From NCBI GenBank assembly GCA_964036045.1, contig OZ038378.1, positions 193,130,001 through 193,194,000 on the forward strand: a DNA stretch of 64,000 nt. Direction: 5' to 3'. The notes below the pieces were generated by a model. That model made no database searches. It was not told the origin of the DNA and was given only the letters and a program-made list of their open reading frames with translations. Each line of letters starts with the position of its first letter. Positions within the stretch are counted from its first letter, which is position 1. The DNA comes from Eutreptiella sp. 'Long Island Sound 2002' (taxonomy: Eukaryota > Protista > Euglenida). Shown here in pieces: positions 1 through 64,000 of the stretch. The position numbers and the translations under genes are program-made.

Positions 1-1400
1 GGTCTGTAGCCACTGCAGGAGTCTTGTTATTTAAGGGGCCACAGGCAAGGCAATACACGCAAAAGGCGGTGCACACACAAGGCGGTGCACACAAAAGGCG
101 GTCTGTAGCCACTGCAGGGGTCTGTTGTTTAAGGGGCCACAGGCAAGCCGGTACACACACAAGGCGGTGCACACAAAAGGCGGTCGGTATCCACCGCAAG
201 AGTCTTGTTATTTAAGGGGCCACAGGCACGGCGGTACACACGAAAGGCGGTGCACACACAAGGCGGTGCACACAAAAGGCGGTCTGTAGCCACCGTAGGA
301 GTCTTGTTGTTTGAGGGGCCAAAGGCAAGGCAGTACACACACAAGGCGGTGCACACACAAGGCGGTGCACACAAAAGGCGGTCTGTAGCCACTGCAGGGG
401 TCTTTTATTTAAGGGGCCACAGGCAAGGTGGTACACACACAAGGCGGTGCACACAAAAGGCGGTCCGTAGCCACCGTAGGAGTCTTGTTATTTAAGGGGC
501 CGAAGGCACGGCGGTACACACGAAAGGCTGTGCACACACAAGGCGGTGCACACAAAAGGCGGTCTGTAGCCACCGTAGGAGTCTTGTTATTTGAGGGGCC
601 ACAGGCAAGGCAGTACACACAAAAGGCGGTGCACACACAAGGCGGTGCACACAAAAGGCGGTCTGTAGCCACTGCAGGGGTCTGTTGTTTAAGGGGCTAC
701 AGGCAAGGTGGTACACACACAAGGCGGTGCACACAAAAGGCGGTCCGTAGCCACCGCAGGAGTGTTGTTATTTAAGGGGCCACAGGCACGGCGGTACACA
801 CGAAAGGCGGTGCACACACAAGGCGGTGTACACAAAAGGCGGTTTGTAGCCACCGTAGGAGTCTTGTTATTTGAGGGGCCACAGGCAAGGCAGTACACAC
901 AAAAGGCGGTGCACACACAAGGCGGTGCACACAAAAGGCGGTCCGTAGCCACCGCAGGAGTCTTGTTATTTAAGGGGCCACAAGCACGGCGGTACACACG
1001 AAAGGCGGTGCACACACAAGGCGGTGCACACAAAAGGCGGTCTGTAGCCACCGTAGGAGTCTTGTTATTTGAGGGGCCACAGGCAAGGCAGTGCACACAA
1101 AAGGCGGTGCACACACAAGGCGGTGCACACAAAAGGCGGTCTGTAGCCACTGCAGGGGTCTTTTATTTAAGGGGCCACAGGCAAGGTGGTACACACACAA
1201 GGCGGTGCACACAAAAGGCGGTCCGTAGCCACCGCAGGAGTCTTGTTATTTGAGGGGCCACAGGCACGGCGGTACACACGAAAGGCGGTGCACACACAAG
1301 GCGGTGCACACAAAAGGCGGTTTGTAGCCACCGCAGGAGTCTTGTTATTTGAGGGGCCACAGGCAAGGCAGTACACACACAAGGCGGTGCACACAAAAGG
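1..1400. repeat. Satellite array: about 14 monomers of 99 or 82 bp with a 280-bp (99+99+82) higher-order repeat; runs off the left edge of the window
   Basis: The anchor GTAGCC/GTATCC recurs at 6, 105, 187, 286, 385, 467, 566, 665, 747, 846, 945, 1044, 1143, 1225 and 1324. Each monomer carries 2-3 copies of a 17-bp subrepeat (AAGGCGGTGCACACAC-like); the 82-bp variant lacks one copy. Confidence 0.97.
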
Positions 1401-1845
1401 CGTTGCACGGGGGGGGGAGGGCTTTGGTGCGCCAACGAGGCACACGGGAGGGAGGGGTTTGGCGCGCTAGCGAGGCGGACGGGGGGTGTTTGGCGCTAAC
1501 GAAGCGCACGGGGGGGGGGGGTTGGCGCGAGGGGGTTTGGCGCTAACGAGGCGCACGGGGGGGGGGGGGGGCAGTTTGGCGCTAACGAGGTGCACAGGAT
1601 GGGGGGAGTTTTGCGCTAACGAGGTGCACAGGATGGGGGGAGTTTTGCGCTAACGAGGCGCACGGGCGGGGGGGGGGGGGGGGGTTGGCACTAACGAGGC
1701 GCACGGGGGGGGGGGGGGGGGTTGGTGCTAACGAGGCGCACGGGGGGGGGGGGGTTGGCGCTAACGAGGCGCACGGGGGGCGGGGGTTGGCGCTAACGAG
1801 GCGCGGGTTGAGCCTGATTTGCGCCTCGTATAACGAGGCGCGCAG
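1401..1845. repeat. G-run minisatellite, about 12 units of 30-40 bp with core GCGCTAACGAGGCGCAC plus a variable poly-G
   Basis: CTAACGAGG-like core repeated from about 1434 to 1800. Two identical 34-bp units lie at about 1590-1660. The array ends in the hairpin GCGCCTCGT-ATA-ACGAGGCGC (about 1821-1841). Confidence 0.9.
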
Positions 1846-2792
1846 TTTCAGCCAAACACTCTTAATGTCGCTATGCAAGACTTGTTGGTTAGTGTGCATT
1901 TGTTAGCATGCATGTGGATGTTGTGTGCTTGTCCTAGCCACCCAATGACAAAGACTCATGGCGAAGATTCAACAGCTACCCGCTACACGGACCATATTGT
2001 TGCAAAAAGAGGTCAATCGTATCAATTTTTCCACCTTTTTTTTGGCTTTTTTGTCTTCTTTTGGTTGGATTGACACAATTGGTGAAGCCAAGGAGGGCAC
2101 ATTGAATTTGTTCTCATCTTGGGTTTGTGATTACATTGATGTTGTTCTCGTGGTTTTTCACAAACATATTCGTCTGGAGAATTTGTTGTTTTGAAATTGG
2201 TGAACGGAAATATCTTCCATGGTCGGCCCATTTGGATCCGTTTCCGATTGTTGCTCTGTTGGCGCTTTGTTTTCAAGTACCCCATGGAATTGGATCATTG
2301 TCATTTGCACTGGATCACGTCCTTGCACTGCGCGCGAATAGGCCCCAAGCACACCCCTTCCAAACGCAGTTATATCACGCCTGCCTCAGGAACATGTCCC
2401 ACTGTAGACCCTGGGAGACATCCTTCAGTGGGGGCGGTAAGTGGTCCATCTCCCACGAATGGGGTGGGACGATGGGAGTCAAAAATTGGTCAAAAACACT
2501 TACGGTCAAAGTGGGCATCAAGGTGTAGGATGGCACAAGGCAAGCACAAAGAAGCACTACAACAAAAAAAATTGGACCCGGGGGTGCTGGGTATGGCCGT
2601 CTAGCATAGCCTCGCTGCTGACTGTCTCGGAATGACGGCATGGTAAATTTTGGCTAGCACACAGGATCCCTGGCGTTGACCAAGCCTACGAAGTTAGGTT
2701 CGATTACAGTACTTGGACGTGATACAACATTTGGAGAAGATGCTGAATTGTGCCACGGCCTTGATCATGATGATAATGGCCGACATCAACCG

Positions 2793-2880
2793 TGCCTACT
2801 CGGGGTCCCCATGGTGGGGAGAAAACAATATGGATACATCACCTCTGCCTTCTCGAGGTCCCATGGTGGGGAGAAATCAA
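2793..2880. repeat. Pair of about 53-bp direct repeats in an AT-richer decayed region
   Basis: TGCCT(A/T)CTCG(G/A)GGTCCC(C)ATGGTGGGGAGAAA(A/T)CAA at 2793 and 2846. Confidence 0.7.
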
Positions 2881-4732
2881 CCTAGAAAAGAGTGGCTATG
2901 GTGGAAATGAGCAAAAAAGTGTAGAAAAAGGTAGCAATGGGTGAAACTAGGTGAAAATCCCAAAATGCCATATCCCCGATGTGTAAAAAGCATCAAAACC
3001 TGCTCTCAAACAACAATGATGCCCCTGGGTCTCTGATCTGGCCACACCCCAAATAGTTGCACTGCGCTAAGTGCGCCCCTAAAATTGTAAGCAGGTTGAT
3101 ACAATGGGAGGTTTTTAGTCCCAACTGAATGGTATCCCCAATTTGCTACAATGGTACGTCGCAGGATCAACCATGCATGAAAAGTGTGTTCTCATTACTC
3201 CAAATCTGCTTTCAGCCACACTAGCTGCCGTGCAACTCCTGTAGACATTTCTATGCTTTTTGCCATGTTGTAATAGGGGAATACGGGTCCAATAGGTCAT
3301 GTTGCAAGCCGATTGAGTGAAAATGAGACCCACAGCTACTGTGAAACACAGGGCGTCGAACTTCGGGTTTTTCGCGCAATGCAATGCCCTGAGGATGATG
3401 CTTGGTCGGTGACACATGCAAAGAATGCACATCCGATGTGTTTTGGGGCTTTCCGCAAGAATCTTGCCTTTTTAATCCAAAGGACCAATTACCACACAAA
3501 AGCATGAGAAAGTTTATGAAACACACAATCAGGGGGCGCCATGTCTACCATGGGATGCCGATCCACAACAAGCATGTAGCCCCCAAGACCAAGTTAGATT
3601 GTCCAAGGAAAAGATGAAAGGGGTGTTGTTGTTGTTGTAGAAATGCGAATGGCTAAGCGAGGTGGGAATTGCTTTGCAAATTATCATATCACAATCCTTG
3701 TTCTGTTCTTCTGTGTGGCTTTTGGTTTGCGATTGTTATTTGTGTCGTTGGTTTGTTTTGCGAATCCCACAATGATGGTGGCATGGAATCTGCGTCCCTG
3801 ATCTCTCCCAAAATCCTAGCACGAAAGCACAGAAATGATGCACAGGGAACACACAGCACAATTCGCAGGCCATCACCAGAATTTGTAGAAAATGTAACAA
3901 CCCTCCCAACATGAGGTGATGTCAGTAGATATGGACCAACACATCAACTCAAAACATTGCCAAATCTTCAAGCTTAATATCAACAAGGCATTTAAATGTG
4001 ACTGCATCTATACACAGTCTTTTTGTCCCCCCTGGGTGGTGGTGATGGACACTTGGCAATTACTTCACTTTCCGTTTTGCTGCCACACCTCAGTGCATGG
4101 AAAATTTCCTGCCATGCACCAAGCTCCACCAGAACTTTGCGGCAGGCAGAAATAACAAGGCGATGTTTTCCACTTGGCGTCCACGAGGGCCACACGTAGC
4201 CGAACAAACAGCAGGTATAGCTTGGCTAATGCGCCAACTTTTGCCCTCAATCCTTAAAAGCTGTAAGCCTTGGGCATGTGCAAAGTGTTTCAGACCCACA
4301 TGTTTTGCGCATATACTCTAAATTCGCCATTATTCAGATGCTCGGAAGTCGACCGAAAGTACCAAAACACACCTTTTCCGCAAGCTGCGCTGGGCAGCCG
4401 CAGAGCATATTTGTCGTTGGTCCAAAGACAGCTCGCGCGGACCGCAAACTCGAAAAAACTGAGGCCTAAATTTAAGGAGCAGGCGGTTAGGTGAAGGTAT
4501 GCCCACAGCGTGTGGGAAAATTTCACCAGTTTGCTACCAAATGGACCACGCGAATTCTTTTGGGCCATGCTGTTGGCCCTGGAGTCATCGATGATGGCCC
4601 TTGTACCAACACTAGCCAAAATTTGGGTGTCCGGTCTGCATCAACTCGTGGCCAAGTTACGCTCTTGTCGTTCTAAAGTTTACGTGTCTTCATTTTGGCC
4701 AGTTTGGGAACCTGGGGATGCGATGGTTAGCT

Positions 4733-5689
4733 TTATGCCTCGGTGGCGTCGTTTGGCTGGCTGGCAAACTTGACATCCACATATTGGTCACCGATCGTTA
4801 GCCCGGCTAGCATAGCCTTAGCGGCAACGGCATTTTCCACGGTGGCAAAATATGCGAACGCGTACCCCTTGAATTGCCCTGTATCTTTGCGCTGCACCAT
4901 CTTGACGCTCTGGAATCCAGCGTACTTCTCCAACATGTAGTGGAGCTCGTCGTGCGTGGTGGAGAAGGGAAGGTTGAAGAGACCGATGCCATTAGAGGGA
5001 CCTGCTTCGACTGCCAACGTCTTCCGCTTCTTCCCGAGTGTGACTTGGACCCACGTGCCTGCAATCTCAACCTGTCCCCGATCCACTGCTGCCTGGGCAG
5101 CCTGTGCCGTCGTGAAATTGACGTAACCATACGTTGGACTTCCACGCTTGACCACAGCGGAGGCGACCTCCCCAAAAGACGAGAATGTTGAAGCCAGTGT
5201 TTCCTTGGTCGTGCCGGCAGGCACAGGCTGGACCTTGACAGTGGAGCTTCCAGCACGCTTTGCATCCTTCGTACCTTTCCGCGGGAAAGGGGGGAACGCC
5301 ATTGGTGTTCCTGCAATGCCGGGGTACCCCGGATAACCAAAGCCTTGCGCGTACAAGTTCATCTGTGCAGCTGGGTTCGGGTACATACCCACTGGGCCAA
5401 CCCCTCGCCCGGCACCTTTGCCCTTTGATTTCCCACCTCCAGCGTTCGCCGCCGCCGACATCCCCTTGCCAAAGCCGCGACCCGTCACGTTGCCACCAGG
5501 CGCACCCTTGGCTGCCGAGCCGCGTCCCCCATCAGCGCCCTTCTGTCCAGTAGCCTTCTGTGGGAGAGAAGGTTGGCCCACGTACTGGTCCACTAGGTGC
5601 CTCCGCCTTGTTTTGTACTCTTCTTCAGTGATGACTCCATTGGATTTCAGTTCTAATAACTTTCGCAAAGATTGCTGCAAGCTTTGCAT
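4733..5689 (-). CDS. Intronless RNA-binding protein (318 aa): N-terminal SHOCT-like motif, Gly/Lys-rich linker, two RRM domains
   Basis: Uninterrupted ORF. First plausible ATG at 5689 (MQSLQQSLRKLLELKSNGVITEEEYKTRRRHL, SHOCT pattern). RNP1-like motifs PTYGYVNF and KGYAFAYF; RNP2-like GIGLFNLP. A pyrimidine tract and AG (…GTCCTCTGTGATAG) precede the ATG. Confidence 0.9.
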   Translation of the reverse strand: MQSLQQSLRKLLELKSNGVITEEEYKTRRRHLVDQYVGQPSLPQKATGQKGADGGRGSAAKGAPGGNVTGRGFGKGMSAAANAGGGKSKGKGAGRGVGPVGMYPNPAAQMNLYAQGFGYPGYPGIAGTPMAFPPFPRKGTKDAKRAGSSTVKVQPVPAGTTKETLASTFSSFGEVASAVVKRGSPTYGYVNFTTAQAAQAAVDRGQVEIAGTWVQVTLGKKRKTLAVEAGPSNGIGLFNLPFSTTHDELHYMLEKYAGFQSVKMVQRKDTGQFKGYAFAYFATVENAVAAKAMLAGLTIGDQYVDVKFASQPNDATEA

Positions 5690-7792
5690 GGAGGCTTCCC
5701 AAAAAAGGCCTATCACAGAGGACGCAGGAAGGACCAAGTATGCCGTCGAGCTGCACGCGTGCAGATTTTTGGGGGGGCTTACGGAGGTGGGCAAGCAAAC
5801 TGGTGGACAGAGTGAGAAGTGTGGCTGAACTCCCCATTCCCGCGCACCTAAGCAGCACACGAAATCCAAATACACACACAACCACCCTTCCGATGAAGGA
5901 ACGGCAGGACATACCTCTCCTCACCTCCCAGAACCGCAGGGGAGGAATGTTCACACATGGAAAGGCGATAGGTTCTGCGCCAATTGATGGCATGACAGAG
6001 GCGGCAGCACCAAACGCATCCCTAACCCAAAAAAGCATCACCTTGCATACTCCTTGAATAAAGTGCCCTCCAACAGCATTACCGCGCACAACCCACAGTG
6101 CACAGGTGAGCTGTGTTGGGTATTTTAACCTCCCCCAAAATTTGTTTGAATTTAATTTCTTTTTGACGTTGCCGAGAGAAAAAAAACGAAGTGCTGTTGT
6201 TTTTGGTAAAAGTCGAAGCCTGTTTATGACACGCCCGTTTTCAGCGTCCCACTTGTGCAGCCCGTGTAATACAGGTCAAGCTTCTCTACGAGCTCTCTGA
6301 ACTTCAGATACGAGCGCACTGCTGTAGACTAAAAGCGATGCGGCACTGCGCACGACCAGGTAATCGATTCCGGTCATCGCTTGGCATTTTATCACCATCC
6401 TTTCAGACGACGAGGTTCACCTCACCAGGTGCTTTCCGATATTATCTTAGTTGTGCTGCCACTGTTGTGACCAGGATGGTGCCTTTTCTGAGGACCCTAT
6501 ATGATTGCGGTGCCTGTGAAAAATGACAAATACATCCGGTGTTTGCCGCAACCGTTGGCACGACAACTCTTTGCACGACGCTGCCCAACGGTTGTATAGT
6601 GTGCGCAAGCCGAAGAAAAAAAGAGAACCTTCGCTCCACCGTATTGTCGCAGCTTCTTTCGCAACCACGTTGCTGTTCGGCATGTGTGTTGCGAGATTCG
6701 CTTGGACCTTTTGCAATCTTCATTGGCAGAACACGTGGCAAGATTAGTATGCCGCCTCATGTAAGTTTCGACAGCCTCATCGAGTGTTGTCTGCGTGAAG
6801 CGCACACATGCTCACGAGTTTGATGTGCCCATGGTCGCCACACTGCCGCAACTGCATACTTGGCTGATCCGTTATTCTCCACTCGTTCCTCATGGCTCAC
6901 TAAGCCATGGGACATTTGCCTGGAGCAGTTTCAGTGCAGAGGCGGCAAAAAAGCTCCACCGAATGGTGGCTTCTGACACTTTCGAGTGACGATTCACCTT
7001 CAGCAAACCAATACTTTGTTTCGCCGAAATGATGCACGTTGAAAAGCGGACGGTCGTTGCCAACTCACAAAAAAACGAAAAATAGTGCAACGTGCAAACT
7101 TGCATCCAAATAAACGTTGACATCCTTTTGTCGATGCAAGAGATTCGGGAATGTAGTGAAGGGACTGGAGCGTGTCCGAGCACCTTGAGTGAAACCAATT
7201 TCTTTGCTTCCGTGTCCCTGGTTGTGGGTTGTGTTCGCAAGAGTGAGTAGGATGTGAAAGCTAGATATTCACGAAGATAAACTGCAGTGTGGTATTCGTT
7301 GGCTGCGCAATTTCATCTGAAATTGGTGATAATGCATGGCACCAAATGTATCACTATGAAGTTAACTTTAACTCTTACTCCGTTGCAGGAAAGAATTCAC
7401 CGGCCAATGTCGCGGCAAAAACATTCCGCCATTGCAGACATACGATACGATATACAAAATTTTCACAGAAGCAACGTCCTTTTATTATTGTAGATATTAA
7501 TTACAAATCAGCAGTATTCTCAGATACGTGGTACTCCACATTTCGCGGTACATCCAGCAAGTTGTAAGTTCCATTCTGCAGGAAGCAGCGGCGCATCACG
7601 TTCCTGAAGTTGCAGCAGGGCTGCAACACCAATGACCATGAATATCTGTTGAGACTCCTTTCAAATCTGTGGGGGTCGGTGTTAAATCATCTACTTGGGG
7701 GGGGGGACACGTCTGCCGCTGCTTCAGCTTGCACCTCTGCTGCGTATAGATCTTTCCTCCCCACTGGTTGACGACCCCACGAAGACAAAGAC

Positions 7793-9787
7793 ATGTCACA
7801 AATAGCCGTATCTATCATATCCGGGGATGACCTCAAGATTCCTGAAGGGACAGAATACATCGCTCCTTACGTGGAAATCGAATATGGCGAGGCAAAAAGG
7901 ACAACAAATACTGTTGAAGATGTAAATCCAGTATGGAACGAGCGATTCACTTTCGACGTGTCTGAGGATGAGGATGAAATGACATTCAATGTGTTCAACA
8001 CTGGTGGGCAGTTCGTTGGCAAAGCGCTCTTGTCTTTTTCGAAGTTTGGCTACAATGCGGACCTGTGCTTTGAGTTAGCTGACCTGGACAACGACGTCGC
8101 TGGAAAGTTGATCGTGAAAGTTGAGCCCGAAGACGCTGCTGGCGTACCTGAGGAAGTTGACGACAGCGCTGCCGTCGTTGCGCCACCTGCTGCCCCTGCA
8201 GCCAATGTGGACAGGAATGCCCCCAAGCTGCGGTTTGCCCTTCTGGAAGCTGAAGTTTATGGTGCAACGACTTTCGACTGCATTTTGAAAGTTGGAGAAC
8301 AGTACAAGCACTGTGCTGTTGGGGGGGACGAGGAGTATTTGTTTGCGGTTGACGCTGAGTCTGACGTGACTATCTCCATCCAGATGTCAACTGAGGAAAT
8401 CGGTCAGGCAAACTTGAAGGGCTCCGTCCTGTTGCCCCGTGTGGGCACAGACTTCTGGATTGCTCTGTCCAACAGTGAAGGGGTAACCGTGGGCAAAGTA
8501 CTGCTGAGTATTTCGAACTACACCCCGGTTGGGGTGCTGGGCACAACACTGGATAGCAGTGGTAATGAGACGATTGACCTCACCGTTGAGGTGGTTGGTA
8601 TCGAAGGACTGCCATCCCCTTGTGACCCATGCGTCTACCTGTCTGTCGGTGAAAACGATCGTGTGACGACTGTGAAAGAGGCGACCACCGACCCTGTCTA
8701 TGAGGAGAAGTTCGAGTTCTTTGTGGCAGAGGTGGACACGATGTCCGCAAAGGTGTTCGACAAGGAGGAGTTCATCGCTGAAGCCATCGTTCCGATCAGC
8801 GAGCTACTGTACGTTGCAAGTATTCAAAAACAGCTTGAAGTCAAGCTGCTGGACCGTAAGCGTAAGGATGCAGGACTTTTGGTGTTAGGGGCCGAGGTTA
8901 AAAATAATTTGCCAACCTCCGCTCTACCCAAGGGGACACTTCTGGGGTTACCTGCGGCGTATGAAAGCAGTCTGCCCGTATCATCTCTTGCAGGCGGATC
9001 GTTCATCCAACCATTTGAACGCGCCTTACCTCGCGCACCTATCACATACGGGAGCAGATTTTCAACATATGACCGCGCGTTGCCGCCAAGGCAGATCTTG
9101 CCACCCACAGTTTCCAGCATTGGGGGATTTGACTCTGTTTCAACTTTGCCCCCTTCTGTTCTTCCCCCACGGACTGGGGGCGCGTATCCTGTAACACGTT
9201 CACCAACCCTCTTGGGTGGTTACCCAGCGCAGGCATCTTCATACGTGAGACCGCCCAGCCGGGTGCTCGGGGGCTCGGTGCTTGGAGGCTCGGTTATTCC
9301 CCCGCAACCCAGCGTGATGCCAACAAGCCGGGTGCTCGGGGGCTCGGTGCTTGGAGGCTCGGTTATTCCCCCGCAACCCAGCGTGATGCCAACAAGCCGG
9401 GTGCTCGGGGGCTCGGTGCTTGGAGGCTCGGTTATTCCCCCGCAACCCAGCGTGATGCCAACAATGCAGAGGTACGGAGGCAGGATTGCGTCGTCCGGGA
9501 CGTTTTTCACCGGCGAGTCCGTCATTCGTGCTCCGTCGCCCTCTGTCCTATCGCCCCCCAGCTTCCGACCAACAGTGTACGGACCTCAGAGCTTCGGCAC
9601 TTTCTCGAGCCCTTTGAGCCCCATGTATGACAACTATGATTACGGCTCTTACGAAGACTACCCCGGAACACCCGTCTCCCCAGGGTTTTCCCCAGGTATG
9701 CCCGGGGCTCCCCTGCGAGGCCCCGGTTCCCCTGCGAGGCGCACATCGAAGCCAGCCCGTCCCGGAAACCGCACCGCAAAGGCGTAA
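7793..9787 (+). CDS. Intronless C2-domain protein (664 aa): three C2-like domains, then a Pro/Ser/Gly-rich disordered tail
   Basis: 1995-bp ORF with C2 signatures APYVEIEY…NPVWNERFTF, a degenerate middle C2 (LRFALLEA…FDCILKVG) and DPCVYLSVG…DPVYEEKFEF. No transmembrane segment is evident. Confidence 0.9.
   Translation: MSQIAVSIISGDDLKIPEGTEYIAPYVEIEYGEAKRTTNTVEDVNPVWNERFTFDVSEDEDEMTFNVFNTGGQFVGKALLSFSKFGYNADLCFELADLDNDVAGKLIVKVEPEDAAGVPEEVDDSAAVVAPPAAPAANVDRNAPKLRFALLEAEVYGATTFDCILKVGEQYKHCAVGGDEEYLFAVDAESDVTISIQMSTEEIGQANLKGSVLLPRVGTDFWIALSNSEGVTVGKVLLSISNYTPVGVLGTTLDSSGNETIDLTVEVVGIEGLPSPCDPCVYLSVGENDRVTTVKEATTDPVYEEKFEFFVAEVDTMSAKVFDKEEFIAEAIVPISELLYVASIQKQLEVKLLDRKRKDAGLLVLGAEVKNNLPTSALPKGTLLGLPAAYESSLPVSSLAGGSFIQPFERALPRAPITYGSRFSTYDRALPPRQILPPTVSSIGGFDSVSTLPPSVLPPRTGGAYPVTRSPTLLGGYPAQASSYVRPPSRVLGGSVLGGSVIPPQPSVMPTSRVLGGSVLGGSVIPPQPSVMPTSRVLGGSVLGGSVIPPQPSVMPTMQRYGGRIASSGTFFTGESVIRAPSPSVLSPPSFRPTVYGPQSFGTFSSPLSPMYDNYDYGSYEDYPGTPVSPGFSPGMPGAPLRGPGSPARRTSKPARPGNRTAKA
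9257..9463 (+). repeat. Three identical 69-bp coding tandem repeats (SRVLGGSVLGGSVIPPQPSVMPT x3)
   Basis: AGCCGGGTGCTCGGG starts at 9257, 9326 and 9395; the copies are identical at nucleotide level. Confidence 0.95.
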
Positions 9788-10402
9788 AAGGGAGTGCCCG
9801 TGCGGTTGAAAGCCTGGATTCGGGTTGCCGTATCAGCCCCCAATGCATTTTTCGTAGAGCGCGTCTCTTGTGCACGGGCACCGCAGAACGGCGCCCGAAC
9901 GCCCGCGGTACAACCCCGCGGCCTCCCAACCCACGGTGACGAATCGATTGCAGGGCAGCATGACAGCTCTGCTCGTTTTCATACCCACCCCGTCACGCTG
10001 GGGCAGGGGTTGGGCCTGTGGGTACGCAGCACCCGCCCCCGTTGTGTTCAAATCGTTAACAAGTTAGGGATATTGGGGTCTGGGACTGGACTGCACATGG
10101 CCTTAAGCTGAAGATGTGGGGGGTTGGCGGCGGGGGGGTTCAGCAACATGCACATTTCCAGCTCTCGGTTCCTCCAGGAAGGTTTATTCACGTCACCCCA
10201 ACATCTCGTCCTGCACATGCTCTTCCATTTTGCCCGGGTGTGCTCTTCATGGTACGGTCCCGAAGGGTGGACCAAGTGCAGTCGGCGGTGGCTTACGACT
10301 CGGCTGTCTATTCACCAGCTTCCCAATCACGAGAGCTGGGGCTACGGAAGTAACGGGAGGAGCTAGCCTGTAGACTGACACGTACTCATGCATGTGCCCA
10401 TT

Positions 10403-10426
10403 CACACACACACACACACACACACA
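10403..10426. repeat. (CA)12 microsatellite
   Basis: Read directly from the sequence. Confidence 0.95.
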
Positions 10427-11170
10427 TCAAAGGTCACTGCAGCAGTTGGTTGCACCGAACAGCTTGTAGCTGCCAAGTCCTGATTTTGTCTACAGTCCCT
10501 TGAAAATGTTGTTGTGAAGAATGCGTGCATTGCTGACCTGTTTGTTTTGCGTTTCCGTTCAATCCTGCCAGCTTCTGCTGCCCAAACTGTTGAACATGCA
10601 GAGGCGACAAAAGGGTTTTGGAAAAAGTCGAGGTTTGGAAAATTTTTCAAAGTACAAAGTGAGAACAGTGTAGGCTTCCAAGGCAAAGTTGCTGCTGGGG
10701 GCAGGGTGTTGATTTTATGTCATAACATCATAACATTAATACCTCCTTTCCCCAGGCCGGCGTCAATCATGCCTCAGCTTTTTAAATCGATGGTGCAGCA
10801 TATGAAACATGTTCCCAATCACATGGCACCCACCTAAATTGGAATGCGAATGCATCCCAATGCCAAAGATGAGAGAAAAGAGGGCGGGGGGGGGGGGGGC
10901 AAAACAGGGCCTGTGAGCGTGACATGTACGTGACTGAAAAATGGGAGCAAAAAAGGAATTCATTACACGGTGTTTCTGAGCCTACCAACTCTCAATGAGC
11001 TCATATATTTTGTTACAATTTTTAGAAATATGAAATATTCAGGCTGGGGGGGGGGGGGGGGGCACAACAAATATCATGTATGTTTCGCAATTTGTCATCC
11101 AACGCACAATTTTGGATTGTGAAACATGGGCTTGCATGCCCTTTTTGTGCACATTGTACGCGTCATGCAC

Positions 11171-11307
11171 ATTGGGTAAATGAACAGTGCAGCCTTACAC
11201 TTTGACATTAGAATGCAATGAGATTGTTATGTCTGCAATGAGATTGGGTAAATGAACAATGCAGCCTTTACGCTTTGACATTAGAATGCAATGAGATTGT
11301 TATGTCT
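11171..11307. repeat. About 72-bp period tandem duplication
   Basis: ATTGGGTAAATGAACA(G/A)TGCAGCCTT…TTTGACATTAGAATGCAATGAGATTGTTATGTCT at 11171 and 11243. Confidence 0.85.
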
Positions 11308-12094
11308 AAGTGTACAAGTGTTTCATTCCACATGCGTTGAAAATTTGTGTGTGCCAATGTAGATCAAGGTGGCATATTCGCATTTGGCAAATGGCATAGT
11401 TTTTAAGTTGGACAAACACAAAGGCCGGTTGCAAAATTTGGTTGAGCGGTTGCAAGCATTCCGTATAACAGGATCAAGTTACCCAACAATGGCTAGGTTT
11501 TCCCCAATCACATTGAAATTGGCTAGTCCACATCTGCAAACAATACTAATGGTTAGTGAAGCACATAATTCACACTAGCCAAATCATGCTAAACTCAGCC
11601 CAAGCTAAATCAACCAAGCGGAGCCCAATGAAATGAGTTGTGGCCTGTGAAATGGAATGAGTTCTGGCCTGCCGAGCCCTGATGAGCTTTGCTACAAATA
11701 TTTCAAACAAGCCCTGCATTGCCAAACCCAGCCTAGGCATGCCTAGCCATGTGTTGGTGGGGTATTGTGATAAAGACACGTCTTCACACTGGAGTTTGAA
11801 AAAATTTATCATGAACAATGGTCAAATACTTCGAGGTGCAAAAATTGTACGACAATTACATGATACTTTAACTTCTTCTTTGAAGAAAGCTTTGGGTTAG
11901 GGGGGGAGGCAGAAGCGCGATTTTCTTTTGTTTTTTGTTATTTGAGCCTTTTTCTACATTAACTTGGTTCCACTTTGATAGCCATGACTGATACTATTAC
12001 AACTCCTAATATGGTTATACCGCTTTCTAAAGACTTCAAAACTTGGATTGGGCAACATGATAGAATGAAGGAGTTGAATTCGTTTGTGGGAATT

Positions 12095-13470
12095 AACTTT
12101 GTTGCTTCGGATGCCCCGTTGAGCGGCTCCGCTGAGAGTTCATGGTTACGACAGCCCGGAGTAACAAATGTACCCAATTTTTAGTACATTCTTGTTTCAT
12201 CAAAACTCTCACGTTCTGCTCCACAAACACGATTCTGTCTCTCGCACAGAGGGTTAGAAGTGTGAGTATAGGGCACACCTGTGGTTATATGGACGTTCAG
12301 AGCGTCCAACACTCGCTTGTACCACCCGGTGTCACTCCGGATGCGTACATCTTCGTCAGAGTGCACCTCCTTAGGTCCATAGGGTTGGAACCATTGTTCA
12401 ACCAAAATTTTCACAGTCTGTTCCCCTGTGATCTTTTTGCTACAGGAGAATGTAGGAGTGAAGCGACTCAAACCTCAGGTGACGACAAGACAACTGTCGT
12501 AGCCACCGAGCCAATGCAGACCGTGGATGAAATCTACGTACAACAGAGAGTTAGCACAATAAGAGATAGTGAGACTTGAGATGAGTCCCCGGTCACTAGA
12601 GTTGCTCGGCTTGCGGGCATGACAGCCACATGAGTCCACTATGGACTGCATTCGCGAGCGTAGTTCAACGCAGGTTAGTCGGGAGTAGAAACACTCCTTG
12701 AAAAAGTCAACAGAGTGGTTACAGCTTGTGTGCCCTGAACCGAGATTGGCCCACTGCAGGCAACCGTCCAGCCGTTCCTCAGGCACAACAATACGGTCCT
12801 CATGGCAGAGGTACTGGTTATCTTTGTACCAACGGTCTGTCTATTAGGCGTGCCTCTAGGCCATCACTAAAGGTTTGGAGTACACGTTGGTGCTCCTCTC
12901 GGTAGTCACTCGGACTCCAACCCTCCAAAACGCCTACAGTACACCTGGACAGGTTCAGCTAGACATCCATACGCCGAAACTCCTCTCTGGCCAACGACTC
13001 CGAGCTCTCACTTAGGAGGAGTGAGTACACCAGAGGTGTCTCAGGATCAGGGAGAGTGCCCTCTTCATCATCCTCCTCGGACCTGATTGAGGTTTTCGAG
13101 ATCCTCTTGAGGAGGTCCAGGCGGGTCCGTCGCTCGATACCCTCAGCCTTAGCCCACAAGACCTGTTGAAGGACCTGCGCATCGTGCTCAGAGACGGGCA
13201 TGTTGTTGGGTGAGGGTTTAGCGCCAGGAACCTTACCTATAGGGCAATTTGAGGGCTGCATTGAGAACACGGCGTGGTCACGAGCCCCATAAAACCCACA
13301 AAATAGCGGTACTTTTCTAATTTGACGGGGTTTCTAGACGCCTTGGCCTTTCGGCGTTCGTACAGATCCCAGAGTATCGAGCAGTTCCCTTCAGAAATTG
13401 ATAAGATTACAACGAGCAATAGCGGCTGCAGCAACGACCGCAGATTGTTGAACTCATGGTTGCGCATGTG
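12095..13470 (-). mobile_element. Decayed Ty3/Gypsy-type LTR-retrotransposon fragment: integrase (zinc-binding region plus DDE core) joined to a gag-like upstream region; no RT/RNase H
   Basis: Minus-strand frames give RWYKDNQYLCHEDRIVVPEERLDGCLQWA..SGHT (Zn-binding region), LYVDFIHGL..GGYDSCLVVT (first D), VHSDEDVRI (second D), SNPLCERQNRV (E) and VEQNVRVLMKQ..WVHLL. Contains stops and frameshifts. Confidence 0.85.
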
Positions 13471-15155
13471 CCATTGAAAGAATTGAGTAAATCCAGAACA
13501 CCTTTATAACTTCGGAATGTTGTTGCTGGTGTTTTACTGCTTCCTACTTGATGTGCTTGTTGCCAGTGATCCAACATGGTAAAGATCCGAACAGGCCAAC
13601 ACATTGAAATCGGATCAATATGTGAATGGTTGTGGTAACAAACATAGGTATGCACAAAGATATGCACACCGGCATGAATGAAAAACGCATATTTGAAAAG
13701 ATGGGCAGCTCTCATATGAAAAATTTGTTCATGCAACATGGGCCTTGCCATGAGTCACTTAAAGGCGAACTCTTTGAAAACAGTCCATATTTTGGGTTGG
13801 TGGCTTGGGCCGTGGCACTTACCATTATAGCTGTATCGCACGCATTATATCTAGTAATTCCTTTTTATTGAGACTAGTACAGTTAGTTATTACAGTACTA
13901 GTACACTTATTCTCCATGCCATAATCCACCGAGGCAGCAAGAGTTATGGTGAAAAATAGAATCAAAACTTGTTAATTCATGTCATGTGGTCAGAATTGCC
14001 AAAAGCATAGAAAACCAAATAGAAAACATAGATAATAATTCACTCCAGTGGGTTTGAGGAGTTCCATGTGTTCTTTGGACCACGGGGCTTCTTCCATTGG
14101 AGTCTGGTAAGATTTCTCAAATGCTGTTCATTTCAGTGATTGGTTTTATCAGCAGAAAATGCAATAAATCACCATTTTTTAGACACATTGTTGGCAAATA
14201 GCGCATACTTGAGGACTCAAAGTCTCAATATTACACTCCTTTTCTAACCCTCCCCTTGTGCTGTGGTGGCCACCATTGTCACATTAAGGGGGGAAGGGGT
14301 ACTTTTCTTTGCCCACAGCATGGGACATCCATGCATTTCAATTAAATAGCCTATAGCCACCCAAACATCGATTCTTGGTGCTGTAGCCATCAGCCATGTG
14401 CCATGGGACTCAACAGGTCAACAAGCCCATTTTGGGTGCCTGGTGATTTCTTGAAATGAACTTTGTGCCTGCGAGAATGCTAAAATTTACTTTCACATTT
14501 TCACATTTTTCACAACAGGAGCACAACAAAAAGCAATCGCAAATCTGATGCTGGTTGTGAGGTTAGACAAGAGGTTAGAACGCAACTCACCCATCTCCTG
14601 ATTCACTTCTGAGGTAATTCCAACCTTAAAGTTAATTATTGCCCATGGAGCGGGTCTTGGGTTCGCTGGGCCTCAACTGGCAATTGGGCGCCACCAGACC
14701 TGTCGGGATGCGCCATTCACATTCCAATATTTGTCTGTGAGCGAGATGGAAGGGCAAACCCTCAATGGATCCCAACTGAGTGTTAGAAAAGACACTCTGT
14801 CTGTGAAAGAGTGGAGAAAATGGGCAAGTTCCCCCGTGGACGCATCTTTGAGGCCTGCTAAAACTTTATCAACTGCTTTAGACCACTTTTGTTCTGTGAT
14901 TCCACCCACCCACCCTCCAACTATGGGCCGCGGGCGGCTGGGGGAGGGGGGAGGCCCCAAAGTCCCTACTGCCACAATGGGGGCGAGCGCAAGTCGCGGC
15001 ATTGCCGATAAACTTCAATTCCTCGGCACTGCAATCCCCGACGCCTGGGCAGCAGACCCAGTGTTGTCTGACCAAAGACTCACTGTTGCCCCATCCCCAT
15101 CGACGAATCTGGTGTGGGTGTCACTATCAGGTCGTCCATAGATGTGTGACGAACG

Positions 15156-15157
<2 letters not shown>

Positions 15158-15205
<48 letters not shown>

Positions 15206-15212
15206 CGCGCGC
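15158..15212. repeat. Compound (GT)n(GC)n microsatellite; alternating purine-pyrimidine, Z-DNA prone
   Basis: About 19 TG units followed by 8 GC units. Confidence 0.95.
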
Positions 15213-15339
15213 ACGCAATGTCTTTCTTTGGCAAAGCGTGAGTCAGCGTGTGTAGAACTTGCTTAGAGCAGCTCATTCGAACCTGTTTAGAACAGAGCAC
15301 TCAACAGCGCAAAGGCAATAGGAAAATCCCACAATTAAT

Positions 15340-15640
15340 ACCAACACCACATGCCATAATACCAACGACCTGTGCCATAATACCAACACCCCATGCCAAA
15401 AAACCAAGACCCATGACAGAATATGAACACGCCTTGGCACAACACCCCATGACATAATATGAACACCCTATGCCATACCCCATGCCATAATACCAACGCC
15501 CCGTGCTATACTAGCAACACCGGATGCCATACTACCAACACCCCGTGTCACAATACCAACACCGCATGACGTAACACCAACACCCAATGCAATAATGCCA
15601 ACACCCCAGGCCATAGTTTCAACAGCGCATGCCATAATAC
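15340..15640. repeat. Degenerate minisatellite of about 21 bp (ATGCCATAATACCAACACCCC-like)
   Basis: Repeated CCATAATACCAAC / ATACCAACACC motifs. Confidence 0.8.
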
Positions 15641-16897
15641 AGATCACTTGCACCGAAAACCGCACCCATAGACTGTTAGCAATTGGAAGTGCACCTCGGT
15701 GCCACATATCCTTGTCCCTCACCATTGCAGCTAATTGGTCCATTACCATTGTTGCATTCAAAACAAACAATTCCGAATTGACCTCTGACTTGATACATCA
15801 CGTCCAGGTTGTCACCAACATCAGCTATCATCATGGTCACTGTGCGTACTTCTGAACAAGGCCCCCTCAGCGCGCACACTGCGTGGGTGACAACTACAGT
15901 GCCTGTCAGCATCTCCTTGTCATTTGTTTTCCCCCACACAGCGTCCAAACTGCACAATGAGCATGTGGACTGTACAAATCCTAAAGTTTTGCGGAATCAC
16001 CCGTGGTCCTTTCCATTTGCAACTCTTAGCATTTTGCCTGTGATGTCGCTCGTGGTGCGCTCCCGGTGCCATTGATCAGGTGGTTTCTGATTGTTCCATG
16101 CTTGGGTTGAGGGGTGGTGGGCTCAGGAGCCTGAGTGCTAACCATCGGTGGCATGCTGCATTTCTGGCATTTTGCCCATGGTGTTACCAGTGCAGTGTGC
16201 TGCCTGTGACAGCAGGCCCGGTCGGAGGAACTGCTCTGGGGTAAACAGGCGAGACCTCTCTGTGCTTCTGCAGTGTGCAATGGGATGATAAGAGATGTGG
16301 CAGAGGTCTGTGCAGTGCTCGGATTGTTTTGTACGGTGGGGTCAGTGGTCAAGGGTGCTCTGCCTTAGCTCTGCCTTACGGGCTTTCAATGACAAAAACT
16401 TTCCTCCAGAAAGTAGTGGCATCATTCCGCCAGCCAGCAGCCGCCACATGAAAGCGGCTTTCAAACGAGCCCCCATCCACGTTGTGACTTCAGGGGCTGT
16501 CAAAATGGCACCCCAATCACGCCAGTCACCATGTTGAAAAAAGGGGTCCACAAACCCCCAAGAACAGACTTCTTCTCCCAGACGGGCTTCATCAAGGTCT
16601 GGATGCTTCAATTTCGACAGCATCGACTGGCTGGGGGTACGTACACTGCCGCTACCTCCTCCGCACCCTCAGCAAGTCCGTTGCAGCCCCAGCAGCCCAC
16701 CAGCTCGACAGCCCAGCCAAAAGCATCCTCCATCTCCATCCTCTGATCTCAACACCCCTGACATCAGCTCTCGCAACCGTCACCAACCGGTTTTACAGGC
16801 GCTCGCTGCACTACCCCGTGGCTGCCCTCTCCTTCAAACGCAGGCCTGGGGTCGGGTGGGGGGGGGGAGGGGGCGTCGGCTACACAGACCGGCCGCG

Positions 16898-17525
16898 TCA
16901 GAACTTCAGCGGGGGGTCCTCGGGCTTCTGAGAAGGCCCAGCGGAGGGCGCGGAGCCCAGACCAAGTGTCCACAAGTAGTCGACCCGATGTGCACTCCCC
17001 TCCACTTGGAACTCGTACTGCACCGCAAACGTGACCGACAGGCCCCCGGCGCCCGCAGTAGCGCCCGCTTTCTCTGGAGCGACCCGCAGCCGGAGGATGG
17101 CCTTGTGGTGCCACTGCATCACGACCCCAGTGCGCGCGCCCGCGCCGGCCCCGACTGCCGCCTGCGCAGCGCCCCCGGAACCCGGGGACCGTGCGCCACC
17201 GGCGCCGCAATCCTCCGCCGCCGCGTCGGGCGTGACAGGCAGAGAGTTGGACGCGTCGTCGTCTCGCGCGGCTTCGTCGCAGGCCCCCAGCTCTATGCCC
17301 CTGGCGCTCAGCGCGGCTCTGCAGCGCGCGGTGCTCACAACGCGGAGGGCCCGGATCACGGAGGGGAGTTCGTTGGGGTTGCTCGCCAGGAGGTGCACTG
17401 GGGTCTCCCTGCCCTCCACCCACTCCGGGATGCCGGACACAATGCGGAACGCAGGCAGGAACTGCGTGGCGCAGTGGTTGATTTGGTGGCGCACGCTCGG
17501 AGGCTTCTCGGGTTTCAGCAGCACC
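16898..17525 (-). CDS. DCTN4: Dynactin subunit 4 (p62), exon 4 (terminal)
   Basis: Acceptor cattcag|G. RVLLKPEKP…ATQFLPAFRIV matches p62 KPE…A…P, followed by a beta-sandwich-like C terminus. The four exons total 1392 nt = 463 aa plus stop. Confidence 0.88.
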
Positions 17526-17796
17526 CTGAATGCGGCGGTGGGTTGGGAGGCGAGAGGGAGGCCCTTGGGGGCAAAGAGGGAGGCACGTTGGGGGCGAAAC
17601 GGCATAACAACGCCAAACCGACAGTTTTGGTCTTCCGCAGTTTTCGACGGGGAAAATACCGCCAAACCGACGGGAAAGCAACGCGAAACCGACGGGAAAA
17701 CAACACACGTCGGTTACGTACGTACGCAGGCACTGAAGGCAGCCATCCGACCACTAGGGGCGGTTGTCCACCCGCTTGGGCTGCCCTGGGACGCAC

Positions 17797-17969
17797 CTGT
17801 CCTTGTATCTCAGAGCACAACGTGTGAGCAGGCGCTTGCGGGTGGGCCACGTCGAAGCCGGGTCCCGCTGTGTGCCGCCATGGGGTAGGACCAGGTGCTG
17901 AAGGCCTGGCAACGCGTGGAAACGTTCCGGGCTCTGGCTCGCAGGACCGCGGTGTTGAGTAGGCGGCGC
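17797..17969 (-). CDS. DCTN4: Dynactin subunit 4 (p62), exon 3
   Basis: Acceptor gctttccaag|. Encodes …WPTRKRLLTRCALRYKD, matching the p62 L.P....L..K.S.R region. Donor GACAG|gtgcgt. 173 bp, phase 0 to 2. Confidence 0.82.
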
Positions 17970-18401
17970 CTTGGAAAGCAACGACGCAAAAGACACGCTG
18001 GGACATGGTGGCTTTCCGGCCACAAGGACATCAATGCCTGACCGAGCCTGGGAGAAGGCGAGTGGGAGAGGTGGTCGGGAGGTGCTGGTCCCTAACCTCC
18101 ATTGGCGGGGGTATGGGCATTCCCTCAGGTTCTCCTCCTGTCATCATACCCGCCCAAGGGTCCCGAAGGGGGAGGGGGCAGGGGTCCCTGATACCCCAAC
18201 TCAAACGGGGTGTCATGGCAGGTGGCGTGGAATGACCACGAACCCAATTCCCGCTGGTTCCGCCAGGAGAGCAAACCCACAGAATTGTGCATTTTGTGGC
18301 GGCCCCTTCGCGACCCCTGACCCGACCCCAAGATGATCCCCATGACACGCTGATCTTTTGGAGGTGTGTGTCATGTTTTCTTTTCCAACGAGTAGTAAGG
18401 G

Positions 18402-18508
18402 ACTGCAGTGCACTGATGCAGTGCACAGTGTCAGTGCAGTGCAGTGCAGTGCAGTGCACAGTGCCATGTAGTGCAGCGCAGTGTAGTGCAGTGGCGCACA
18501 GTGCAGAG
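18402..18508. repeat. (CAGTG)n-type pentanucleotide repeat in DCTN4 intron 2
   Basis: GTGCAGTGCAGTGCAGTGCA… with degenerate flanks. Confidence 0.8.
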
Positions 18509-18671
18509 AAGAAAAACCAGGTCCAAACCCCATAACCGCCAGGAAACTGCAACAAACTTAAACAAATGAATACTGAACCAGCAACGAGCCCATGCAGTTC
18601 CATGACACCTTGGCACACGCGCCATGGCAAAACCACCTGCCAAGGGCAAGTGCAGTGAGGGTTTGAGTCAC

Positions 18672-18837
18672 CTCCGTGGACGGAACAGTACGTGCCACAC
18701 GCTTCACCTCAGGAGCAGGGTCGAACACCTTCGCAGCTTCGCCCTTGGGCCTCGCCTGCTTCTGCTTCTCCAGAAGCCGCTTCCGCTCTTTCGGCCCTTG
18801 TCTTTGTGCATCTAAAATCTGGGACGCGGCTTGTTCT
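18672..18837 (-). CDS. DCTN4: Dynactin subunit 4 (p62), exon 2
   Basis: Acceptor tttttgcag|A completes the phase-2 Arg codon. Helical charged segment EQAASQILDAQRQGPKERKRLLEKQK. Donor GAG|gtgact, phase 0. Confidence 0.8.
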
Positions 18838-18914
18838 CTGCAAAAAACGAAACGATCAAGCAACACAACCCCAACTTCCCTAACACCCAACGGCAAATCG
18901 TAGCGCTGACCATG

Positions 18915-18994
18915 TCCCCATGAGGTCACGTCGCACAGCTGTCATAGCACATGACCTGACCACAGGGTACCGAGTTCGAGTCCTGCATGGGGCA
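18915..18994 (+). mobile_element. tRNA-derived SINE-like element or tRNA pseudogene
   Basis: A-box-like GTCGCACAGCTG, B-box GAGTTCGAGTCC, CCCCATG/CATGGGG terminal stem. A clear homologue lies at 40221-40295 (minus). Confidence 0.6.
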
Positions 18995-19872
18995 TAAATA
19001 ACAAAGCTAAGCCGTCCCAGGTGCTAGGGTGTCTGGTTCATGTTGATTAGGCTGCACAAGACCTGGTGCAGGAGGCGGCTGCGTCAAGACCACATTTGGT
19101 GCCGCACCGAAATCCGCTTCCCAAAGCGTCCATGTTTCGGTTTGTGTGCACAAAACTGTGGCGTGGACGCACTGGTCAGGGGGTTGTCCAGAAGCGACGT
19201 GAGATACCGGAGGGATCCTAGTCATGCACAAAGTCTTGTACACATGCGCCAACACGGGCCTTACTGAGGCGACCTGCGCAATGCCATACGGACGCGCCAG
19301 CAAGCTGGTTTCAAATGCACGGGGGTGCCTCAGCAGAAGGGGGTATCGGCCTTGCTGGTTCGCCTTCATGGCCACAATCATGGTTCACTGCTGCAACAGT
19401 TGTTAGCCTTTGAGTTGCTATGCACATTTCAGGTCCCATAGGGCGGTGTGTCCACAGTGCGCCCATCATACTGGTACAATAGAAATGACATGGCCTTCTA
19501 CCACAGTGGTTGAGTGTTATCAGCGCCTTCATGGCCTCCCCCCTTCCCCTCCCGCAGCACCAGTCCCTCCACCTCCACCTCCAGCTGCGCCCTCTCTGAC
19601 CCTCAGGCCCCCAAAGTGCGCTTTTGCTCCCCCTCCAAATAGACTCAAACAACCCCAATCAAGACAAAGGGGGAATACCTGCACCGCGCATGAACCGCGC
19701 CTGCACTGCCCGCGCACCACGTGATGTGTTGGGACAGTACAGATTTGTGCATGCTCGTTGAAAATAATTGCAGGCGCCTGGGTGCTTGGTGTTCATTTTT
19801 GAAACCTTTTTGATGTTTTCTATCAGGTATGCTAATGCTATTGCTATTGCTATGTTTGCTATTTGCTAACAT

Positions 19873-20698
19873 GAGGAGTACTTGCGCGTGCGCGGCGCGG
19901 TACTTATGCAGCGAGTACACCTGGACCAGCCTCATTTTTACCCCCTCCCAAAATGGTCCCTAATGAGAGCAAATCCATTGGCCACAGGAATTGCATAAAT
20001 ACCCGTCCTTCCCCCAAACATTGCACAATCAAGCGGAGGGTGCATGTTGAGATGTCTGGAAAGGAGCACAATACACTTGCAGACTGAGGCAAACCCCTCA
20101 ATAGCACTGGAAGGTTCAATGAACGCAATCAGAAGTGTCTGCGGGCTGCGGTACAGGTGCTTGGTCATGCCAGATGGCCAAATCTCCGCAGCGCATACAC
20201 AGCATCAGGTGCTTCCCCACCCACCCCCCACTTGGTTGCTGTTATTTCTTGGGGCTTGTGGATGCTTACTGCTAATTTCTGGCGGCTTGTTCATGATTGT
20301 TGTTAATTCTTCATACCTTGTGGCTGGCTAGTTGCTGCTGATTCCTAGTGGCTTTTGGATGGTTGCGATTCGGTGAGCAGGCGCTGTGGGGTGAGATACA
20401 GGGTGACCTTCGGCGTCTGAGTCAGTGCTCATGTATTTGTATTGCCCACACTTGGACGGGGAGATAACAGTGGCAGGCACCCTATCACCATTTGATCGGG
20501 TGTAGGGGACAGCGATGCCCGCAAGAAAGCCATGAAACTGAGTGAAAGGGACATGATTGATACTGTAACAGGTGCACAGTGCAGTATGTGCAATAGTCAC
20601 ACCTTGCACTACACGCACTGCCCTGCAAAATAGGTGGGTAGGTCTCTCGAATAAGCCCAATACACGCACTGCGTGCGCACCGCGTACAGTACTCCCTC
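19873..20698. mobile_element. TIR element of the GGAGTA(C/T) family with decayed internal ORF fragments, in DCTN4 intron 1
   Basis: GAGGAGTACT…AGTACTCCCTC termini with GCGCGTGCGC / GCACCGCG subterminal motifs. Minus-strand fragments GEAPDAVYAAEIWPSGMTKHLY… and MHPPLDCAMFGGRTGIYAIP…. Confidence 0.45.
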
Positions 20699-21064
20699 AA
20701 ACAGGTCACACGAAGGCGCTGGACACCAGCGTACTATACGGCAAGCAACAGCCCCCTCCCACCCGCCCACTTCTGTTCATAGGGCGACAAGGCAATTTCA
20801 ACAACAGAGTAGGACTGCACCAGTTTGGAAATGAAAGTGTACGCATTGCTTGTCCCCAGACGGTGGGTAGGCGATAGTGGGACAGTGATGTGAGGGCCAT
20901 GGGCAGCCATCAGCAGCATGATCCTGATCTCATGCTAGGCATGCTGCTCTCGCAGTGCAACCAGATCAGTGCCGAATGTTGCCTTGAGTTCACCGCCGAA
21001 CTTCGGGTTTCGAATATTTCTTGGGCTGTCGGCGTCAGTGATGTGAGGGTAGAGGGGAATTTAC

Positions 21065-21489
21065 CTTTCCAGATAAAGCTGGTGCAATCTGTCGATCTCT
21101 TGCCCCAAGGGCAACCGCTTTTCTGCCTGAATAACCTGGTTGAACAGGTCTGTGGGGCGTTCCGCACACAGCCCGACGGTCAGCGAGTCCCAGTGGCAGT
21201 AGCCGCAGGCAAAGTGCCACATCTTCCGCTCGTCCTGGATCGTGTGCTGCAGCTGCAGTGTGCAGAGGCACTGCGGGCAGTCAAAGCAGGAGCCGCACCG
21301 GCCCTTGAGATGCAGCTGCTCCCCGGAGGTCAGCTCCTGCAGGCAATGCGCACAGTAGTAGGCGTCCACCTCCTCCTGCAGGTGTGAGCGGGGCACCAGC
21401 CTGCGGTGGTCCACACTGTAGAAGAGCTCATGCAACGGCAGCTGTTGGCCCGGATGGATCCCAAAGGTGCTGGTGATGCCATGGGGCAT
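21065..21489 (-). CDS. DCTN4: Dynactin subunit 4 (p62), exon 1 of 4
   Basis: MPHG…LPLHELFYS…EEVDAYYCAHCL…RCGSCFDCPQC…FACGYCHWDS matches the p62 N-terminal zinc module. Donor GAAAG|gtaa, phase 2. Confidence 0.92.
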
Positions 21490-24400
21490 CGAGACTGCAC
21501 AGCCCTGGGGTCACGTACAGGGGCCAGCCACAGGGGACTCTCAAGAGAGCTCCTACGGAGGGCAGACCATCTGGGGAACTGACCGATGTGGCATGTGCAG
21601 AGTCCGGAAGCTGAACAATACAACACAGGGGCCTTTGGCAACCACCCCCCTGAAGCTAGGTGTAACGCAATCAGTTGTGGGGTGCAGAGGCTTGGCAGTG
21701 CAGGGTTTCCGCTGCTCGCCGTGTGTGGGTGATTGAGACCTAAGTAGGTGAGCTAAGCAAAGGTGTGGGTGGATTCTTTGGGAAAGGTACCCCTGTGTAA
21801 CACCGCCACTTCCCAAGCGCGATTGGATTGCAACCACTCAAACGCAAATAGCCTCAAAGAGGAGCGGGAAGGAGGGACGGTGTAAATTGGTGTGTGAAAT
21901 ACGCACTGCAAAAAAGCGCGTGTGTGGCGGCCGGGGGGGGGGGGGGGCAAGGCAATGCAGCATCATCGAGCAGGACTGCACCAGGGCATCTCAGCATTCT
22001 TGCATGCAGCTGCTCCATCCCATTGGAATCCACACTCCCAACAGCTCACCCAACTGCGAGGCGATCAGGATCTCCTGCACAACTGCACAGCTGTGCAGGC
22101 CTGCGCCCTCAACACCTGATTGACATTTATTAGGCCTGGATCGCTTGACACGAGACTCAGAAAACCCACTTCGCAACCTGCACCCTTGTTGCCAAAGCTC
22201 CACAAAACCGGAGAAAAAGGGGGCACGTTTGAATGCTCGTGCACGGCGCAAGCACAGTGCAATTCAATGCGGCACGCAGTGCACATGTTTCCCTCGTGGG
22301 TGCCGGAATTTTGTGGGACCGCCTGTCAGCGCTGGCAGGGGAGTGCCCACCGCTAGGGCAGACTGCTGCAATGATGAGCAGGGCAGCAGACATTCCACTC
22401 TCACCCACAAAACTTAGGCCCACACTCCCAACCCCTCCAAACGCACACCTGGTCAGTACAGAACGTGTGGGAAGAGTTCCGGTCCAGGTTGGATGACGAC
22501 CTGTTGGGGGACTCTCCCCTGACCTGGGGTGCATCGGAGGGGTTGGAGACAGAGAGGACAGTTCCATCAGTGGTGGTCAGTGGTAGCTGTGGTGGCCCGA
22601 GGGGTTGGCATCCGATACTAAGGCCTCTACTCTACCTCCTCAACAAGGCACTGGTGGTTATACCTGTTGTGGGTGTTTCCAGCGGTACTTCCTCCAAAGG
22701 GGGTTCGTCATGAAGGTTCAGCAAGTCAGCCGGTTGGTACGTATGCACTGGTTTGGAATTTAGGGGGAAACGGTCCCAAGCCACTTGGGAAAAGTGTTTT
22801 TGGAGGTGAGAGTGGGAAATTCGTCCCTCTGCTCTGTTGCTTCTGCCCCTTGGAGTGCCTCCCATGCTGGCACTGGCATGATTCGCATCCAGCCATTATC
22901 AGGATGGTGAAGTTTGGTGCATGCTCCCTACCACAACGAGGTTGGACCCCCCGGTATGAACATGGGGAATCACCCCATGACGAGTACATCCACTTCTCTC
23001 CGCTTTGGAGTCCCCCAATTTGACACAGGTTGCATTGCTATTTCACTTTCCCCCAAGATAGAGGGCACATAGCCAAAATTGCAATTGGGAAAACTTGGCC
23101 TGTATGTCGCGCTTGGATCGTTCCCATGATGCTTATATGTGGAATGTTGCACGTTGCCCACAACTATTTGCGTGCTGTGGTGATGAGATTTGGTGGCCTG
23201 AATAATTGTAACCTTGCAATCATAATTTCCACTTCCCCTACTTTTGTCACACGAAATCAATAGCATGCCTGTATGCCTGTTGGATCTTTGTCAAATGAAC
23301 TATTTGATCCCGCCTAAGCCCAACAAGAAGATAATGATGTGCATGGCTTCTATTGTGCAAGGCTGGAGCACCTCTTTGCCTGCATGTGGCAATGGAGGAT
23401 CGTCCACAAAGGGTGGGTTTTGGCCCAGAGTTAGATGGCCATGTATGTATTTTGCTACACCTCAGCCAATTTTGTATCCAAAGGCGCCTTAGTCACCCCT
23501 CCTTTGTAGGGACAAAGGATGTGAGAAAGTAACACAGGGCCAGAGACCCCCGGATCATCAAGTGTTACACATCCATCAAGTGCAGAATTTTCGGACATTT
23601 TTCCGTTTTGGGGAAAATGAGGGTGGCATTTGGCGGCGGGTGATAATAACGAAGGGACCCACCTACAAATGAAAACAAGGGGGTTGTGTGGCTTGCGCAG
23701 AAGCCACACCTTTTCGGGCTCCACCCGCCACAGAGGGAAATATTTGGGCGTCATCCATAAGGGCATCAAGGCATAAGAGAAAGTCTTGCTTGAGGGTAGG
23801 ATCATGCCGAACATTTGAAGCCGTCATCGTGGCCCCCACCTTCCAAGCCACACTACCTCCCACAGCCATCCCATAAATTTTGGGGCCTGTTTGTGCACTA
23901 TGTGGGCACTATGCGTGCTTATGTAGCAAAACCCACCAAAACGGAAACCCACCCTAAACCACCAACCACCCCTGTTGTCATGTTCTTCTTCCACCGCAGA
24001 GGCTCCGTCCTCTGCCCATACGGACTTAGGTATATGATCCAAGGTCCATGGGGCTGATTCCTTGTCTGCGCAAAGGAGTGATATGGTTGCAAAGCAGTTG
24101 TGTGTGTGCTGCATGGGCCAAACCCCCCTTCTAAACCCCGTTTCGCGCCAATTCCAATGAAATGCATGTCATCTCTCGGGGCGATTTGCATCCTTAAAAA
24201 AACCTGGTAGCTTATGAGAAAAGGCCAAACTAGGGTTCAAGTAGTTGCCCACATACAAAACTTGTACCCCCCTTGTCCACCCCCCAGGTGTGCGATGGTC
24301 CCCCACTACCCCCCAGGGAACCATTTCCAACTGACGATTCCCCGAGGGGCAGGGGAGCCACACTGTCACCGTACACGAGCACTGGACTGCACAGAAAACT

Positions 24401-24722
24401 GGTGCAAACAATTGAAATTTACACAATGGCAAGTGGAGGAAGGAATGCACTACAAGAAGAGCGTGCACGCCTTCCATTGGCTGTCAATGTGCCATGATTT
24501 AGTCCCTTACTCGTTCAGTGTGAACATTCTCGGTCCTGGTCCACTTTGAATTCGAACATGTCCGCCACTCCGTACAGGAATATTGCCTGTTGCTGTACCC
24601 GGTTCGATGATCATTTTTTCACAATTTCCTTGGTTCTTAGGTCCTCCAGAGGTCCAATGTACTGTGAGGAATGGTTCAGACAGTAGAGAAAAGGTCTGGT
24701 GACCGAGGAAGCAACACTACAA

Positions 24723-25376
24723 GGGGGAGTATCCGCACCGCGCGCGCACCGCGTCCGCACCGCGTCAGGTATTTGAACAACTTCCCTAGGAGATGGTCTG
24801 GGAGAGGAGTTGTAAATGATACCTGGTGGGCTCTTGAGGCACTACCATTCCCCCTGATTGGCTCTGGATGATTGCTGTTATTTCCTGGTGGGCCTTGGAT
24901 GGTCATTGTTATTTCCTCACAGGCTCTGGATGGATGTTGTTCTTTCCTGGTGGGCTCTGGATGGTCACTGTTATTTTCTGATGGGCTCTGGATGGATGCT
25001 GTTATTTCCTGATGGGCCCTCTTGATGAAAGTGATGAAAGTGTCAGCGCTAACGTGTGAGGGCCCCCTTGGGCGAGCTCACATGCAAACAAAGTCGACAA
25101 AGCACACAGGACTGACATCCCTGCATGAAGCCATGAGAGAGACATGGCTCTGTTCAAACAAGGGGACAGAATTCTGCATTAAAATTTTGAAACCAACAGG
25201 CCTACAAACAAGGGAACATGACAAAAGACATTGCAAAAGCAAAAACAAGGCACACATGCAAATTGGGGATGTCTTGGCCCCCCAAAATGGGCGCAGTTGC
25301 CTTTAAACTCGCTGAAAGGGTATACAGAACAACCCCAGTACGCACACCGCGCGTGCACCGCGTCTGATACTCCCCC
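24723..25376. mobile_element. PIF/Harbinger-like MITE
   Basis: Perfect 11-bp TIR GGGGGAGTATC/GATACTCCCCC flanked by CAA on both sides (3-bp TSD). Subterminal GCACCGCG repeats at both ends. Confidence 0.55.
24860..25014. repeat. Five 31-bp tandem repeats with alternating variants, inside the MITE
   Basis: GGCTCTGGATG(GATG/GTCA)…TGTTATTTCCTG(G/A)TG units. Confidence 0.9.
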
Positions 25377-26795
25377 CAAAACCCCAATTTCCCCTCATGC
25401 CTCCGTTGTTGTCATCACCAAAAATGAACCCGGATGGGAGATCTCACCAGCACTCCGCATGTTGGATTCAGCTTTGCTGTGCAAATGTATGCTTTTCCCT
25501 TTGGCACCAAACTTGTTTCAGTTCCAATTGAGTGTCACCCTCAGAGGCATTGGAACATTCGTATTTGGCTGCATGTGTACTGCCAACTTGTGCTCCTCCA
25601 TGGGGGGTTGATATGAACAACATGCAAACAGAGCGCGACACACCGATGGAGTAAAATTGTTGAGCCATGAATCAATTTGGAATGAACAACCTGCGGCTTT
25701 GAATTCACCACTTGCTTTAATGTACCCCCACCCCCTTGCGCAAGCACGCTGAAAGTCAACAACAAAGAAAACAACGGTCAGACGGGATCCCCAAGTTTGG
25801 ACAAGGCCATGCTTGCATGCGAGGCGCGGTACCAAAAGAATGTACAAAGCGAAAACCTGCCCATACGCCACCTAACCACAATTGGATTGAGTTGGGAAGA
25901 GGACACAGTCCAAAGGAGCATGATGCTCAATCACATGCCTATTGCGCAGACACTTCACATGAAAGAAGTCATCTCCACGGGTCGAGAAGCACCAATGATT
26001 GTGGGGGGCACATGTTCACCGGTGGACCAGCTGTATGCCACAGCTGTCTGTGCCAGCGATAGCACCATCAGGCATGGCTGAAAATCACATCAAAACAAAC
26101 AGTATTGGGTTGCAATTGCAAGCACGGTATGAGCCGGAGGAACCACTACAAGCATGATCCAGCCCCCTTTTCCCCCGACAATTTGAGCATAAAATGCGTC
26201 ATGTTACATTTCTGGGGGGTACACAAACTTGGGGCGTGGTGGACCGAAACGGCGTCTGCTGCTTTGAACAGAGGAGCTGGCCTTTGCAGCACCAAAGATG
26301 CACAAGGGGTCTCCAGGGAAGTGGCAAGGAACGTGCAGCAATCTGCCCCAGATCAGTTTATTACATCGGCATGGTGCTTGCTTGCAGCACTTTATGTCCT
26401 TACTTTTGCAGCATCAGAGGGCTCCTTGCAAGCCCCAAGCACGTCTATAACAGCACCAAATGAAGGCTGAGGTGAGCTCAATGAGGCTAGGACTGGGGGA
26501 GGGGAGGGTGCCATGAACGCTGAACCTGGGGGGGGGGGGGCAGGCCAGCACAGATTCCCTGGACCCACAGCCAGGTCGTTCGGCTTTTCGGCTTGGAAGA
26601 GGCAAGAGTACCGTGTAGGCCAGAGCGAGCCTTTTTCCCTCCAAGTGTCTTGCGGTCTCCCGGGTATGGGTGGCTCAAAGGACAGGTGATGAGGGATGTG
26701 CCAAGGTGCACACCTCCACACATCACACCCGCCTACAATACCAACGCTGCTGACACCCAAGAGCGGGGACTTCGCAGCGCACTTGTAAAGACATA

Positions 26796-27537
26796 CCCCC
26801 CCCGGCCCCTTGTCGTTCCCCACCCCAGGGAAGACGGTCCCCCACCACCCCCTGGGGGACGGTCACCAAGTGACGGTCCCCCACCACCCCCTGGGGGACC
26901 GCACTACCACCGTACACACACATTTGCAGGCACAGAAATTGCAGCATAAAACGAACGAATTCAGCATAAGATACGTTCAAAGGGCTGCCAATGTACGGAA
27001 ACCTACTCCTTGACCGACTCGGTGTAAAATTTCTTGGTCCTGCTCCACTTCACCTTGAACTCTTGCACATGCTCTCCACTTTCCACTGGAATGCTTTGGG
27101 CAGCACTCTTGGGTGGTGGTTTTGCCTTCTTGGTAGAAGGCTTGGCAGGCGCAAGCAGATTTTTGGGAACCCATTTCCCTTCGGGAATGTCCCTTGTAAA
27201 ATACAACTTGTTCCCAAAACTGTGTCCCATACCCCATACACCACGGGCACTCTTCACCCACACAACCTCCGTGTCAGAATTCAGGTCACTATCATCATCC
27301 GTCACATTTGTCCGGTCCCAGGGGGAAACATGGTTGTGCTATCAAGTTCCATTTCAGCGAAAGTAAGCAAAATGTCCCGCAATGAGTGCAAGGGATACAA
27401 GTGGCAGTGCCCCACAACACAGTCACCCACACAACAACACACTGAGCCGCAACGAAAAATTTTGGGTTGACCAAGTGACGGTCCCCCACCCCCCCCTGGG
27501 GAACGACAAGGGGTGGGGAACGACAAGGGGGGGGGGG
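26796..27537. mobile_element. TA-flanked (Tc1/mariner-type) non-autonomous TIR element with an internal ORF fragment
   Basis: TA|CCCCCCCC…TTGTCGTTCCCCACCCC … GGGGTGGGGAACGACAAGGGGGGG|TA. Internal direct repeats CAAGTGACGGTCCCCCACC. Open frame at 27003-27305 (minus). Confidence 0.65.
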
Positions 27538-27651
27538 TATGAGGATCACAGTAACGGGACTTGCGGGCCCACTGAAGGCACTGACTGGGGTTCGGAATGG
27601 ATGGATTGAACGGGAGGTCCATCGGACCACCCATTCGCACGGGATGCGCAC

Positions 27652-27703
27652 CAAAGCGTCCCAATGACGTTCAGGCCGACGGTGAGGCTGTTGGTGTTGA
27701 CAG
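27652..27703 (-). CDS. Candidate isolated exon of an unidentified gene (xVNTNSLTVGLNVIGTLx)
   Basis: tgcag| acceptor and |gtgcgc donor; 14 of 16 whole codons end in G or C. Partner exons are uncertain. Confidence 0.4.
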
Positions 27704-28446
27704 CTGCATTTGCACGGACCCCCCCCACGCCTCCCATGACACGCCTCCGTTGAGCAGAACTGAGTCAGTCTGGCATGAGGCCAGGATCATGCTGGTTGCT
27801 TGAAAACCTGACGTCATGGCCATGACACGCCTCCGAGTGCCGCCTTTCAGCGACGGTCCTTCAGGACTGCCAGGGGAGTGATGACTCTGGGCCCAACGTC
27901 TCGTCAGTACCTTGTCAGCAAGCATGCCACCCCTCCAGGATGGGTTTTGCTTCGGAAAAAAAACTGGGGCGATCTGTTATCCAGCTCAGTGTTTAGGAGC
28001 GGCGGAGGCAGGTCTGCAAGGGAGTATCCGCACCGCGCGTGCCTTGTACAGCGGTTTGGACCAAAGCCGGGGTCCATGGCTTCCCCCGGAGCCCCTCAAG
28101 ACAACGTCCCTTGGAGGCTTCGGGACCCGCTGTCAAACCCCCCCCCCCGTGTCCAGCAAACAATAAAGTCCTCGAAAATTAAGGCCCGAACAGGAGTGTT
28201 GGTTGGACACGCCGTCCGGTACCTAATCAATTCGGCATGTGCCATTAGGTCCCAAAAATTTACGGTCCGAACGGAAGTGTTCGTTGGACCGTGCATTCGT
28301 TGGACACGGGGGGGGGGGGGGCTATCCTGGAACTTGTCCCTCTCTCTTCTCACACCCTCGAGTGACTCCCCTTCTCCTTTACACCCCAACTGCCCCTGTG
28401 GGCACGGCCGTGCTGTCCAGGACAACCACAGTGCACGACAAAGACG

Positions 28447-28450
<4 letters not shown>

Positions 28451-28500
<50 letters not shown>
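28451..28500. repeat. (GA)25 microsatellite
   Basis: Read directly from the sequence. Confidence 0.97.
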
Positions 28501-28505
<5 letters not shown>

Positions 28506-30135
28506 GGCGCACGGAGACAGCCGTGCCTGGGGCTCCCTCAGTGTCAAAGGAACAGGGTCGTCATGTCTGAAGATACATCTGTTTGGAGGCTAACGACCGC
28601 CGTTGAGAGCCCATTGACGGATGTCCGACTCACGTTTTTTTTTTTTGCTAAAAATACAAAGCGTCCGGGTGTCCCACACACTCTCTGCAGCCTGCGGCCG
28701 ATCAAACCAGGGGCTCGGTGGACGAGCGCTGGGCTTCGACCGCCAGAGGGAAAGGGCATGGTTGGAGATGTAGAGGGGGGGCGAAAGGGGTTAAGGCGGG
28801 AAGGGCGCGACTGCAGTGGGGAGGGCTAGCCCTAGAGGCAGAAGAGTGGGCGGGTCTGAATAGCTTGGACGGTCTAAATGGCGCTGCTCGATGCCTTGAA
28901 ACAGATAGTGAACAGGTGTGGACATTGTGCAAGTGGTGATGTGGTCGACTTCGGCACCGCTACCCCCGTTGGTGCTCCTCAACAAACCAGGAGGGTCCCC
29001 CCCGCAGATGGTAAAAGCAAGCGGGGATCAGCCTCGGACGTCAACATGCGGTAACACCAAGCCGAGGCTCGTTTGCGTTTGGGATGTGTTCGGGAAAGAT
29101 GGGAATGGGATAGCAACATTGGGTGTGTGGAGGGTCGTGCTGTGGCGGGGTGCGGTGGTGGGTGGGGGTCATGCGCCACTTCCATCGTGTTGCAAGTGGT
29201 GCCTCTGTGCATCCACTCCCTCATGGGACCGGCAGTGCTTTGCCTTCAGTCTGGCCGCAAGGTGTGCAACACCCAAATGGCAACACCACAACACTTTAGT
29301 TCCAGATCCACAGGTCAGACACACAGAAAAAGCAATAAAATCTGCGGGGATGTGAGGTGCTGTAGCCGCCCCCCCCCCCCCCACAACCGTGCACACCTTT
29401 CAGCGGAGCATGGAAGTACGTCGTTGCGTTTAGGTGAAGAAGCATGTATGGCGAGTGTAAAACAGGCGTTTTTTGTGGTCAATTTCGGCGGCCAGGGTAT
29501 CAACAAAATCCGTTTCAGAAAGAGCGATTATCAAATCAAGGTCAATGACAGCATTGACAAGATCCTGGGTTTCAACCCCAGTGTGTCCCCCTTCCAAGCC
29601 TGGTAGCCAAAATGAATGCAAACTATGTGGAGGCGTGAGCCAAGCTTTAAAAGTGCTATGTGACGCATTTTTAACCAAAGATAAAAAACCCATTTCAGAT
29701 AAATACTTTTCGAACCCCACCGGCTGGCTACGAAGGCCCCGGGTTTCAACTGGATCTAGGCAGAAAGGGCTGGTTTTCAGCATGAAAATGCCCCGCACAT
29801 CACCGCACAGCGATCCCCGTGAGAAGGTTTCGTATGGCAATCACTTTAAGGGGTTACAATGCACAAGTGGTGGGTTGGGGGAGGGGGGGGGGGGGGGCGA
29901 GAAGATGCTTGTACCAGGGCCAATTTGTGCAGCAATCCGCCCCCCGTGGCACCCACTCTTCTGCAGATGCCAACAGCCTGCCATCATTCCTGTGACGGCG
30001 AAGTCCGGAGGGCGATGGCAGAAATGATATTTGGGGCAAGGAGCTGCGGACCACCAGCGGAAACCGGGATTTCCAAGGCATTTGCCATGCAGGAACTTGC
30101 ACAACGGGGGCGCTGCGGCAGCTGTGTGCGGACTC

Positions 30136-30404
30136 CCACCCAACCCTCACCCAACCCTCACCCACCCCGCACCCACCCCTCACCCAACCCTCACCCAACC
30201 CTCACCCAACCCTCAGGCAACCCTCAGGCAACCCTCTCCACACCCTCACCACACCCACACCCAACCCTCACACAACCCTCACCCAGTCCTCAGCTACCCC
30301 TCACCCAACCCTCACCCACCCCCACCACACCCTCACCACACCCTCACCACACCCTCATCACACCCTCACCCAACCCTCACTACACTCTCATCAGCCCTCA
30401 CCAC
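30136..30404. repeat. Degenerate 11-bp C-rich tandem repeat (CAACCCTCACC)n
   Basis: About 24 units; the G-rich strand reads GGTGAGGGTTG. Confidence 0.9.
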
Positions 30405-32276
30405 AGGGTCGCAAGACATGCCACCGGCGTCTTGCGGGGAGACGGGGGTCTGGGTGGAAATCAGCCCCTTCCCGCATGCCTCGCATTACCGGCAGCGCCC
30501 AGTGCATGGCATCAACAGGCCTCACTTGATCCGTCTGACTTGGGGGACGGTAGTGGCACGTCTGGTGTTTCACGCGTGCACACGGCGACAGCCATTTGGT
30601 TTGATCGACTATGGGGGCGTTGCTGCACAGCGCAGGCACAGCGCCCAACAGTAAGTTAGCTTTCCTATGACCACCCTGAAAACCACCCACCACCACCGGG
30701 GAAGCCACGTCCACAGGGCAAAAACGGCAGATTTAGACAGCAATCTGGCATTTTCAGTGTGAAACATCGGCTGGTTGAACTCATTACCTGAGTTCTGGGA
30801 CTGAGTAAGAATCTGAGTAGTCCTGTGTCTGGGAACACAGTAGCTACTGAGGTCACCTTGGCCATCGGGGACAATGGGTGCAAAATAGCCCACTTTCCGC
30901 ACAGCGCGGGCACAGCGCACGGTGCGCCCCCTATGTACGGACAGGTTCGCTCAGGCCTTGCATCACTGCAGGGGATCCCCCGCCTGGAGGCCCATACCTG
31001 ACCCTTCCGCACTATCTGGGGGGCGGAGGGCCCAGAGGGGGTCCCTCGACAGGTCCGGTGTGGGCCCGCCACTGTGCTCCGGCCGCGCCTGCCTTCACAG
31101 GGCCTGCACCGCACCCTCAATTCCATCCACGTCCGCTCCAAAAGGTTCGTCTGGTATCGTGCCAACCGTTCGGCACCCCGACCTCCCTGACCGGGGGACG
31201 GGCATTGCCTTGGCCAACACCAGCGCCTGCGCTCGGGTGCTGTGCGCTGGGTGCTGGAGCGTGGGGCTGGTGGCGCACAGGCCGCGCCGCACGTGGGGCT
31301 GGCCCGTGCCCCGGGATGCACGTGCAGTCTGCTGGCCCCATTCGGCCCTACATCCGGTCACTCACTCAATGCTGTTCCATGGGTAGGGTCGGGTAGATTA
31401 TGAGTAGCCACAGGTCAACCGAGCTGGCCCCCTGCCACGGGGCCTGGCGCTCTATTATGAGTCCTTAGGTTTGAAACCCCCCCCTGAGGCGGTGGGAAGG
31501 GGGCAGGGCTCCTTTCAAGGGTGGGGTGGGTTGGTGGGTGGGTCCATCCCCCCCCCCCCCCCCCCCTCAAAGTGGTGCTGAATTTTTAGAGGCGCGAAAG
31601 GCGCCGAAGAAAATTTTTTGGTCTAAACTAATTGAAGCAATTCTTGATTGGTCAAAGGCCCGGAAGAAAATTGGGCCCAATATTTGAAGGGGCGGGGGGT
31701 GCCCCAGGGAAGGGTGAATGGGTGGTGTGGACCCCCAACCCACCCCAGCCCAACCCAACCCACCCCACCCCAGTGGTGCCAGTTGTAACCCCGGAGGGGG
31801 GGAGGCACAATGTTGGTCCGTCTCAGAAACTGGATGCCCCCGCCCAGGAAGTTCCAGCCAATGTTCTCAGTGTGCAATGATTCTGCCATCTATGGTACAC
31901 ATAACATACAGTAGGGACCTTCATATACACTGCAGGATGCCTTTTCATGTCTCTCTCCTGCTGTAACCTGTAAATCGCATGGTAATGTAGACAACCTGGA
32001 GTCCAAACCAGAAAATGCCTGCTGGGGTCCTGAGATAGTATAGCGGTCTAGGAAAAATCTCTTTCACTACAAGAGGGGGGGGGGCTAGGATGGGTGAGGG
32101 GGGGGGTCAGCCACCGGCCCGAGGGATGGAGAGAGGGGAGGGCTAGGGTGGGGGCAGGGGTGGGGGTGGGTGAGCGCCACCAGGCTGACGGTGTATTTAG
32201 CATTACAATTGCATGGCAGGACCACCAAGTCGGCGGTTCAAACCCGACCGACGCCCCTGCGCCGCCGTGCCCTGGG

Positions 32277-32630
32277 TCAATCAAAGAAGCAAAAGCAGCA
32301 CAGCCGGTCCTCCACCCGCTTCACGGGCAGTGCGCAGTTGTGGGGCGAGCTCTGGACGTGCATCGCGCCGCACTTCGCGCACGCGAGTAGACTGGGCCGC
32401 GGCCGCGCCGCGGGCGGGAGGGCGTCCCTGGGGCTAGAGGCCTGCACTGACCCGAGGCTGCTGAGGCCGTACGGGGGACCGCTGCCCGACCCCCGGGCGG
32501 ACTTCTGGAGGACCGCCAGCGCCTCGGAGGTGTGCGTCGTCTGGACCCGCAGCTCCGTCAACTGCCCCTGCGCGGACAGCAGCTCCTGCTTCATGTTGGC
32601 CAGGTCACGCTCCAGCACTGCAACGTCGGC
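32277..32630 (-). CDS. Coiled-coil protein, terminal exon (ends …CAKC…HNC…LCCFCFFD)
   Basis: Acceptor cctctcag|GCC, phase 0. Heptad pattern ADVAVLERDLANMKQELLSAQGQLTELR. GC3-rich codons; TGA at 32279-32277. Confidence 0.78.
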   Translation of the reverse strand, partial: ADVAVLERDLANMKQELLSAQGQLTELRVQTTHTSEALAVLQKSARGSGSGPPYGLSSLGSVQASSPRDALPPAARPRPSLLACAKCGAMHVQSSPHNCALPVKRVEDRLCCFCFFD

Positions 32631-33400
32631 CTGAGAGGCAGTGCGTTTATGTCTCAGCAATTTGAACACACACACTCCCCGCCTAGGAGCGGGGTACAGG
32701 CCCCACACCAGAGCCCTCGCGGGTGGGTCTCGCCTCAATCTGAGGCAGGGCCATGTATCCCGAGCTGGCCAGGGTAGTGGACACGCCAACCAGGAGGAAA
32801 AGCGGAGCCCCACACCCTACACACGGAAGGGGGCCCCGACCGGGAGCGTGCGTGGGTTGGGGGGGGGGGGGGGTCCCCACTCCCCTTACACGACGAGTGA
32901 AAAACAAAATCTAATTGATACCTGAATCGCTGACGTGGCTCATCGGATCAGAGGCATCACTCCGCTCTTGAAAGAACAGCTCCTCCCCAGTGCCATAGGT
33001 TGGGGGGTCTCGAGGGTGGGGTGGGGGGTGTTGGGGACTGGTCCTCCACGGAAATGCCCCCCGTGAGAAGGATCCACACAACATCCAAAACCAATGTGCG
33101 CATGCGGTACTCGGAGTGTGAATGGTGGAGATTGTGGACTTTGTCGCCGAATGGTGAGGCATACCATTGCCACACCACGCCCGCAGTCTCAGGTTCCAGA
33201 GTGAGGAACAGTCATCTGCTGTAGAAACGAGTTGAGGGGACAGTTTTCCTTTTTCAAATAAAACACGTGAGGGGCCTACTTTCCCTGCAACGTACCAACA
33301 TACTAACGACAGCGGCGCGGCCATCGCGCAGCGTAAACCACCCAGGACACCCACACAGGTGCACACGCCACCTTCGTCGACCGCACTGAGGGAGGCCGGA

Positions 33401-33602
33401 CAGGGCTTCTTTAGAATAATTAAAAACCAAAGGGGGGGGGGACCCCTCCCCCAAAACCCCCACCCCCCCTCCCCAGACCAAAGTGACCATAGTGGGAAAA
33501 AACGAAATTTGCAAGAGGGAAAATCTGGTCGGGCCATTTTTGGTACACCAAGTTTTGGGTCCAAAACCCCCTCCCCCCCCCCCCTGCTCAAAAGAAGCCC
33601 TG
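33401..33602. mobile_element. hAT-like MITE (CAGGG…CCCTG), 202 bp
   Basis: 12-bp perfect TIR CAGGGCTTCTTT. Flanks AGGCCGGA / AGGCCGGG (7/8 match). Body homologous to 42666, 50453 and 51234, in reverse orientation. Confidence 0.8.
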
Positions 33603-33639
33603 AGGCCGGGGGACGTCCTGGAGCGTTCCTACGCTCTTG

Positions 33640-34048
33640 GACCTGGAGGACCGCCACCGTCCCCTGTGGTGGGGGGTTTGTGCCCCACGCGCAGGCCAAC
33701 ACGGCGGGGACGCACAGGGTGGACCCCGGATGGAGGGGCGGAAGTGTTGGTCCGCACGCACACGGAAACGCAGCGAGGCATGTGGTGTACAACCTGAGTG
33801 CGGAGGGGAGTGGGCAGCAAAGACCGTAAAACGACCTCCACACTGACCACCACAGCAACCAGCACAACCCCCGGTGTGCCAACTACTAGGCTCCGCCGAC
33901 GCAGAAACGACACCAGCAGGAACACAGACCGCAGCGGCCGTTAGAATACAGCGACCCGACGCAGCACGCGAAGGGAAGACTGGGTGACTGTCCAGGGCCC
34001 CGTAAAGAAACAGCAACTTGACGGAATGTCACACGGGGGGGGGGGGGG
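33640..34048 (+). mobile_element. Short copy of the terminus of the 43250 element
   Basis: GGGTGACTGTCCAGGGCCCCGTAAAG…GACGGAATGTCACAC followed by G14. Confidence 0.7.
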
Positions 34049-35806
34049 CAGCAAAAAGATTCTGGCTGGGGGGTCCTTTCCCACCCTTGGTGCAGCCCTG
34101 CCCCAGCCACCCGCCGCCCGAGTTTCGGCTGTTTTGCCTATGGTGTTGAGGGTGGGGTGTGTGCTCCCTCTGTCGTAGGCCCTGGGGTCCCCAGCAGCGT
34201 ACTGAGACTGAGGGCCTTATTATCTTGGAGCCCTCGCTCAAACAGGTCTGGCACTCTGGTCCGGCACACTTCTTCATCCTTTCAATTGATCCGTGTATTC
34301 CCCCTAAACTAATGTCAGCCAGCCATACCCCCCCCATATCTCTCAGGTACCCGGGAAACACGCCAACACAGGGGGCTTTTTCAGGGTCGGTGACATTGTT
34401 GCCTCTTCGCGCCCACTGAGTGTCCTGTTTGGGGGAGGGGGGGGATATGGGTATATTTGGAAAGCCCTTGAAATTTTGGAGGATTTGGAACACCCTGGGT
34501 CTGCATGCTGAACTAACGGTATAATAGAGAAAACTCGTCCGTTTTGGATGATGCATAATTTGCCTGCCGCCTTTCTTTTTGTCAACATTCACTTGCCATG
34601 TCGGCATCTAAATTCTCACAATGTAATGCCGCCCCCCCTGACGCATCACAGAAGCCTTTGGTCTGAAAAAGGACACGTTCTGAAGGTGTACAATGGGTTG
34701 GTGTGGCCCTGAACAGACCTGGCAAGGCAAAGGAGGCCGGCAATTCCTAGTGAGCCGCATTGACGTGGCCTCGGGGGAAACTGTGCAGCATGCACAACGC
34801 CAAAGTACACATGAAAGAGGGGTCACCTGACCACCTGTTTCATCCCTTACCGTGGTGCACTTGGGCAGTTTTGCAGACCTCAGTTGTTGCACTAGTTCCG
34901 CATCCTGCAGGTCCCCTAGCAACCCCCAACGCGCTGTCAATGGCTCATTTGAATGCCCTTTTCCTGCGGGTTTGAAAAAGCATACAGGTACCCCACATGG
35001 GGACCACATTTTTCCATATTGGAGTGAAACCTGCAAAAATTCCCAAGAAGTGCCAGTTTGCTCCATGGTGGCGCATATGGACGGTCCTGAGAGTTATGTC
35101 TGCCAAGCCAAAATGCTCTCCCTCACATCTAGTCAGATGGACCATGCCGGACCCCGTCACGAAACATGTCAAGTGTGCCGCGTGTTGTGAATGTCAACTA
35201 ACAAGAAAGTCTGAGATGGCCCGCACATGCGATGAGCATGCACACCAAGAGGCACTGCGATCGCACGAGCTGACGCGAGACGACGACACCGCACCACCAT
35301 GTCTGCCCATGAGTTCTGCCAGCACAGGAACAGCACCCAGGCCCCATTCGCACACCGGGCGGCCTTTGGGCTGCGTTGCACAACATCCGCCGTCCACACG
35401 ATGGAGGACTTCCATGAACCTACGAATAACCTTTTTTTTTCACTTGAAAATTCTTTAAACTTAATCCAGAGCCCAGATAAAAGGAACTTTCATTTAATTG
35501 GAAGGCTATAATACCCAAATTAATGTCTTTTAAAATTCTACATAACGGGCGTCGCACCACAAGGGTGCATCGGCGGCATTTCCTGACCCGTATGGCGCAC
35601 ACACTCCTCTGCGCTCTACAATCCCCCGTTCTCGAGCGTGAGGGGGCGTCCGGCAACAAATGGGTACGCAGTGCGCGCCGCAGTGCCTCGCAGTCCCTCC
35701 ATGCGTCAATGTGCCTCCACAGGGACGTGCAAGTGAGCTGTAACACATCGTGACGCGGGATGTGGGGAGCGGTGCCCCGCACATGCGCAAAGGGCGGTCC
35801 TTTATG

Positions 35807-35888
35807 ACCCCGTCTAGCCCCGTCTAACCCCGTCTAACCCCATCCAACACTGGCTAACCCCGTCTAACCCCATCTAACCTCGTCTAAC
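35807..35888. repeat. 10-bp tandem repeat (ACCCCGTCTA)n
   Basis: About 8 degenerate units. Confidence 0.85.
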
Positions 35889-36093
35889 AGTGCTTTGGAC
35901 TAAGAGCAGAGTGAGGTTTGGGGTAGGGTCCCGGGACTTTCAGTGGTACAAAACGTTTGCACTTTGTGTGAGCCATGTGCAAAGGTGTCCCCATGGGTGT
36001 ATGCAGGCCACTCACCAAATCACAAAAAAGTAATGGGCGCTAGATCAACCCTTTTGTACCCCTCCCAAGCGGGAGGGGGGGCACGGGGTCCAC

Positions 36094-36767
36094 CTGCTGC
36101 TTCGCCGCCTCACCACTCGTCTGCTCCAGACTCTTAGCGAGTTCCCGCATCCGGGCCTCCTTCGTCGCCAGCCGGGCCACGGCGCGCGCATACTGCGTCA
36201 TCCACCGCGCGTTCTGCGTCCGGAGCTGCTGCGCCTGAGCCTTCAGGGCGGGCAGCGCCTCGGGGTCCGCCGGGGGCTCGAGGGCAGCGTCGCCGGCCTC
36301 GCTGACGCACGGGATGTCGCTCATGAAGCTCAGCTCCGACAGGAGGTCCTGGTGGGATCCCGGGGACGCGGGCCCAAGGCCCCAGGTCCGGCTGCTCCCC
36401 CTCCGCTCCATCGCCGCGTCTAGCTCCTCTCGCGAGGCGCTGGCGTCCCACGTGCCGCTGCCCTCACGCACCAGCACCGCCTCCAGCTCGTCCTTCCGCT
36501 TGCGCTGCTGCTCGAGGTCGCGCTGGTACTGCCCCTTGAGCCGCGTGGCGTCGTCCAGCATCTGCGAGGCCCCAGACAGCGCCTGCTCGGCGACGGTCGC
36601 GCGGTCTTGGGCCTGCCGCATCTGTTGCCGCAGCTGGTCGAGGTTGTCGCCGCTGCCGGAGTTCCGCAGTTCGGTGGCCCCGGTGGGGGGGCTGCCCGAG
36701 GCCTCCGAAGGCATGCCGATGTCTGCGGAGGCTCCCTTCGTGCGGGTCACCGTCCCCACATCCGCTG
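36094..36767 (-). CDS. Coiled-coil protein, large upstream exon
   Basis: About 225 GC3-rich codons with heptads (LDQLRQQMRQAQDRATVAEQAL…). An in-frame TAA lies just upstream, so the exon starts at acceptor ccgacag|. Donor CAG|gtggac (phase 0) matches the 32630 acceptor. The 5' end of the gene is unresolved. Confidence 0.8.
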
Positions 36768-39460
36768 CTGTCGGTCGGGCCGGGCGTTACGATGGCGCGC
36801 ACGGAAGCATGGAGCGGCTAAGAAGCGCCCGGTGGAACGCAGTGTGTGGGAATGAAGCGCCGGATACTTAGCCTTATACCCCCAGGACACAGGTATACGA
36901 TCATTGCTCTTCAGAACTGTACCGAATGTTAAGTTGAGTTCATTGCCACAGCAGCTATCGAATATTTCTTGGGAACGCAGTGGAGGGAGGGGGGGGCACG
37001 GGGACTGCGGGGCATCGACGGTGTGGAGGGGGATGTTAGGGTGGAGGGAGGGGGTTGTAAGCATCCCCCGCCGGACTACTGCTTGGGTACCCCCATGAGT
37101 CACTGGCTGTGTAGCAGCCCCCTACTGCGCAGCACCACCTCACTGTATGCAAGGCCCTCCCTTACTCGCACACTCTCGCACTCCCGTACTGTGTGACAGC
37201 CCCCCCCCCCCCCTCTTTCCAGATGACAGTGCAAGCGCTAACAATGATGGGAACAACGTCTTTCATTGTTCTGACAAGGGCGCTGTTTGCACGCACCCTA
37301 AGAAAATACAGGCAATGATGAACATGCTCCGAAGGTAAAGCAATGGGCAGAATGGAGCAAGATGCACGCAGGGGAGGGGCAAGAAGTGGCAGGACTGCAA
37401 CCAGCACCCCCAAAGCATCATCCCCAGCCCCATATCATGCGGAAAACTTGACCTTCTTTGACAACCAGAAGAAGGACCGCCAAATTCGATGGCTCCAAAG
37501 GGTGCGGAACCTAAGTAGTCGATTAAGGTCCTGCACCCTGTGCACACGAGGGTTAGCTTAGAGGCAGGATGGGGCCGGGCCACCATGCCACCTCCCTCCA
37601 AAGGGTGCGGAAACTACACCTCTCGGGTTGTTCTGTCCAGGGCACTGTTCCCACAAGTGCGGTAGCCGCCCCCATCTGAACCCCCAGCTGCACAGCCGCC
37701 CCTGCCGCCCCTGAGTGTGCACCAGACTCTGAGTGTGCAGCACCCCCATGATAGTGTGGCAGCCCCTGAATGCATGCATTGCACTGAGGGGGGGCTTATG
37801 CACATTGAAGTTGGGATTGTCAGTCATGCACACTGGAGTAGGGGCGGCCTTCGCATTACAGTAGGGGGTGGGGGCGCTTGCGCTACAATGCACGGTGCTC
37901 GCAGTGTTGTCGCTACAGTGCAGTGTTGCCCCACACCGGATGGTTCTCGGCTTCCAGAAGGGGGTCGGATTGTGTGGTTCAGTTAGCATGCGATGCCTAA
38001 TGCCAATGTCACCCCTTCAGTATAGCTGAGGTACACCTGTTTACCCCACACTCTCCAGACACTGGTTTACTCGAGCTGATTTATTCAGTTGGCAGCAGAG
38101 ACGGAGGGGGGGTGGATAACACAAGCTTCTGATGCGGTCGTTCTGGGTCGTGCTGGCAAGACAGCATATGCAGATGGCAGTCTCTCCTTCCAGCATCATG
38201 CTGCAAATCCGATCAGGGGACGGGGAGGGGGGGGTCTGCGCCCCCTCCCTCCCAACCGTTCCCCCTCATGACAATTACGATTATCCACTCCACAACAACG
38301 GTGGCGTCCTCAAACAGCAAGCAGGGCAACGTGTCAAAAGTCCCGCCTTCAAATGCCAAAGCCGAATGCAAGCATCAGCACACATTTTCCATGACCCCAT
38401 TGCACGCAATCGTCATGATATGGGTGGCATCAATAAAATTCCACTGACTACCCACCTAGGAAATTTAGTACCTTGTGGAAAAAGCGGAATTTGGGGTCTA
38501 GGTAGTTGCCTAAGTACAAAATTTTTTTCCACTGTGTGACAAAAATGCAGTTGGGCATGTTCGATTTTTTGTCTGAATTTTATTTTTCCACTTTTCATAG
38601 TTCTTCTTTGTTCCTTCCCCTTCCTTTGTGCACAGCAATCCCTAGGTATTTGCCAACCCCGCACGCGTGGCAGCCGCTACGTGTGGACAGTTTAGGCACG
38701 ACTTGGTGTGACCACACCACTAAATACACATCACCAAAAAGCTATCTGTGTCCTCACCCCCAATGTAAATGGGCGGGTCAATGTGGGACAGGGCTATTGA
38801 TCAGTCCCTATGAAAGCGCAGATGCCGATTTTCTTATTGCTTCCAAAATGGCAAAAATGGTTAAACATTGAGCCCAAGAATCATGGGATTTCAAATGCAC
38901 AGAAAAAATCCGCCACAAAAGAGCACGGACCATTGCCTTGGACCCTCAGGGCTTTGTGTGGAGTGCTACGGTCAATCGCAATTTGGGGTGTGGCGGTCCC
39001 CAGGGGCGAGCTGTATTGTACGTTCAAACCCAGAGCCAAAGCAAGCACACATGAAGCAGCACAAACCAATGCCACTGCAGGCCGTCGTTGCTATTGTTGC
39101 ACTGCACACAGCAGCAAACACCAGCGGTCACCCCAAGTCGAAGCCGAAAGGCATTGCACGACCGCTTTGTGGGCGGCTGCCTCTCGCATAATGGCCCGCG
39201 ACGACTCTCTGTGTTGTGACGCATTGGCACTGGCACACCCGGCACTTGTCCTCAAGCGAACGGAATGCAGACCGACCTCCTGCCACAACTCAATGTTGGT
39301 CCGCGATTTCTGTGGGGCTTTGCATGAAGCTGTGCTCACAGCAAAGACCGCCTTCGGGTTAAGGTCAAAGAGCAGGGGGAGGGCATCTGGCAGGCCCCAC
39401 CAACACAATGTCCCTCCCCCCAACACACCCACCAACCACCGTACACCCACCCACCCACCC

Positions 39461-39501
<41 letters not shown>

Positions 39502-39713
39502 GGGAACCGCGAGACAAGAACAAAGCAAGAAAAGCGGTTGGAGAAAATTCCGCAGGAGCTGCAGAGCAGCCCTTTCGGTCTGTTGAAGTTGGACGGAGTG
39601 CGACGGAGTGCTGGCGTGCATAAGTGCATTCCCACTCCCTCATGCCGTCCCCAGACCCAAATAATTCCTGGAGGAGCCCGTGTCTAGTTGCCTACCATTG
39701 CCTCTACATTTAC

Positions 39714-39747
<34 letters not shown>

Positions 39748-40220
39748 TAGAGAGAGAGAGAGATCTACTGGTCCCCAGTGGGGACATGGGGCCTGGGGTT
39801 AAATTGTAGGCATGCGCTAACGTTGGACCACCTGAACGGGGCTGTGCGAGGACCGAACCTCGAAGGCCGGCGACAGGAGATAAGCGCGTCAAAGCGAGCA
39901 CGCCGGAAGAGAGAGAAAGAGAGAGGGAGCGGCCCAGGTGGCAACAGGGGACAGCAATCTCGTGCCCTGGGGTGAAGTACTGCTGGCCGACCTCTGAGCG
40001 TACGCGACCCCATCCCCCAGTACGGACACCTGCAGCGGTGCCCTCAAAAGGAAATCGGACTGCATTTCTGGGCCGGTGTAAGATATCCCACTCAAGGGTA
40101 GAGGTAGAGGTAGAAGACCCGGGCCTTCTTCAGGCACCGGAAGACCGTCATCAGCCCCTTCTGACTCGTGGGGTCACCGAGGACACCCTACCGCTTGAGA
40201 CGGCTTAGCCTATATGTTAA

Positions 40221-40295
40221 CGCCCCATCTGGGACTCGAACTTGGTGCCTCTTGGGCAGGCGTCATGTGCTGTTACAGCTGAGCCACGCGACCTC
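40221..40295 (-). mobile_element. tRNA-derived SINE-like element, second copy
   Basis: Reverse complement GAGGTCGCGTGGCTCAGCTGTAACAGCACATGACGCCTGCCCAAGAGGCACCAAGTTCGAGTCCCAGATGGGGCG aligns end to end with 18921-18994. Confidence 0.6.
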
Positions 40296-40859
40296 CTGAT
40301 CCCACTCGAGGATGTGAAAGCCGTTGCCTGCGCCTCGACGCCAAGCGCTCCTGCCAAGGGCAGAAAACAGCTGCAACCTACCGAAATGGGCCCGAACTTC
40401 TCAGTTGGCGTGGGGGGTGGGACGGGGTGGGCGTGCGCCGAGCCCCAGCATGGACGTGATCCGGAGGACGCCCGGTCTCCGACCCGGGCGTCTTCATGGC
40501 ACTTCATGGGACTTGGGCCGTTGTGTGTCGGCCCCCGCCTCTGCGACAAAGCGCCTGGGCCCCCCGCCCCCCGGCGGGTGCCGAGGGCCTCGGACCGGCG
40601 GCGTGAAGGGCGCAGGGTTGAGGGTGCGAGGGCCACGGCGGTCCCGCACATCACAGCGTCATGCTGCCCCCCTCCTCCCCACTCTCCCCGTGGCGTCCAG
40701 TGGGTCGGTGCCTCGAGCGGGGTTGCGTCGATGGTGCAAACGGGGCTCGAGAGGGTGCCGTTCCCCGACCGCCCGTTGGGCTGAGGCTGGGGCGCGACAG
40801 CCCCCGCCGCCGGCGCACAGCGCGACCCGACACTGCGGACGCCGCGCGCTCTCTGACCG

Positions 40860-41370
40860 GAGAAGGGGATGCTTCGAAGGCGCGGGGCAGCGCCCCAGGC
40901 ATGCGCCTGAGGGAGCCGGGGGCTGGACGGTGCTTTCGAAAGGGGCTGCCAAAGCGGTTGCTGGCGGTTGGAAAAAGCGGTTTTGGGGGGTGAGCAATGT
41001 CCGGCCGTTGCCAAACAGCGGCCGGGCGGACGGAATTGCCATTTCGAGGGGGATACCCAGGCCTGCGCTTGAAGGGCAGGGGTGGCACGGGTGGCACAGC
41101 GAGCGCCTGTAGTACCGGTTGGCGGTCGGGAAAGCGGTTTGGAGCGCAGTTGGACGACCGGTGGAGCCGAGTCGAGTCCAGAAGGACACGGCTGGGGCGG
41201 AACGGGTGGGGTACTGCAGAGGGGGGCCGGGGTAGTGTGGCAAACAGCCGTAAAACCGGTCGGCGACGGTTGGTAAAGCGGTTGGGGAGCAGGAGGCGGT
41301 TGCACAAGCGTTGCAGCCGCAGTTGGAGTCGGAGGATTGCGGTCGGAGCGTAGCTGACATTTACGGTTGC
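40860..41370. repeat. Dispersed GCGGTTG/CAACCG-rich repeat family member
   Basis: Recurrent AAAGCGGTT(G/T)G motifs. Related stretches at about 54230-54320, 57430-57530 and 57960-58080. Confidence 0.5.
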
Positions 41371-41805
41371 CCCCCCCCCCCCCCTCCCCCTTCCAGCGCA
41401 GCCTCCCCCCCACTGTGGGAATGTGATTGAGACAGCCCGTGTACCTCTGGGGCACAAAGCGGGAGCCAGGGCAACAATCAAGTGAAAAGGATCATCGGTG
41501 ACCTGTATGTCATGGGCCCCTTTCACGAGAAAGCAAATAGCCCCCCCCCCCCCCCCGGTCCCCTTGAGGCGCAGGTGTGGCAGTACGCCCACTTCCCTCC
41601 ACGCGCATGCCCCGCAGTAAACCCCTCAAGAGGCTTCCATCACAAAACTCTCGACGGTGCTGCTGTGGGCCCACAGTAGTGGGCCCGCATGGAAGGGGCC
41701 AGAGGGCGCAACTCTTGGAGAAGTCCCGGTGACACGTCGACACGCGTGTGCTTCCGTCTGAATCAGCTCAAAGTACCTCTTCCACCGGTTTTCGCCCCCG
41801 CCCCC

Positions 41806-41885
41806 TGTGCGACATCCCGTCGGGTTGCGTTTTCTTTACGGGGCCCTGGACAGTCACCCGTTCTTCCCTTCGGGTGCTGCGTCGC
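41806..41885 (-). mobile_element. Very short copy of the terminus of the 43250 element
   Basis: TGTGCGACATCCCGTCGGGTTGCGTTTTCTTTACGGGGCCCTGGACAGTCACCCGTTCTTCCCTTCG, preceded by C-runs. Confidence 0.7.
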
Positions 41886-42470
41886 CCCCTCTCCCCCGTG
41901 AAGAGGGATTTATTTTACTTTGCAGTCCGACAGCCCCCCTCCCCCCCTCAGCTCCAGGTCAGGCGAAAAGCACGGTTCCGGGGGCATTTCTCAGTGGCAC
42001 CAAAAGCTTTTTCTCGGGCACCTGCGGGGCCCATTGAGGAGTGGTGCGTCGTGATCAACATGTACCCAACGCTGTTTCTGTTACAGACGTCCGTATCCGT
42101 ATCCCCCGGGGCTGAGTGGGACACTGTCCAACAAATCCGCTGTTTTCCGCGCCCGGGAGACGTTCCGACGGGGGGTGGGGGGGGGAGGGGCTCCCCGCGG
42201 GTCCCCCTCCCGCCCTCCCCCGCTCAAGCAAACCCCCCCCACCCCCACGCCCCCGCCTCCCAGCACCCGACCTTTTTGCCTGGTCCACCACCAACGGCCG
42301 GCCACTCGCGCTAAACGCCGACGATTGAGCGCCAACCACCGTCGGCCGCCGCGGCGCCCTTTTGCCACTTGGGAAACTCTTCGGGGGGGGCGGGGAAAGG
42401 GCTCCTCAAGACCGCCTCAGGACGCTGTGCGCGCCGCTGTGTGCGAAAGTGCAGCCTGAACCGGCGCGCG

Positions 42471-42644
42471 TCATTTGCGTTTCTTCTTCTCGCCCCGGAT
42501 CTTCTGCACCGTGTTCCCGAACTTCTGCTCGTTCTCCTCGCGCTTGCGCTTGAGGGAGCCCTTCTTCCGGTCGGGCGCCGCCCCCTGCGTCTTCTTCGTC
42601 TCCTGCTTGCGGCGCACCATCTCGCGGCTCTGCTCCTTGCATTC
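42471..42644 (-). CDS. DDX47: DEAD-box RNA helicase (DDX47/RRP3 type), terminal exon
   Basis: Acceptor ccccccccag|GAA, phase 0. Lys/Arg-rich tail ECKEQSREMVRRK…KKKRK*. Confidence 0.8.
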   Translation of the reverse strand, partial: ECKEQSREMVRRKQETKKTQGAAPDRKKGSLKRKREENEQKFGNTVQKIRGEKKKRK

Positions 42645-42665
42645 CTGGGGGGGGATGGGCAAGGG

Positions 42666-42856
42666 CAGGGATGTATTAAAAGAGAGGAGGGGTGGGGGGC
42701 TGGGACGCAAACATTTGTGTACCAAAAAATGGCCCGACCAGATTTCCCTTTTGTGAATTTCGGTTTTTCCCACGATGGTCACTTTAGTCTGGGGGGGTGG
42801 GGTCTAGGCGGGGGGGCACTCCTCCTACGGTTGTCAGCCGTTCTAATGCATCTCTG
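42666..42856. mobile_element. hAT-like MITE (CAGGG…CTCTG), 191 bp
   Basis: TIR CAGGGATGTATTAAAAG versus CAGAGATGCATTAGAAC. Flanks GGCAAGGG / GGTGAGGG (6/8 match). Confidence 0.78.
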
Positions 42857-45044
42857 GGTGAGGGGAAGGTGGCAGCCCAAGAAGCAGAGGGGCGGTGTCT
42901 GGATGGGGGGGGGGGGCTTCTGGCTCCGAGGGGGTGTCCAGGGATGCATTGGAAAGGGGGGACCCCCCCCTTCAGGGTCTGCAGCCTAGCGTCCGGCTGC
43001 TCTCTTCCTCTTTCTGCCCCTCCCCCCCCCCCGCTCACTATGGAGAGGAGCCCAGTACCTGGGATGTGCTTGTCCACGGGGGGTTGATCTGGAGGACCCC
43101 CCCCCCCAGGCCAAACCACCCACCACCCAAACCCAAAAGATTTCCCTGTGGGGTAAAAATGAAAATTTGAATGTAGAGCCAAACAGGAGAGGCCCGTTTT
43201 AGGTACACAAACTTTTTTTTGCACTCATTACCCCCCCCCCCCAGCCCCCTGTGTGACATTCCGTCTGGTTGTTGCTCCTTTACGGGGCCCTGGACAGTCA
43301 CCCGTTCTTCCCTTCGCATGTTGCGTCGGGTTGCTGCTTTCTGTCGGCCGCTGCGGCTGGTGCTCTTGCTGGTGTCGTTTCCGCGTTCGCGGAGCCCAGT
43401 AGTTGGTGTGTTGGGGCTGTGCTGAATGTGGCATGGCGTGCCGTTTGCGCGTCACCGGCGCCCAATAGTTGGCGTATTGAGGATGTGCTGGTTGTTGCCG
43501 GGGTCGTTTGACTGTTTTTGCTGTCCACGCGCCTCTGTCCAAAGGCCGTCTGTAGCCTGCCTCGCTGTGTTTCTGTGTGCGTGAGGCCCAGGTGCCCTGT
43601 TCCTCCACACGCTGTCCCAGCCGTCCACCATATGTCCTTTTCCCCCTCCACAGCTGGACTGCCCCTGATGGGCTCCCGTTCCTGTTGCGCAAACAGCCCA
43701 TATGGGCTGCGGAAGACACCCCCCACTTGATGCCGGTTGAGCAGGGGTTGCCCTGGCACCCAGTAGCGCCGGGGCTGGCTGGCCATCCCCTTTGTTGTCG
43801 CTGCCTCCCATGCGCATGCTCTGCCATCCGCTAACTTCTGGTTCCCTGTTCCCGCTGTTCTGGTTGCCTCTCTTGCCTTGCTGTGCCCCTCCTCCTTGTT
43901 TGTTGCGCCCGCCCTTGTCCCTCCTGGTGTGGCTCCCGCGTTCTGTGTGTCTGTGTTGCTCCTCCCCATGTCTATTGGCGCTCCTGGGTGCCCCTGTCGC
44001 GCAACCACTCCTGTCCCACCCGCCTACCCCCCTGTACGAGGGCTTCACATCTCCGTACGACGTGGACTGTCCCGTGCGCGATTGGCTGGTCACGGCCCTG
44101 TTGCCAACCCCGTGGCGGGCACCTCCCGGCGCGCGGGGCACAGTTCCCACCCTTGTGGAGTACGTGGGCACCTTGTAGAGGGAGGGGGGGGGGGGGTTGC
44201 CGATGGCTCGCTCGGCGTGCGCCGTATTCAGTGGTTGCTGCAGTGCTTGCACCTCATGGTTCCCTTGTGTATTGTTGCGTTTCCTGTTGGGGCTCGTCTC
44301 ATTGCCATGTGTGGGGCGGCTTTGTGCCTAGTTGCTTTGCTGCTTGCGTTCCTCCCAATTTCGGGCTCTTTCTTTTTCTCCTGGCACGCTCATTGCTGCT
44401 AGTGTGCGGCGCCGGGGGGGCAACATGTCGCTCCTTGCATCCCCTTGTGGCTGTCGGGTTGTCCCACTTGCAGTTGGGTGGTACCAGGGGCACCAGGCAC
44501 TTTTGCACATGTCTCCAAATTTACAAACTGACCTGTCACCGGTGTTTGTTGGGGTTGTTCTGGGGTGAATGTGGTGCATTGTTGCTCTTTTGCTTTCTGG
44601 GCTGCTAAGGGGCTCCCCGTTTGACGACTTCACTCCGGGTTGTCCACGCCTCGGAGCTAGGGACTCGTGTGAGTCCACCCCCTAGTTGGTCGTGTGCAGT
44701 GACCACCAATGGTTTGGACGTTGTGTCTCATAAGTGTGCCCAAGGGCCCTGCACTAGGCCCTGGTGATAGAACTTAGCTACTCGCGGGCAGTACATGTTT
44801 TAGGTCGCTGCCCAATGGACAACCGTGTAGCCGGCTACCAACCCCCCGGAGGGGTGACCCCCTTGCTGAGGTTTGGGTTGCCTTCTCCTCCCGTTGTGGC
44901 CGGGATGGTGATGGCTCCCGGGAGTGCATCAGGGAAGCATCCCTTCTATGTTGTGTGTAGGTGTGGCCTTGGTTGTTGCGTGTGTGGTGGGTGCCGTGTT
45001 GGCGTTGGGGCGTGGGGTCGTGGGCCCTTGGTGATGCTCCACGT

Positions 45045-45845
45045 GCGTGCCTTGTTTGTGGGCGGCGGTGGCTGTGCATGGGTGAAGTGCCCGTGTGGTG
45101 GGTCTGGCCCCCACCCTGGGTGTTGGGTGTTGGGCTGGTGTTGGTGCTTGCGGCGGGTGGTGTGGTTGTCCGCGGCTGTTGTTGTTGTACACTGTTGTTC
45201 TGTGTGTTGCGTGTTGTCGTGTGCTAGCGCGTTTCATTGTGTGCCTCTGCCGGCTTTGGTCTGCTGTGTTGCGTTGTGTGCTACGTTGCCTCCTCTTTGT
45301 GCGCTACACTGCCTCCGTGAGGCGTGGCAGCCGCGGCTAACCGCCCGTTGGGGCCGAGTTCGGGTAACCTCCGAAGCGCTTGGATAGGGCCGCCCACCCA
45401 TTGGCGGGGCCGAGTCTGAGCCCCCGGGGCCTACCTTTGAGGCTTGCGCGTGCCTTGTTTGTGGGCGGTGGTGGCTGTGCGTGGGTGAAGTGCCCGTGTG
45501 GTAGGTCTGGCCCCCACCCTGGGCATTGGGTGTTGGGCTGGTCCTGGTGCTTGCGGCACGTGGTGTGGTTGCCCGCCGCCATTGTTGTGGTACACCACTT
45601 TGCTTTGTTCTGCTATATTGTGCGCTACGTGCTTTCGTGTGCTGGCAAGTTTCGCTGTGTGCCTCTGCCGGCTCTGGTGTGCTGCGCTCTGTTGTGCGCG
45701 GCACTGCCTCAATGAGGCGTGGCGGCTGCGGCTACCCGGGCAAGGCCACTCTTCCCGTTGGGGCCGAGTCCGGGTCACCTCCGAAGTGCTTCGATAGGGC
45801 CACCCACCCATTGGTGGGACCGAATCCAAGTCCCGGGGCCTCCCT
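45045..45845. repeat. About 400-bp tandem duplication within the element
   Basis: GCGTGCCTTGTTTGTGGGCGG(C/T)GGTGGCTGTGC… at 45045 and 45448. Both copies end in CCCGTTGGGCCGAGT…CACCCATTGG…CCGGGGCC. Confidence 0.85.
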
Positions 45846-46477
45846 AAGAGGTTTGTGTGTTGTTCTCCTTTGTGCGCCTCTGTCAGCTTTGTGTGCTTGG
45901 GCGTTGTGCTGCCTTGTGCCGCTCTAATGTGCGTTGCGCTGCATTGTGCTGCATTCAGTTGGATCTGCGTGCCTGGGCGTTGTGCTGAACCCCTCAACGC
46001 CTCTCGGAGGCTGCCGCGATTAACTTCGCTAGGCGATAAGTGGGCAGCAATTTGCCCGTCTCTCCTAGTAGGTCCCCGTCTATGTGCACAGACGGTTGCC
46101 ACTCTCCATGTGTGTAGCACACCCCATGTGGGTGGCAGCTACACTGCGGGGTATACACACCAACGGCCACAATGCGCACTCGGACCACCGGCATCATGAG
46201 TCCTGGGGCATATGAGGCATCACACCTCACCCCTGGTCATGTTGAGCATCGGCGTGTAGGCCAGCTGCCACTCGCGGGCCCGTGCTATACTTGTATACTG
46301 TGCGTCCATGAAGCCCACGGTCACGTTTGCAAAGCGTCGTTGCATTGTCGGTGTGTTTGGTTCCCCTGGCCTTCTGCCCTCCTGTCTAGGGTCGTGTGTC
46401 GCAGCTCCCCTATTGCTGTGGCGTACCTCCCGTTGTTGGCGCCTGTCCCCTCTTTGTATGTCGGTGCCGTGCTGTCT

Positions 46478-46681
46478 TCAGGCCTCTGTGTCTAGCAGTC
46501 CGTCCTTTGCCTTCCGTGTTTGTTTGAATAGTCCCTCAGCCTTCTCCTTGTGGTGCGCGTTTTTGTCTGGGTGTGGCTTGACATTGAGCTGCTTGTATGC
46601 CCGCTTTATTTCCTCTGTTGTGGCCCCAGGGTACCGCACTCCGAGCACCTGGTACCGGTTCCCTGGCAGAGTGTCTGGCAT
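46478..46681 (-). pseudogene. DnaJ (J-domain) coding segment within the decayed element
   Basis: NRYQVLGVRYPGATTEEIKRAYKQLNVKPHPDKN…AEGLFKQ…AKDGLLD: canonical J-domain helices and HPD motif. Confidence 0.85.
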
Positions 46682-48799
46682 GTCCGCGACTGGGTTCTAT
46701 CCTCTGGTGTGTGGGACAGTTGGTTGGTTGGCCCCCGCTAGCTGGGGCTTGCGCTGGGGCTGTGGTTTGGGGGCCATGTTTGTCGTTGGCCTCTCCACTC
46801 AGACGACATTCGCTCTCTTTACGCGAATTTCCCGTCCTTGTGTGTGCCGTGGCCCCTTTGTTACGCGCACCTGCACTCTGAAGCCGTCATGCCCCACCAC
46901 CATGGCCTCACATGCGTTGAATTCCACCTGCCGCAGCCCTTGCAGATTCACTGCTGCTCCAGGAACAAAAGTTTGGCTCACAGGGCTGCGGAGGGCAAAA
47001 CTGAATGGAGCAGAAGGGAGCGTCCAAGGGGAGGATAATGGCCAGGTTCTAGTGCAACTAGACCACCAAAAGGGAGGCAGAACAGTGGCAGTCATCCACG
47101 ACACTTGAGCAGCCTGCCCCAAGGTAATGGCAGTAGTATGGGTTGTCGGGAGCAAGCTAGTAGCCCGCAAACAAGGAGAGCAGGAGCACAAAGGCATGAC
47201 AGGGCGCCGGTGACGCCACCTGCAGCAGCCCCCCATGTGGAGGCGGCCGTGTTAACATTGGTAGCAGGCGCAGCAGTAGTGGTGGTGGGTAGCGCAAGGC
47301 ACCTTGCGACGGGCTGCCACCTGTCTTGGGCCACCGCCTGCTCCCGGTTCTGTTTCATTATTGCTGCCCTTCGTTGTCTAGTGGCTTGGTCATGGCTCTT
47401 CTGCCACTTTTTGAGCCTGTGTACGAGCACCTGCGGGAGGTTGCACTCACAAAATAATGCCCCTATTTTTTCATTGATGCACCTATGCCCCCACAGATAC
47501 ATTGTTTGGCGTTGCGCACGTACTTCCCGGCGGTCTTCACGTCGTCTCCATAGAGTAGGCACTCCACACGTCCTTTTCCCGGCACTGTCCCCGCCGACAT
47601 AAAATCCGCCTTCCAGATGCGGCATTGCGCACACAACCACACCCCTAATTTTCCTCCATCTTCGCTCGGCGGTGCGCACTGCCTGTGGTCGCATGTGCCA
47701 CACCCATGACATGTGTATCGTGGTTCTGCCCCTGGTGCAGTGCATAATTTCACATCGCATCACCTTGTTTTGCCTTCTTTCTACGTCGTCTCCGGTGTTT
47801 GCTGAGTTTGCTGTGTCCCTTGCCTATGGCCCTCCTCTTGTGCTTCTGCTCACCCATCCTCTTTGATATTCTGCACAAGTATCTGTCCCTCCACTGTCCG
47901 GCCTGGGGTGTCCTCCATCTTTTCCAGCAAATTGCGCTTCATCCCTTGGCCCGTCTGTCGCGTCTCTTGTGGGTGCATTTCGTTCCACACTCTCGCCAGA
48001 GCGTGGAATAGGCACAGCCCATCTAGTGGCGTCTCGAAGATCGTCGTCGTCTCTGGGAGCTCATCTTCTAACTGCCCTGCGCCCTATCTCACCACGTTAC
48101 GCCGGCCTAGTGCCTGGCGCAGTTGCGATGCCACCCCCGGCGGTAGGATATTCCAAAAATTGCGTGCCCCATGTGCTGTCTCACCCAACACCTGCACACG
48201 GGGTGGCAGGCGTTGGGAGTGGTGGCAGGAACTGTGGTGGCTGCGGTGCTACGAGTCGTGTCCCGCATGGGATGGAACGCACAGGGGTTTCTATGGGGCA
48301 TGAGTCATACAACGTGAAATGGGTGCGGGGTGCAAGTTTCAGACACGACAAAGGAGGGGTTGCTGGTCCATGTGGTGGAGGGCACACCAAGTCAGGGGGA
48401 TGAACAAGCAGGCCGCATGCTAGAAGTACCATGAGGGGCGTTCTGGGGGTTGGGCCTTGAAGGGACGGCGCCAACACACACAGAGCAGACATTGCCCCGC
48501 CACCAGCCGGAGCACTCAAGGGAAGATAGCGAAGTGGTCCACAGGTCAGCAAATGAGACGTTGGTATGGGGTCTTCTGCGGCTGTTCACTATGGGGGTTT
48601 TGTTTCCCCTGGTGATCGGCTTGAAGCTGGGCCCTTGCCAACCAAGCCCGGGTGACTGTGCCTGCAATGGGTGTCTCTTTTGACCCCTGCCTTGTCTTTG
48701 CGCTTGCGGTGTGGCCCCGATTGCTGTAGTGCAGAGCGCTCTCGCTGTGTCTATTATTGTCCTGCACAATTTCATGTTGTTGTTGTTGTGCTTGCTGAT

Positions 48800-48997
48800 G
48801 GTGTTGATGTTTGATGATTCCTGCTCCTCCCAGTTCCATGCCTCCACGGTTGCTTGCTTCATTCTCTCTAATAATAGCTTCTGGTCAAAACATTGGTACA
48901 TAGCGGTGAAGTCTACCGTGCGTGCCGTGCTCCGTTGGGTGGCCACCTTTCGCGCTGCGAACCACAACAGTTGCGCCACCTCTTCTACTGATTCCAC
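48800..48997 (-). mobile_element. Fragment of a reverse transcriptase, probably Penelope-like
   Basis: RTVDFTAMYQCFDQKLLLERMKQATVEAW resembles the PLE-type RT motif-A (DFxxMY) region. No YxDD motif follows. Confidence 0.45.
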
Positions 48998-49361
48998 AAA
49001 CTAGCACCGCTTTGCATGCCCCTGCCTCCGTCGCACTGCGTCTTTTGCTTGTAGTGTGTGCATTACTGTAGACAGAACACCCACCAATTCGTCCCCCGCT
49101 CCAGCCAGGCTTCTCTGTGCGTCCCTGGGGTTTTCCTATTTGCTTTGCGCCCCCCCCCCCCCAGCCCCCCAGCCCCACCCCGTCCCGTAGGCCAAACACT
49201 AAGCACAACCCTGCCCAGTACTTAGACCACCGACGTTTATCGCACACGACTGCCCACAGCATCCGTCCACATGGGGTGCTCTTCCCACCTCAAAACTGTG
49301 GTGTGCGGCGCCCGATGCCTTGACAGCGCACGTGAGGGCCTGCACACCACCAAGACAGTAC

Positions 49362-49491
49362 CTGGGCCGCCTCCTTGTCCGCATCGTCCACACGGGGGAA
49401 CAGAATGCCGATTTCCTTCTCGTTGACGGGGAACTCCGTCATCTTGAGCCCGATCAGTTCCTCGATCTTCTGGATCTGCAGGACGTCATAC
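49362..49491 (-). CDS. DDX47: DDX47/RRP3, penultimate exon
   Basis: YDVLQIQKIEELIGLKMTEFPVNEKEIGILFPRVDDADKEAAQ resembles DDX47 YDVELFQRIEHLIGKKLPGFP…RV. Boundaries ctgcag| and |gtactg, phase 2 to 0. Confidence 0.9.
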
Positions 49492-50452
49492 CTGCAGCAG
49501 CGGGGCGAGGCAGAGGGGCAAAAATGATGGGCGCAGGTCGTTCGGTGGGACAACACCGGGTCCGGCCCACAGCCCGGCCCTGGGCTTGCGACCATTGCTT
49601 GGTCCAGGGGCAAGGGAGGTTCTTAGAGGGGGTTCAGCAAAGGGGGTGCTAATCCTGCGGCGCCTACGGTGCCTGCGGCGCGCAATTTGGGTAATTATCG
49701 TGGAACAGGAGAAATGGTACCCTTTGTGAAGCGTACTTTTGAATGGGGAGTGGTTATCGCAACACTTTCGTCCGTTTTGAGTATTATGCCTCGCAATTGT
49801 GCCCGTTTGACCTACTTCCTTCACCCAAAATTGAGGAAAGTCAATGCAGTGCTAATTGCCCTAAAGCTAATTGCCCTTACCCTGCGGCACTGCGACACAC
49901 AGTAAGCGCTCCCAAAGGTGCGGGGGGGTTGTACACATCAAAATGATCGCCGGAACGTGCTGATCATTCTGCGGCACACATATGGGCGGCGGAGTATCAA
50001 GTATCTGCGGTGGGATTAGGGTGCCCCGGCTGGTGGAGCACCCCATACCATGCAGACATTGAGTTTGCCCTCGAACCAAATGGAGGCGGCATGTCTCCAA
50101 GTTGCACAATCAATGAGCACATCGTAGTTTGGTAACCCCCATGAGCATGGCATGTCGATGATGTGCAACTCATTCCTGCAGTTGTACCTTTGCTATCATG
50201 TCATGCTCGCAACACATGTTTCTAGGATATGCAACTTGCTTTTTGTATTAAGCCACATCAAAGGACTTTTCGCGTTTAGGCTGGTGGTCCCCAACGGAAT
50301 CGCAAACATGCAACAAAACCTCCGGAGGAAATTGCAGCTCGGGTCACCGGCACCGATTTCAGAAGTCCACCTTTTCTCCCGATGAATGTTTTATCACGAT
50401 GCACTTTCCGTCAACGAGCAGGAGAGAGGGTTCTCCCTTTTTTGGTCCGGGG

Positions 50453-50639
50453 CAGGGATGTATGAGAAGAGCGGGGGGGGGGGGGGTTTCTGGAACCCAA
50501 AAATTTGCGTACCAAAAATAGCCCAAATCAATAATTTCCTTTTGTAAATTTCATTTTTTCCCACTGTGACATCTGGGTCCAGGAGGGAGGGTTACCCCCC
50601 CCTCCTCCTATGGTTGTCAGCCCTTCTAATATATCCCTG
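50453..50639. mobile_element. hAT-like MITE (CAGGG…CCCTG), 187 bp
   Basis: TIR CAGGGATGTATGAGAAG versus CAGGGATATATTAGAAG (15/17). Flanks GTCCGGGG / ACCTGGGT (4/8, weak). Confidence 0.72.
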
Positions 50640-51233
50640 ACCTGGGTTGTAGTCCATCCCCTGAGGCGGGGAGGGGGGGGTGAGACTCCGCCACAATCTG
50701 TTCCCACAGGCGGGCACAAGACCTGCGGCACAAGACCCGGAACCGCGAAGTGGGGGTGTGGGTGTGGGTGTGGGCGGTGGGTGGGGCGGACAGACGCTGT
50801 GGAAGGCGCAACGCGGGGCCCGGGGGTTCCGGATCACCGAGTGGGACACGTTCGGTGGTGTGCTGCTTTCGAGGTTGAAAAATGTCATCCGCGCACGGGA
50901 ACAGGCGCAACCCACTGCACGGTTCCCCGTCGATCGATATATGCTCTGTCGTCACCAAATGATGGCGACGTCAAGCCCGGCCCAACGCCACCAGGAAGTT
51001 CTTTGAGATCACTGGACAACCGGCCTGAAAAAGTTCCTCATCGGAGGAATTCAGCCTGCCCATGCGGGGTCATCATTCGGTGACAATGGGAGCACGAAAA
51101 AGGCCGTGCGGAGCCACGTAGCATCCGCTGGGCCCACTTTTTGGTGTCCATGCCTGCGAAATGGGCCAGTCTCAGCCTATCTCAGCCCGTTCGTAGGTGA
51201 GACATTCAGGCCACTGTGGGGGGGGGGGGGGGG

Positions 51234-51893
51234 CAGGGAAGCAATAGAAGTGGGGGGGGGGGGGAGGCAAAATTTTTGTGTACCAAAAATGACCCGACAA
51301 AAAATTCTCTATTTGTAAATTTCACATTTTCCAACTACAGGGGGGGGGGGGGGGAACTTCGCGGCGGGATTATTTCGCCATGGGATATTTCGCAGTGGGT
51401 TTATTTCGCATGCAATCTTGAATTTGCTGTGGGAAATTTCGCACCCACATGCTGTGAGCCGACCTTTGGTTGGTGCTGGCTGTGGACGAGACTGCTGTCA
51501 ATTATTTTCCATCCCTGCAAAGAATGTAGCAAGCTGCAGGCAAAGTTCGCAAGTGTACCTTGCGTACAGCAATGAGAAACGTACGATCACAAGATCCCCC
51601 ATTACAGATTCTGACGGCAACATTTCTCTGTTTCAGCTCTTGTGGAAGGGCACAACAGACAAGACATTTTGTTAAATTTCGCAGCGGGTTTACTTCGCAC
51701 AGCGGCCTGAAAATTACGTGGGAAATTTCGCACGAATTTGAAATACGAAATATCCCACGGCGAAATAATCCCGCCGCGAAACCCCCCCCCCCCTGTATGA
51801 TCACTCAATTGGTCTGGGAGGGGGGGAGGGCCCCAGTGGGAGGGGGGCACCCCCCCTCCTCCTATGGTGTGCGGCCATTCTAAGACTTCCCTG
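51234..51893. mobile_element. hAT-like MITE interrupted by a nested TA-flanked MITE
   Basis: TIR CAGGGAAGCAATAGAA versus CAGGGAAGTCTTAGAA. Removing the insert and one TA restores the family body (…TTTTCCAACTATGATCACT…). Confidence 0.78.
51338..51795. mobile_element. Tc1/mariner-type MITE, 458 bp, TA target-site duplication
   Basis: TA|CAG(G)n…TTCGCGGCGGGATTATTTCGCC(A/G)TGGGATATTTCG, mirrored at the right end over about 45-55 bp and followed by |TA. Confidence 0.88.
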
Positions 51894-53353
51894 ACGGGGG
51901 GACAACTCCTCGGGTAAACCATCCGTGGGGTACATCATTTTCATTTCTCGCTCTACTCGGGTCACAGAAAGGGACGCAGGTGACGCCAGACACTGCCTGC
52001 CTTCTGTCGCACTCGGGGGCATGCGCTCGCATGGGCACAGTGCTGCACGCCGCCTTCTCACCCCCAAAACGGTGATGCCGAGCTCCGACAAAGCCACGCA
52101 AAACGGAGCGGGGGACTCTCAGCGCCCGTCCCTGGGGTTGGCCCGTGGCCCTTTTCGAGTGCTGCTGCGGTCTTCCCCCGGATGACTGGTCTTCCGTCTG
52201 CCGGCCGTATGACGGGGCAGACGTGATTTGGGGCAGGGATGGGCCCCTTCCTGCGCTCGGCCCCGGTGGTGCAGCGGCCATGCCATATGCCGCGGCCCCC
52301 TACAGGCAACCGTCGGTGACTTGTTGGGTGACCCCGGACCACAATGATCAGCAGTGGTGTGGTGCACTTGGGGGGGGGGGGGGGAGTGGCATGACGCCCG
52401 GTTTGTGCTGCTGTCTGAAGCTGACGGCGCCTATTGGCCTCTCGCCACTTTGCCCTGCCCTTTCCTTGAACCCTTTCCCTCCGCAGACCACCTTGTGCCC
52501 TCTCCCTGCCTGGCCTATCCTCACCTCCCTACTCACCCTTTGTTTCCCTTGGGAAGTTGTACCAACTGAGGCCCCGGACTGTCCCCGTTTCACTGCTCCG
52601 TGTCGGGTCCAGGAGGCCAACCGCCCTCGCCGTTGGCCAGGTGCGTCCAAGTGGACACCCCAAACCGCCGGTGGGGGATCCCTCCCCAACGGCGGCTGTT
52701 TTTTAAGGAGTTCGGGGGGCGTCCTAGACCCCAGGGTTTGTGTGGGCAAAGAGAGCGCAAAACTGTGTTGTCGTGGAGTGTTCCTTCCCGCGGCAGATTG
52801 TTATGTCGGACCCGCGGGGGCGGGGGGGGGCGGGGAGGCCCGGGCCCAGGCCCAGCAAGTTTCCCGCTTGGGACTTCCGGATGTGTGCACCGGTTTGAGT
52901 TTTTAGGAGGACTATGTCCACATTGCCTGTCACACACTGGGGAGCCGTATTTTCAATCGGTGAGAGCGGGACACTTGTCCCTCTGCTCAAATGCGCTGCT
53001 TCCGCCCACTCGGCGTCCCTCCAGCGCCGGCGATGCTCCACACAAAGTCTCTTGCAAAACCTTGAAGTTTGGAGCTCAACGCCACATCTCACGTGGGACA
53101 TGCAACACAGGGCCCAGGGGGTTCTGGCCGGGGCGTGGGGGGGGGGGGGGGAGGATAAGGGGCTGCTCCACAAAAAACATATCATTCCAGATAATCAGGG
53201 GCGGTAGGGTCCTTCCGCCCGGGGCTCTCCCTTATTCGGCCGCGGCAATCAATGCGGCAGTACTTGCCACACAGGATTGCGCAGGGCACGGGCCTTGGAG
53301 CGTGCAACGCCAGCCCCGAACACAGAGGCGGGGTCCGCAGGGGAGGTGCATAC

Positions 53354-53423
53354 TGCGTCACAAAATTCACTGCCAGCCCACTGCGCCCAGCACGTGCCGT
53401 ACGCCCAACACGGTGGATGTAGT
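53354..53423 (-). CDS. DDX47: DDX47/RRP3 exon with helicase motif VI
   Basis: DYIHRVGRTARAGRSGLAVNFVTQ. Boundaries gtcgcag| and |gtatgc, phase 1 to 2. Confidence 0.95.
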
Positions 53424-53696
53424 CTGCGACGACAAGCGTGTGACCATGCAGTAGACAGGGCAAAAGTGGAAGCAGAGGACAAAAAAATGGTATGCGGGTG
53501 ATTGTTTTGCAGCTGCAAATTGCGAGCACAAGTTTTTTTGACTGACGAGGAATTTTAAAAAATTTAATAAAAAAAAACAGAACAACCCCCCCACCCCAAA
53601 AAAATGTGATGCGAGTGCGGCTCCCTACAAGTGTGCGACACAGTTTTTTCTGGTTGCTTGTGCTCTGCTCCGGAGGCAGGACTTGTGCAGGCGTAA

Positions 53697-54136
53697 ACCC
53701 CCCCCAATACCAGAATATGCGCGTATTCTTATGTATTTGCATGTTCTTATTTTTTGTGTTCTTATTTGGGAGACCCCGATGTGCAGTGTTCCCAGCCCTC
53801 TTTGTTTGCAGAAATATGGCAGAGTTGAATGTTGATGACCCCTCCTTTTGGTTTAATGATGTTTTGGCTGCCACAGATGAGGATGAGGCCATTGTGGATG
53901 CCTCAGACTATGCTGGCAGTATCATTGAGGGTGACAGTGACACTGACTGCGTTGAACTCTGTGGGATGCATCAAAGTAGAAATGAAAATTTCTGGTATGC
54001 CAGCAGGGGCCCATAGGTGCAGAAATTGGGACCCTAGGACCCTGGGCCCAGCTGTGTGTTCTTATTTTGGACTAAATAATAAGAACATGCGTGTGTGTTC
54101 TTATTTCGATTGCGTGCTCTTGTATGGGGTAGGGGC
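53697..54136 (+). mobile_element. piggyBac-like non-autonomous element with an acidic internal ORF
   Basis: Imperfect TIRs (CCCCAATACCAGAATATGCGC versus CCCCATACAAGAGCACGC). Flanks GTAA / TTAG, each 3/4 of TTAA. Internal tttgcag|aaatATG then MAELNVDDPSFWFNDVLAATDEDEAIVDASDY…. Confidence 0.4.
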
Positions 54137-54598
54137 TTAGGCACACGAAGGCAGGCCCGAAAGGCAAATTACAGTGCACAGCAGCGGGCGTACAAAAACT
54201 GCCATTCTATCGGATATACCGTTCTATCGGACGACTGTGAACAACCATCCACTGGTCATCGGTTGGCCATCGACTGTCGGATGTTGGCGTTAACCGTCGG
54301 GCGGTTGGTTAACCAACAGAAACCCACATCAGAGGAGCTGAGCGCCTTTCTTTCTCAGCTGTTGCACTCGTGCCATACGAGGTCGGTCCGGGCGTTCGTC
54401 ACCCAGTGTCCCCAGGGGTCGCATTGGGTACCTCCAGCTCGGGTGTCAGCTGACCCATGCGACCTCTCTGCTGCGGGAATGGTAATGCCGATTGCTTTGC
54501 AGGACGGTCAATGCGGAGGGCTTGAGGTGGTGGGGATGCAAGTCAGGGGCATCCCCACTACCTCACGCCCTCCGCCTTGCATCCTCAGTCCCCAGCCC

Positions 54599-55024
54599 CT
54601 GGGCGGGAAGAAAATTGCTCTGCGGGGGGGGGGGGGGGTGACACGGAAGCCCATTTTCCCAACCCCCCCCCCCTCCTTGGCCGCCGTGACGGGAGGGGGG
54701 AGTTCAGGGCGGGGGTGCCCGACCTGCCGTGCCGGGGGGGGGGGGGGGGCAACCCAACATCTATGGCTCAAAATGATACCCACGTCGCGCTGATCATTTT
54801 GACAACTCAAATGTGGGGGGGGGGGGGTTTATTATTGGTGGAAAAAACTTTTTCGGGCCAAATTTTGTGTTCCTGTGCCTTTGGCGCCAACATCCGTTCT
54901 TACACAAAACAAAGGGCCCGACACGGAACCCCATTTCTCCAACCCCCCCCCCTCCCTCCTTCGGCGGGCATCCATGTCACCCCCCCCCCCCCCCCCCCCG
55001 CAGAGCAATTTTCAGGTTGCCCTG
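54599..55024. mobile_element. MITE with about 40-bp TIRs
   Basis: GAAAATTGCTCTGC(G)nTGAC mirrored by GTCA(C)nGCAGAGCAATTTTC; right end GCCCTG. Confidence 0.8.
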
Positions 55025-56028
55025 GCCGGCAGCAGCACACACACGGTACGAGTGAGGGCAGCGCAGAGTATGTCAAGGAGTTGCCATGCCACAGGCCTGT
55101 GTTGGGGCTACGCGGAGGCACAAGGGTATGTTGAGGGTGCGGTGGGACCAAGGGGTGACCGGAGTGTCGCTCGGCAATTGGTGGTTCTGGATCTGATTGC
55201 CTTGCACCTCCACCACCCCAGCCTGGTGACCTGGCACCAGGATAATACCCCTCGGGACGGTTGCTTGAGGGCCGGATGGCCCACTTGCATTGCCATGGAC
55301 AGAGAGAGCCGCCCGTATGGGCGAGGAGGCCCCGCTTGGCCATGGGGCCGACCAGCGTCGGACGGGTACTGCGCGTGTGACAGCCACGGGGAGGCCAACC
55401 GGAGCCTTCTACCGGCGGCCACAAGGAGGCACAGCAGCCAGCGAGACGGAGTGGCGAGCTGGTGCATTGTGGGCACAACGGTGACAGGGGCGGCCGCCGG
55501 CGGGACTCTGGTGCGACAGCCCCGGGGAGGCTAACAGAGGCCCTGTACTATGGGCTACGAGGAGGCATGGCCGCGGGTGTGACACGAGATGGAGCGGCGG
55601 GCCGGTGCCCGCGTGGGTGCGATGGTGACAGGGGCTGCGCCCGGCTGACCGGTCGGTGTAGCTACTGTGAGAGCTGCCGTAGATGGCCCATGGGGGCCCG
55701 GTGCAGGTACAAGGGGCGTGGGTCGATGCCGGTGCAGACCGGCTGATTGTACGCAGGGGCCGCTGAAGGCTGGCCCTGAGGGCGTGATGCGGGACCTACC
55801 GCTGGCAGAGACCGGGTTGGCGCAACGCCGGACGTCTGCCCCGGAGACTACGGCAGGGGGCAGCCGTGGCTTCAAGACTTCTTCGTGCCTCCGGCCTGAG
55901 GCCCCTCGCGCCGACGAAACGACGTGCAGCCACGGGTCTTGGTTGAGGTAGTGCGGGAACTCCTGCCCCTATACACCCACATACCCCAGGACCCCCGCAC
56001 GCCCCCGACATCCCGTGCTCTCGCATAC

Positions 56029-56145
56029 CCTTGACGGACACTGGCAACGAATAGTTGATCACACAATCCACGTTCGGAATATCCAAACCTCTGGAGGCCA
56101 CATCAGTGCCCACGAGTACCTTGACTTTGCCTTCTTTGAAGCGCT
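56029..56145 (-). CDS. DDX47: DDX47/RRP3 exon with helicase motif V
   Basis: [39 protein letters not shown]. Boundaries ctgcag| and |gtatgc, phase 1 to 1. Confidence 0.95.
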
Positions 56146-57723
56146 CTGCAGCGACACAAGCGAGTGCCGAACCGATTGTAGGTCAAAAAAAACCCTCTCC
56201 GTGCCGCATATTGGCTTCGCCTGAATGCAGCGACGTGCTGTTCGCTGCCATACATCGGCCACGACCCCAGCTGCAGATCAGACATACACATGCGCAGGCA
56301 CAGACCACCGCGCAGGTCTTTGGCATATGTTGGAGGTTGGTTTGCCCGCATCTATTCTGATGATAGGAAAATGAGGGAGATGCGCTGTGTCTCATCGCAC
56401 ACGCTCCGGCAGCCATCAAAAAGCACAGCCGGGCTGAAAGCCACACAGGACAGGGAGCAGGGCCACCCACGTTCACACCCCCAAACATGCGAAGTGGCCT
56501 TGTGGCCCCCGAATCTGCAGCGGATTCCGAAAGTGGACAGTGCTGTGCTTCTACCAACCGATCGACCGTCCGCCAGTCTGGGTTGAGACGTGGCTGCCGG
56601 GGGTGGACGAAAAAACAAATGTTGGGGGCGGGCTTCCAACCCCTCCTCCCCTCTTGGCAAGGGCTCAATGGGCACACAGCTAGTAATTCGTGGATGGCTG
56701 TTCAGCAATGCTGTTGCACTGCCGCACTGTGTGCACATTTGGCAAAACGCACCAGATGGGAACCCCTCCCAACCCACCCACCACTCCTGGGCACTTCAGC
56801 CCCCACGCACGTACGAGACCATCACCCCATCCGGGGGTTATGAGCCTGTAGAGTCCTGCAGCCCCGGCTTTCATTGTGTTTAATCCTGAAGCATTGTGAA
56901 ATTAGTGCCGAACCCCCGGTCTTAGACATACGCACAGTGCGAGGGTGCCTGCACATAGATGCCAGATCTGCATTCTGTGAAGGGGAGGGAAGCAGCGGTT
57001 CTCTTCGTCTCCATTCATACCACCAGCTCACCAACACCACCACCACCACTTTTCTCTGTTTGGACTGCGCACCGCAGGACAGGCAGTCTCCCTCCCAATC
57101 GCGCGCTCTGGGCGCCGCAGGAAAAGCCTTCTCCCTGTCCGAGGTACAGGCAGCCAAAGGTCAATGCGGCCCATCTATCCTGCACAAGAGGCCGGTCCCT
57201 GAGACCAAATGGTCCCTGAGACCGAAAAACAAAACCTTGCGGGCGTGTGCCAAACCCAGCGCCACGGTTGGACGGTAGTGCCGACAAGGGGGAGGGGGCC
57301 CCCGGCGGTCGAGAGCCATCAGCCGAACTATCGGTAGTGATACGGAATCCCGGCAACCTTCAATCGCGTTGTGCCCCTCAAAATGACCGGCTCGATGATA
57401 AAACTCAGAAAATCACGTTCGTTTGCCAACCGATGGTGGCTGAAGGGCACCAAAGGCAGTGGCAGGGTGACCGACGGCGGTTGGATGGGAACAGACGGCA
57501 ATTTGACGGTGACTGGGGCGGTATCTCGGGGCAGTCCTGAATGCAAAACCCAAAAACCGCCCTGCTCCTGCGTCTTGGACGGGGCAAGGGAGAGGGATCT
57601 GCCCACTGCCCAGGACGTGAATCCCTTCGAGCCCTCTCCGACCACTTGTCTGCCAGATCGCCGCGCTGACGCGTGTCCATTGGTTTGCCAAAGGCCAGGC
57701 CAAGCGCTGCGGGGGGGACGTAC

Positions 57724-57829
57724 CAAGAGCCAACTCGCGCTTGTCCTGCGACATGGCCCCGTAGATCGGCAGCGCCTTCATGCCGATCTTGCGCAGCATC
57801 AACGTCATCCGCTTAACCAGAGCGCACGC
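57724..57829 (-). CDS. DDX47: DDX47/RRP3, most 5' exon found in the window (region after motif IV)
   Basis: ACALVKRMTLMLRKIGMKALPIYGAMSQDKRELAL resembles DDX47 LLRNLGFTAIPLHGQMSQSKR. Boundaries cccccag| and |gtacgt, phase 0 to 1. Confidence 0.9.
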
Positions 57830-59077
57830 CTGGGGGGCACAGGGGGAGGCAAAGGCTGAGAGACTCTGCCGCACAAAGGAGTATCTGAGGCAGAATTGTG
57901 GACCCAGCCCCAGGCTTGCGCTTGAAGACGAGAGGCCCTGCCCTTCTCTTTGGGGTGACGGTCAGCCCTGCCAACCGCTTGTGTCCGCCCCCTCAACCGG
58001 TTTGTACCCGCCAGACATTGCCTCCCAACCGCTTTTCCGACCGCCGGTTACCCCCTTTGCAACTTCGGAAGCCCCTCTGGACGATTTGCCCCTCAAGCGC
58101 ATCCCTGCCCAACCCCTGTGGCTGTGAGACAGGGGAGGAGGGGGACCTGGCAAGGGGGCTTGGGCCAGGGCGGGACTCCCAAGGAGGGTGTCAGGGTGGT
58201 GAAGCCCAGGGGGAGACACCAAGACACACACCTCATTATCACTGGGAGACGCTGAGTGCTGGTTGCATGTGTTTTGGGCCGCCCCCCGACACACAGGCCC
58301 AGGCACTCGCGTCCGCAACCAAAGACATTGTTCAGGCACAGCCGACTGGGCCATGCACTGGATGCGACCGGTTCCTACTTCGTCGGGGATACGCCATGTA
58401 TTACCGGGCACATGCCAAAGGGGCTCATTATTAGTGAGGCCCTGTCTCCGAAAATCGGTTGTGCAGTGCCTTGCCAAAAGGGGATTCCCTGGCGCCTTCA
58501 GTACCCAGTTTTCATGGTCGTCCCTTGGCGAAGAGGGGCAGTTCCTTGAAGGGTGGAACTGCGTAGCAACAACCGGTCCTGAGCGCTATGCCTTTTCGGG
58601 GTGGGGGGTGGGGGGGGAGCAGAGGGAAGAGAAGGAGCGCAGTTTGGTGGGCGACGTAGGGGGGGGGGACCTCAGCGCCCCATGACCCAACACTTGTACA
58701 CTGCGGGGCACTGTGGAAAAGGACTGAAAGCAGGACGGCCTGGCAGAGACAGGAGAAAGAAGGGATGACTCTGGTCCACCTGGTCCGGATGACAAGAACC
58801 ATTTCTGACCTCTTTCCAGCGGTGGTGGGGAGGCGAGTGGGGATGGGGGGGGGGGGGTTGTCCTGGAGGCTAAGCAAAGATATTCGGGGCATGGTTCATG
58901 TTCAGGGTTTGGGGGGGGGAATGGTCGACAGTGTTTGTCCCCAGACAGCGGGAAACCGCATTTTGGCAGGTGAGAGTGGGACAGTTGTCCCTCTGCTCAC
59001 CAGTGCTGCTGCTGCCCTTGTGGCGCCCACCCCACTGCCCGCACTGAGGCCGGAAGCCAAATGCCTTTGAGGGAAGG

Positions 59078-59830
59078 GGGCCCTCCCATCTCATGGTTTA
59101 CACCCCCCACTTTCAGACCACCCCCCCCTCCAAAGAGAGGTGATGAGATGGGATGAGGCCCAAAAATTTTTTTAAGGAAAAGTGTATTTTGATGGCCAAG
59201 TCTAAAGGAAATTTTGGTTGTGGATGAAAATCCCAATACCTGGGGTTGCTGGATGTTGTTCATCCTTGGCAGTTCCTCGGTTGATGCTTCCGAGCCAGTG
59301 CATTTTTTTTGCGTTTGGGCCTCTTTTGTGGGGGGGTGGGGGTATGGTTCAATCATTTTGGTGCCACTAAAAAAGACCTGGGGTATTTTGGACTCTGGGA
59401 TTGCAGTCCATTCCTACACAGGCATACAAATGTGGATGAGTTGGACGATGGGGTTGCAGTCCATAGCACAGACAAAACGACGCAGTGTAAAAGTGAAGCA
59501 AGGGAGGCACCGAAGAAAAGGGAGGGGCCATGAAGCACAAGCCTGCTCAACTCAGAGTTAGGCTGTGTTCAACCAAAAGCACCACTCCATTGCAACCTCA
59601 CAGGAGGCTCTTTTCAACCAACAGCACTACTTCTTTGCAACCTCCCTGTCTCATGGCAAACCCCCAACCCAGTTCATGCCAAGTCACCACTTGGCCCCTC
59701 CCATCTCATGGCAAACCCCCGCCCCCGTTGACAGCAAGTCAGCCACTTGGCCCCTCCCATCTCATGGCTTAGCCCCCCCCACTCCCCCCCTTCAGACCCC
59801 CCCCCAAAGAGCTAGATGAGATGGGAGCCC
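59078..59830. repeat. Two short (about 83 bp) self-complementary elements, at 59078-59161 and 59749-59830
   Basis: Each begins GCCC(C)TCCCATCTCAT and ends ATGAGATGGGA…GCCC. Confidence 0.7.
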
Positions 59831-60697
59831 CCCCCCCCCCCCCTCCCATAACCAAATGGCGGATGCCCCGGCAGCAATCACCTGAATTCATCCAGACTGT
59901 GAGGATTTGAGGGCTGTACGAAAACGCATGCATACGTGTATACGGGGGAGCCCACCGCCTGCGACCGCCTGCGACCCTTGAGAAAATTTTCGTACACGTC
60001 TCGCGCTAGCACAACCCATACACTCCCTCCCTCACTCCCTCGGGCCCGCCTTCCCTCCCTCTTCCCTCGCTCCCTCCTTCCCCACAAGGCTGCAACACAT
60101 AAACTTATTGATGGAAAGACATATCACAAATGCCTCTTGCACTAAACCATAGCATTGGCAATGGCTTGTTGCCTCCTTGTCAGCACAAGTGGTTGGAGGC
60201 AAGGAGCCTTGGCCCTTCGCCGCTTGGCACACTCAACGTGCACCTTGTTAGCTTCCACTGGATTTGAGGTAAAATCACTATCAACACTGACCTCACCATC
60301 CAATACAACAATCTCTGAATCCTGCACATTATTGTTGTGAGGTGCACTTGAGCTAGAGCTTGAACTAGAGCTTGCGTTGAAGGGGGAAGCCGCGGGCTTA
60401 GGTGCCCTTGGTTTCTCCTTAATGTCGGGGTCGTGACGCCAAGGACCCACAAGCTCATACTTCTGGAAGCGACGGGAATAAAATCAAATGTTGGATGACG
60501 TGAATAAAAACCCTGCCACCGGCATGGGGAAAGACGTCTCCACTGTACGTACACTGCACAGGACAGTTTTGAATAGTCACCTTTGGTTAGCAGGACAAAA
60601 TCCGAGTACCATGTGGTACCATGAGAAGGAAAGGATGGGAATAGGGTTAGAGCGAGGCAATCGCCGAATCCGAATTATAAAATCACTTCAATAAAAC

Positions 60698-61045
60698 TCA
60701 TTCCTGTGCGCAATAAGGGCCAAGCATGGAACCATCTTTGGCACCCTTCCCCATGCAACTTTCATGGTATGGTGCATTGCACATAGCGCAAAAAACACGG
60801 GTCATGCCGCGCAACTTACACCACACATTAATCTCACGTGAGCACTTATGACGGATGAATTCACATGCAACACGGCGTTCTGCAGCCGGTGCCTTGGGCC
60901 GTCGCATCTTAGGGAAAGGCATGGGAGCATCAAAGAGATCCTGCGAAATGGGGGCATTTTCCGCATTTGGGGGAGCCGCATAAGCAGCGGCCTTATACTC
61001 TTCGCGCCCTTGGTCCAAAGTCTGCTGGAGGGAAACGCTCATCAC
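60698..61045 (-). pseudogene. Degenerate PHD-finger-bearing C terminus, probably from a DNA-transposon ORF
   Basis: VFCAMCNAPYHESCMG…GPYC (PHD-like C-x2-C-x4-H-x2-C), preceded by a Pro/Arg-rich segment PMPFPKMRRPKAP. Confidence 0.5.
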
Positions 61046-61313
61046 TGTCTACAGCTCATGTACATGTGACCAGTCTTGGTGTTTGCACTCGTCCTGCCCC
61101 TCTTGGCCCTCTAGCAACCCTAGGTCAAGGGTCGCTCGTCATAATCCCATTCCGAGTTAGAAGACGCACTCTTACAATCAGCAAGCAAGTCCACCGAGCA
61201 AGCTGATGGTTGCGAGGAGGTCACACTAACCTTTCCTAGGCTCGAATCTGCCACAGGTGCAATGATGGCTACCCGTTCGGGCACATGCAACCCCCCGGTG
61301 CTAAAAACAGGTC

Positions 61314-61431
61314 ACAACCCGTTTTTTTTTGGTAAAAAAACGGGTTGTCAAGGAATAACCCGTTTTTTTGGGTAAAAAAACGGGTTGTGGATGGGGACAG
61401 ACAACCCGTTTTTTTCGCCAAAAAAAAGGGG
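61314..61431. repeat. Three tandem palindromes ACAACCCG-(T)n-loop-(A)n-CGGGTTGT
   Basis: At 61314-61348, 61356-61388 and 61401-61431; the third is degenerate. Confidence 0.9.
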
Positions 61432-63662
61432 CTATTAACCCATTTTTAGGTAGGAAAACAGTTTTTGCGGTTAAAAATAAAATGGTGCCAAAAGTACTTT
61501 CATGTCAAAGAGCACAAGAAAATATGTACGTAGAGAGGTCGCAACCCATAGTCCGCTCATGTAGAGCCCTCAAAAGGGGGTTTTTGGTAAAAAAAAAAAA
61601 GGAATCTCAAGCGCCCGCGACGGCCTGCAACCGCCTGCGACCGCCTGCGACCCCTACATGTATACGAATATGGGCATATGGATGTGCGTATAAGCATATA
61701 CGTTGTGTATACGTATACGCGTGTACGGACGCACGCATAATTACTGTGCACTCTCCATGTCTGCACGGTGTCTACTGACAACAGTTGAGTAAACGGAGGT
61801 AGGCAGGTATTCTCGGGACTGGGGTGTCTGGCGAGGTAAGAATATTGGGGCAGCCAATGTGCAGGACGAGGGCTGACTGAGGATCATGACGGGAAGCACT
61901 GAGCGCCACAACAACAGCAGCAGCACCACCACCACTACCCCCAACAGCCACAGCAACAACGACCCATCCAGAACCACAGCAACAGCTACTGCACGACGAC
62001 CAGGCGGCAACAGAGCGCCAGCCACCAACGGGAAAGCTCATAAGGCCGGGGGCAGCGTCTCGAATCCAGGAAAGGTACCTCACAAAAGATCAGTATCGCG
62101 CAGCATGTGGATTCGAGTGTATGTAGAATGTGGACCAGGTGCACGTGCTTCATGTGGAACGGGATGAAGACATATTGTTGCGTCAAGGTGTCGACGGTGG
62201 AATTCCTGCACAAGTACATGGGTACAGCCCACAGTAAAACAATGCCAACAGCGCAATCCAATTGGGTCTGTATCGGGGGGGAATGATTCCATTTGGGCTC
62301 GCTGGGGGCCGCGTGGTACCGCCAGCGTCGAGTGCAATATCTTGTGTATGATCTCCTTTTGTCGATGGAGGTCATTGAAGGAGGGGGCTGGAGTGTGGTC
62401 CCTCGGATGCTCTCTTCTGGTGGGGTGTTGCTTGAGCTTATGGGGGGTAGGGCATAAGGGAGAGGCTGGTGATCCACCCCCAGTACACCCACGAGCATAT
62501 TTTCAAAACCGCATAGACATGTCCGCCTGGCTGACCAACATTGTGGACGGGACCTCCAAATTGATTTAGTAATGCACATGCTGAAAGCGATGAAACAATG
62601 TAGATACTGACGAAATAATGTGCACATTGGCTAAGAAACGGGGACAACTAAGAAGTGTGGACATTGGTAAAATGGCGATTTCTGCGTTGCCTAGTCAATG
62701 CCCACATCAGTAATCCAATGTCTATCTACATTTCGTCAATTACTACATCATATAGCCAATGGCTAGATAATTCTGCCAATTCATTGAGCAGATGCCCATA
62801 TTGTTTGTTCAATGCCCGCACCCCTTGACCTATGCAAATGGCAAACCGTGTCGCACGCTCCATACTTTGCACTCACTTCGACTCGTACAGGGTCTTGCAG
62901 CGATGCCTTTTGCAGTTTGTCCACCTGCAGGTGTTAGCGGGTGGTTTGCTTGAGGCAGGCCGATGTGTGCGCGCAGAAAATAGGTTGAGGGGGGCTCCAG
63001 CATGCCTTTGGCAATAGCAAAGCAGTCCAGAGGTTGGGCTCCAGCTACAAAGCGATTGCTGGAGGTTCGAGAAAAGGCGTTGCACTGCATGCTTGCCTCT
63101 CATCCTCCATGGTGCCAGATCGAGTGGATGTCTTTCATCGGTTGGCCGGTCGACACATGCCTAGCCGCCCATCCACATTGCATCCGGCTGCTGATACTCA
63201 CCGCACCATACCACACTTCACCATACCTGACCGCACCTGTTTCTCTGGAAACCCGGAAGCCCGGAAACCCGGAAACAAAAAGACTTGCCTACACCACACC
63301 GGAGAGAGTGTCGAGGGACAGCACGCTGGCCCCCAACACCAGCACGCCCCCTTCGGACACCAGAATGCAGGATTATTTTCTATGGTCCACACCCAGCATC
63401 ACCTGGAGTCCATTTACAGGGATTTGGGGTCAGACATGGCCATCTGACCCCGGGGAGGAACCCGCAAAAGGTCCGACAAGTTGTAACAGGTTTTTGAAGT
63501 GTTGGAACGAAAACTGTTGGGGTTCCTGTTGCATTACCACAGGGCAGATAGCAACTTGACTGTTGCTGCTGTACCAATGATCTGCCTGCTCTTCTATGAT
63601 TGTGTGCCATTGTTCCGGCGCTATTGTCCTTTCCCTTTACGAAAGGCCAAAAGCTAGGGGCG

Positions 63663-63832
63663 GTTGTTGAGGGTTGTTGAGGGTTGGTAAGGGTTGTGGA
63701 GGGTTGTGGACAGCTGTGAAGGGTTGTGGAGGGTTGCTAGGGGTTGTTGGGTGTTGTTGAGGGTTGTTAAGGGTTGTTGGGGGTTAGTGAGGGTTGGTGA
63801 GGGTTGTTAAGGGTTGTGGAGGGTTGTAGGGG
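63663..63832. repeat. Degenerate 10-bp G-rich tandem repeat (GAGGGTTGTT)n
   Basis: About 16 units containing GGGTT. Confidence 0.88.
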
Positions 63833-64000
63833 TCACTGAGAACTGCTGAAGATGGTGGAGATTTACCGAAGGTTGATGCAAGCTTTTGAGGGTACTGAGA
63901 GTTCTTAGGATTTGCTGAGGATTACTGCCCTGGATGCTTGTTGAGATTGTTGGGGTTGAAGACTGACAAATTCAGATGGGGTTGTTGAGTTTTGGTGGAG

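Follow-up and report, generated by a model that had tools for sequence, protein, structure and literature searches.

Ends and target-site duplications of an abundant hAT-like MITE family in a euglenid match the geometry of nonconventional introns

Introduction

How the nonconventional introns of euglenids arise, and by what mechanism they are removed, are questions now 30 years old. These introns carry CAG at positions +4 to +6 and CTG at positions -8 to -6, leaving spacers of 3 nt and 5 nt that are functionally required (PMC11282704, PMC12501133); the 5′ spacer is intolerant of changes in length in experiments (PMC12501133). Work from Milanowski 2014 and 2016 to the PNAS 2025 description of the E. 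agilis and E. gracilis code has established pairing between CAG and CTG, a stem of ~12 bp and direct repeats at the borders. Published proposals of a MITE origin go back to 2014, when the authors noted that no transposons were then known in euglenids. The papers we searched name no free-living donor transposon family, and in the literature searched we found no paper connecting nonconventional introns with hAT elements or with an 8-bp duplication. Only this specific connection, in which 8 is the sum of 3 and 5, appears to be new here, the general idea of a MITE origin having already been published.

Introners, described from Micromonas, dinoflagellates, Polarella and others, are DNA transposons with TIRs and target-site duplications (TSDs), as are the elements described here, and in both the TSD would provide some of the sequence that exact removal from RNA requires. 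Introners, however, are defined by large numbers of nearly identical copies, each an intron in its own right, and use spliceosomal GT/AG sites, whereas none of the copies described here is an intron and their putative route of removal would bypass the spliceosome. Maize Ac/Ds elements, especially the short Ds1-type, resemble our family in their 8-bp TSDs (PMC3260210), in a TIR beginning (C/T)AGGGATG (as does our old subfamily), in their preference for genic regions, and in being, as Ds1-type derivatives, short, non-coding and alike in little beyond their termini. Our family differs in its protist host, in an interior rich in G/C homopolymers, and in that neither the window nor the fetched loci yielded an autonomous partner that shares its termini and encodes a hAT transposase. 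According to PMC3935182, which cites Giroux et al. 1994, splicing removes Ds from transcripts as an intron created de novo. In maize the ordinary spliceosome does this, using cryptic sites and leaving a scar, in contrast to the removal predicted here.

Results and discussion

The window, by which we mean the whole 64,000-nt stretch of Eutreptiella sp. DNA analysed here, contains five copies of a single MITE family, four of them full and one partial. A first-pass annotation had reported four homologous elements with CAG...CTG ends and pairing termini, and blastn, a MAFFT alignment and an nhmmer profile confirm all four, with mutual E-values of 1e-18 to 1e-57: E1 (33401-33602, minus strand, reversed relative to the others), E2 (42666-42856, plus), E3 (50453-50639, plus) and E4 (51234-51893, plus). 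E1 is a full-length member of a young subfamily, with a TIR beginning CAGGGCTTCTTT and flanks at 33393-33400 and 33603-33610, and the other three are copies of an older subfamily, the TIR of E2 beginning CAGGGATGTATTA. The termini of the four read CAGG(G/A)...C(C/T)CTG, and the two ends are complementary at 15/18 positions in E1, 13/16 in E2 and 18/22 in E3. The 660-bp length of E4 is accounted for by an unrelated element nested within it (51338-51795, listed without a strand), which has a TIR of ~57 bp, ends in CAGGGG...CCCCTG and matches itself as an inverted repeat at 88% identity in blastn. The partial copy, E5 (43073-43262, minus), is diverged, covers profile positions 23-163 and has lost both termini. 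E5 adjoins a different, very high-copy repeat, and a weak match lies at 59046-59206.

Copies are 187-211 bp long, end in CAGGG...CCCTG, have no coding capacity and bear TIRs of 12-18 bp. Members of the young subfamily are 89-97% identical to one another and share a perfect 12-bp TIR, E1 having 91-97% identity with eight copies at other genomic loci; the old subfamily (E2, E3 and E4) shows only 65-75% identity. Beyond the five copies in the window, at least eight occur elsewhere, and the family as a whole numbers roughly a thousand copies or more: word depth in DNA sequencing runs reaches 32,000-53,000 over E1 versus ~22-31 in unique flanks, a difference of ~1000-fold.

Recounting the flanking 8-mers gave the same matches as had been reported: 7/8 for E1 (AGGCCGGA/AGGCCGGG), 6/8 for E2 (GGCAAGGG/GGTGAGGG), only 4/8 for E3, and 6/8 for E4, where the match is uninformative because the flanks are poly-G. 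Against a null built from 8-mers of the window, with a mean of 2.08 matches and a P(>=7) of ~0.001, the flanks of E1-E4 together have P ~3e-7, or P ~1.5e-5 with E4 omitted. We judged TSD length on 10 additional elements from the same genome, comprising full copies, near-full copies and sister elements. The tally comprises four perfect 8-mers (L004, L006, L007, L010), two 7/8 matches (L005 and E1), one 9-mer and two aberrant cases, and the histogram of exact repeats has its maximum at k=8, a ninth base extending the repeat only in L008. The L002 copy is without a TSD, and the L003 copy lacks its last 6 nt and has a 16-nt repeat on its flanks. The proposed 8-bp duplication is thus borne out by the four perfect 8-mers at other loci. 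In three unrelated families from the fetched loci, CA(G/A)...(C/T)TG ends likewise go with perfect duplications of 8 bp. Each element reported from the looser scan for TIRs plus TSDs was inspected individually, since palindromic tandem arrays in L005 spoil a shifted-register control.

We then compared these elements with the published rules for nonconventional introns. If borders are drawn 3 nt and 5 nt outside an element, its geometry becomes identical to that of a euglenid nonconventional intron; the placement of CAG at +4 to +6 and CTG at -8 to -6 is true by construction once the borders are so set. The arithmetic on which the first-pass annotation relied is correct: removal of N3, the element and N5 leaves exactly one copy of the TSD. 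CAG-CUG pairing occurs in 13 of 14 copy-by-orientation minimum-free-energy folds (RNAfold), mostly within a stem of 11-13 bp, in agreement with how synthetic introns that are spliced in Euglena were designed (rules in PMC12501133). As judged from sequence and predicted folds, then, the copies carry the published cis-code: the CAG and CTG motifs, spacers of 3 nt and 5 nt, and a ~12-bp stem. Transcription in either orientation would yield N8-CAG...CUG-N8 with a terminal stem of ~12 bp, and since a copy carries this code, one inserted in an exon should be excised at -3/+5, by cuts lying 3 nt ahead of CAG and 5 nt beyond CUG that would leave no scar. Such removal would need a purine as the sixth base of the TSD on the sense strand. 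On the minus strand, which is the transcribed one, a purine follows CTG-N5 in E2 and E3, as previously stated; unlike nonconventional introns, E1 and E4 lack it, a property that depends only on the target site.

The surroundings of the copies are those of conventional introns. A DEAD-box helicase gene of the DDX47/Rrp3 type occupies 42471-62924 on the minus strand, with the Helicase_C profile collinear across its exons. Its readable exons lie at 62862-62924, 62079-62198, 57725-57829, ~56028-56146, ~53353-53426, 49362-49491 and 42471-42647. The last two, distal exons (at 49.4 kb and 42.5 kb) we take to belong to the helicase on the strength of what we know of the DDX47/Rrp3 C-terminus and of their in-frame GT-AG joins. 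The 49.4-kb exon had no PDB match, protein-homologue searches with it and with a helicase exon returned only the genome's own ORFs, and metagenome contigs contained no exact match to patterns taken from a helicase exon or from the start of the C2 gene. E3 and E4 lie inside the intron 53352-49492 and E2 and E5 inside the intron 49361-42648, both GT...AG, and all five helicase junctions around the copies have GT...AG borders. On the minus strand, 18 nt separate the CTG end of E2 from the downstream AG acceptor of the final helicase exon. E2-E5 would accordingly be passengers that leave the transcript together with two long conventional introns. No recognisable exon adjoins E1.

Elsewhere, the L003 copy, like E2-E5, lies in a conventional intron, as judged from its readable borders, the L002 and L010 copies are beside exons of a recognisable gene, and the remaining copies are in unassigned DNA. 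Three copies are close to exons yet inside larger introns. No family member turned up between exons, and none of the ~15 copies examined acts as an intron. Wherever intron borders could be read by homology in the genome sample, for ~12 or more introns, they proved to be GT-AG, and this includes all readable borders of the helicase and of the PreP gene at L003. A single intron of the helicase, from ~62861 to 62205, gave no GT/GC-AG solution; it allowed neither a firm placement of its borders nor a fit to the CAG/CTG geometry. An ab initio scan for CAG...CTG introns between coding sequence, which used a weak codon model, was dominated by low-complexity matches. Over 31500-37499, runs X8-X10 are genomic DNA with flat depths of ~30, 22 and 4, and the RNA run X1 covered only a 36-nt repeat; an Rfam search of the window gave no match. 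The window itself holds only ordinary intronic MITEs, none seen spliced out alone. Unlike nonconventional introns, these copies do not lie between exons, and their excision and circularisation are predictions only.

The first-pass annotation had proposed this family as a source of self-removing introns. Geometry, predicted folds and the register of a published gapC intron (below) speak for this proposal; against it, none of the copies here is itself an intron. We put at about 40% the chance that the family and its sister CAG...CTG families with 8-bp TSDs actively generate nonconventional introns in an introner-like manner. Exonic insertions would be tolerated, the element plus 8 nt being removed exactly, and many existing introns would be decayed copies. 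A non-spliceosomal machinery would recognise the TIR stem and cut 3 nt upstream and 5 nt downstream of the element. That euglenid nonconventional introns in bulk are insertions of hAT-type CAG...CTG MITEs, cut by this machinery inside both TSDs, is a proposition we hold just as tentatively.

Several observations favour such generation of introns, beginning with the coincidence of the published cis-code with the geometry of TIR plus TSD. At a newly gained gapC intron of E. agilis, an 8-nt repeat, GTCCCAAC, stands in the exact 5+3 / 5+3 register, and this intron 4, which reads GTCCC|aacCATTACC...GGTATGgtccc|AAC, has its repeat adjoining an inverted repeat (PMC4770533 Table S3). Across 10 nonconventional intron positions counted by hand, 8-mers in the predicted register match at a mean of 3.6/8 versus ~2.1 by chance, most strongly at the bases on either side of the junctions (PMC4770533 Tables S1-S3). 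Nonconventional introns of E. agilis mostly begin N3-CAGG(G/A), like the TIRs described here; four unrelated families of the CAG...CTG/8-bp-TSD architecture occur within ~190 kb; and recent activity is implied by the perfect TSDs of the young subfamily. Against these stand the absence of introns among the ~15 copies and the uniformly GT-AG borders of the readable introns. Moreover, the gapC example ends in CAT...ATG rather than CAG...CTG, and the intron register is partly circular because the authors placed slidable borders by the same consensus. The preference for Y|R, present at either junction, might also reflect a signal for cleavage instead of the relic of a TSD.

Alternatively, the match could be coincidental: the elements would be ordinary MITEs, the CAG/CTG stem would be purely a splicing signal, and the introns would have other origins, for instance in the repair of double-strand breaks or the conversion of conventional introns. 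Milanowski et al. 2016 indeed ascribe the 8-nt repeat to double-strand-break repair; CAG/CTG is 'relatively weakly conserved' in a set of 87,843 nonconventional introns that are not slidable, and some nonconventional introns end in CTG...CAG or CAA...TTG. The element nested in E4 is also pertinent. It has CAG...CTG ends and a target duplication of TA only, the family consensus CCCACTATGGTCACT having a single TA at that place, so CAG ends can occur without an 8-bp duplication. We nevertheless regard coincidence as rather unlikely. Two independent numbers would have to agree by accident, one being the trinucleotide at the termini and the other the total of 8 for the spacers, and experiments show the 5′ spacer to be intolerant of length changes. 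In addition, all clean elements with a perfect 8-bp TSD in our sample begin CA(G/A), though CAG does not rank among the 12 most frequent termini when all inverted-repeat candidates are counted.

Should these families indeed generate the introns, the 8-nt repeat at the newly gained gapC intron would be reinterpreted as a TSD instead of the scar of double-strand-break repair. A transposon erased from RNA without a scar would make exons safe landing sites and would account for continuing intron gain. The families supply concrete donor candidates with the right ends, one subfamily being both young and abundant, and with a TSD length equal to the sum of two experimentally required spacers, and through them the MITE-origin hypothesis becomes directly testable.

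As to the transposon class, E1-E5 are very probably copies of a non-autonomous hAT-type DNA transposon family, inserted by a cut-and-paste transposase that would duplicate 8 bp of target. The hAT terminal consensus is YARNG. The 5′ pentamer CAGGG of our elements fits it, and the old subfamily begins CAGGGATG, which it has in common with the Ac/Ds TIR, (C/T)AGGGATGAAA; together with the 8-bp TSDs, these termini support the earlier reading of the elements as hAT-like MITEs. Membership of another superfamily with TSDs of ~8 bp (P, Mutator-like, Zisupton or others) would suit the want of a transposase linked to the family, the one copy with a 9-bp duplication and a hAT target consensus that is not evident, but is highly improbable given termini that match Ac/Ds and a TSD mode of exactly 8 bp. 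The six good TSDs, among them GGGCCTGG, TTGAGGGC and GGGCCCTC, are a small sample and show no clear nTnnnnAn pattern.

A hAT-type MITE family in ordinary introns

The window contains a real hAT-type MITE family that sits in ordinary introns. The first-pass annotation had likened four of its members (E1, 33401-33602, minus strand; E2, 42666-42856, E3, 50453-50639, and E4, 51234-51893, plus strand) to euglenid nonconventional introns, as CAG...CTG elements with 8-bp target-site duplications (TSDs; 3 + 5 = 8). Read directly in the sequence, all four start with CAGG(G/A) and finish with C(C/T)CTG as described, and blastn of each against the window bears out their homology (66-77% identity, E 1e-8 to 1e-30). 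Their alignment gives the consensus CAGGGATGTATTAGAAG...CTTCTAAT..ATCCCTG, and an nhmmer profile recovered all four from the window (E = 1e-18 to 1e-57), together with a fifth copy without termini (E5, 43073-43262, minus strand) and a weak match at 59046-59206. E4 owes its extra length to a second, unrelated inverted-repeat element nested at 51338-51795. This nested element has terminal inverted repeats (TIRs) of ~57 bp, ends CAGGGG...CCCCTG and a TA duplication only, at a place where the consensus of E1-E4 shows just one TA. We therefore take it to be a Tc1/mariner-like MITE, so that CAG...CTG ends are not limited here to elements with 8-bp TSDs.

The 8-mers flanking the four elements match as previously counted: 7/8 for E1, 6/8 for E2, 4/8 for E3 and 6/8 for the poly-G flanks of E4. 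Judged by a null distribution derived empirically from the window, with a mean of 2.08 matches, the joint probability of these matches is ~3e-7, or 1.5e-5 with E4 left out. Because the window alone provides thin evidence for a TSD, we sought other copies in the same genome, querying a protein collection with a spurious ORF that runs through E1. The 20 ORF 'proteins' retrieved belong without exception to a single ENA assembly, in which the window DNA is also present. Each of nine of their loci, denoted here by L numbers, carries a copy 89-97% identical to E1, which places E1 in a young subfamily; E2-E4 are only 65-75% identical to E1 and to one another.

Measured over fetched copies and those of the window, the TSD is indeed 8 bp long. 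Four fetched copies are flanked by perfect 8-mers, at L004 (GGGCCTGG / GGGCCTGG), L006 (TTGAGGGC / TTGAGGGC), L010 (GGGCCCTC / GGGCCCTC) and L007 (plus-strand reading CCGTCTCC), and in these cases the repeat is not lengthened by a ninth base. The L005 copy (CCCATAGG / CCCGTAGG) matches at 7/8, as E1 does in the same subfamily. The L008 copy has a 9-mer repeat (9/9), and at L002 the repeat is absent. The L003 copy (10276-10474) is aberrant, being without its last 6 nt (GCCCTG) and having a 16-nt direct repeat, AATGCGGGGCTGGCGG, at its flanks. Word depth in DNA runs is 32,000-53,000 over E1 vs ~22-31 in unique flanks, which suggests, as a rough estimate, at least a thousand near-identical copies.

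An 8-bp TSD with a TIR starting CAGGG is consistent with the hAT superfamily, whose terminal consensus is YARNG. The start of the older subfamily, CAGGGATG, can be set beside the maize Ac/Ds TIR, (C/T)AGGGATGAAA, which is accompanied by 8-bp TSDs (PMC3260210). No autonomous partner of the MITE family was found in the window and fetched loci. A de novo scan of these ~190 kb for inverted repeats flanked by exact direct repeats peaked at k = 8 (10, vs 1 at k = 7 and 2 at k = 9), counts that include artefacts from a palindromic array in L005. This long array of nested or tandem units (CCCTCCAAGGATTCA... and ATGCGATGAATCC...; L005 5443-9304) produces false TIR and TSD calls in scans. Among all inverted-repeat candidates, CAG is outside the 12 commonest termini. 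After inspection, the clean elements with a perfect 8-bp duplication all start with CA(G/A), and three unrelated families besides that of E1 share this build: L010 3347-3814 (start CAGGGGTGGATATA..., TSD CCACGCAA), L003 9236-9506 (start CAGAGTTTTGCTTA..., TSD CGGGGGAC) and L007 5105-5848 (start CAAGCATGTGCAGC..., TSD TTGATGAC).

Fit to the nonconventional intron code

Nonconventional introns are described as carrying CAG at +4..+6 and CTG at -8..-6, with 'TIR' and 'TSD-like' repeats (PMC11282704), and make up 72% of introns in E. agilis (PMC12501133). Knock-ins in E. gracilis showed that the CAG and CTG motifs are needed for splicing, that the 3-nt 5′ spacer allows no length change, and that splicing is sensitive to the 5-nt 3′ spacer and to whether the exon opens with a purine; wholly synthetic 50-nt introns, designed by these rules and given 12 complementary bases, were spliced (PMC12501133). 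When copies were folded as N3 + element + N5 (RNAfold), 13 of the 14 combinations of copy and orientation paired CAG with CUG, in most cases through an uninterrupted stem of 11-13 bp. Under the published code, the MITEs would be predicted to be spliceable in either orientation where TSD base 6 is a purine.

Published junctions offer an independent check. Intron 4 of gapC in E. agilis ACOI 323 is the only nonconventional intron whose gain inside a single species is known; it reads GTCCC/aacCATTACCTTG...CAAGGTATGgtccc/AACCTC, slashes marking the junctions (PMC4770533 Table S3). Its 8-nt repeat, GTCCCAAC, comprises 5 nt of exon and 3 nt of intron on the 5′ side, and 5 nt of intron and 3 nt of exon on the 3′ side, and directly adjoins an inverted repeat, an exact match to the predicted 3 + 5 register. 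In the authors' reading, this repeat stems from double-strand-break repair (PMC4770533). A hand count over all ten nonconventional positions in PMC4770533 Tables S1-S3, where slidable borders were set by the same consensus and strains are not independent, gave mean same-register 8-mer matches of 3.3, 3.2, 1.7, 4.2, 2.3, 2.2, 3.0, 3.8, 4.2 and 8.0 out of 8 (chance level ~2.1), clustering at the two junction-flanking bases, where they could reflect a cleavage signal. N3-CAGG(G/A) is the start of the majority of these introns; as a caveat, the gapC element has the ends CAT...ATG.

Genomic setting of the copies

E2-E5 lie in a DEAD-box helicase gene (DDX47/Rrp3-like, 42471-62924, minus strand). 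Two of its exons fit collinear parts of the Helicase_C profile and a third contains motif VI, with in-frame joins throughout. Introns with GT...AG borders run on the minus strand from donor 57724 to acceptor 56146, 56027 to 53426, 53352 (GTATGC) to 49492, and 49361 (GTACTG) to 42648, and the last exon ends with a stop at 42471. The putative assignment of the two distal exons rests on in-frame GT-AG joins and on what we take to be a likeness to DDX47/Rrp3 C-termini; when the 49.4-kb exon was searched against databases, it retrieved nothing beyond the genome's own ORF. By these borders, E3 and E4 are within a 3.9-kb conventional intron (53352/49492) and E2 and E5 within the 6.7-kb last intron (49361/42648), with the CTG end of E2 18 nt upstream of the helicase acceptor. 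The last intron also holds a stretch of strong A/T strand skew (46308-48997), whose three long ORFs had no Pfam match at E <= 0.01.

E1 has a coiled-coil-like ORF on either side and adjoins no recognisable exon. The L003 copy lies in a PreP gene, within a conventional intron by the borders read, ~27 nt upstream of the conventional acceptor of a PreP exon, a setting similar to that of E2; the L002 and L010 copies are in or beside a WD40 and a SPRY-like gene, respectively. Though near exons, none of the copies in or beside these three genes coincides with an intron. The introns readable by homology in the genome sample (~12 or more) are all conventional.

For a further helicase intron (~62861 to 62205, minus strand; flanked by ...VEVSAKY and TVDTLTQQ...), no choice of GT/GC-AG borders keeps the conserved residues in frame. 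AG...AG is the best reading, and the intron may be of the nonconventional or intermediate type. Upstream, at 62935-63160, there is an odd frame change around an LFSA motif.

The runs containing the E1 stretch are genomic DNA. Coverage of E1 in an RNA run over this stretch was zero, and metagenome contig scans and protein searches gave no transcript-derived sequences. The only part of 31.5-37.5 kb present in RNA run X1 is a very-high-copy motif, ...TGACTGTCCAGGGCCCCGTAAAG...GACGGAATGTCACAC then poly-G (word depth 100,000-174,000 in DNA runs), found at 33975-34035 and 43245-43300 in the window and at ~10000-10100 in L003. It adjoins E5, and its distance is ~380 bp to E1 and ~200 bp to the L003 copy.

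Possible relation to nonconventional introns

A MITE-like origin of nonconventional introns was proposed in 2014 and again in 2016, 2024 and 2025 (PMC11282704; PMC12501133); full-text literature searches yielded no paper naming hAT, the 8 = 3 + 5 rule or free MITE families in Euglena. No family member was caught acting as an intron among the copies examined in the window and fetched loci. The link of these MITEs to nonconventional introns is a well-founded and testable hypothesis, as yet unproven, which is strengthened by the firm 8-bp TSD, the sister families, the folds and the published gapC case.

Elsewhere in the window, ORFs on both strands at 689-1253 contain tandemly repeated ~33-residue units (VATDRLLCAPPCVCTAF...), pointing to a ~100-bp tandem repeat in the DNA.

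What the first reader, a model, noticed from the sequence alone, without database searches (positions are those of the whole stretch)
46000..48100. Retroelement-like polyprotein combining OTU protease, PHD finger, SH3-like domain, DnaJ co-chaperone and APE-like endonuclease motifs
Seen on the minus strand, in order over about 2.1 kb: IFETPLDGLCLFHALARVW (OTU catalytic D-G-x-C motif, absent from the ORF track); in the same frame CDVKLC…CHGCGTCDHRQC…WLCAQC (PHD); a Cys-rich CICGHRC…CEC stretch; VNLQGLRQVEFNACEAMVV…VQVRV…EIRVKRANV (SH3-like); in that frame a full J-domain with HPD; then VTVGFMDAQ…RGEV, IVAVGVYTPQ and VHIDGDL (APE-like). At least five stops and three frameshifts interrupt it. Established: PHD and APE occur in LINEs, cysteine proteases occur in some transposons, and J-domains recruit Hsp70 and are used by polyomavirus T antigens. 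I do not know of a J-domain as a standard LINE module. Inference: the parent element may carry its own deubiquitinase, histone reader and chaperone recruiter.
Basis: partly seen in the sequence, partly recalled or inferred. Interest (0 to 1): 0.82.

Follow-up and report, generated by a model that had tools for sequence, protein, structure and literature searches.

The report
Decayed Penelope-like retrotransposon with deubiquitinase and J-domain
This stretch is a broken, internally scrambled copy of a jumping gene present in hundreds of copies, whose single giant protein joins a reverse transcriptase to a rearranged ubiquitin-removing enzyme, zinc fingers, small barrel domains and a chaperone-recruiting J-domain.

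Summary
The quoted peptide strings are all present. They belong to one old copy of a retrotransposon family with at least 150 matches in this 2.28-Gb, probably euglenid, genome. The copy spans window 43245-49149 on the minus strand.

Intact copies read as a single frame of about 2,080 codons. The order is: GIY-YIG-like N-terminus, CxC/GxKF motifs, reverse transcriptase, CCCH finger, barrel, OTU-derived domain, two C4HC3 fingers, two KOW/Tudor-like barrels, J-domain, unknown Cys/His C-terminus. The reverse transcriptase lies upstream, not downstream.

- **Element type:** the motifs, 5' truncation, pseudo-LTR tail and poly-G flanks fit Naiad/Chlamys-type Penelope-like elements, not LINEs.
- **J-domain:** solid (50-61 bits).
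- **SH3-like call:** holds at fold level (Z 10.3 to Spt5 KOW).
- **PHD call:** below threshold.
- **APE call:** fails.
- **OTU call:** real but unusual. The His half precedes the Cys half, an apparent circular permutation. Sister elements keep the canonical order.

Both OTU halves, the J-domain and the C-terminus show dN/dS of 0.2-0.4. The scan earlier reported a sister family (JAMM plus J-domain) on other DNA (s1-192976).

The parts
49150..49175 (.). G-run (minus strand) flanking the 5'-truncated end of the copy
   Evidence: Read directly. The match to full-length copies starts at 49149.
48818..49149 (-). Fragment of the reverse transcriptase, up to and including motif A (TVDFTAMYQCFD at 48884-48919). 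About 1.6 kb is deleted after it (RT motifs B-E, thumb, CCCH finger).
   Evidence: blastn against natural full-length copies L057 and L059; motif position.
48560..48808 (-). Q/H-rich linker of the polyprotein
   Evidence: Collinear match to L057/L059.
48184..48559 (+). Segment inverted relative to all other copies. It encodes the linker and the start of the first barrel region on the + strand (48189-48314).
   Evidence: Opposite-strand match to L057/L059; peptide located.
48087..48186 (-). Remnant of the OTU His strand (intact copies read APHFWN, here ARNFWN at 48138-48161). The preceding 'GGWPEIV...' helix is lost in a deletion of about 170 bp.
   Evidence: compared with the intact copies.
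47853..48083 (-). OTU Cys-loop and helical arm (DGLCLFHA at 48000-48023)
   Evidence: Custom OTU profile 13.1 bits. The equivalent part of an intact copy gives hhalign probability 85.7%. Pfam OTU 15.8 bits, below threshold, on the intact copy.
47443..47759 (-). Two C4HC3 (PHD-like) zinc fingers; the second is split by a frameshift
   Evidence: Pfam PHD 17.4 bits against cutoff 24; PHD 16.3 and C1_2 17.2 bits on the intact copy; Cys/His spacing read directly.
46959..47313 (+). Second inverted segment. It carries barrel 1 (PGTKVWL...VIHDT at 46959-47105) on the + strand.
   Evidence: Every other scored copy that spans this segment has it in the opposite orientation.
46805..46951 (-).
   Evidence: AF2 model of the intact copy, pLDDT about 95. 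Best structural match is DSIF KOW6-7, 5ohq_A, Z 10.3, rmsd 1.3 A over 58 residues.
46481..46654 (-). J-domain (HPD at 46565-46573)
   Evidence: PF00226 50.1 bits in the window, 61.2 bits in the intact copy; pLDDT about 96 and J-domain matches at Z about 9.7.
45994..46345 (-). The stop codon of the polyprotein is at 45994-45996.
   Evidence: No Pfam or Atlas hit; AF2 pLDDT about 45; conserved in the distant fragment P0062; dN/dS 0.19-0.38.
45042..45845 (-). 3' UTR holding two copies of a direct repeat of about 400-418 bp
   Evidence: the repeat finder, 75-87% identity between copies.
43245..44228 (-). 3' tail of the element. The same sequence sits immediately upstream of full-length copies elsewhere, where it forms a pseudo-LTR.
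   Evidence: blastn against L058 and L059 upstream regions, 90-91% identity.
43229..43250 (.). G-run (minus strand) at the 3' end of the copy
   Evidence: Read directly.

Best explanation
Window 43245-49149 (minus strand) is an old, dead copy of an element of about 9.5 kb. The copy is 5'-truncated, has two deletions and two inversions, and differs by about 10% from the young subfamily. The genome is probably that of a euglenid alga.

In intact copies one frame of about 2,080 codons encodes, in order:
1. a GIY-YIG-like N-terminal region
2. CxC and GxKF motifs
3. a divergent reverse transcriptase with a DKG-like motif and a long insertion between motifs A and B
4. a CCCH finger
5. a barrel
6. 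an OTU-derived domain whose His half precedes its Cys half
7. two C4HC3 fingers
8. two KOW/Tudor-like barrels
9. a J-domain
10. a Cys/His C-terminal domain

Inferred mechanism. The element copies itself by target-primed reverse transcription into (C)n/(G)n runs, as Chlamys-type Penelope-like elements do. The C-terminal extension would act on the host. The OTU module would strip ubiquitin or a ubiquitin-like tag from the element's own protein or from chromatin. The J-domain would recruit host Hsp70 to fold or assemble the giant RNP. The fingers and barrels would tether it to chromatin or nucleic acid.

What is shown: the architecture, the copy number, the J-domain, the barrel fold, and purifying selection on the modules. 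What is inferred: any enzymatic activity, the endonuclease, and the roles of the modules.

Sub-confidences: multi-copy retroelement with RT upstream and a real J-domain 0.95; Penelope-like class 0.7; permuted OTU fold 0.6; catalytically active OTU 0.4.
For: **Copy number and single frame**
- The DNA search gave 118 matches out of 415 candidates, at 86-91% identity.
- The OTU-region protein search gave 153 matches.
- Intact frames: 1091 aa (L024), 1428 aa (L025), and 614+1466 aa separated by one stop (L057).

**RT lies upstream**
- Motifs TVDF..., GFGMGL...QLANL and RFIDD are present. Pfam RVT_1 scores 16-21 bits.

**Penelope-like features, as listed by Craig et al. 2021 (PMC8557442)**
- CxC (SCECF...GHVC), GxKF (KGHKFK) and DKG-like (KEDRGP) motifs are conserved across 12 relatives.
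- About 92 residues separate motif A from the stretch that Pfam aligns to RVT_1 positions 111-160.
- Copies are 5'-truncated.
- The 3' tail recurs upstream of full-length copies, and L058 has an adjacent inverted copy.
- Internal repeats of about 400 bp lie in the 3' UTR.
- G-runs sit at both ends of the window copy.
- No hammerhead ribozyme or other Rfam family is found.

**OTU**
- Sisters P0154 and P0153 carry a canonical OTU scoring 35.4 and 24.2 bits, above the 23.3 cutoff, followed by DnaJ.
- A profile built from sister OTU domains scores 24.2 bits on intact copies, against at most 8.1 bits in 2000 shuffles. It hits in two parts in reversed order: profile positions 75-112 align to residues 285-325, and positions 12-75 align to residues 397-465.
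- hhalign gives 85.7% probability for the Cys half and 16.7% for the WGG half.
- In the structure search about 20 of the top 30 hits are His-before-Cys ubiquitin/ubiquitin-like isopeptidases. Among the top hits is EschOTU (6w9s_A, Z 4.4), which Schubert et al. 2020 describe as the only OTU with this arrangement.
- The two-half order persists in decayed copies down to about 48-62% identity.

**Selection**
- dN/dS is 0.22-0.35 for the OTU halves, 0.16-0.33 for the J-domain and 0.19-0.38 for the C-terminus. An internal linker used as control gives 0.91-0.95.

**RNA**
- Contigs from four estuary metatranscriptome libraries lie on the element. The longest is 840 nt at about 98% identity.
- A sister family is represented by a Euglena gracilis transcript.
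Against: **Class assignment**
- The RT is very divergent. It stays below Pfam's cutoff, and a profile of it finds no solved structure.
- I could not place it in a tree with reference Penelope-like, telomerase and LINE reverse transcriptases. The class call therefore rests on motifs and insertion structure.

**Endonuclease**
- The GIY-YIG-like N-terminus has no hit in Pfam, NCBIfam, PHROGs or a profile search of PDB sequences.

**OTU**
- The family's own OTU region fails Pfam's cutoff (15.8 against 23.3 bits).
- The WGG/His half is supported only weakly.
- The residue two places after the His is Trp rather than Asp/Asn/Glu.
- The AF2 model is poor over residues 41-116 (pLDDT below 50).
- All structural Z-scores are below 5.
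- Foldseek and the Atlas shape search found nothing.

**Other limits**
- The pooled pairwise dN/dS values are not independent and carry no significance test.
- Contigs in RNA libraries do not prove transcription.
- The start codon was not identified.
Confidence: 0.8

Rival explanations
1. It is a LINE (non-LTR retrotransposon) whose APE endonuclease lies at the end of the described region and whose RT follows downstream.
Against: - No Exo_endo_phos signal at E up to 10 in the window or in intact copies.
- The region is about 110 aa and ends at the polyprotein's stop codon.
- Only a 3' UTR with repeats follows it.
- The RT lies upstream.
Confidence: 0.02
2. The modules come from separately inserted elements, or from a single-copy host pseudogene, that happen to lie side by side.
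For: The window copy itself is fragmented, changes frame and has inverted pieces.
Against: Dozens of copies keep the same order. Several natural copies read through all the modules in one open frame.
Confidence: 0.02
3. The element is real, but its OTU-like stretches are only relics. The Cys-loop fragment was retained for a non-catalytic role such as ubiquitin binding, and the upstream 'WGG...His' resemblance is chance. On this reading there is no permuted protease fold.
For: - The WGG half is weak: i-E 0.15 in HMMER and 16.7% in hhalign.
- The acid position of the catalytic triad is Trp.
- The AF2 model is poor over that half.
- Structural Z-scores are below 5.
- Foldseek and the Atlas shape search are blank.
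Against: - Both stretches match the profile in the order a permutation predicts.
- The total score is three times the best of 2000 shuffles.
- Both halves are under similar constraint, dN/dS about 0.2-0.35.
- The order is kept in diverged copies.
- The weak fold hits are strongly enriched for His-before-Cys isopeptidases and include EschOTU.
- An engineered permuted OTU is known to stay folded and active (PMC7396840).
Confidence: 0.3
4. The element belongs to a retroelement class of its own, or to another known class, and only resembles Penelope-like elements in a few short motifs.
For: - The RT is below threshold in Pfam.
- Two protein searches found only 12-18 relatives, all of the same clade.
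- GIY-YIG is not detectable by any profile.
Against: Several independent diagnostic features coincide. The CxC, GxKF and DKG-like motifs occur in the right order. There is an insertion between motifs A and B. Pseudo-LTR tails, 5' truncation and an adjacent inverted copy are seen. Internal repeats and homopolymer-run flanks are present.
Confidence: 0.15

Closest known systems
Chlamys/Naiad N-terminal-endonuclease Penelope-like elements (Craig et al. 2021, PMC8557442)
   Same: - Single long ORF
- CxC then GxKF/Y motifs ahead of the RT
- A modified DKG motif
- Extra residues between RT motifs A and B
- Frequent 5' truncation, pseudo-LTRs from partial tandems, adjacent inverted copies
- Internal tandem repeats
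- Insertion at (C)n runs
- No canonical hammerhead ribozyme
- One Chara family (Chlamys-1_cBra) already has a C-terminal extension with a weak Josephin-like cysteine protease motif and an unknown Cys/His motif
   Different: - About 9.5 kb, against 3.3-8.2 kb for described Chlamys elements
- The host is a euglenid, a group not named in that paper
- The GIY-YIG domain is not detectable by profiles
- The C-terminal extension exceeds 1,300 aa and holds OTU, fingers, barrels and a J-domain, none of which that paper mentions ('OTU' and 'DnaJ' each occur 0 times in it)
EschOTU of Escherichia albertii (Schubert et al. 2020, PMC7396840; PDB 6w9s)
   Same: - An OTU fold threaded His-aromatic...Cys instead of Cys...His
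[quoted passage not shown]
- It is among the top three structural matches to the model
   Different: - EschOTU is a bacterial effector, and the Z-score is only 4.4
- In EschOTU the acid residue sits two places after the His; here that place is Trp
- Activity is untested here
- This permutation arose inside a eukaryotic retrotransposon whose sisters keep the canonical order
Sister retroelement proteins P0154, P0153, P0158, P0094 and Euglena gracilis transcript EG_transcript_489 (P0161)
   Same: - 49-55% identical RT region
- Same N-terminal motifs and a CCCH finger after the thumb
- P0154, P0153, P0158 and P0094 follow this with OTU and then a J-domain
   Different: - Their OTU has the canonical Cys...WGG...His order, starts about 240 aa after the FIDD motif, and passes Pfam in some of them
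- They lack the extra barrels, the PHD-like pair and the C-terminal domain of this family
Earlier scan finding s1-192976 (Penelope-like element with JAMM deubiquitinase, PHD, 2xKOW, DnaJ in the same genome)
   Same: Same genome and same overall design: RT followed by a ubiquitin protease, fingers, KOW barrels and a J-domain. Possibly it is the family at 42% RT identity seen.
   Different: It has a different protease class (a JAMM metalloprotease, against an OTU cysteine protease here). I did not examine that element myself.
Dualen/RandI non-LTR elements with a Josephin-like protease (as cited in PMC8557442)
   Same: A retrotransposon polyprotein that carries a deubiquitinase-type cysteine protease.
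   Different: A different retroelement class (dual-endonuclease LINE), a different protease family and no J-domain. This comparison rests on the paper's statement, not on a test here.

Membership tests
Penelope-like elements, N-terminal EN+ clade (Naiad/Chlamys) | CxC motif followed by a GxKF/Y motif between the endonuclease and the RT | tested here: met
   SCECF...GHVC, then KGHKFK. The CxC and KGH(A/K)(F/Y)K motifs are conserved in the relatives whose sequence covers that region. The feature list is from PMC8557442.
Penelope-like elements, N-terminal EN+ clade (Naiad/Chlamys) | DKG motif ahead of the RT core (DKA in Naiads, DK+x in Chlamys) | tested here: inconclusive
   The conserved block is LKEDR(G/A)PH, invariant E-D-R. 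It has the same position and context, but Arg replaces Lys.
Penelope-like elements, N-terminal EN+ clade (Naiad/Chlamys) | Insertion between RT motifs A and B (IFD-like) | tested here: met
   About 92 residues lie between the motif-A Asp and the stretch aligned to RVT_1 profile positions 111-160. By my estimate that is several tens of residues more than the profile spacing. Homology to the telomerase IFD was not tested.
Penelope-like elements, N-terminal EN+ clade (Naiad/Chlamys) | N-terminal GIY-YIG endonuclease | tested here: inconclusive
   A GYV...GKTYAG...AR.K.RW...WPVERFPG.RRGH...G(L/F)N pattern is conserved at 44% identity in a second family. Pfam, NCBIfam, PHROGs and a profile search of PDB sequences give no hit.
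Penelope-like elements, N-terminal EN+ clade (Naiad/Chlamys) | 5' truncation, pseudo-LTRs from partial tandems, adjacent inverted copies | tested here: met
   Most copies are 5'-truncated. The 3' tail (window 43245-44228) precedes the body in L058 and L059, and L058 carries an inverted partial copy.
Penelope-like elements, N-terminal EN+ clade (Naiad/Chlamys) | Insertion into microsatellite or homopolymer runs ((CA)n, (C)n) | tested here: met
   G-runs abut both ends of the window copy. Only this one insertion was examined at both ends.
Penelope-like elements, N-terminal EN+ clade (Naiad/Chlamys) | RT groups with Penelope-like/telomerase RTs in a phylogeny | not testable with these tools
   No reference Penelope-like RT sequences could be obtained. 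A profile search of PDB sequences was blank.
OTU cysteine protease (PF02338) | Pfam gathering score | tested here: not met
   15.8 bits against 23.3 on the intact copy and no hit on the window pieces. Sisters P0154 and P0153 pass, with 35.4 and 24.2 bits.
OTU cysteine protease (PF02338) | Catalytic Cys in a D-G-x-C-L-F motif, and a general-base His | tested here: met
   Intact copies have DGLCLFHA and APHF. In the window copy the Cys motif is kept but the His is replaced by Asn.
OTU cysteine protease (PF02338) | Acid residue two places after the His (H-aromatic-D/N/E) | tested here: not met
   The sequence reads H-F-W-N. The rule is taken from PMC7396840.
OTU cysteine protease (PF02338) | Cys...His order along the chain | tested here: not met
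   The order is reversed. According to PMC7396840 this arrangement is observed only in EschOTU.
DnaJ J-domain (PF00226) | Pfam gathering score, HPD motif, helical hairpin fold | tested here: met
   50.1 bits in the window and 61.2 bits in the intact copy, against a cutoff of 27.8. HPD is at 46565-46573. pLDDT is about 96, with J-domain matches at Z about 9.7.
PHD finger (PF00628) | C4HC3 spacing and Pfam gathering score | tested here: inconclusive
   C-x4-C-x11-C-x2-C-x4-H-x2-C-x15-C-x2-C, with Trp before the last pair, read directly. Scores are 17.4 and 16.3 bits against a cutoff of 24.
KOW / SH3-like small barrel | Five-stranded SH3-like barrel fold | tested here: met
   Model residues 21-82 have pLDDT about 95. 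The best match is 5ohq_A, Z 10.3, rmsd 1.3 A over 58 residues, followed by NusG/Spt5 KOW, Tudor and PWWP domains. At sequence level the KOW hit is only E 0.11.
APE-type endonuclease (Exo_endo_phos, PF03372) | Profile match and a catalytic domain of about 230 aa | tested here: not met
   No hit at E up to 10 or in whole intact frames. The region is about 110 aa.
LINE / non-LTR retrotransposon | APE or restriction-like endonuclease with the RT downstream of ORF1/EN, and a simple 3' tail | tested here: not met
   The RT precedes all the modules. A 3' UTR of about 2.75 kb ends in a pseudo-LTR-forming tail.

The most novel reading that the evidence does not exclude
A clade of Penelope-like retrotransposons, probably euglenid, routinely carries a deubiquitinase plus an Hsp70-recruiting J-domain in its polyprotein. 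One abundant family within it has naturally circularly permuted its OTU domain into His-before-Cys order and kept it under purifying selection. This would be the second natural case of that topology after the bacterial effector EschOTU, and the first in a eukaryotic mobile element.
Probability: 0.45. Interest if true: 0.75.

Novelty: new variant of a known kind. Interest (0 to 1): 0.6.

Why it matters
Penelope-like elements are the retrotransposons closest to telomerase, and how they deal with the host cell is largely unknown.

A family that carries its own ubiquitin-removing module and its own Hsp70 recruiter points to two host systems the element has to manage: protein degradation or ubiquitin marks, and chaperone-assisted RNP assembly. 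Both ideas can be tested with purified domains. Hsp70/Hsp90 chaperones are known, from my own knowledge rather than from a test here, to assist telomerase and hepadnaviral reverse transcriptases. A built-in J-domain is therefore a plausible shortcut.

The apparent OTU permutation offers a natural eukaryotic counterpart to the single bacterial example. It also warns that profile searches miss such domains.

For annotation, the result shows that this recurrent 'OTU-PHD-SH3-DnaJ' cassette, noted several times in this genome, is transposon debris and not a host gene.

Tried and rejected
- **OTU model, structure searches.** Foldseek against PDB found nothing at E up to 0.001. The Atlas shape search gave TM at most 0.32, with unrelated families.
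- **Language-model Atlas look-ups.** No usable hit for the C-terminal domain or for the two barrels.
- **C-terminal domain.** AF2 pLDDT is about 45, so no fold can be named.
- **Barrels by sequence against PDB.** Only chance-level rows.
- **GIY-YIG.** Pfam, NCBIfam, PHROGs and a profile search of PDB sequences were all blank.
- **RT profile against PDB sequences.** Blank.
- **Protein searches.** Single-sequence and alignment queries returned only 4, 18 and 12 relatives, all from this clade. No bridge to named Penelope-like proteins was found.
- **Representative-library search.** It returned mostly short fragments of this family plus generic J-domain proteins.
- **Discarded alignments.** A2-A4 were discarded because MAFFT placed the halves of canonical OTU domains wrongly. 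A5 was used instead.
- **Tandem Repeats Finder.** Nothing found, because the repeat unit is about 400 bp in only two copies.
- **Rfam.** No family in the window.
- **Genome-letter allowance.** The diverged copies at 42-70% identity, which would have deepened the OTU alignment, could not be fetched.
- **No consensus.** All comparisons used natural copies.


Full report
**1. The observation**

Their exact positions were recovered by script.

- Pfam gives a clear DnaJ hit on the stop-to-stop piece 46481-46696 (50.1 bits, E 3e-13).
- The PHD hit is below threshold (17.4 bits against a cutoff of 24).
- Nothing is found for OTU or for an APE-type endonuclease.
- The interruptions by stops and frameshifts are real.

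**2. It is a repeat, and intact copies exist**

A DNA search of the window's own genome (2.28 Gb, 2317 contigs) found 118 matches among 415 candidates, at 86-91% identity. Every other scored copy that spans window 46959-47313 has that segment in the opposite orientation.

Several natural copies read through the whole region in one frame: 1091 codons in L024, 1428 in L025 and 887 in L026. One copy has 614+1466 codons separated by a single stop (L057). The frame ends at the equivalent of window 45994-45996. Nothing coding follows it.

It has the motifs TVDF..., GFGMGL...QLANL and RFIDD, and Pfam RVT_1 scores 16-21 bits, below cutoff. A CCCH finger follows the RT. So the RT is upstream of the modules, not downstream.

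**3. Anatomy of the window copy**

blastn against the natural copies L057, L058 and L059 gives the following, read along the minus strand:

| Window coordinates | Content |
|---|---|
| 49149-48818 | RT up to motif A |
| (deletion, about 1.6 kb) | rest of the RT, thumb and CCCH finger |
| 48808-48560 | linker |
| 48184-48559 | inverted segment |
| (deletion, about 170 bp) | the 'GGWPEIV' helix of the OTU region |
| 48186-47312 | OTU His-strand remnant, OTU Cys half, fingers |
| 46959-47313 | inverted segment with a barrel domain readable on the + strand |
| 46969-45027 | barrel 2, J-domain, C-terminal domain, 3' UTR |
| 44228-43245 | 3' tail |

The 3' UTR contains two units of a direct repeat of about 400-418 bp. 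The tail sequence also sits directly upstream of the body of full-length copies in L058 and L059, where it forms a pseudo-LTR. G-runs abut both ends of the window copy.

**4. What class of element**

Craig et al. 2021 (PMC8557442) list the diagnostic features of N-terminal-endonuclease Penelope-like elements (Naiad/Chlamys):

- CxC then GxKF/Y motifs
- a modified DKG motif
- an insertion between RT motifs A and B
- heavy 5' truncation
- pseudo-LTRs from partial tandems, and adjacent inverted copies
- internal tandem repeats
- (CA)n or (C)n targets
- no canonical hammerhead ribozyme

An alignment of this family with 11 relatives shows SCECF...GHVC, KGH(K/A)(F/Y)K, LKEDR(G/A)PH and PYIYGIWKSAKR.LRWISG. 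The last block resembles the RT1/2 block of Penelope-like elements as I recall it, which is memory and not a test. About 92 residues lie between the motif-A Asp and the motif-B region.

The insertion features are met, as described in section 3. Rfam finds nothing in the window.

The N-terminal region has a GIY-YIG-like pattern conserved at 44% identity in a second family. No profile library recognises it.

I could not obtain reference RTs for a tree. The class call is therefore motif- and structure-based, and I put it at about 0.7.

**5. The OTU question**

Length-matched protein searches found sister proteins from other assemblies and from a Euglena gracilis transcriptome (P0161 is EG_transcript_489). 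Nearly all of them have DGxC about 240 residues after the FIDD motif. Most of those long enough also have HPD a further 230-450 residues on.

P0154 and P0153 pass Pfam for OTU (35.4 and 24.2 bits) and for DnaJ. Their OTU domains are canonical: GDGSCLF... then WGGE.EL... then HYD.

In the present family the 'YGGWPEIVIFAQL...VHIGVY...APHF' stretch comes first, and 'DGLCLFHA' plus the helical arm come about 100 residues later.

- **Profile test.** A profile built from the sisters' OTU domains scores 24.2 bits on intact copies, against at most 8.1 bits in 2000 shuffles. It hits in two pieces in swapped order.
- **hhalign.** It gives 85.7% probability for the Cys half and 16.7% for the other half.
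- **AF2 model.** Mean pLDDT is 65.9 and pTM 0.60. The model is poor over residues 41-116.
- **Order-dependent structure searches.** Foldseek finds no match and the Atlas shape search finds nothing.
- **Exhaustive aligner.** All scores are weak (Z at most 4.7), but the list is dominated by His-before-Cys ubiquitin-like proteases such as NEDP1, Ulp1, the SENPs, ChlaDUB and XopD. EschOTU ranks third (6w9s_A, Z 4.4, 118 residues).

Schubert et al. 2020 (PMC7396840) report that the permuted H-aromatic-N...C order is observed only in EschOTU. They also show that an engineered permuted viral OTU stays folded and active.

Caveats:
- The residue two places after the His is Trp.
- All structural Z-scores are low.
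- The window copy has lost the His.

I rate 'permuted OTU-derived fold' at about 0.6 and 'catalytically active' at about 0.4.

**6. The other modules**

- **J-domain.** 61.2 bits in intact copies, pLDDT about 96, and Z about 9.7 to solved J-domains.
- **Barrel 2.** Its best match is DSIF KOW6-7 (Z 10.3, rmsd 1.3 A over 58 residues), followed by NusG/Spt5 KOW, Tudor and PWWP domains.
- **Further barrels.** Two more stretches have similar sequence patterns, so they are probably barrels as well. They were not modelled.
- **Cys-rich stretches.** Both show C4HC3 spacing, but they stay below threshold for PHD and C1.
- **C-terminal domain.** It has a CSCHPHGVCYTH cluster and is conserved in the distant fragment P0062. 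It has no profile or Atlas match and a low-confidence model. The APE reading is not supported.

**7. Selection and expression**

I ran Nei-Gojobori comparisons on natural copies only, pooled over pairs, with no consensus built.

| Region | dN/dS between subfamilies | dN/dS within the young subfamily |
|---|---|---|
| OTU His half | 0.35 | 0.29 |
| OTU Cys half | 0.33 | 0.22 |
| Fingers | 0.48 | 0.29 |
| Barrel 1 | 0.53 | 0.52 |
| Barrel 2 | 0.65 | 0.56 |
| J-domain | 0.33 | 0.16 |
| C-terminal domain | 0.38 | 0.19 |
| Low-complexity linker (control) | 0.95 | 0.91 |

The pairs are not independent, so this is qualitative.

Four estuary metatranscriptome libraries hold contigs on the element. The longest is 840 nt at about 98% identity, and coverage is richer toward the 3' end. 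DNA carry-over cannot be excluded.

**8. Literature and earlier notes**

In the held library I found no paper describing an OTU or a J-domain in a Penelope-like element. PMC8557442 does describe a weak Josephin-like motif and an unknown Cys/His motif in the C-terminal extension of a Chara Chlamys family, and it cites Josephin-like domains in Dualen LINEs.

The scan itself had already reported a sister design on other DNA of this genome (s1-192976: JAMM, PHD, 2xKOW, DnaJ). First readers had also flagged two other copies of the present cassette (s1-219480, s1-216593). I used these as leads only.

**9. Verdict**

The window holds an ordinary dead copy of an unusual retrotransposon family. What is interesting belongs to the family, not to this copy: a Penelope-like polyprotein with a deubiquitinase and chaperone-recruiter extension, and an apparently permuted OTU.

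Noticed in passing
window 46959-47313 and 48184-48559: Two short segments (355 and 376 bp) of this one copy are inverted in place relative to all other copies examined. The junctions overlap by 2-11 bp. Another old copy (C3:182160890-182162026) also shows a locally inverted piece. I could not tell real rearrangement from assembly error.
   Followed up: partly
window 49293-49499 (minus strand): A 69-codon open stretch just upstream of the element ends at a 'cag|gtactg' that looks like a splice donor. The insertion may therefore lie in an intron of a host gene. Pfam gives no hit for the stretch.
   Followed up: partly
L024:542-1000 and L024:2279-2887 (G000:C13:44909500-44919499): The intact copy used as reference sits right after two exon-like stretches of an NAD-dependent epimerase/dehydratase gene (PF01370 at 47 and 58 bits).
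   Followed up: no
L055, L056 and many places listed (e.g. G000:C8:50059412-50060101): A second, very abundant family shares 42% identity in the RT region, has open frames up to 2790 codons, and keeps the same GIY-YIG-like N-terminal pattern. It may be the JAMM-carrying family of s1-192976.
   Followed up: no
L058 (G000:C24:3420000-3429999): The 5' half of a full-length copy is joined to an inverted 3' half of another copy, and the frame stays open for about 395 codons back into the pseudo-LTR. No start codon could be assigned near the start of the element body.
   Followed up: partly
P0163: A sister RT-OTU protein is deposited as a 'hypothetical protein' of the carnivorous plant Genlisea aurea. 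This may be contamination from trapped protists. I did not check it.
   Followed up: no
L025:8900-10000: Long triplet-type simple repeats, translating as poly-Ser, poly-Ala, poly-Leu or poly-Cys runs depending on frame, lie about 1.5 kb beyond the 5' side of that copy.
   Followed up: no
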